Of a stretch of 26,447 bases of DNA, positions 1 through 26,447 are shown in pieces. A program made the position numbers and the translations under genes. The stretch comes from Macrostomum lignano. Its lineage: Eukaryota. How positions within the stretch are numbered: position 1 is the stretch's first letter; every line of letters begins with the position of its first letter. The notes below the pieces were generated by a model. It ran no database searches. It worked only from the letters and a program-made list of their open reading frames with translations, and had not been told where the DNA came from. The DNA lies in assembly GCA_002269645.1 (NCBI GenBank), contig NIVC01005092.1, positions 1 through 26,447 on the forward strand, given 5' to 3'.

Positions 1-614
1 TTTTGTTGCATTTTTAAAATTCCAGCAACAAGAAGTAAGCCATCAGCAAGCAAGCATTCAATAGTACAAACATGTTTTCAGAGCAGTGCACACCCTTTGG
101 AAAATTAGCTCATCTTTTGACGTTAAATTTGTCCCTGCATATTTAAACAAATTACCATGACAACAATCGTTGTTCCGGTGTTGCGTAAAACTCCTTTAAA
201 AAGCTATTCAAAAAAGCCATAGGAGTTAACTTATCAGTTTTAGTTCCATTTAAGTAAAGATTATCTCAACAAATTTATCAAAAAAGTAAAAATAAACACA
301 CAAAATATCATTTTTAGTTAATTTATACAGCTCTGACGCAAATTCATGTATAATAAGCAATATTACCAGCACACAAAATGTTTATATAATTTTGTATTTA
401 GCCGCTTAAAATATAACAGAGCGACGATTTGAAGAAAGCCATACGTATTGTAACTGTGTTTTGGCTTCTGCGGTTGGATTAAAGATCATACGCTTTAAAT
501 CTCAGTCCTCAAAAAACTAAATTGTTAGTCTCATAAATATTGGCGCCGATAAATTACAGTAAAAAGAAACAGCGCTTTCTGTTTTACGGTACACTTTTTC
601 TCAAAACTAAATAT

Positions 615-1753
615 TTAGTCTGAGTCACTGGAACCGGAACCGCCATCTGATTTTGAATTTGGCTTTGATGCCGACTTCCGAGAGCCTGATTTGAAGCTAC
701 GACCAGATGACTTCCTAGATCCGTCATCTCGAGACTTGGCAGACTGTCTTTTAATTTTTAACTTGATGCTGACCATGAGCGTCCTTCTGTTTCACATCGG
801 CCTGTACTTGATTTCGCTTCTGTGAATCATCCCCAGCATTGAATTGAAGTTGGATGCCACCTGAGGCATGCGATTTCTCATCCGATTGCTGATTTGCTGG
901 TACCACCACTGGCTGTTCAACTTGCACAGCACCTGGCTGTACAGAAACAAGAACACCTGCTGGTTGCCCAGCGGTACTACATGTGGTTCCTGACTTTGCG
1001 GTGCTTCAACTGGTTTTTCCTCAAGATGTGGATCTTTTCAGCTGGTGATGGTTCTTCAGCTGGTGGTTCTTTTTCAGCTGGTGATGGTTCTTCAGCTGGT
1101 GGTTCTTCGGCTGGTGGTTCTTCAGCTGGTGGTTCTTCGGCTGGTGGTTCTTCGGCTGGTGGTTCTTCGGCTGGTGGTTCTTCAGCTGGTGGTTCTTCGG
1201 CTGGTGGTTCTTCAGGTGGTGATGGTTCTTCAGCTGGTGGTTCTTCGTCTGGTGGTTCTTCAGGTTGTGATGGTTCTTCAGCTGGTTCTTCAGCTGGTGG
1301 TTCTTCAGCTGGTGATGGTTCTTCAGCTGGTGGTTCTTCGGCTGGTGGTTCTTCAGCTGGTGATGGTTCTTCAGCTGGTGGTTCTTCGGCTGGTGTCTCT
1401 TTAGCTGGTGGTTCTTCAGTGGCTGGCTCTTCGGCTGGTGGTTCTTCAGCTGGTGATGGTTCTTCAGATGGTGGTTCTTCAGCTGGTGGCTCTTCAGTGG
1501 TGGCTCTTCAGCAGCAGGTTCCTCAATGGGTGGTTCTTCTTCAGCTGATGGTTCCTCCACTGAAGCTTCACCTATAGTCGCGGCATCAGCTCCTTCAGCT
1601 CCACCAGACCTAGAGATTGTAACTGCAGCTGCTCCAGTCCCCTTCCATCCATTCCCGCGACTTTTCTCTTTGTCTGGTTGGTCTGGATGCTCAGGGTGCT
1701 CAGGATGTTCCGGTGTGCTGGATGCCTGCAAAAGAGCGTACTCGTACTTTAAA
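615..1753 (-). CDS. CaM-like gene exon 4: EEPPA repeat and Ser/Lys-rich tail (frameshifted in this sequence)
   Basis: Acceptor ttcttgtag|T is in phase with exon 3 (54-nt intron). Protein-like text continues across frames to ...SDGGSGSSDSD* (TAA 617-615). Confidence 0.6.
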
Positions 1754-3461
1754 CTACAAGAAAACCCATGGTCACTTTAAAAAAAATAAATTTCTATTTA
1801 ATCTCACCCTTTCCGTCGCATCTCTTCTTTCGTAGTCTGAATCAGCTGATTGATGTCAGTTAAAAGAATCGCGGCAAACTCTGAAGAGAAATCAATTGAA
1901 TGCACAAACTAGACCAGTCTATATTCTTACTCGAACTTTTATTTCGCGTACAAATGCAATGCAAGCAAGGTGTTCTTGCGCGCTAAAATTCACCTTCATA
2001 GTCGATACGGCCGTCTCCGTTTTTGTCCACAGCGCTGAGCAGTTCGTCGAACTCCTCCTCGGAAAGCTCCACGGACCCCATGCTGTAGATGGCGTCGCGC
2101 AGCTCCTCCCGGTCCAAGTAGCCGCTCTGGTCTTTGTCAAACACCTGGAAGCTGCTCACCAGCTGCTGGCGCACGTCCGCCTCCGGCTTGCAAAGACGCG
2201 ACATCAGCGAGGCGAATTCTACAAAGTCCATGCTGCCGCTGGCGTCCGTGTCGCTCTCCGACAGCATCTGCTGGATTTCCTCCTGGCTTTCCGGTGCCTG
2301 GTGGAAGTCATGGATTGTTGACGTTAGTTGGTCGGGTTTTCGGGGACAACTTCAGACAGAAGAGAGAGAATTACTAATATCCGTAACCTGAGCACACACG
2401 CACACGCTAGGCTAAGAAGATTAGGTAAGCTCCAACTGCACTCTCACCTGGCCTGAAACCTGCAGACAGCTGTAAAGCTCTCCGGCATCGATGCTGTTGG
2501 ATCCATCCGCGTCGAATAGCTTGAATGTGCGATAGTACTTCTTCGCTTCCTCCGCCGACACGCCCGCTGCTGAAAGAGCCTCGTGGTAGTGCTCCGGCAC
2601 CTCAAATCTGTCCGTCCCTTCCTGGTGGCGGCCGGAGCCTGCTCTGCTGCCGCTTGCCTTGCTGCCGTCCCTGCCACCTTCTCTGTAACCCTTTTTTCGA
2701 TTGGCGCTTCCCTTCCGACTGTCTCCGTCACCGAATTTTTCTCTTGCGCTGCCTTTCCTGCTGCCTCCTCTGCCTTGTCCGTCACCGTTTTGCTCTCTTG
2801 CGCTGACTTTCCTGCTGCCTCCTCTGCCTTGTCCGTCACCGTTTTGCTCTCTTGCGCTGACTTTCCTGATGCCTTTCTTCCCGTCACCTTTCTCACCTGC
2901 TTCTTCAGCTGCTACTTCGGCTGCTTCACCTGCTTCTTCGGCTGCTTCTTCAGCTGCCTCACCTGCTTCTTCGGCTGCTTCCTCGATTGCTTCTTCGGCT
3001 GCTTCACCTGCTTCTTCAGCTGCTTCTTCGGCTGCTTCACCTGCTTCTTCAGCTGCTTCTTCGGCTGCTTCTTCGGCTGCTTCTTCGGCTGCTTCACCTG
3101 CTTCTTCAGCTGCTTCTTCGGCTGCTTCACCTGCTTCTTCAGCTGCTTCTTCGGCTGCTTCTTCGGCTGCTTCACCTGCTTCTTCAGCTGCTTCTTCGGC
3201 TGCTTCACCTGCTTCTTCAGCTGCTTCTTCGGCTGCTTCACCTGCTTCTTCACCTGCTTCTTCAGCTGCTTCTTCGGCTGCTTCTTCGGCTGCTTCACCT
3301 GCTTCTTCAGCTGCTTCTTCGGCTGCTTCACCTGCTTCTTCGGCTGCTTCACCTGCTTCTTCAGCTGCTTCTTCGGCTGCTTCTTCGGCTGCTTCTTCGA
3401 CTGCTTTTTCAACTGCTTCGTAAGCTGTTTCTTGAGCAGCTTCCACAGCTTCTCCGTCCAT
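615..3461 (-). CDS. Calmodulin-like 4-EF-hand protein with acidic N- and C-terminal repeat domains (about 843 aa if frameshifts are corrected)
   Basis: Exons 3461-2448, 2297-1994, 1880-1808 and 1753-615, all with GT..AG introns and compatible phases (0,1,2). EF loops DADGSNSIDAGE, DTDASGSMDFVE, DKDQSGYLDREE and DKNGDGRIDYEE. The phase-1 intron in YE|E matches the calmodulin intron position. ATG is in AAAATGG context with an in-frame TAA just upstream. The last exon needs 4 single-base corrections. Confidence 0.85.
1040..1500 (-). repeat. Coding repeat GCTGAAGAACCACCA (AEEPP)n
   Basis: Tandem 15/18-nt units seen directly. Confidence 0.95.
1808..1880 (-). CDS. CaM-like gene exon 3
   Basis: Acceptor ttctcttcag|AG completes the EF4 exit helix (EFAAILLTDINQLIQTTKEEMRRK); donor GG|GTGAGA. 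Confidence 0.8.
1994..2297 (-). CDS. CaM-like gene exon 2: EF-hands 2-4
   Basis: Acceptor ttccaccag|GCA; reads APESQEEIQQMLSESDTDASGSMDFVEF...DKNGDGRIDYE; donor G|GTGAAT. Confidence 0.92.
2448..3461 (-). CDS. CaM-like gene exon 1: (EEAAEEAG)n repeat, basic RKxS region, EF-hand 1
   Basis: Open ORF 3461-2421; donor CAG|GTGAGA at 2448/2447. Confidence 0.9.
2890..3410 (-). repeat. Coding repeat (GCT/GCC/GGT)GAA(GAA)GCA (AEEA/GEA)n
   Basis: Tandem 9/12-nt units seen directly. Confidence 0.95.
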
Positions 3462-4073
3462 TTTGCCCAGTTATATGTTGACCTTGATTCGCAAGTGACT
3501 TATTCAAAAGCCTCGCCGCTAGCTTTCAGTTAAATCTACTCGAAACAGTATCTCGTTTCGGTGAAGTTTTTTGCGCAAAGTTGAGCTTCCTAAGGCAAAA
3601 ATACTCTAAGACTAAGAGTAAGAGATAGAAAGGTGTAGAAAAAGATCGGAGAGAGACCCGTTGCTAAGTAGACATTTTCATTTTCTATAGAGTGCCTTAA
3701 CAGTCTGCCCGCCGAATAGCAGTGCAGCAGCTCTTGTGCAATGCGTTCGCCCTCAGCTGCCGCCAGTGTGCCACTTGCAGAGCAAGAGCGAAGTGAGAAA
3801 TTGCTAGCAGTAGCTTAGCACTTTGGCCAGTAGGGAGCCCCGTCAACTGTGCCACAGTTCTGACACTAGGGGGAAAGACAGACAATCAGAGCCTGCACTA
3901 CCTTCGCGCTGAGCTGTCGGCGCGCAGCTTGGCAGTTTTTAGTGCAATTATCATTTTCTAGAGCTTTTAACAATGCGGCGTTCTTATTTAGCATCACAAT
4001 GTACGGTGTAAGCAACTTCATACGAGCGTAAGTTGTTGAGCATGAGTCCAAGTTACTCGTGATTATTCCAAAT

Positions 4074-4787
4074 TCACTGCTGATTGCCTCGACGATTCCT
4101 ACTACGCAACGCTGCTGGCAGCGCTGGAAGGCCGACAGTTTCCATCGGCAGGTCCGCGATAACCGCGAAGGGGGCGGTGGTCACTTCGCCGAGGCCGCAG
4201 CTGTAGCGCGAGTAGAGCTGCTGACGGATTCTCGGTCCGGTGCGGCTGAACAGCTCCCAGCCGGTGAGCTGCTGCTGTTGCTGGGGCTTCGCAATCCGGA
4301 CAGATGAGTCATCTCTCTGTTGCGCCGCCTGCACCACGCGGCCCAGGTTCTGCCGCAGCAGATGCCAGCGCCGGCGGGCTCGAAGCTGCTGATACCTGAG
4401 CTGCTGCTACTGCTGCGCTCCGGGACTCTTCTTAACGCTGAAGGTCTCCGTGCCATCCGGACCCGTCGATGCCGTCGCCGCCGTCGCCGCTGCCTCCGGC
4501 GCCTCTGCAGTCTCCTGCCGCTTGGCCCGCAGGCGAGTTTCAATCAGAGCGCGTCGAAAATTCCGGCTAAAGTTCTGCCAGAGGACGCTGCCGCCGGTGC
4601 CGACGCCGCTGCCCGCCGCTCCGAAATCCTCCGACGGTTTACTAATCCCATCGTCTATGGCCGAGCTCTGCTGCTGTTCCGGCAGCTCTAGCAGCCGATG
4701 CAGTTGGTGGTGCTGCCGCCTCCAATGATGATTCGGCTTCGATCTGCCATGCCCAGCAGAGCTCAGCCGCAGATGCTGCTGTTGCAT
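4074..4787 (-). pseudogene. Unknown Gln/Arg-rich protein ORF interrupted by one in-frame TAG (nonsense allele, pseudogene or read-through)
   Basis: ORFs 4931-4407 and 4337-4074 are in the same frame and separated only by TAG at 4409-4407 inside a CAG run. Codons are GC-rich and coding-like; ATG at 4787; acceptor-like ...cttgccgcag| at 4802. Confidence 0.6.
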
Positions 4788-5429
4788 GCTGGCTATGGAC
4801 ACTGCGGCAAGCCGAGAACGCGATGAAAGATTAATCTGGCTGGCGAGTTGAATAAGCGCTGGCGCGCAGGTACATGTACCGCTTATTACTGTACAAACTC
4901 TGACATTATCGCTGCAGATGACGCTTCTCACAATCGCGAATGCATGTATTTATCGATGGAAGGAATAGCTAAGTTAAAATATATGTGCTAACCATAATAT
5001 GTGTATACACAGAAATATATATTGTATCAATTGTACTGAATGTTGCTATAGAAACGCCAGCTCACGGTGCGTTTGTTGCATGGGCGCGCGTGTAGCAAAT
5101 GAAAAACCTGACACAGGTGTGAGAGATTATTAATTACAGCGGACTGCAAACTTACGTGACCTGCGACCCGCTGCATGTGCAAGCATTGCAGGCATTAAAT
5201 ATTAACAGACAAAGGATTACAGTTGGAAGGCTGGTTGGTGAGTTCCGCATGCGCAGACTAATTCGTACATAGCTGGACGCCATGTGTAGATGAGAAGATG
5301 ATGAGAAGTCATGGATAATGCGACTCAGGGCAGGCGGATGCAGGAATTAACGGCTTAGATCAGATCTCGGCCCGGATTTGAGAATTCTGCGGTGGAAACC
5401 CCCAAAAACACAGTCAGATATTCGGGATA

Positions 5430-6345
5430 CGGAGACTCAGGATTGTGAGATTCGGAAATTCAGGATTGTAGGATTCGGAAACTCGGGATTGTGGGATTCG
5501 GAAACTCGGGATTGTACTCGTAGGATTCGGAAACTCGGGATTGTAGGATTCGGAAACTCGGGATTGTAGGATTCGGAAACTCGGGATTGTAGGATTCGGA
5601 AACTCGGATTGTGGATTCGGAAATTCAGGATTGTAGGATTCGGAAATTCAGGATTGTAGGATTCGGAAATTCAGGATTGTAGGATTCGGAAATTCAGGAT
5701 TGTAGGATTCGGAAATTCAGGATTGTAGGATTCGGAAATTCAGGATTGTGGGATTCGGAAATTCAGGATTGTAGGATTCGGAAATTTAGGATTGTAGGAT
5801 TCGGAAATTCAGGATTGTAGGATTCGGAAATTCAGGATTGTGGGATTCGGAAATTCAGGATTGTGGGATTCGGAAATTCAGGATTTTAGGATTCGGAAAT
5901 TCAGGATTGTGGGATTTGGAAATTCAGAATTTTACATGTCTGATTCAGAAATTCTGGATTGCAGGATTCCGAAATTCATGATTGCAGTACTGCAGATTGC
6001 AGGATTGTAGGATTTGGAAATTCCGGATTTAGGATTCGGAAATTAAGGATCGTATAATTCGGAAATTCGGAATTGAATTCCAAAATTCAGGATTGCATTT
6101 GAAAATTCGGGATTGGATTCAGAAATTCAGGATTGGATTCGGAAATTCAGGATTGTAGGATCAGAAATTCGGGATTGTATAATTCGAAAATTCGGGGTGG
6201 ATTCCGAAATTCAGAATTGTAGGATTCGGAAATTAAGTATTATAGGATTCGGAAATTCGGGATTGTATAATTCGGAAATTTGGGATTGGATTCAGAAATG
6301 CAGGATAGGATTCAAGAATTCAGGATTGTGGGATTCCGAATTTCG
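5430..6345. repeat. 23-bp minisatellite GGATTCGGAAATTCAGGATTGTA, degenerating after ~5925
   Basis: Period 23 (e.g. cggaaattca at 5641 and 5664); intergenic. Confidence 0.95.
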
Positions 6346-6869
6346 GGAGCTACATGTGCTTCAGCCGGGATCTGTTTAAAGGGCCGGAAATAATAAAAAC
6401 GCCAGCCCAAACGAAACAAAATTCGAAACGGTACTTTCAATCCACAGAAGCGGCAGTTCGATCAGACTGGATAGCAAAAAGTGTATTGTGCTAGTATTAT
6501 ATAATATTTCTTACACATTGTTATTAAAGCATTCGATGAACAGCTCCAAGCGGTCAAAGTGTCTAATTAATATTAGCAAAACAACCAATTTTAATGATTT
6601 GGAAGTTGTTTAAAATGTTTATAGAGCCGAATATTGCAAACAGCGGAATACGGTAAATGCTCGGCAGGAACTTGCGCGGCTTTTCTAAGAAACAAAAAAC
6701 GGAATTAATGCGCAGCGAGCCTTTTTTGGTAGGGGAATAAACTCAAGTTTCCACAACACTGCATCACGGACAACTCTAAAGTACAGGGACGCTGCACTCG
6801 CAAGTCTAGCATTAGTTTCAAAAAATACATTTAACTTCAGATATGATCTCTAATCACCATTTTTTAAAC

Positions 6870-6875
6870 TTTATT
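6870..6875 (-). terminator. Candidate ACSL polyadenylation signal AATAAA
   Basis: First canonical minus-strand AATAAA that I found downstream of the ACSL stop (7933). Confidence 0.35.
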
Positions 6876-6906
6876 ATTTACTGAACTTCAATTGCGAGTT
6901 CGGAGG

Positions 6907-6914
6907 CTGAGTCC

Positions 6915-6947
<33 letters not shown>

Positions 6948-7693
6948 CCATCATGATCACCATCATCATCATCATCATCACCATGATCACCATCATCATG
7001 ATCATCATCACCATCATCATCATGATCATCATCACCATCATCATCATGATCACCATCATCATGATCATCATCACCATCATCATCATGATCACCATCATCA
7101 TGATCATCATCACCATCATCATCATGATCACCATCATCATGATCATCATCACCATCATCATCATGATCACCATCATCATCATGATCATCATTATCATTAT
7201 CACCATCATCATCATGATCATCATCACCATCATCATCATGATCACCATCATCATGATCATCATCACCATCATCATCATGATCACCATCATCATGATCATC
7301 ATCACCATCATCATCATGATCATCATCACCATGATCACCATGATCATGATCATCATCACCATCATCATCATGATCATCATCACCATCATCATCATGATCA
7401 CCATCATCATGATCATCATCACCATCATCATCATGATCACCATCATCATCATGATCATCATTATCATCATCACCATCATCACCATGATCACCATCATCAT
7501 GATCATCATCACCATCATCATCATGATCATCATCACCATCATCATCATGATCACCATCATCATGATCATCATCACCATCATCATCATGATCATCACCATC
7601 ATCATCATGATCATCACCATCATCATCATGATCATCACCATCATCATCATGATCATCACCATCATCATCATGATCATCACCATCATCATCATA
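6907..7693. repeat. (CAT)n-based trinucleotide array with GAT/CAC interruptions and ~39-bp higher-order structure
   Basis: Seen directly; the His-frame translation shows alternating DHHHH and DHHHHHHH units. Confidence 0.97.
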
Positions 7694-7783
7694 CTGTCGA
7701 ATGTTGCAGGATTTGTGAGTGCAGCGTCTTTCTCATCATCATACTGTCGAATGTTGCAGGATTTGTGAGTGCAGCGTCTTTCT
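7684..7783. repeat. Perfect 50-bp tandem duplication
   Basis: 7684-7733 is identical to 7734-7783 (catcatcatactgtcgaatg...gcgtctttct). Confidence 0.95.
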
Positions 7784-7932
7784 ACTTTGATTGTCCATCA
7801 ACTGCAAAAAATGACAGACTTTGCACGCTACTAACAGTAGAGTCAACAGGATATCTAGTGGGAAGTTTAGGGAGTTTTTAAATAATCTCCTCTGATTAAT
7901 GAGGCAATGGGGTGATCAGGCGACACGGCGCC

Positions 7933-8073
7933 TCACGGCTCCACCTCTGCGTACATGGCGTCGAAGGCGTCGGCGAACCGCTTGCGCAACTGCGGCCGCT
8001 TCAGCTTCATCGTGGGCGTCATCAGGTCGTTCTCGGCGCTGAAAGGCTCGGGGTGCAGCAGGATGGCCTTCAC
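7933..8073 (-). CDS. ACSL: ACSL exon 9 (terminal)
   Basis: Reads VKAILLHPEPFSAENDLMTPTMKLKRPQLRKRFADAFDAMYAEVEP*. Confidence 0.93.
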   Translation of the reverse strand: MKAILLHPEPFSAENDLMTPTMKLKRPQLRKRFADAFDAMYAEVEP

Positions 8074-11000
8074 CTGGCGAGGGTTGTTGAGGTGGAGGCG
8101 ATGTTGAGTTTATATTTTAAAAAGCTTAGGCATGAATTGAAGTTAAGACACTCAGAATCACTCAAGATATCTCAACGGAAACCTAAAATGGTCTCAAAGT
8201 TAACTGAGACTTGATGCCTTTGGGTCTCACTCACGCTTCTTATTTTACAGCGTTTATAATTGCTTCATTTCGTTCTTCTTTAATTCACAGCTCCACCGAT
8301 TGACCGCCTGGTTTGTGTGTTTCTTTATTGCCGTTATTTTTTTCTTTTTCTGTGTTACCTTATATACTATTTTGTGTATTATACATTTTAGTACGCTTTC
8401 CATTTGTGTATATATCCTGTTTGTAAGGCTTTATTAGGCTTTATTTTGTATCGCTGTTACATTACAAGTTATTTAAATTAGAGCTTTTGGTATCCAATAT
8501 GGCCATGCAGTTTATTTGTTTAAGTGCACTCCCTGTTCCCTGTGACTCCTCAGCCAGTGTTCAGAGTTTGCACAAGTTTGCGCAACTTATCCTGTGCAGT
8601 GTACGAAATTTGAGTACGTATCCGTTTCTTCTTCTCGTTCCAATGTCAGATGGGGTCGAAACACAGGAAACAAATTCTTCAAAACGTCAAATATCAGTTC
8701 TTTTTTCCATACCTCCTGCAAAAAATGGTTACCTTTCTCGTGTTTTTATACTTTTTTTAGACTACGATTCAAATCCGTCACCTGTAAGTCTGTGTTCTTG
8801 CGGCTAAGATTTCTGCAGGCTTAAAAAAGTTGTCTATGATAGCAAGCCGGCAAAGCTGTGGGCCATGGTACCGGGTTCGATAGGGTTAAACTTATCAGAT
8901 CACCGAAAGCCAGCCACCCTGTGAACACTGAAGGTTATCGGAGAAAACCTAAGGTCACCTCAGATCACCATTCAAGGTCACCTCAGATCACCATTCAAGG
9001 TCACCTCAGATCACCATTCAAGGTCACCTCAGATCACCATTCAAGGTCACCTAAGATCACCATTCAAGGTCACCTCAGATCACCATTCAAGGTCACCTAA
9101 GATCACCATTCAAGGTCACCTCAGATCACCATTCAAGGTCACCTCAGATCACCATTCAAGGTCACCTAAGATCACCATTCAAGGTCACCTAAGATCACCA
9201 TTCAAGGTCACCTCAGATCACCATTCAAGGTCACCTCAGATCACCATTCAAGGTCACCTCAGATCACCATTCAAGGTCACCTCAGATCATCATTCAAGAT
9301 CAACTCAGATCACCATTCAAGGTTACCTCAGATCACCATTCAAGGTCACCTAAGATCATCACTTTAGACCACATGATATCACCCGTCAGTCCAAGCTACT
9401 GGAAGCGGCAGCCCAGTCAGCCAGCAAATCCAGCAACCAACCTGCTCGAAGCTCTGCAGCCCCTTCTGCTTGCCCAGCTGCTGCAGCTCGCCCAGCAGGT
9501 GCGCCTTGAATCCGGCGCTGCCGCAGGCCGCGGCCAGCAGCTCTGGAGGCGAATCGCCAGCCGCAGCCGCCGTGTCCGCGGGATTCTTGGCCAGCCAGGC
9601 CTTGGTGGCGTCCAACGTTGGCACCACGACGCCGAGCAGGCAGGAGCGCTCGCTGCGGCCATCAACAAAGACCTGATCGATGGCCGGGTTCAGGCAGTAC
9701 ACCAGCTCGATCTTCTCCGGCGCGATGTACTCGCCCTGGGCCAGCTTGAACAGGTGCTTGACCCGGTCAACGATGCGGTAGGAGCCGCCGGGGAGCAGCT
9801 GGGCGATGTCGCCGGTGTGCACCCAGCCGTCGGAGTCAAGAGTCTCGGCCGAGCGCTCCGGCTGCTTGAAGTAGCCAGCGAAGCAGGTCGGGCCGCGGAT
9901 GCACAACTCGCCGCGACCGTCAGCCTCCGCATTCGGACAGTCGGCGTCGGGGGCGTCAGCGAGGCGGACTTCAATGCCCAGCATCGGCCGGCCGGTGTGG
10001 TTGCTGGCCGGGTCGCCGGGCCGCTGGCACAGGCCGAGGCCGCAGGTTTCCGTCTGGCCGAAACCCTGCGGGGGTCGGGGAGGTGAGGGACGCTCGGATG
10101 GATCGATAGCAGAGAGGTTGCAGGAAGAGTGGGAGCGAGGGGTGAGAGACGGGAGTTAAAAGGAGTAAAGGGGAGATCAAAATGGGAGCGACAGGAAGGA
10201 TGGAGAGGGAGCGGGAGAAGTAGAGGAAGGATGGAGAGGGAGCGGGAGAAGTAGAGGGAGGATGGAGAGGGAGCGGGAGAAGTAGAGGGAGGATGGAGAG
10301 GGAGCGGGAGAAGTAGAGGGAGGATGGAGAGGGAGCGGGAGAAGTAGAGGGAGGATGGAGAGGGAGCGGGAGAAGTAGAGGGAGGATGGAGAGGGAGCGG
10401 GAGAAGTAGAGGGAGGATGGAGAGGGAGCGGGAGAAGTAGAGGGAGGATGGAGAGGGAGCGGGAGAAGTAGAGGGAGGATATAGAGGGAGGATAGGTAGG
10501 GAAAAGTAGGCGAGGGAGAGGAAGAAGTAGAGTTACGGAAGACTGTAGAGAAGTGCACCAGTAGTTTAAAAACGTCAGCCCCAAAGCACTGTCCCCCCTA
10601 TTAAGTCGCCGAATTCTTCAACACAAGAAGTGCAGCGCTGGTCCTCCAAAAGTTCGCCCAGCTCTCTCACCTGCACCACCGGGCAGCCCAGCGCGGCCTT
10701 CACAAAGTTCAGCGTGTCCGCAGAAATCGGCGCCCCGCCAACGGCTACAAAGCGGACGCGGCCGCCCAGGCCTTCCTGGACGCGGCGGAACACCAGCCGA
10801 TCCCACAGCGTGTCCTTGTCAACCCGGAGCTGCGACAGCCGGCGGCTCTTGCGGGACAGCGCCGTGTCAAGGATGGCCGACTTCAGCCGGCTGCCCGACA
10901 CCGCTGTCAGGGCGCGCTCGCGAATGCGGCTCAGGACCTGCGGGCGGCGGCCAGTGACAGCTGATTGGATGATGATTGGAAACTTTACTCCTGTCTCTCT

Positions 11001-14000
11001 ACACTGCTGAATCAACCATCTCCCTTCCTGATCTGCCCCTATCCCACCCTGATCCGCCCCTATCCCTCCCTGATCCGCCCCTATCCCTCCCTGATCCGCC
11101 CCTATCCCTCCCTGATCCGCCCCTCTGTCCCTCCCTGATCCGCCCCTCTGTCCCTCCCTGATCCGCCCCTCTGTCCCTCCCTGATCCGCCCCTCTTTCCC
11201 TCCCTGATCCGCCCCTCTGTCCCTCCCTGATCCGCCCCTCTTTCCCTCCCTGATCCGCCCTCTGTCCCTCCCTGATCCGCCCCTCTGTCCCTCCCTGATC
11301 CGCCCCTCTGTCCCTCCCTGATCCGCCCCTCTGTCCCTCCCTGATCCGCCCCTCTGTCCCTCCCTGATCCGCCCCTCTGTTCCTCCCTGATCCGCCCCTC
11401 TTTCCCTCCCTGATCCGCCCCTCTTTCCCTCCCTGATCCGCCCCTCTGTCCCTCCCTGATCCGCCCCTCTGTCCCTCCCTGATCCGCCCCTCTTTCCCTC
11501 CCTGATCCGCCCCTCTGTCCCTCCCTGATCCGCTCTGTCCTCCCTGATCCGCCCTCTGTCCCTCCCTGATCCGTTCCTCTGTCCCTCCCTGATCTCTCTC
11601 CCTCCCTGATCTGCCCCTCTCTCCCTCCCTGATCCGCCTCTCTCTCCTCCTTGATCCATCCGCCCGATCCCGCAGCCGCCCACCTTAGGCACGGCAGCCA
11701 TGAAGGTGGGCTGACACTCGCGCAGGTCGTCCATGAGGCCGGCCCGATCGCCGCGAAAGAATCCCATGGACAGGCCGTGGGCGAAGGCGAACAGCTGGCA
11801 CATTCGCTCCAGGATGTGCGCCATCGGCAGGTAGCTGAAGTAGCGGTCCGAGCTGTTCAACTCCACCGGGTGCTGCGAATTGGGGAATAGGGGATGGAGA
11901 TTCTGACACTGTGGATAGGGATTCTGATGCTGGGGATGGGGATTCTGATGCTGGGGATGGGGATTCTGATGCTGGTGGTGGGATTCTGATGCTGGGGATG
12001 GGGATTCTGATGCTGGTGGTGGGGATTCTGATGCTGGGGATGGGGATTCTGATGCTGGTGGTGGGGATTCTGATGCTGGGGATGGGGATTCTGATGCTGG
12101 TGGTGGGGATTCTGATGCTGGGGATGGGGATTCTGATGCTGGTGATGGGGATTCTGATGCTGGTGATGGGGATTCTGATGCTGGTGGTGGGGATTCTGAT
12201 GCTGGGGATGGGGATTCTGATGCTGGGGATGGGGATTCTGATGCTGGTGGTGGGGATTCTGATGCTGGGGGTGGGGATTCTGATGTTGGTGGTGGGGATT
12301 CTGATGTTGGGGGTGGGGATTCTGATGCTGGTGGTGGGGATTCTGATGCTGGTGATGGGGATTCTGATGCTGGTGGTGGGGATTCTGATGCTGGGGATGG
12401 GGATTCTGATGCTGGGGATGGGGATTCTGATGCTGGGGATGGGGATTCTGATGTTGGGGGTGGGGATTCTGATGTTGGTGGTGGGGATTCTGATGTTGGG
12501 GGTGGGGATTCTGATGCTGGTGGTGGGGATTCTGATGTTGGGGGTGGGGATTCTGATGCTGGTGGTGGGGATTCTGATGCTGGGGATGGGGATTCTGATG
12601 CTGGTGGTGGGGATTCTGATGTTGGGGGTGGGGATTCTGATGCTGGGAATGGGGATTCCGATGATGGGGATTGTGATGTTGGGGATGGGAATTTTGATGT
12701 TGGGATGGGGTCAAATTTTATCGTGTTTTCACCTTAAAAGTGTCCTCTTTAATAGTATCCGTGACCAGGTGCACGCCCTTGACAAGGTTGTCATTTGTCA
12801 GCATGACGCCTTTGGGTTGGCCTTGATTGAAAACGAAAAAAATAACGTTAAAAATAAATTAGCAAATCATTGGATTAAAGCATTTGACTATACGAATTCC
12901 GACTTAAGCCCCCTCGTTCCCAACAGACCAGTGGTGCCGCTGGTGTAGCAGATCACAGCCAAGTCGCTGGGCTGCGGCCTCCTGTTGGCGTCAGCGTCCT
13001 CCTGCTGCTGCCCATCACCGCTGTTCTCCTTCTGCTCCCGCCGCTGCTGAAGCAACTCCCGGCCCTTGGCAATCGCATCAACGTAGCTGATAACCGCCGC
13101 ACCGGCCGGCTGCTCCGCCTCCGACGGCTCGGCCACAATCAGCCGGATGGCCTGTTCGGCCGACCCCAGCTCGGACACTGTGGCGGCCTGCTTGTCCGAG
13201 CGGCAGAACGCCACGCTGAGCTGCGTCTCCTACGGCAGGCAGGGGCAGAAGGAACTGGTTTAGTTGCTGGGGGGAACCGGCCTGGGATAGACTGAGGGGG
13301 GCTGAAGGATCAGGGCTGAGGTGGCCTGAAAAATCAGGGCTGAGGTGGCCTGAAAAATCAGGGCTGAGGTGGCCTGAAAAATCAGGGCTGATGTGGCCTG
13401 AAAAATCAGGGCTGAGGTGGCCTGAAAAATCAGGGCTGATGTGGCCTGAAAAATCAGGGCTGAGGTGGCCTGAAAAATCAGGGCTGAGGTGGCCTGAAAA
13501 ATCAGGGCTGAGGTGGCCTGAAAAATCAGGGCTGAGGTGGCCTGAAAAATCAGGGCTGAGGTGGCCTAAAAATCAGGGCTGAGGTGGCCTGAAGGATCAG
13601 GGCTGAGGTGGCCTGAAAAATCAGGGCTGAGGTGGCCTGAAGGATCAGGGCTGAGGTGGCCTGAAGGATCAGGGCTGAGGTGGCCTGAAAAATCAGGGCT
13701 GAGGTGGCCTGAAAAATCAGGGCTGAGGTGGCCTAAATCAGGGCTGAGGTGGCCTGAAAAATCAGGGCTGAGGTGGCCTGAAGGATCAGGGCTGAGGTGG
13801 CCTGAAAAATCAGGGCTGAGGTGGCCTGAAAAATCAGGGCTGAGGTGGCCTGAAGGATCAGGGCTGAGGTGGCCTGAAGGATCAGGGCTGAGGTGGCCTG
13901 AAGGATCAGGGCTGAGGTGGCCTGAAGGATCAGGGCTGAGGTGGCCTGAAGGATCAGGGCTGAGGTGGCCTGAAGGATCAGGGCTGAGGTGGCCTGAAGG

Positions 14001-17000
14001 ATCAGGGCTGAGGTGGCCTGAAGGATCAGGGCTGAGGTGGCCTGAAGGATCAGGGCTGAGGTGGCCTAAAGGATCAGGGCTGAGGTGGCCTAAAGGATCA
14101 GGGCTGAGGTGGCCTAAAGGATCAGGGGCTGAGGTGGCCTGAAGGATCAGGGGCTGAGGTGGCCTGAAGGATCAGAGCTGAGGTGGCCTGAAGGATCAGG
14201 GCTGAGGTGGCCTGAAGGATCAAGGCTGAGGTGGCCTGTAGGACCAGTGGCTAAGTGGCTTAAAACCGTGAAAGACTACTTATTGACAAGTAGAGTACAT
14301 AGAAAATGGTCAGTTAAATAATTCATCAAATCCGAGGCCATTTCTCACCTGCAGAATGTGGCTGCAGGCCTCCCGGCCCAAGGTGTCGTACAGCGGCACA
14401 ATGACCAGGCCGCTGGAGTAGCAGGCAAGCTCCAGGACAACCAGGCTGGCGCTGTTGCTGGAGAAGGTGCCAACAAAACTGCCCCTGGTCAGGCCCAGCG
14501 GCCCGGTCAGGTAGGCCGCCATTGCGCGCACTTCTTGAAGCACCTGCGTAAGGTAAACGGTGAGAGTAACTTTGCCTATCGTTTGATATCCAGGGGCCTC
14601 GTCATTAAATGAAGATTGAGGATTGACTGGGTTGCCCGTCTGTCTCTAGCCGTCCAGATGGGATCCAGACTCGGCATGGTTACTGATTGGCATGCAGGGA
14701 TCCGACTACCGACTATTAGCGCCCCCTGCACTTGGCAACACAATGCTTTGATTGACTTCGTCGCTTGAACTTGCACTGTGTGGCAGGGTGATGCAGGCAG
14801 CAGCAGCTGTGCCAGTTTCTTGCGAAACTGGCCGAACCGACATCACGCTTTGAAAAGCCACAGATTCGGATGCTAAGAGAACAGAAACAGAGAAAAGGAG
14901 GAGAGGCGGTTCAATTATTAGACCGCGCAAATTTTGCTTTACGAATGAAAATGGTAAGCGAAGTACTTTCGGAAGAAAAAACATTTTAGGAATATAACTA
15001 GGAATAGATGTGAGACTCAGAGAAGAGGGGGGAAGGGAGAGAAAAAGGAGAGGAAAGCGGAGAGGGAGAGAGAGAGTGGAGAGGAAGGGGAGGGGAGAGG
15101 AAGGGGAAAGGGGAGAGGAAGGGGAGATGGGAGAGGAAGGGGAGAGGGAAGAGTAAAGGGGAGATGGGAGAGGAAGGGGAGAGGGGAGGGGGGAGAGGAG
15201 GGGAGAGGAAGGGGAGAGGAAAGGGGAGAGGAAGGGGAGAGGAAAGGGGAGAGGAAGGGGAGAGGTAGAGAGAGGGGATAGGAAGGGGAAAGGGGAGAGG
15301 AAAGGGAGAGGGAAGAGTAAAGGGGAGATGGGAGAGGAAGGGGAGAGGAGGGGGAGAGGGGAGAGGAGGGGGAGAGGAGGGAGAGGAGGGGGAGAGGGGG
15401 AGGAGGGGGAGAGGAGGGGGAGAGGGGAGAGGAGGGGGAGAGGAGGGGAGAGGGGAGAGGAGGGGAGAGGAGGGGAGAGGAGGGGGAGAGGGGAGAGGAG
15501 GGGAGAGGGGAGAGGGGAGAGGAGGGGAGAGGGGGGAGGAGGGGAGAGGAGGAGGAGAGGGAGAGGAGGAGAGGGGAGAGGGGAGAGGAGGGGAGAGGAG
15601 GGGGAGAGGGGAGAGGAGGGGAGAGGAGGGGAAGGGAAGAGGGGGGAGGAGAGGAACGGAGGAAGATGGAGAAAGGATCATTATATGGGATAAAAGCAGA
15701 CAACGGGACAATTGATCACTTAAATCTGAGGTTTTTTGGCAAATGTTAGGAATTTGATCAAGGATGTGCACTGACTGGCACCTGAAGCTAACTTCTAGAG
15801 AACAGAAGTGCTTTTCACTCCTGGAGATGCAGTGCAGCCGTGGGAAAGAAGTTTATAAAATCGAAACTTCGATTGCTGTTTACACTGGAATAAGCAAACT
15901 GGCACTTGAAGCAGCATTAACAGAATCTTGCAGAAGAAAAATCAATTCCACTGAAAGTCGAACTGACGATTTAATACCAACTGGTGCTGATACTACAACG
16001 GAATGTACTATAATTAGAAACAGCAAGGAAGAAACTGTTAATTAGCATGTCACAGCCTCACCTCGCCATAGGTACTGTATACAAATGGAGCACTGGCTGT
16101 CTGGCGGGTGCCCAGGCAGGGCCCATCATGGCTGGCCGCCTCCAGGCCAGCAAGAAACAGGTCGAATGCCACGCGAGCTTCTGCCAGGGCTTTCTGCTGC
16201 TGCTGTTTTCCGCCGCTCTGCTGCTATGGGACAAAACGATTTGGGGAAAGGAATGTCAGTAATGGAATGAGGAGCTTGTGTCACTGTTATGTTTGATAAA
16301 AAACAGATCTTTGACTTTATAGCAATTTACTACTAAACTAAATGCTTGTGTAGATACTGCACATACATCCGCAAATGCTGGCCGACCTGGCTGATCTGGC
16401 CACCGTAAATTGTGGTAGACCAGGGGTAAGTTGCAAAAATGCCCATCCAAAATACAGATGTAGTACTAATTAGATGACAAGGCATTTAGCCTTAATAAGA
16501 CAGTTATAGTTACTCCTGCCGTTTACCCAAGTGTTAATTTTGCTTTAGGTTTCTTTCACAGGAAAGTCACATGGCCCGTGTAAATCAGGGGGGGGGGTTG
16601 CGCATGTTTGATACTGCAACTATACTATAGCTATAGTTATGGGAAATTACAAGTGGCAATTTTCATCTAGACCTAAAAAATGAGATTTATGACTATGGCC
16701 TATGGCTATGGAAGTTATTACTTGAAATAACTTGATATGGCTTATAATTAAGATACTGAATTTGTCAATTTGCCATAACAAACAACAAATAATATTAATA
16801 GATATTTGGCAAATCTAAATTATTCACATTTATTATGCCCAAATAATAATATACTTAACCAATCTTAATATTATAAAACAGAAACATTTATACTACTGGT
16901 CAATATTTTGACATTTTTTGAAGTTTGTTTAAGGTAAGTGGTACAAACAAAGCTATGAGTTGAACTGTAATTTCTGATTCAATCATTTTCAATATTAAAA

Positions 17001-17220
17001 TAACTTTCAAAAAAGTGCAAACTTCGTAGTAGAACTGTAGAAGTTGGCCTGATAAACTCTAATTCAATTAGCTTCCTTCTACCAACACTGCGGACACAAA
17101 AACTTACGTTACCTCTACTAAATTGGACTTCAAAACTTCGTTGCTGGAACCGCAAGCGCCATCCTTGGGACAGTAAGAGTTGCTATGAGTATTGGACAGT
17201 GTGCTAACAGTTCCGCCCAT
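7933..17220 (-). CDS. ACSL: Long-chain fatty acyl-CoA synthetase (ACSL1/5/6 type), 9 coding exons, 691 aa
   Basis: Exons 17220-17113, 16223-16062, 14543-14349, 13229-12929, 12821-12733, 11872-11684, 10937-10671, 10065-9442 and 8073-7933 sum to 2076 nt in one frame. Motifs: GPCLG, VPLYDTLG, YTSGTTGQPKG, SYLPMAH, GGAP, GFGQTE, GELCIRG, GWVHTGD, DRVKHLFKLAQGEYIAPEKIE, TPTMKLKR. The first exon is the least certain. Confidence 0.93.
8951..9355. repeat. 23-bp minisatellite AAGGTCACCTCAGATCACCATTC (~17 copies), ACSL intron 8
   Basis: Period 23 (aaggtca at 8951 and 8974). Confidence 0.97.
9442..10065 (-). CDS. ACSL: ACSL exon 8
   Basis: Reads GFGQTETCG...GELCIRGPTCFAGYFK...GWVHTGDIA...KGLQSFEQ; donor CAG|GTTGGT. 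Confidence 0.94.
10200..10490. repeat. 31-bp purine-rich minisatellite ATGGAGAGGGAGCGGGAGAAGTAGAGGGAGG (~9 copies), ACSL intron 7
   Basis: Units start at 10200, 10231, 10262 ... 10448. Confidence 0.97.
10671..10937 (-). CDS. ACSL: ACSL exon 7
   Basis: Reads VLSRIRER...LWDRLVFRRVQEGLGGRVRFVAVGGAPIS...LGCPVVQ. Confidence 0.93.
11022..11665. repeat. 23-bp minisatellite CCCTCCCTGATCCGCCCCTCTGT (~27 copies), ACSL intron 6
   Basis: Period 23 (tgatc at 11136 and 11159). Confidence 0.97.
11684..11872 (-). CDS. ACSL: ACSL exon 6 (gate domain)
   Basis: Reads HPVELNSSDRYFSYLPMAHILER...PTFMAAVPK; acceptor cag|, donor |GTGGGC. Confidence 0.93.
11918..12710. repeat. 21-bp minisatellite GGGGATTCTGATGCTGG(GGAT/TGGT) (~37 copies), ACSL intron 5
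   Basis: Seen directly; gives 7-residue periodicity in the spurious ORFs. Confidence 0.97.
12733..12821 (-). CDS. ACSL: ACSL exon 5
   Basis: Reads (G)QPKGVMLTNDNLVKGVHLVTDTIKEDTFK; acceptor aag|, donor |GTGAAA. Confidence 0.9.
12929..13229 (-). CDS. ACSL: ACSL exon 4 (start of ATP/AMP P-loop)
   Basis: Reads ETQLSVAFC...DLAVICYTSGTTG; weak donor G|GTCTGT whose position is fixed by the following GQPKG. Confidence 0.9.
13303..14240. repeat. 24-bp minisatellite TCAGGGCTGAGGTGGCCTGAA(AAA/GGA) (~39 copies), ACSL intron 3
   Basis: Seen directly; 8-residue periodicity WPEKSGLR. Confidence 0.97.
14349..14543 (-). CDS. ACSL: ACSL exon 3
   Basis: Reads VLQEVRAMAAYL...VIVPLYDTLGREACSHILQ; acceptor cag|, donor |GTGAGA. 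Confidence 0.92.
15017..15670. repeat. Polypurine (GGGGAGA/GGAGA) low-complexity tract, ACSL intron 2
   Basis: Nearly pure A/G on the + strand; uninterrupted from 15330 to 15656. Confidence 0.97.
16062..16223 (-). CDS. ACSL: ACSL exon 2
   Basis: Reads ...AFDLFLAGLEAASHDGPCLGTRQTASAPFVYSTYGE; acceptor cccatag|, donor |GTGAGG. Confidence 0.85.
17113..17220 (-). CDS. ACSL: ACSL putative coding exon 1 (MGGTVS...)
   Basis: ATG in gtcATGG context; donor GAG|GTAACGTAAGT; phase 0 matches exon 2. No homology support visible. Confidence 0.55.
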
Positions 17221-17359
17221 GACTGTAGTAGATAATAGAATTCTGTCAATTTGGTTCAACGGCGAGCTTAGCAAACAAGAGCTTGGATTCAATCCGTTTG
17301 ACCCTGGTAGGACAAAAAAGCAAAGTAAGAAGGTAGCGAACCACGCTGGTACTTCTTAT

Positions 17360-17630
17360 TTATTGAGGGAAGATCACGTGGGTCCTCACAATTTGGGGTT
17401 TGCTCGTAGGGGGTGGGGCGCTGCGGGGGGACGAGGAAGCGTGGCCACGATCACGTGCGCTTGGACTGGACAGACAGACTGGATTGGGCTAGAATTAGAA
17501 TGGCCCGAGGAATTTTGGGGGTTTGTGAACTTGAGGGAGGGCGGGCTTGTCCCATTCTCCGTACATTCGTACGCCACCCCCACCCCTTCCCCTTAGCCAG
17601 CGTACATTCAAGGCGTTCCAAACATTGGAG
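17360..17630 (-). promoter_or_regulatory. Candidate ACSL promoter (two GATCACGTG E-boxes, GC-boxes, CCAAT)
   Basis: GATCACGTG at 17372-17380 and 17449-17457; GGGGTGGGGCG at ~17410; ATTGG at 17483; GGGCGGG at 17539. GC-rich island just upstream of the first ACSL exon. Confidence 0.4.
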
Positions 17631-19379
17631 CAACGTGGCAAATGACAAACAATTAGTAAAGACAGACGTGTCGCTTCCTGTATTTCGTCCTTATCTTATC
17701 GCGTTCGTAATGCATGAGTGTTATCTGTCCCTGTGACTACTGTACTGTCTGCCGTAGATAGTAAAGCCCAGAAGCTTATGAAAATTTAAATAGCTGTTTT
17801 GATTGGTTGGTTGTACTATTTGTAATTTATCTGAAAACTTTGCACTTTTCGATCAAGTCTCTGCAGTTAACAATGTTTCATTCTATTTTAGCATGCATTG
17901 CATGCATGTCATGTCTGGCACAAACTAGGTAAAGTTAGTAGTAAAGCCAGCCAGTGAGTGGTAATGGAATATTCCAGTTTTTTCTGCAAATTTTCCGCAC
18001 CAAAACCAGTTTAAGATCAGGTCGTCCAAAGACCAAAATCTAAAAAAATCCGATAGTAATTTTAGTGTTGTGGATTCATAACCTTTTTAGCAACCGCGAG
18101 ATTGCCGGCAGAAAATCTGACCAAGTGGCACGTTAAGAAAAAAATCAACGTGCAATCTTTTCTGGGTTTCTTCTGGTGCCACCCGTTTCTCGTTAGCTAA
18201 TTCAAATTGCGCTGGCAGGTTGCAAGTTGCACCTGCAGCTTCTGTTTTGTTTAAGAAATTTTATGTAGCGAAATTGGACTTTAATTAAGTGCAGCATCTT
18301 TCATCAGTCATCATTGCAGTGCAAGGCAATAAATGAAGTAGACTAACTGTTCATTCAAACTGCGTTTTATTTGCAAAAAACTCCCGTAATTTGCACAATA
18401 AGAATTTTGATATCAATATATATATTACAACAAACATTAATAAATGGTATCTAAACATAATTTACATGATCCGAATAGTATAAAGTATAATAATTGAAAT
18501 AAAACAAAAGTAAATCACAAATCAAGCTAATAATATCACAATTACTGCCCGCTTTAAAAAACAAATCATGGACCGAGTCGGCAGCTGAAAATCAGAGGAG
18601 TAAACTTTTGATGCCTGCAGGTGCAGTTTGTTCATTTTGACACTGTACACACTATTTTGTGACCTCAAAGATTGAATCTGTTATGGTTTTTAAGTGCGCA
18701 AGGTAATTTAAGGAAAGCATTCCGTTAAAAGAAAAATATCAAGTTTGCATTAATTTAGTGGAGCGCAGTACATGTACATGTATGGGCCGGCCTAGATCTT
18801 CAAAATGGACGAACCTGAAAAATGCGCCAATGTGCAGTGCCTGTTGGGGGCGCCAATGTAAGGTGTCTAATACTTCCTATTTCTTCTAAGGCACTAAATC
18901 AAATAAATTATTTATTTTAGTATACATTAAAACAATATTCCTGGTTATGGTTATCTGGTGGTGCTCTCTGTAAGGCCAGAGACAAAATTACAGTAAAATT
19001 ACAGGTATAACAGTCGCGATAATTCGTAAGCAGGATATGGCAGATCCCGAGTTGAAACGTAGAGTGAAAGACGAATGTGCTGGGTTGCTGCTTGCACTTT
19101 TGGCCATGGTATCGGGTAGAAATGGAATGTGATACGAGAAAATTCCGGTAGGAGCTCAGAAAAAATACGAATTCAAAGACTTTTTAAGAATAGAGAAATG
19201 GTACACACGCTTTCTTCGCTGGAGATGTCACCTTCTGTAGCAGACAAATAATAACAAAAACTGCCACTCATACTACTCAATAAGTTTTCTACTTTGCTTC
19301 GCACCAAGTGAAAAATAAAAAGCCAATAAAAAGCAAACTCTACGTCCAGTTAAAAATTCAATAAACTTTTCTTCACAGC

Positions 19380-19704
19380 TCATCCGTCGTAAGGATCAAT
19401 TAGGTAGTTGTTGGTCCCAAAACCAACCTGCACGTCTTCTTCGGAAGCTGGTTGCGAGCTGTTAACTGTTTCAGCTGCTTTGGCGTCTGGCAGATCTGGC
19501 GTTTCGGCATTTGCAGCGACTCCTTCTAGTCTGATCTGCACGGGCTGCTGGTCTTGCGCCGCCGCAGCCGTCTGCTGTTGACTTGCCGCGTCAGCAACCG
19601 AGTTCCCGAAGGACACGGTGGCGGACTCTCCTCTGCCAACAAAGTACACGGCGATCTCTTGGCGGCGTTTCTGCACCAAGCTGATGAATGCCGGCTCCTT
19701 GCCG
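19380..19704 (-). CDS. SLC22: Probable terminal exon of SLC22 (cytoplasmic tail)
   Basis: Acceptor ttctccaacag|C; GC-rich open frame GKEPAFISLVQKRRQEIAVYF...IDPYDG*. Assigned by position only. Confidence 0.55.
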
Positions 19705-22700
19705 CTGTTGGAGAATTTGATGGGGTTCAAGTTTATGTAATTCGTTTGTTTGAGACGAGTTGAGAGAGCATTTAATCCGACTGCAGTCTAATTAAAAATT
19801 GGTCAGGGGAGTTTAGGGCCTCCCAGAGAGTGACAGGGAAGGTGGGAGGAGAGTGGCAGGGGAGGCGGGAGGAGAATGGCAGGGGAGGTGGGAGGAGAGT
19901 GGCAGGGGAGGCGGGAGGAGAATGGCAGGGGAGGTGGAGGAGAGTGGCAGGGGAGGCGGGAGGAGAATGGCAGGGGAGGCGGGAGGAGAATGACAGGGGA
20001 GGCGGGAGGAGAATGACAGGGGAGGCGGGAGGAGAATGACAGGGGAGGCGGGAGGAGAATGATAGGGGAGGCGGGAGGAGTGACAGGGGAGGCGGGAGGA
20101 GAGGGACGGGAAGCGGGAGGAAGTGACAGGGAGGCGGGAGGAGAGTGAGGGAGGCGGGTGAAGAGTGACAGGGGAGGCGGGACAGCAGTGAGGCCCCAGC
20201 TCAGTGATGATGTTGGCCTCCCTCACAGTCTGGGCAGCGCCCTTGGTCTCTGGCAGGTAGTAGAGCGCGGCGCCGGCAAGAATGCCCATGCGATTGGGGC
20301 GGCCAGGGCGCCGTAGGCCGCCGCTGTTGAGGCCAGGATGAAGGGGCCAGCAGGGAGGAGATGCGGCCGATGGCGCTGCAGAAGAAGATACCAGTGTTCC
20401 GGATCGAGGTCGGGTAGACCTCTGCTGTGTAGTTTGTGATGATTGAGAAAGCGCAAGTAGCTGACAGCTTGGCCAGAAGGGCGAGAACGGTGTGAGAGAC
20501 GCTGCCTGTGAAAGAAGAGTCCGATAAATATTTCAATATTTGATGAAGCAGAGCAGAAGAGAGCAAAAATATGGATGTTACACGGCCCGATGTAAATTTT
20601 TCTAGAATAGCTAAGACTTTTTTGATACTGTAGCTTTATAGTGCTGTGGGACCTTGGCTACGAGCTGACTGACGCCTTGTCCAGAGAGCATGACTGACCC
20701 GGCCTCACGATGTCCTGCTGAGTTGTTAGATGCCGGCTGGGCAAGTGATCGGATTGGAGGCCTGCTGCCCTGAGCCTGTGCATGCAGGGACTGCGCAGAC
20801 GTTGACAAGGACGCGGGAGTGGTTACGTCATATAGTGACCTCGCCTTAAGGTGACGCAGCCTCCTTTTTTGACCGCGTGCGGCTGGCGGGCAAAAAAAAT
20901 CATTGTTCAAGACGGGATATAGCCCAACACTGAGTTGGACGCGTCCTTATTTAGTACATAAAAACTTTTGAGATTTAGTTATATAGACTACAGAAAAGAC
21001 AAGAAAGATCCGCACGGATGCAGCGGTCTATCCTATCTGTTACCGATGTCGAGATGCGATATGATTCACTTCACATTTTGCAACAATCTAATTATATCGA
21101 AAAGTATCTTGAAGGTCATTGAACCCTACTGGCAGGATTGCTCACCTGGAGTGAGCACAGCCACCGAGATTAGGCAGGCGCTAAGCATCGTGTATAAGAC
21201 GGCAATGGGAATTCTGCGTCCGACTTTCTCGGCCACAATCCAGGCCGTGACGTAGGCCGGGACCTCGATCAAACCGGACAGGACGGTGTTTATGAAGACG
21301 TCGCTGGCCAGGAAATCAGAGTCCAGGGATATGCTGTTGTAGTTTAAACTGATTGCGAACCTGTGCAGGCGTGAGGAAGTAGGAGGCAAAATTCTCTAAT
21401 TCGCTTCTTTTATTCTGTAAGCAGAGTGTCCCCATGGACTTTATCGAAGGGGGCAGAGCCTTATAACTATAATTAGCATTTCATACTGAGCATAGCAACC
21501 ATTTTTCAGTAAATGTAGAACTTTTTACGCCATACGAGCGTACAGGCGATACCTAAAGATCCCTAAAGATTAAAGATCCTAAAGTCCCTAAAGTCCCTAA
21601 AGACGGATGGGACTAAAAGTTGCAATAAATGTTAAATGTACATAGTATAAGCAGGTGCAAGACTTTGTCATTGTTAGAGCCAGTCATTATTTCGTGAAGC
21701 AACTAAGAAAACTAAGCATTAGCATGTTCCCAAAACTTTTACTCGGGAGGATGGTCGTTTTTGCGACACCCCTGAAGTAGTGTAAGAATAAATCTTTTGT
21801 TCAACAAAAGCTACAAAATCTTATCCATCGCGATACATTTTCCATACTAGACTCACCAGGCGCAGAACAAAATGAGGGACTTTTTTAGCATTATCCGGGT
21901 CCTGAACATTTCCGAGACGTTGCCTTCGCGACTGTGCTCAGGTGGCTGCGAGGTCTGGAAGCCGTAGGTCTGCGGGTTGAGAGATGGTGGAATTTTACTT
22001 CAGTGCGGGGTTAACTTTAAACTGAGTCACTCATCGTAGGTCTCGCTGGACTCACCAGCAACTCCTTGGCAGCGGTCGGGATGGTCCGGCCGTTCACTCT
22101 GGCGATGTTTTCGCACACGTAGAGGGCGTCGGTATACCGGCCGTGGGCGATCAGCCAGCGCGGCGATTCCTGCAGAAGACTGCAACGGTTGATCGGTTAA
22201 TCAACGGTTAATCATTGACCTATTGTATAAGAGTTAGAGTTGCATACATCTTAAGTTAGCTCTTGCTTTTCAAAGCTTGGAATCTAGGTCTTAATAATAC
22301 AGTACACGTCTTCACGTCTGTAGTTTTTAGTCTGGCAAAAGTGTCCCACCAAGCCAAAGTTATCGTAGATTCGCTTCTGCACTCACAAGTAGCAGGCAAT
22401 GTAAAAAAGGCAGGGCAGGCAGGTGAGCAGTTGCAGCCACCGCCACTGTCTCACTAGATAAGCCATACCGGCCACAGACATGTAGCCTAGACAATAGTAC
22501 AGCCACAGTAAATTGGCGACCAAAGCTCTGTGCTTGCAGCCGACAAACTCGGTGATGCACACAGTGGACAGAGATTAACTGTGGCGAAGATGCCGTGCGC
22601 AAAGTGCAGCCCCAGGTAGGAGAGGAAGTTCGGAGAGACGCTCTCCAGCAGAGTGAACAGGGCCTCCATCGCGCAGCTCACCAGCAGCACTGGTCGACGA

Positions 22701-23464
22701 CCGAACCTGCGGTGGGGCAGCGTGGGTTGCACTCGGAGTGAGCTGGCAGGATGAGTAGTGGTTGATTTAGATGGGTCAGGGTGAGTCTTGGTGCATGCCA
22801 GGTTTAGTTTGACGGAACAATCAATAAAGTTTGCGCTGTTATTCTTTAACTAGTCGTTCGATCTAGTTTTTAAGCCGTATTCTGATTTGAAGTGGGTACT
22901 TAAGCCCGCCCAATTGAACTGCTCACTTGTCGGCAAAGATGCCCAGCACGACGCCGAAGCCGTAGCCGAGGGCGTAGCTGCCGAACACAAGCGGCTCCAG
23001 GCCTTGGCGCCGACAGACAAGATCCCACTGGGTGTGAGCGTAAATGGAAATAGATCGTTAATAAACACCTGAAAGCCATGTCTTTATCGCAGAATGTGAC
23101 TGTTTACCTGCGTTGTAATTGTCTCCTTCCACTCGCTTTTATCGTAGGCAAACAGGGTGCACTGCTGCTGTTGCTGCTCCCCGGAAGTGCCATTTCGTGG
23201 CGGCGTGAACCAGCACTGGCTGTCCTGACCGCCTGTGGCTGAAGCGTTAACGATCTGCGCCCAGGTGGGGGGACTCTCCAGCCAGTTCGGGTAGGCCTGC
23301 TGGCACACGAACGCCGGTCGGACCACGTGGAATACCGTAATGACCATGTTGGCAGCGGCCTTCCACGACAGCGAGGCGAGGAGGTTGAACAGCACGATCT
23401 GGTAGCGGCCAAGGCTGCCGATGTGTTCCAGGACCTCTTCGTACTCCATGTGCACGGGAGCCAT
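19380..23464 (-). CDS. SLC22: SLC22 / organic cation-carnitine transporter family MFS protein (apparent frameshifts in exons 3 and 7)
   Basis: Exons 23464-23108, 23027-22927, 22706-22387, 22179-22056, 21969-21857, 21360-21146, 20505-~20200 and 19704-19380. Motifs: LEHIGSLGRYQ, WDLVC, DKFGRRP, ITEFVG, ESPRWL, EKVGRR, AEVYPTSIRNTG, LPETKG. The exon 7 donor is unresolved and the link to the last exon is inferred. Confidence 0.85.
19826..20185. repeat. 23-bp G-rich minisatellite GGCAGGGGAGGCGGGAGGAGAAT (~15 copies), last SLC22 intron
   Basis: Period 23 (ggcagg at 19855 and 19878). Confidence 0.95.
20200..20505 (-). CDS. SLC22: SLC22 exon 7 (frameshifted; 3' boundary approximate)
   Basis: Reads GSVSHTVLALLAKL...AEVYPTSIRNTG...LLAP / FILA... 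/ MGILAGAALYYLPETKG across three frames. Confidence 0.7.
21146..21360 (-). CDS. SLC22: SLC22 exon 6
   Basis: Reads FAISLNYNSISLDSDFLASDVFINTVLSGLIEVPAY...EKVGRR...; donor G|GTGAGC. Confidence 0.9.
21552..21603. repeat. Short CTAAAG(A/T)CC micro-array
   Basis: About six imperfect 7-9 bp units in SLC22 intron 5. Confidence 0.7.
21857..21969 (-). CDS. SLC22: SLC22 exon 5
   Basis: Reads TYGFQTSQPPEHSREGNVSEMFRTRIMLKKSLILFCAW; donor TG|GTGAGT. Confidence 0.87.
22056..22179 (-). CDS. SLC22: SLC22 exon 4
   Basis: Reads LLQESPRWLIAHGRYTDALYVCENIARVNGRTIPTAAKELL; donor |GTGAGT. Confidence 0.9.
22387..22706 (-). CDS. SLC22: SLC22 exon 3 (one base missing near 22574)
   Basis: Reads FGRRPVLL...GIFATVN / SLSTVCITEFVGCKHRA...LVRQWRWLQ...; donor TT|GTGAGT. 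Confidence 0.85.
22927..23027 (-). CDS. SLC22: SLC22 exon 2
   Basis: Reads WDLVCRRQGLEPLVFGSYALGYGFGVVLGIFADK; donor AA|GTGAGC. Confidence 0.9.
23108..23464 (-). CDS. SLC22: SLC22 exon 1 (TM1 and large extracellular loop)
   Basis: Reads MAPVHMEYEEVLEHIGSLGRYQ...C...C...WKETITTQ; donor CAG|GTAAAC. Confidence 0.9.
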
Positions 23465-23497
23465 GGCTCCGACCCTGCTCGCGGCTGATGCGGAGCT

Positions 23498-23591
23498 CTG
23501 TAAAGCTAGACTCGCGAACTGGTTCGCCGAATTTCCAGTCTCAATGCCGCAAGGAGAAAGCGAGGCTGCAGGCAGAGGCTGGCTGACTCAC
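23498..23591 (-). other. Putative 5'UTR intron of SLC22
   Basis: Donor |GTGAGT at 23591 and acceptor agctttacag| at 23498; 94 nt, similar in size to the other short introns. Confidence 0.45.
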
Positions 23592-24457
23592 AAATTAAAC
23601 GGGCCTAGTGATACAGCAGGGTAGGAACTGTGGGGTACGCAGGGAGGGAGGCGTCCTACAGCCGCTCAGGTAAGGAGGCTCCGACAGAGGCAGTGGAGGA
23701 GGAAGTTCAGAGCAAGCGATGCTGCAGAGGTGAGAGCGTACTCTCGGGGCTGAGTATCATGAGAAGGTAAAAGCCACGCTCTTCTGCTTGGGTTAGGACT
23801 GTACTCAGCAGCTGCTCTGTATGCCTCCCTCACAACCGAGAATTAGCGCGAAGCGGTGGTCAGAGGCGAGGGGTGGGAGTCCAGGCGGGGACAGAAAAAT
23901 CGATCTGTTTTAGCCCCTCTTGTCTCCCTCTCAACCCCAGTTTCTGCCGGTCTCCACGCGTTTGCATGGCTTCTAAAGCCAAGGCAGGGTAGGCTGGACT
24001 CTGTGACTTTTGCAGAGAGCTCTGAAGATAACAGCTGTTATATTTAGAAGTCTCTGGACTTTTGAAGGCCACGGAGAAAGGGAGTGAAACTAAAGACCGG
24101 GTGCACCCACGAATCCATTGTAGCTTTTATTGTTCGCAGCAACCATGCCTCGGCTTGTGAAACTGATGCTTGGATGGATACGAAGTCAATTCGCCGCTAA
24201 AATTTCTGTGTATGCCTGATCTAGCAAATCTAGCTTCTCTTGTGTACATAATTCTGATGCTATGATATGCAACCATAACTATTAAGCAGTCATTCTAAAA
24301 TCGAATTCAGGAAATAAAAACAGACTTTTTGACACAATTGCAAGCATTTTGTCGACCAAACCACTGTTACATGCCCGTAAAGTTTTAACAAACTAAAAAT
24401 AACGCCACAAAGTGTATTTTGAAATTAGCCTTTATCTACGTACGTATCTGCAGTTTG

Positions 24458-24946
24458 TCACACCATATCGTACAGGAAGGTGTACTGAAGGAGAATGGCC
24501 TCAGGCTCTGAAGGCAATCCGGATGACAATCCAACCGAATCGATGCAGGTGTTGTTTGTATTGCAGTTGCTATTACTAACAGTAGTTGAATCGCGCAGCA
24601 CTTGCAGTCTGGAATTGACTTGCGACTCCAATCTGTGCCAATCCTGTCCCAGGGGCCAGTAGGGTAGCCGGTGGTTGCACCAGTTCACCTGCTGGTTGTC
24701 CTTAGACCGCTGCTCCAGGGTGGCATCGTCGCCCGAGGCGGGCTTTCGCAGGCGCAGCAGCGCTGGCGGCGGCCTGTAGTTCGAGCGCGGCAGGGTGAAG
24801 ACGCCGCGACGAAGAGAAATGGCGCTGTCGGCTCCCGGAGAGGAGTACAGGATGCGGACAAAGACTGCCGCCAACGCCCAGCCGATGATGACGCATACGG
24901 CAATGATGGACACAGTCAGGACCCACAGAATTTGCTCTAGCGCCAT
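24458..24946 (-). CDS. Orphan 162-aa single-pass membrane protein
   Basis: ATG in acaATGG context; hydrophobic N-terminal segment ILWVLTVSIIAVCVIIGWALAAVFVRIL followed by a basic/Pro-rich region; GC-rich island in AT-rich flanks. No family recognised. Confidence 0.6.
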   Translation of the reverse strand: MALEQILWVLTVSIIAVCVIIGWALAAVFVRILYSSPGADSAISLRRGVFTLPRSNYRPPPALLRLRKPASGDDATLEQRSKDNQQVNWCNHRLPYWPLGQDWHRLESQVNSRLQVLRDSTTVSNSNCNTNNTCIDSVGLSSGLPSEPEAILLQYTFLYDMV

Positions 24947-26447
24947 TGTAGCTGGTGTTTGCCTTACCTTGTTTGTCGAGAGCTACTGAGTACTTATAAA
25001 CTCATAAAATCAGCTAAAAATCTCATTCTTAGTTGATTCTATTTTAATCAGAGACCATAAAGTTAGACCATAGAAAAAATCAATCCTGCACGTTGAAGAG
25101 GGTTTTCCATTTCTAAAAATAGATTTCAATCCTGTACCTTTTGATGTATTTGGACCTACTTCCAACTTCATGCTTGAGCGTGCAAGATTGTGGCCAATTC
25201 TGCACGCAAAATCAAATATGAATGCACAAGAACATAGATCGCAAAAAGATATTTAGTTTAAGCGAGTTTAGCGAGACAGGAGTACTATATATCTATTGCC
25301 TAGAAGATACATGTATATGGGGGTGAAGGGCACTGACCTGGAAATGAAGGGGGCACCCAGCGAGAGTCAGGGGGCGCAGCTATACCAAGTGGGGAGACCA
25401 CCATAAGAAAAGAGAGAGATCGTGCCAATGCCAACCAAGACACCGCCGCCAAGACACCGCCGGGCGCCCACCCGACATTTAGGAGATACACTAGCAATCA
25501 GCTGTGCCCCTGTTGGGAGCCAACAAAAGAATGGAAAATTTTTTGAATATACTACGTATAGATTCAGCATGACTTCAACCATGAAATCTCAGGAATTCCC
25601 CCATGATTCCCTTGACTCTCAGGCAATACATGTACATGTACATTACGAGCGTAGGGCGTCCAATTAACGTACCAAGATACCAAATAATTGCACAATTAGG
25701 GTTGGGGAATTGCCCCTCCAAATTTAAATTCCTGCGTATACATGCAGTTGTACATTACTGCAATCAAAGATGCAAGCACCACAAGACGTGGTTGATGTAT
25801 CAGGTACTTTTCAGCCTGACAATCTAAGGCTAAACATACATATATATAGTACGGGTATACATGTACAGCTAGTACATACATTGACATGGTGTATAACCAT
25901 ACATGTTGTACATGTACATGTAACATATACATGTAGCTTTGTCCTAATAGAAGCGTTTTTCTCTTCTGACATTGCATGTTAGGAAATTAGGAGCTACACG
26001 TATGTATTTTCATCCGAGATTAAGAGGCCTTTAAAAGCTGGATGGAGACCGACGACACAAAAATTCTGGCGACCTGCCAATAAGACAATTGTCGTTGACA
26101 ATTGTTAGGCAACACGAAAACTGTGTTTTTCCGAACAGATTTCGCGGAGGACCTTGTTTTTGCAGTGCCTTAAGCACGCTCTTATTTAGACAAGAAGCTT
26201 GTCCGGCCGCACAAGCGTAAATTTTAGCTAAAATGACTGTTTTACTGCTCGCTGTTTTACACACCGTTAGATGTCGTCACTCATCTTATAACAACGTGCA
26301 GAGTTATAAGATTTTCTAATAAAACAGGTAATAGAGTATTTAAAACATAATCATAAATTTCATAAAGTTAAGTTTTTGCTTGATACTCAAATTATTAACT
26401 AAAAACTAATTTTCTCGCATCAGTTGTCATTAATGATATTTTTCAAG

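Follow-up and report, generated by a model that had tools for sequence, protein, structure and literature searches.

The window, a stretch of 26,447 nucleotides of Macrostomum lignano DNA (GenBank assembly GCA_002269645.1, contig NIVC01005092.1), carries a four-exon spliced gene on its minus strand, from position 3461 down to 615. Exons 1 to 3 are open and undamaged, and their product runs from a 192-aa (EEAAEEAG)n arm through a basic linker of 95 aa to four canonical EF-hands and a short helix. The start codon (3459..3461), read directly from the sequence, lies in an AAAATGG context and is preceded 12 nt upstream by an in-frame TAA (3473-3471). Exon 1 (2448..3461; 338 codons) codes for the N-terminal arm, the linker, a lead-in helix, and EF-hand 1 and ends in phase 0 at a CAG/GTGAGA donor that is identical in a second genomic copy of the gene (the sister copy; see below). 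It is followed by the 150-nt GT..AG intron 1 (2298..2447), which falls in phase 0 between ..VSGQ and APES.. and is shifted by 12 nt relative to that of the paralogue Mlig028917. Exon 2 (1994..2297; 304 nt) carries EF2, EF3, and most of the EF4 loop and matches the protein model P0001 at 100%. Intron 2 (1881..1993; 113 nt) interrupts, in phase 1, the codon for Glu440, the 12th and last residue of the EF4 loop; its position and phase are the same in Mlig028917 and are not shared with Mlig024099. In animal calmodulin genes, to judge from CALM exon sizes, the last intron would fall in phase 1 in the codon for Glu140, which is residue 12 of the EF4 loop. Calmodulin intron positions have been described as conserved, the positions themselves being given in figures alone (PMC6171432). 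Exon 3 (1808..1880) encodes the amphipathic helix after EF4 (..EFAAILLTDINQLIQTTKEEMRRKG) and ends at a GG/GTGAGA donor, and retention of the following intron would yield a 464-aa product ending at a TGA (1805-1803). We considered whether an ATTAAA just 3' of this TGA could be the poly(A) signal of a short isoform and set this aside, as the motif is not preserved in the sister copy. Intron 3 (1726..1807; 82 nt) ends at the acceptor TTTTGCAG, which P0001 and the sister copy also use, so that the first base of exon 4 (615..1725; stop TAA at 617-615) is 1725. Scanned against Rfam and for tRNA genes, the window gave no matches.

The calmodulin-like core stands on several matches. PROSITE pattern PS00018 is matched at residues 317, 354, 392, and 429 of the product of exons 1 to 3, in agreement with the four canonical loops claimed in an earlier note on this DNA, and the same four matches are found in the sister copy. 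The corresponding loops lie at 2478..2513 (EF-hand 1, DADGSNSIDAGE), 2217-2252 (EF2), 2103-2138 (EF3), and 1994-2027, completed by 1880-1879 (EF4). Profile searches with the core, a check that the earlier note had proposed, retrieved the Pfam family EF-hand_7 with an E value of 1.4e-29; PF13499 scored 102.7 bits (gathering cutoff, 30) over two stretches corresponding to the two EF-hand pairs, and PF00036 scored 84.8 bits. The best solved structures are calmodulins aligned over all four hands (E = 4e-30), and the best 60 PDB sequences are all calmodulins or calmodulin fusions. In the alignment to calmodulin, hydrophobic residues are kept at most of the pocket positions. Between the window and the sister copy, the core exons differ by eight synonymous and four nonsynonymous changes in 554 nt.

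N terminal to this core, residues 1 to 192 (2886..3461) form an acidic arm composed of 43% Glu and 42% Ala, with a net charge of -82, encoded by a tandem array at 2893-3443 with periods of 12, 33, and 78 nt. A single-sequence AF2 model predicts the arm as one long helix (pLDDT 70 to 89), which may be overcalled, and also displays the EF pattern in the core and disorder in the linker. The protein begins MDGEAVEAAQE..., its first 25 residues average -0.4 on the Kyte-Doolittle scale, and we found neither a signal peptide nor a hydrophobic segment, the maximum over 19-residue windows being 0.5 to 1.0, with none above 1.0. The linker that follows (2601..2885; residues 193 to 287) is rich in Gly, Arg, Ser, and Lys, has a pI of 10.9, is predicted to be disordered, and contains four RK[VG]S motifs and a 54-nt repeat of 2.8 units (2724-2874). 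Positions 2626-2896 lack a homologue in the sister copy, where a 177-nt intron and 38 unrelated codons are found instead, and a conserved GCAG/GTGAGA donor is placed at 2897/2896. We considered whether the linker itself might be an intron. Acceptors that would keep the frame within it have purine-rich upstream tracts (pyrimidine fraction, 0.15 to 0.30 versus 0.60 to 0.75 for the real acceptors), and the single good acceptor, CCACCAG, is out of phase. The basic linker of the earlier note is thus present in the window, but it is specific to this copy and not part of a conserved design.

The genome contains at least two or three nearly identical copies of the gene. The sister copy was located through a neighboring acyl-CoA synthetase gene on GenBank scaffold NIVC01003121.1, where a gene with a 776-aa product is called at L001:11611-14458. 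Reconstructing it with GT..AG introns gave exactly 776 aa; this sequence is reconstructed from the DNA and matched to the GenBank model on length and ends. The GenBank models of the assembly are RNA-seq transcripts with TransDecoder open reading frames. In the sister copy, exon 4 is a single open frame encoding (HPE)14, (EEPPA)n, a Pro/Gln/Val-rich stretch, and a basic Ser-rich end terminating in ...SDSD and the stop. The second comparator, P0001, has all six of the copy-specific residues of the window and, like the 776-aa model, reads EEPPA; its repeat is not identical to that of the window, and it may therefore come from a third copy and not from this locus. A partial model, A0A1I8HPY9, is 100% identical to the gene. 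At the sister locus, Mlig_3_7 is intact where the ML2 models are frame scrambled.

In the window, the same order of elements can be followed through exon 4. A nine-nucleotide repeat encodes (HPE)3 (1681..1713), 3 units against 14 in a copy that is ~97 to 98% identical, and is followed by a unique spacer (..DQPDKEKSRGNGWKGTGAAAVTISRSGGAEGADAATIGEASVEEPSAEEEPPIEEPAAEEPP). The C-terminal acidic arm (1040..1504) comprises ~155 aa of (EEPPA)n with EEPSPA and EEPA variants, 38% Asp plus Glu (59/155) and ~32% Pro, with a net charge of -56. It is encoded by a 15-nt tandem array (1049-1539 in TRF) that reads (EEPPA)n in one frame, and all of its unit-length variants are multiples of 3. The Pro/Gln/Val-rich nonrepeat stretch (DPHLEEKPVEAPQSQEPHVV..AGQPAGVLVSVQPGAVQVEQPVVVPANQQ...HGQHQVK; 758..1034) occupies two frames in the window and one in the sister copy, and the basic Ser-rich end (618..757; ..KIKRQSAKSRDDGSRKSSGRSFKSGSRKSASKPNSKSDGGSGSSDSD) has a pI of 10.7. 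Searching with the nonrepeat parts of exon 4, as the earlier note had also suggested, retrieved P0001 as the sole protein match and no relative of the distal tail outside this gene; Pfam searches with pieces of exon 4 gave no matches. Arm codons are nearly monomorphic, with GAA outnumbering GAG by 54 to 3 and CCA taking 54 of the Pro codons against 2. From their sequences, we regard the arms as young, fast-changing coding minisatellites and, on this account, as features that may be tolerated rather than designed.

Compared with the sister copy, the exon 4 frame in the window is broken by five differences of ±1 nt: CC at 1713-1712 where the sister has CCC, one base fewer between 1498 and 1497, A4 at 1038-1035 where the sister has A5, CC at 974-973 where it has CCC, and A5 at 759-755 where it has A4. 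The earlier note had silently read through these breaks to propose a protein of ~840 aa; there is no such open reading frame in the window, and all five ±1 changes are needed to obtain it. That note had also used another acceptor for intron 3, CTTGTAG at 1754/1753, which compensates the first break; in the sister copy, this acceptor leads to an early stop. Because the TTTTGCAG acceptor is backed by two other copies, the residues 'LKYEYALLQ(ASST)', previously taken as coding, are most likely intronic. Upon entry from exon 3 through the CTTGTAG acceptor, the repeat is translated as LKNHQ up to a stop at 1021, giving 707 aa, and the EEPPA frame and the tails quoted earlier sit in frames other than the one entered.

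The breaks can be read in three ways. Taken at face value, the assembled frame would make the C-terminal repeat a basic His/Lys/Asn/Gln arm, (LKNHQ)n, and in the window no other reading runs on from exon 3 through the CTTGTAG acceptor; the frame is open for 236 codons. However, it requires the acceptor that truncates the sister product, P0001 and the 776-aa model both contradict it, and stop-free 15-nt repeats are always open in more than one frame. Moreover, variation among exact EEPPA units is synonymous in the EEPPA frame only, a GCT/GCC difference becoming Leu/Pro otherwise, and we hold this reading to be highly improbable. We consider it probable instead that the breaks are residual homopolymer errors of an assembly based on PacBio CLR reads, since all five are ±1 changes in runs of two to five identical bases and such differences are common between the two scaffolds, where repeat-rich blocks have 36 1-nt homopolymer gaps against 38 substitutions. 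All other length differences in the gene between the window and the sister copy are multiples of 3. The M. lignano assemblies combine PacBio CLR reads with Pilon polishing, and they contain 15% tandem repeats and 180 Mb of duplicates that are at least 95% identical.

This duplication also gives room to a third reading, possible though doubtful, in which the window holds a truncated, decaying duplicate with real frameshifts and the rest of exon 4 is drifting. Such a copy would encode either 514 aa (arm, linker, core, and 51 out-of-frame residues) through the TTTTGCAG acceptor or, with intron 3 retained, the 464-aa form ending in ..RRKG. All five breaks lie 3' of the first possible truncation point, with none in exons 1 to 3, although the latter are richer in homopolymer runs of at least 3 bases (35 against 24 in exon 4), so that a uniform error rate would give this distribution with a P value of ~0.01; the pattern is what is expected of a real truncation followed by downstream decay. 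In a genome with massive recent duplication, redundant copies can decay, the linker is also restructured in this copy, and the unique parts of exon 4 appear near neutral, with 4 synonymous and 12 nonsynonymous differences from the sister copy, in which the frame is kept. Against decay, each break is a ±1 homopolymer change, without any 2-, 4-, or 5-nt indels, not one stop created by substitution is found in ~370 codons, ±1 differences pervade the comparison of the scaffolds, and P0001 represents a window-type sequence that is intact at the first two break sites.

With the sister copy in view, the overall architecture stands. We consider this to be a genuine, transcribed, lineage-specific M. 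lignano calmodulin-like gene with the order E/A arm, EF core, and E/P arm, at a probability of about 0.7; that figure covers gene identity and architecture only, and the mechanism set out below is by itself tentative. Transcript support comes from the RNA-seq-derived model of the sister copy and, since RNA-seq reads multimap between copies, it applies to the gene rather than to the window copy in particular. The product is predicted from the sequence to have 776 to ~835 aa and a net charge near -170, and the 776-aa sister product contains 221 Asp and Glu residues. The domain order put forward in the earlier note (acidic E/A arm, calmodulin-like four-EF core, acidic E/P arm, and tails) is upheld by the sister model, in which exon 4 is open along the frame path that the note had chosen. 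Transcripts ending at the TGA right after exon 3, which had been named there as evidence against this order, are not what the sister copy provides.

The nearest relatives are three short, armless calmodulin-like paralogues from M. lignano itself, Mlig028917 (228 aa), Mlig024099 (221 aa), and Mlig029060 (174 aa), all annotated as hypothetical or EF-hand domain-containing proteins. Their identities to the gene product are 55, 36, and 39%, respectively, in an exhaustive phmmer search and 54, 34, and 34% in the alignment. Outside M. lignano, no match is closer than ~44% identity and no orthologue was found. The gene belongs with these three on the basis of a VPE.Y..AL..GV lead-in, a one-residue insertion after GQAP (GQxP), a C/V-K/Q-P central linker, an L.TDI..MI helix after EF4, and a charged low-complexity tail. 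The paralogues differ in having neither the N-terminal arm nor (HPE)n, (EEPPA)n, or a fourth exon, and in their basic tails (SR or KH rich). An ending of the form GSGS..SDSD is common to the gene and Mlig024099, but BLASTP did not support it as homology. As to whether this is a known family, relatives thus do exist, but solely as uncharacterized M. lignano proteins. Literature searches found no mention of Mlig028917, Mlig024099, Mlig029060, Mlig003865, or the UniProt accessions, and those on calmodulin and EF-hand proteins in Macrostomum turned up no account of this gene. Ilborin (a TIM barrel with an EF pair), which has an M. lignano homologue, was considered as a relative and dismissed, its architecture being unrelated.

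The ancestor was probably a four-EF-hand protein of ~170 to 230 aa with a helix after EF4 and a short charged tail, similar to the above three paralogues, at both ends of which in-frame coding minisatellites then grew. Units of 12, 33, and 78 nt gave rise to the (EEAAEEAG)n arm; in a fourth exon of their own, those of 9 nt produced (HPE)n and those of 15 nt (EEPPA)n. We tentatively propose, from sequence features, that the product acts as a soluble cytosolic Ca2+ sensor with polyanionic spacer arms. The four canonical loops would bind Ca2+ and open calmodulin-like hydrophobic clefts, as suggested by the largely hydrophobic pocket positions. The helix-prone N-terminal arm and the extended, Pro-rich C-terminal arm would serve as long nonglobular electrostatic or entropic spacers and weak cation sinks, and the basic linker and basic Ser-rich end might provide intramolecular or partner contacts tunable by phosphorylation.

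The arms might be without function of their own, minisatellites tolerated at disordered termini of a plain calmodulin-like sensor, a reading to which we would give somewhat less than even odds. Minisatellites make up about one-third of the window, copies with 97 to 98% identity have different unit numbers, codon usage in the arms is almost monomorphic, the short paralogues work without arms, and unit lengths that are multiples of three preserve the frame automatically. Conversely, all four coding arrays (4/4) have periods divisible by 3, whereas the commonest noncoding period is 23 nt, which points to at least a filter on frame; both copies also retain both arms at 150 to 200 aa, with a consistent composition within each (E/A versus E/P). 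At the other extreme, both polyanionic arms could be functional and make the calmodulin-type sensor a polyelectrolyte that responds to Ca2+, a design that, to our knowledge, is undescribed for any calmodulin-like protein and that we consider unlikely here. Such a protein might provide high-capacity buffering in the cytosol, or it might be a spring or condensate scaffold tuned by Ca2+. Its E/A arm would switch from coil to helix and its E/P arm would form an extended brush, and it would act in one particular cell type of the flatworm, e.g., muscle, ciliary rootlets, or adhesive anchor cells. The secretory or mineralization scaffold envisaged in the earlier note, or a lumenal Ca2+ store of the calsequestrin kind, would draw on the resemblance of this extreme acidity to that of low-affinity, high-capacity Ca2+ binders. 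These roles are disfavored because there is no signal peptide, and the in-frame stop, which precedes the ATG by 12 nt without an intervening AG, and the lack of any Pfam domain besides EF-hands make them very improbable.

If the arms matter, the gene would be a rare instance of a very large polyanion with a calmodulin-type sensor in it. Since the flatworm is a tractable model amenable to transgenesis, RNAi, and in situ hybridization, the gene could then reveal how Ca2+ sensing or buffering is modulated by acidic repeats of low complexity. If they do not, it offers a clean example of coding minisatellites inflating proteins in a genome with 15% tandem repeats, and of how long-read homopolymer errors can scramble repeat-rich exons, the assembled LKNHQ frame very probably being the wrong one. 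Two database entries are also flagged as misnamed and frame scrambled, namely A0A1I8HPY9 ('Troponin C') and A0A1I8F511 ('Calmodulin').

In agreement with the earlier note, the architecture is not that of calmodulin, troponin C, or centrin. The gene product resembles calmodulins and calmodulin-like proteins (the four-EF-hand CTER group) in its four canonical loops arranged in two pairs and in its largely hydrophobic pocket positions, and it differs from them in its repeat arms, in one extra residue after GQxP and another in the central linker, and in its size of 776 to ~835 aa versus 149. It is not calmodulin in the strict sense (~149 aa, without extensions and >90% identical among animals), since it is only 36 to 44% identical and ranges from 464 aa (exons 1 to 3) to 776 aa. 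Troponin C, the automatic UniProt name of A0A1I8HPY9, is countered by the best 60 PDB matches noted above. Centrins have a short, basic N-terminal extension; here the N terminus is acidic, and the sole match named centrin (P0008) is 32% identical.

Among EF-hand proteins with low-complexity extensions, the S100 fused-type proteins (trichohyalin, filaggrin, hornerin, and repetin) combine an EF-hand module with very long, fast-evolving tandem repeats. The joining of a Ca2+-binding module to long low-complexity repeats is thus shared, but theirs is an unrelated two-hand (pseudo-EF plus canonical EF), N-terminal S100 module of vertebrate skin only, whereas here a calmodulin-type four-hand core is central and Pfam gives no S100 family match. 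Calsequestrin and SPARC domain I achieve high-capacity, low-affinity Ca2+ binding through acidic clusters, and the very dense carboxylates of the present arms could similarly bind many Ca2+ ions weakly. Those proteins are lumenal or secreted, and either folded (calsequestrin) or placed beside an extracellular EF pair (SPARC), unlike a product that lacks a signal peptide and matches only EF-hand families in Pfam, with no calsequestrin or thioredoxin-like fold among them, and for which membership in a calsequestrin-like group was rejected. Finally, Pro/Ala-rich extensions occur in A1-type myosin essential light chains and in insect troponin-H, alongside the PEVK region of titin. Like these, the gene product has a Pro- and Glu/Ala-rich, extended, nonglobular arm on or beside an EF-hand module, and it is this likeness that underlies the idea of an elastic or tethering role; the arms of those systems are tens of residues long (light chain) or reside on other subunits and share no sequence similarity with the arms described here.

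Translation of the reverse complement of the window revealed a minus-strand spliced gene whose introns are all canonical GT..AG. The ATG of exon 1 (3461-2448) has the context AAAATGG, and a TAA in the same frame precedes it by 12 nt. The exon is followed by intron 1 (2447-2298, GT..AG), exon 2 (2297-1994), intron 2 (1993-1881, GT..AG), and exon 3 (1880-1808), which ends in GG at a GTGAGA donor. Together, these exons read as one clean frame, 463 codons long with two bases over. The protein contains four PROSITE PS00018 loops (residues 317, 354, 392, and 429) and has a Pfam EF-hand_7 match (102.7 bits, E = 1.4e-29), in agreement with the four canonical EF loops claimed in the earlier note. Each of the 60 top-ranked solved structures is a calmodulin or a fusion of one, and the alignments span all four hands (E = 4e-30 for the best single calmodulin); alignment to calmodulin shows that the pocket positions are mostly still hydrophobic, with several Met-to-Leu replacements. 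The N-terminal (EEAAEEAG)n arm likewise stands: it comprises the first 192 residues (43% Glu, 42% Ala; net charge, -82) and is encoded by a tandem array at 2893-3443 with periods of 12, 33, and 78 nt. It is followed by a 95-residue Gly/Arg/Ser/Lys linker (pI 10.9; 54-nt unit, 2.8 copies). In a single-sequence AlphaFold model, residues 3-188 of the N-arm form a continuous long helix (pLDDT 70-89) that may be overcalled, the linker is predicted to be disordered, and the core is predicted as four helix-loop-helix units, with a helix running on from EF4 to residue 463.

The sequence-defining features of both the EF-hand superfamily and the calmodulin-like four-hand group are present. Calmodulin proper, troponin C, and centrin were rejected for the long gene on identity, length, and PDB ranking, as the earlier note had held from the architecture. 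A HMMER search, run exhaustively over 1.84 billion representatives, recovered no close relative outside the flatworm Macrostomum lignano, the best single-domain foreign matches being ordinary calmodulin-like proteins (36-44% identity); it also returned uncharacterized M. lignano paralogues. The three short paralogues, with transcript-based GenBank annotation, are Mlig028917 (228 aa, 55% identical), Mlig024099 (221 aa), and Mlig029060 (174 aa). Along with the long gene, they possess features absent from calmodulins: the lead-in reads VPE.Y..AL..GV, GQxP is followed by one additional residue, the central linker is of the C/V-K/Q-P type, an L.TDI..MI helix comes after EF4, and the tail is charged and of low complexity. 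None of the three has acidic arms. The searchable literature makes no mention of the gene or its paralogues, and public databases hold the gene just as an unnamed hypothetical protein and misnamed fragments.

Intron 2 interrupts, in phase 1, the codon for Glu440, which is residue 12 of the EF4 loop; this is probably the position of the last intron in animal calmodulin genes. Mlig028917 shares the intron in both position and phase, and Mlig024099 has no such intron. Calmodulin intron positions are conserved, the sites being given in figures of the source (PMC6171432). Mlig028917 lacks intron 3, its post-EF4 helix and basic tail forming one exon, which makes the fourth exon with its acidic arm an addition in the long gene. 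Intron 1 is shifted by exactly 12 nt, lying between LQVSGQ and AP in the window gene (2447/2448) versus between LQ and VMGQAP in Mlig028917 (3159/4190 of its locus, L002), both in phase 0; intron sliding or fixation of an alternative donor is a possible cause.

The (EEPPA)n arm of the earlier note is indeed encoded by a 15-nt array (TRF 1049-1539) but is out of frame with the upstream sequence in the window. From the acceptor chosen there (CTTGTAG, first exon base 1753), the frame reads ..RRKGLKYEYALLQASSTPEHPEHPEHP...EEPAAEEPP and then LKSHQLKNHH(LKNHQ)n, stopping at 1021 to give a 707-aa product. Three elements, namely EEPPA, the 'QPAGVLVSVQPGAVQV' tail, and the terminal ..SDSD with its stop, are each read in a different frame, so the ~840-aa protein proposed earlier silently crosses several frame shifts and is not one open frame in the window, although the same frame path is open in exon 4 of a sister copy. 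A word-indexed protein search retrieved UniProt A0A1I8HPY9 (P0001; 211 aa, autonamed 'Troponin C'), a partial model 100% identical to exons 2-3. Past exon 3 it splices RRKG to HPAHPEHPEHPEHPDQ... and continues ...EEPAAEEPP-T-EEPPAEEPPA, the EEPPA frame; to be read in this way, the window would need use of the TTTTGCAG acceptor (first exon base, 1725), an additional C at 1713-1712, and an additional base between 1498 and 1497. Since its repeat differs from that of the window, P0001 may be a third copy.

The sister copy (L001) was reached via the upstream acyl-CoA-synthetase-like gene (AMP-binding match; Mlig003865g1) on scaffold NIVC01003121.1 of Mlig_3_7; it is a separate copy of the locus, 88-99% identical by segment. 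Its called gene (11611-14458) has a 776-residue product with homologous ATG start and TAA end. Our reconstruction, which has the three introns of the window gene and, near the linker, a further intron of 177 nt (GTGAGA..CCGCAG), gives exactly 776 aa and agrees with the called product in length and both ends. Its exon 4 is a single uninterrupted frame, G-HPA-(HPE)14 ... DQSDKEKSRGNG...EEPSAEEEPPIEE-(PPAEE)n-..AEKDPHLEEKPVEAPQSQEPHVVPAGQPGVFVSVQPGAVQVEQPVVVPANQQ...HGQHQVKIKRQSAKSRDD...KSGGGSSDSD-stop, and the reconstructed protein has 221 acidic versus 53 basic residues (net -168, pI 4.1). The CTTGTAG acceptor runs into a stop in L001, so that 'LKYEYALLQ(ASST)', previously read as coding, is most likely intronic. 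Because the genome paper describes the Mlig_3_7 GenBank models as transcripts built from RNA-seq (with StringTie, TACO, and a de novo transcriptome), their ORFs coming from TransDecoder, a transcript containing exon 4 is implied for the sister copy, contrary to transcripts that end at the TGA after exon 3. Retention of intron 3 in the window would yield a 464-aa product ending at that TGA (1805-1803). An ATTAAA directly follows it (1802-1797), but its use as a poly(A) signal is unlikely, since the sister copy has ATTTAAA instead. The window linker (2626-2896) has no homology to the sister copy: the segment has been replaced between the copies, the window having an open purine-rich 270 nt with the 54-nt repeat. 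In L001 (gene positions 584-899), the 177-nt intron, which is AT-rich, is found there together with 38 codons (PPPDYEVTRARIDELNAQLESEPLPEEETQRRPTRIRF), and homology resumes at CAGGAAGGGACGGACAG.

Alignment of exon 4 between the copies located five frame breaks: CC in the window versus CCC at 1713-1712; a base absent between 1498 and 1497, where the sister copy has G and P0001 implies A; A4 versus A5 at 1038-1035; CC versus CCC at 974-973; and A5 versus A4 at 759-755. The remaining length differences are all divisible by three (99 nt in the HPE units, 6 nt around 640, and 3 nt around 958), and the two-copy alignment contains no substitution-made stop along the sister-copy frame path in window exon 4. 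Both published assemblies were built on PacBio CLR reads, and the genome comprises 15% tandem repeat and 180 Mb of duplicates at least 95% identical. For the sister locus, the older ML2 models (A0A1I8F511, A0A1I8FI97) jump repeatedly from frame to frame where Mlig_3_7 is intact. Over the 17 kb common to both scaffolds (window 1-14944 versus L001 1-16936), 1-nt homopolymer gaps in repeat-rich blocks almost match substitutions in frequency. A 3.2-kb block contains 36 of these gaps, the base being mostly missing in L001, versus 38 substitutions, and the cleanest 5-kb block has 4 versus 12. This ratio is far above ordinary biological divergence, suggesting that considerable indel error remains in one scaffold or in both.

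Given the ±1 differences, the PacBio CLR origin, the scrambled ML2 models, and the homopolymer-gap rate, we favor consensus error or assembly artifact as the source of the window breaks, at about 65%. We entertain, more tentatively, that the window copy is a truncated duplicate that decayed downstream: as expected of such a copy, all five breaks fall within exon 4, even though homopolymers of at least 3 nt are more numerous in exons 1-3 (35 versus 24; with uniform error, p is about 0.01), but the freedom of the sister frame path from substitution-made stops and the frequent gaps between scaffolds count toward consensus error.

Between the copies, the core exons differ by 12 substitutions in 554 nt (8 synonymous, 4 nonsynonymous), a sign of purifying selection. 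The unique parts of exon 4 show 4 synonymous and 12 nonsynonymous changes in 600 nt along the sister-copy frame, and such near-free amino acid change with the frame kept is typical of disordered tails. The arms are young: codons are nearly monomorphic (C-arm GAA over GAG, 54:3, and CCA, 54:2; N-arm GAA, 80:2), exact EEPPA units vary at third positions only, and HPE units number 3 in the window versus 14 in the sister copy. The four coding-sequence arrays all have periods divisible by three, versus 23 nt as the commonest noncoding period in the window.

Minisatellites make up about a third of the window (5425-6348, 6915-7692, 8951-9358, 10193-10490, 11021-11657, 11890-12710, 13292-14259, 15024-15671, and 19826-20182), mostly with periods of 21-24 and 31 nt and 16-41 copies each; the 23-nt period recurs in several unrelated families. 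Several lie within introns of the acyl-CoA-synthetase-like gene and contain long spurious ORFs (His/Asp-, Pro/Ser-, or Gly/Arg-rich). This long-chain synthetase-like gene (~9379-12900, minus strand) has an AMP-binding match and 46-49% identity to vertebrate ACSL1/6; its sister-copy model, Mlig003865g1 (227 aa, no Pfam match on record), is probably truncated because the introns are full of minisatellites. At ~19800-23464 (minus strand), exons resemble by eye an SLC22/organic-cation-transporter-type gene (MAPVHMEYEEVLEHIGSLGRYQIVLFNL..., ...AEVYPTSIRNTGIFFCSAIGRISS...); single exons gave no Pfam match at 1e-3. GC-rich minus-strand ORFs upstream of the EF-hand gene (4074-4931) are joined to it in A0A1I8F511, the ML2-derived 486-aa UniProt 'Calmodulin' with flipping frames; Mlig_3_7 annotates no gene there.

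Hydropathy of the predicted protein gave no signal peptide or membrane segment (N terminus, MDGEAVEAAQE; maximum Kyte-Doolittle 19-mer, 0.5-1.0). The protein should be soluble and cytosolic or nuclear, which disfavors the secretory or mineralization scaffold suggested earlier. With four canonical loops and mostly hydrophobic pocket positions, the core is most economically read as a Ca2+-dependent target-binding sensor, and the C-arm, in which about one residue in three is proline, must adopt an extended form. We favor a calmodulin-like sensor with long polyanionic arms that would serve as spacers, both electrostatic and entropic, and would weakly take up cations. Contacts tuned by phosphorylation may be made by the basic Ser-rich end, through its RKSS, RKSA, and RQSA motifs, and, in the window copy, by the linker rich in RK[VG]S. 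In the simplest rival reading, the arms are minisatellite expansions that are merely tolerated and have no role of their own. The architecture is unusual, yet coding minisatellites are expected in this genome. Among known systems, the S100 fused-type proteins likewise combine an EF module with giant low-complexity repeats, EF-hand light chains and troponin subunits bear Pro/Ala-rich extensions, and acidic high-capacity Ca2+ binders offer a third functional parallel; none of these likenesses reflects a sequence relationship.
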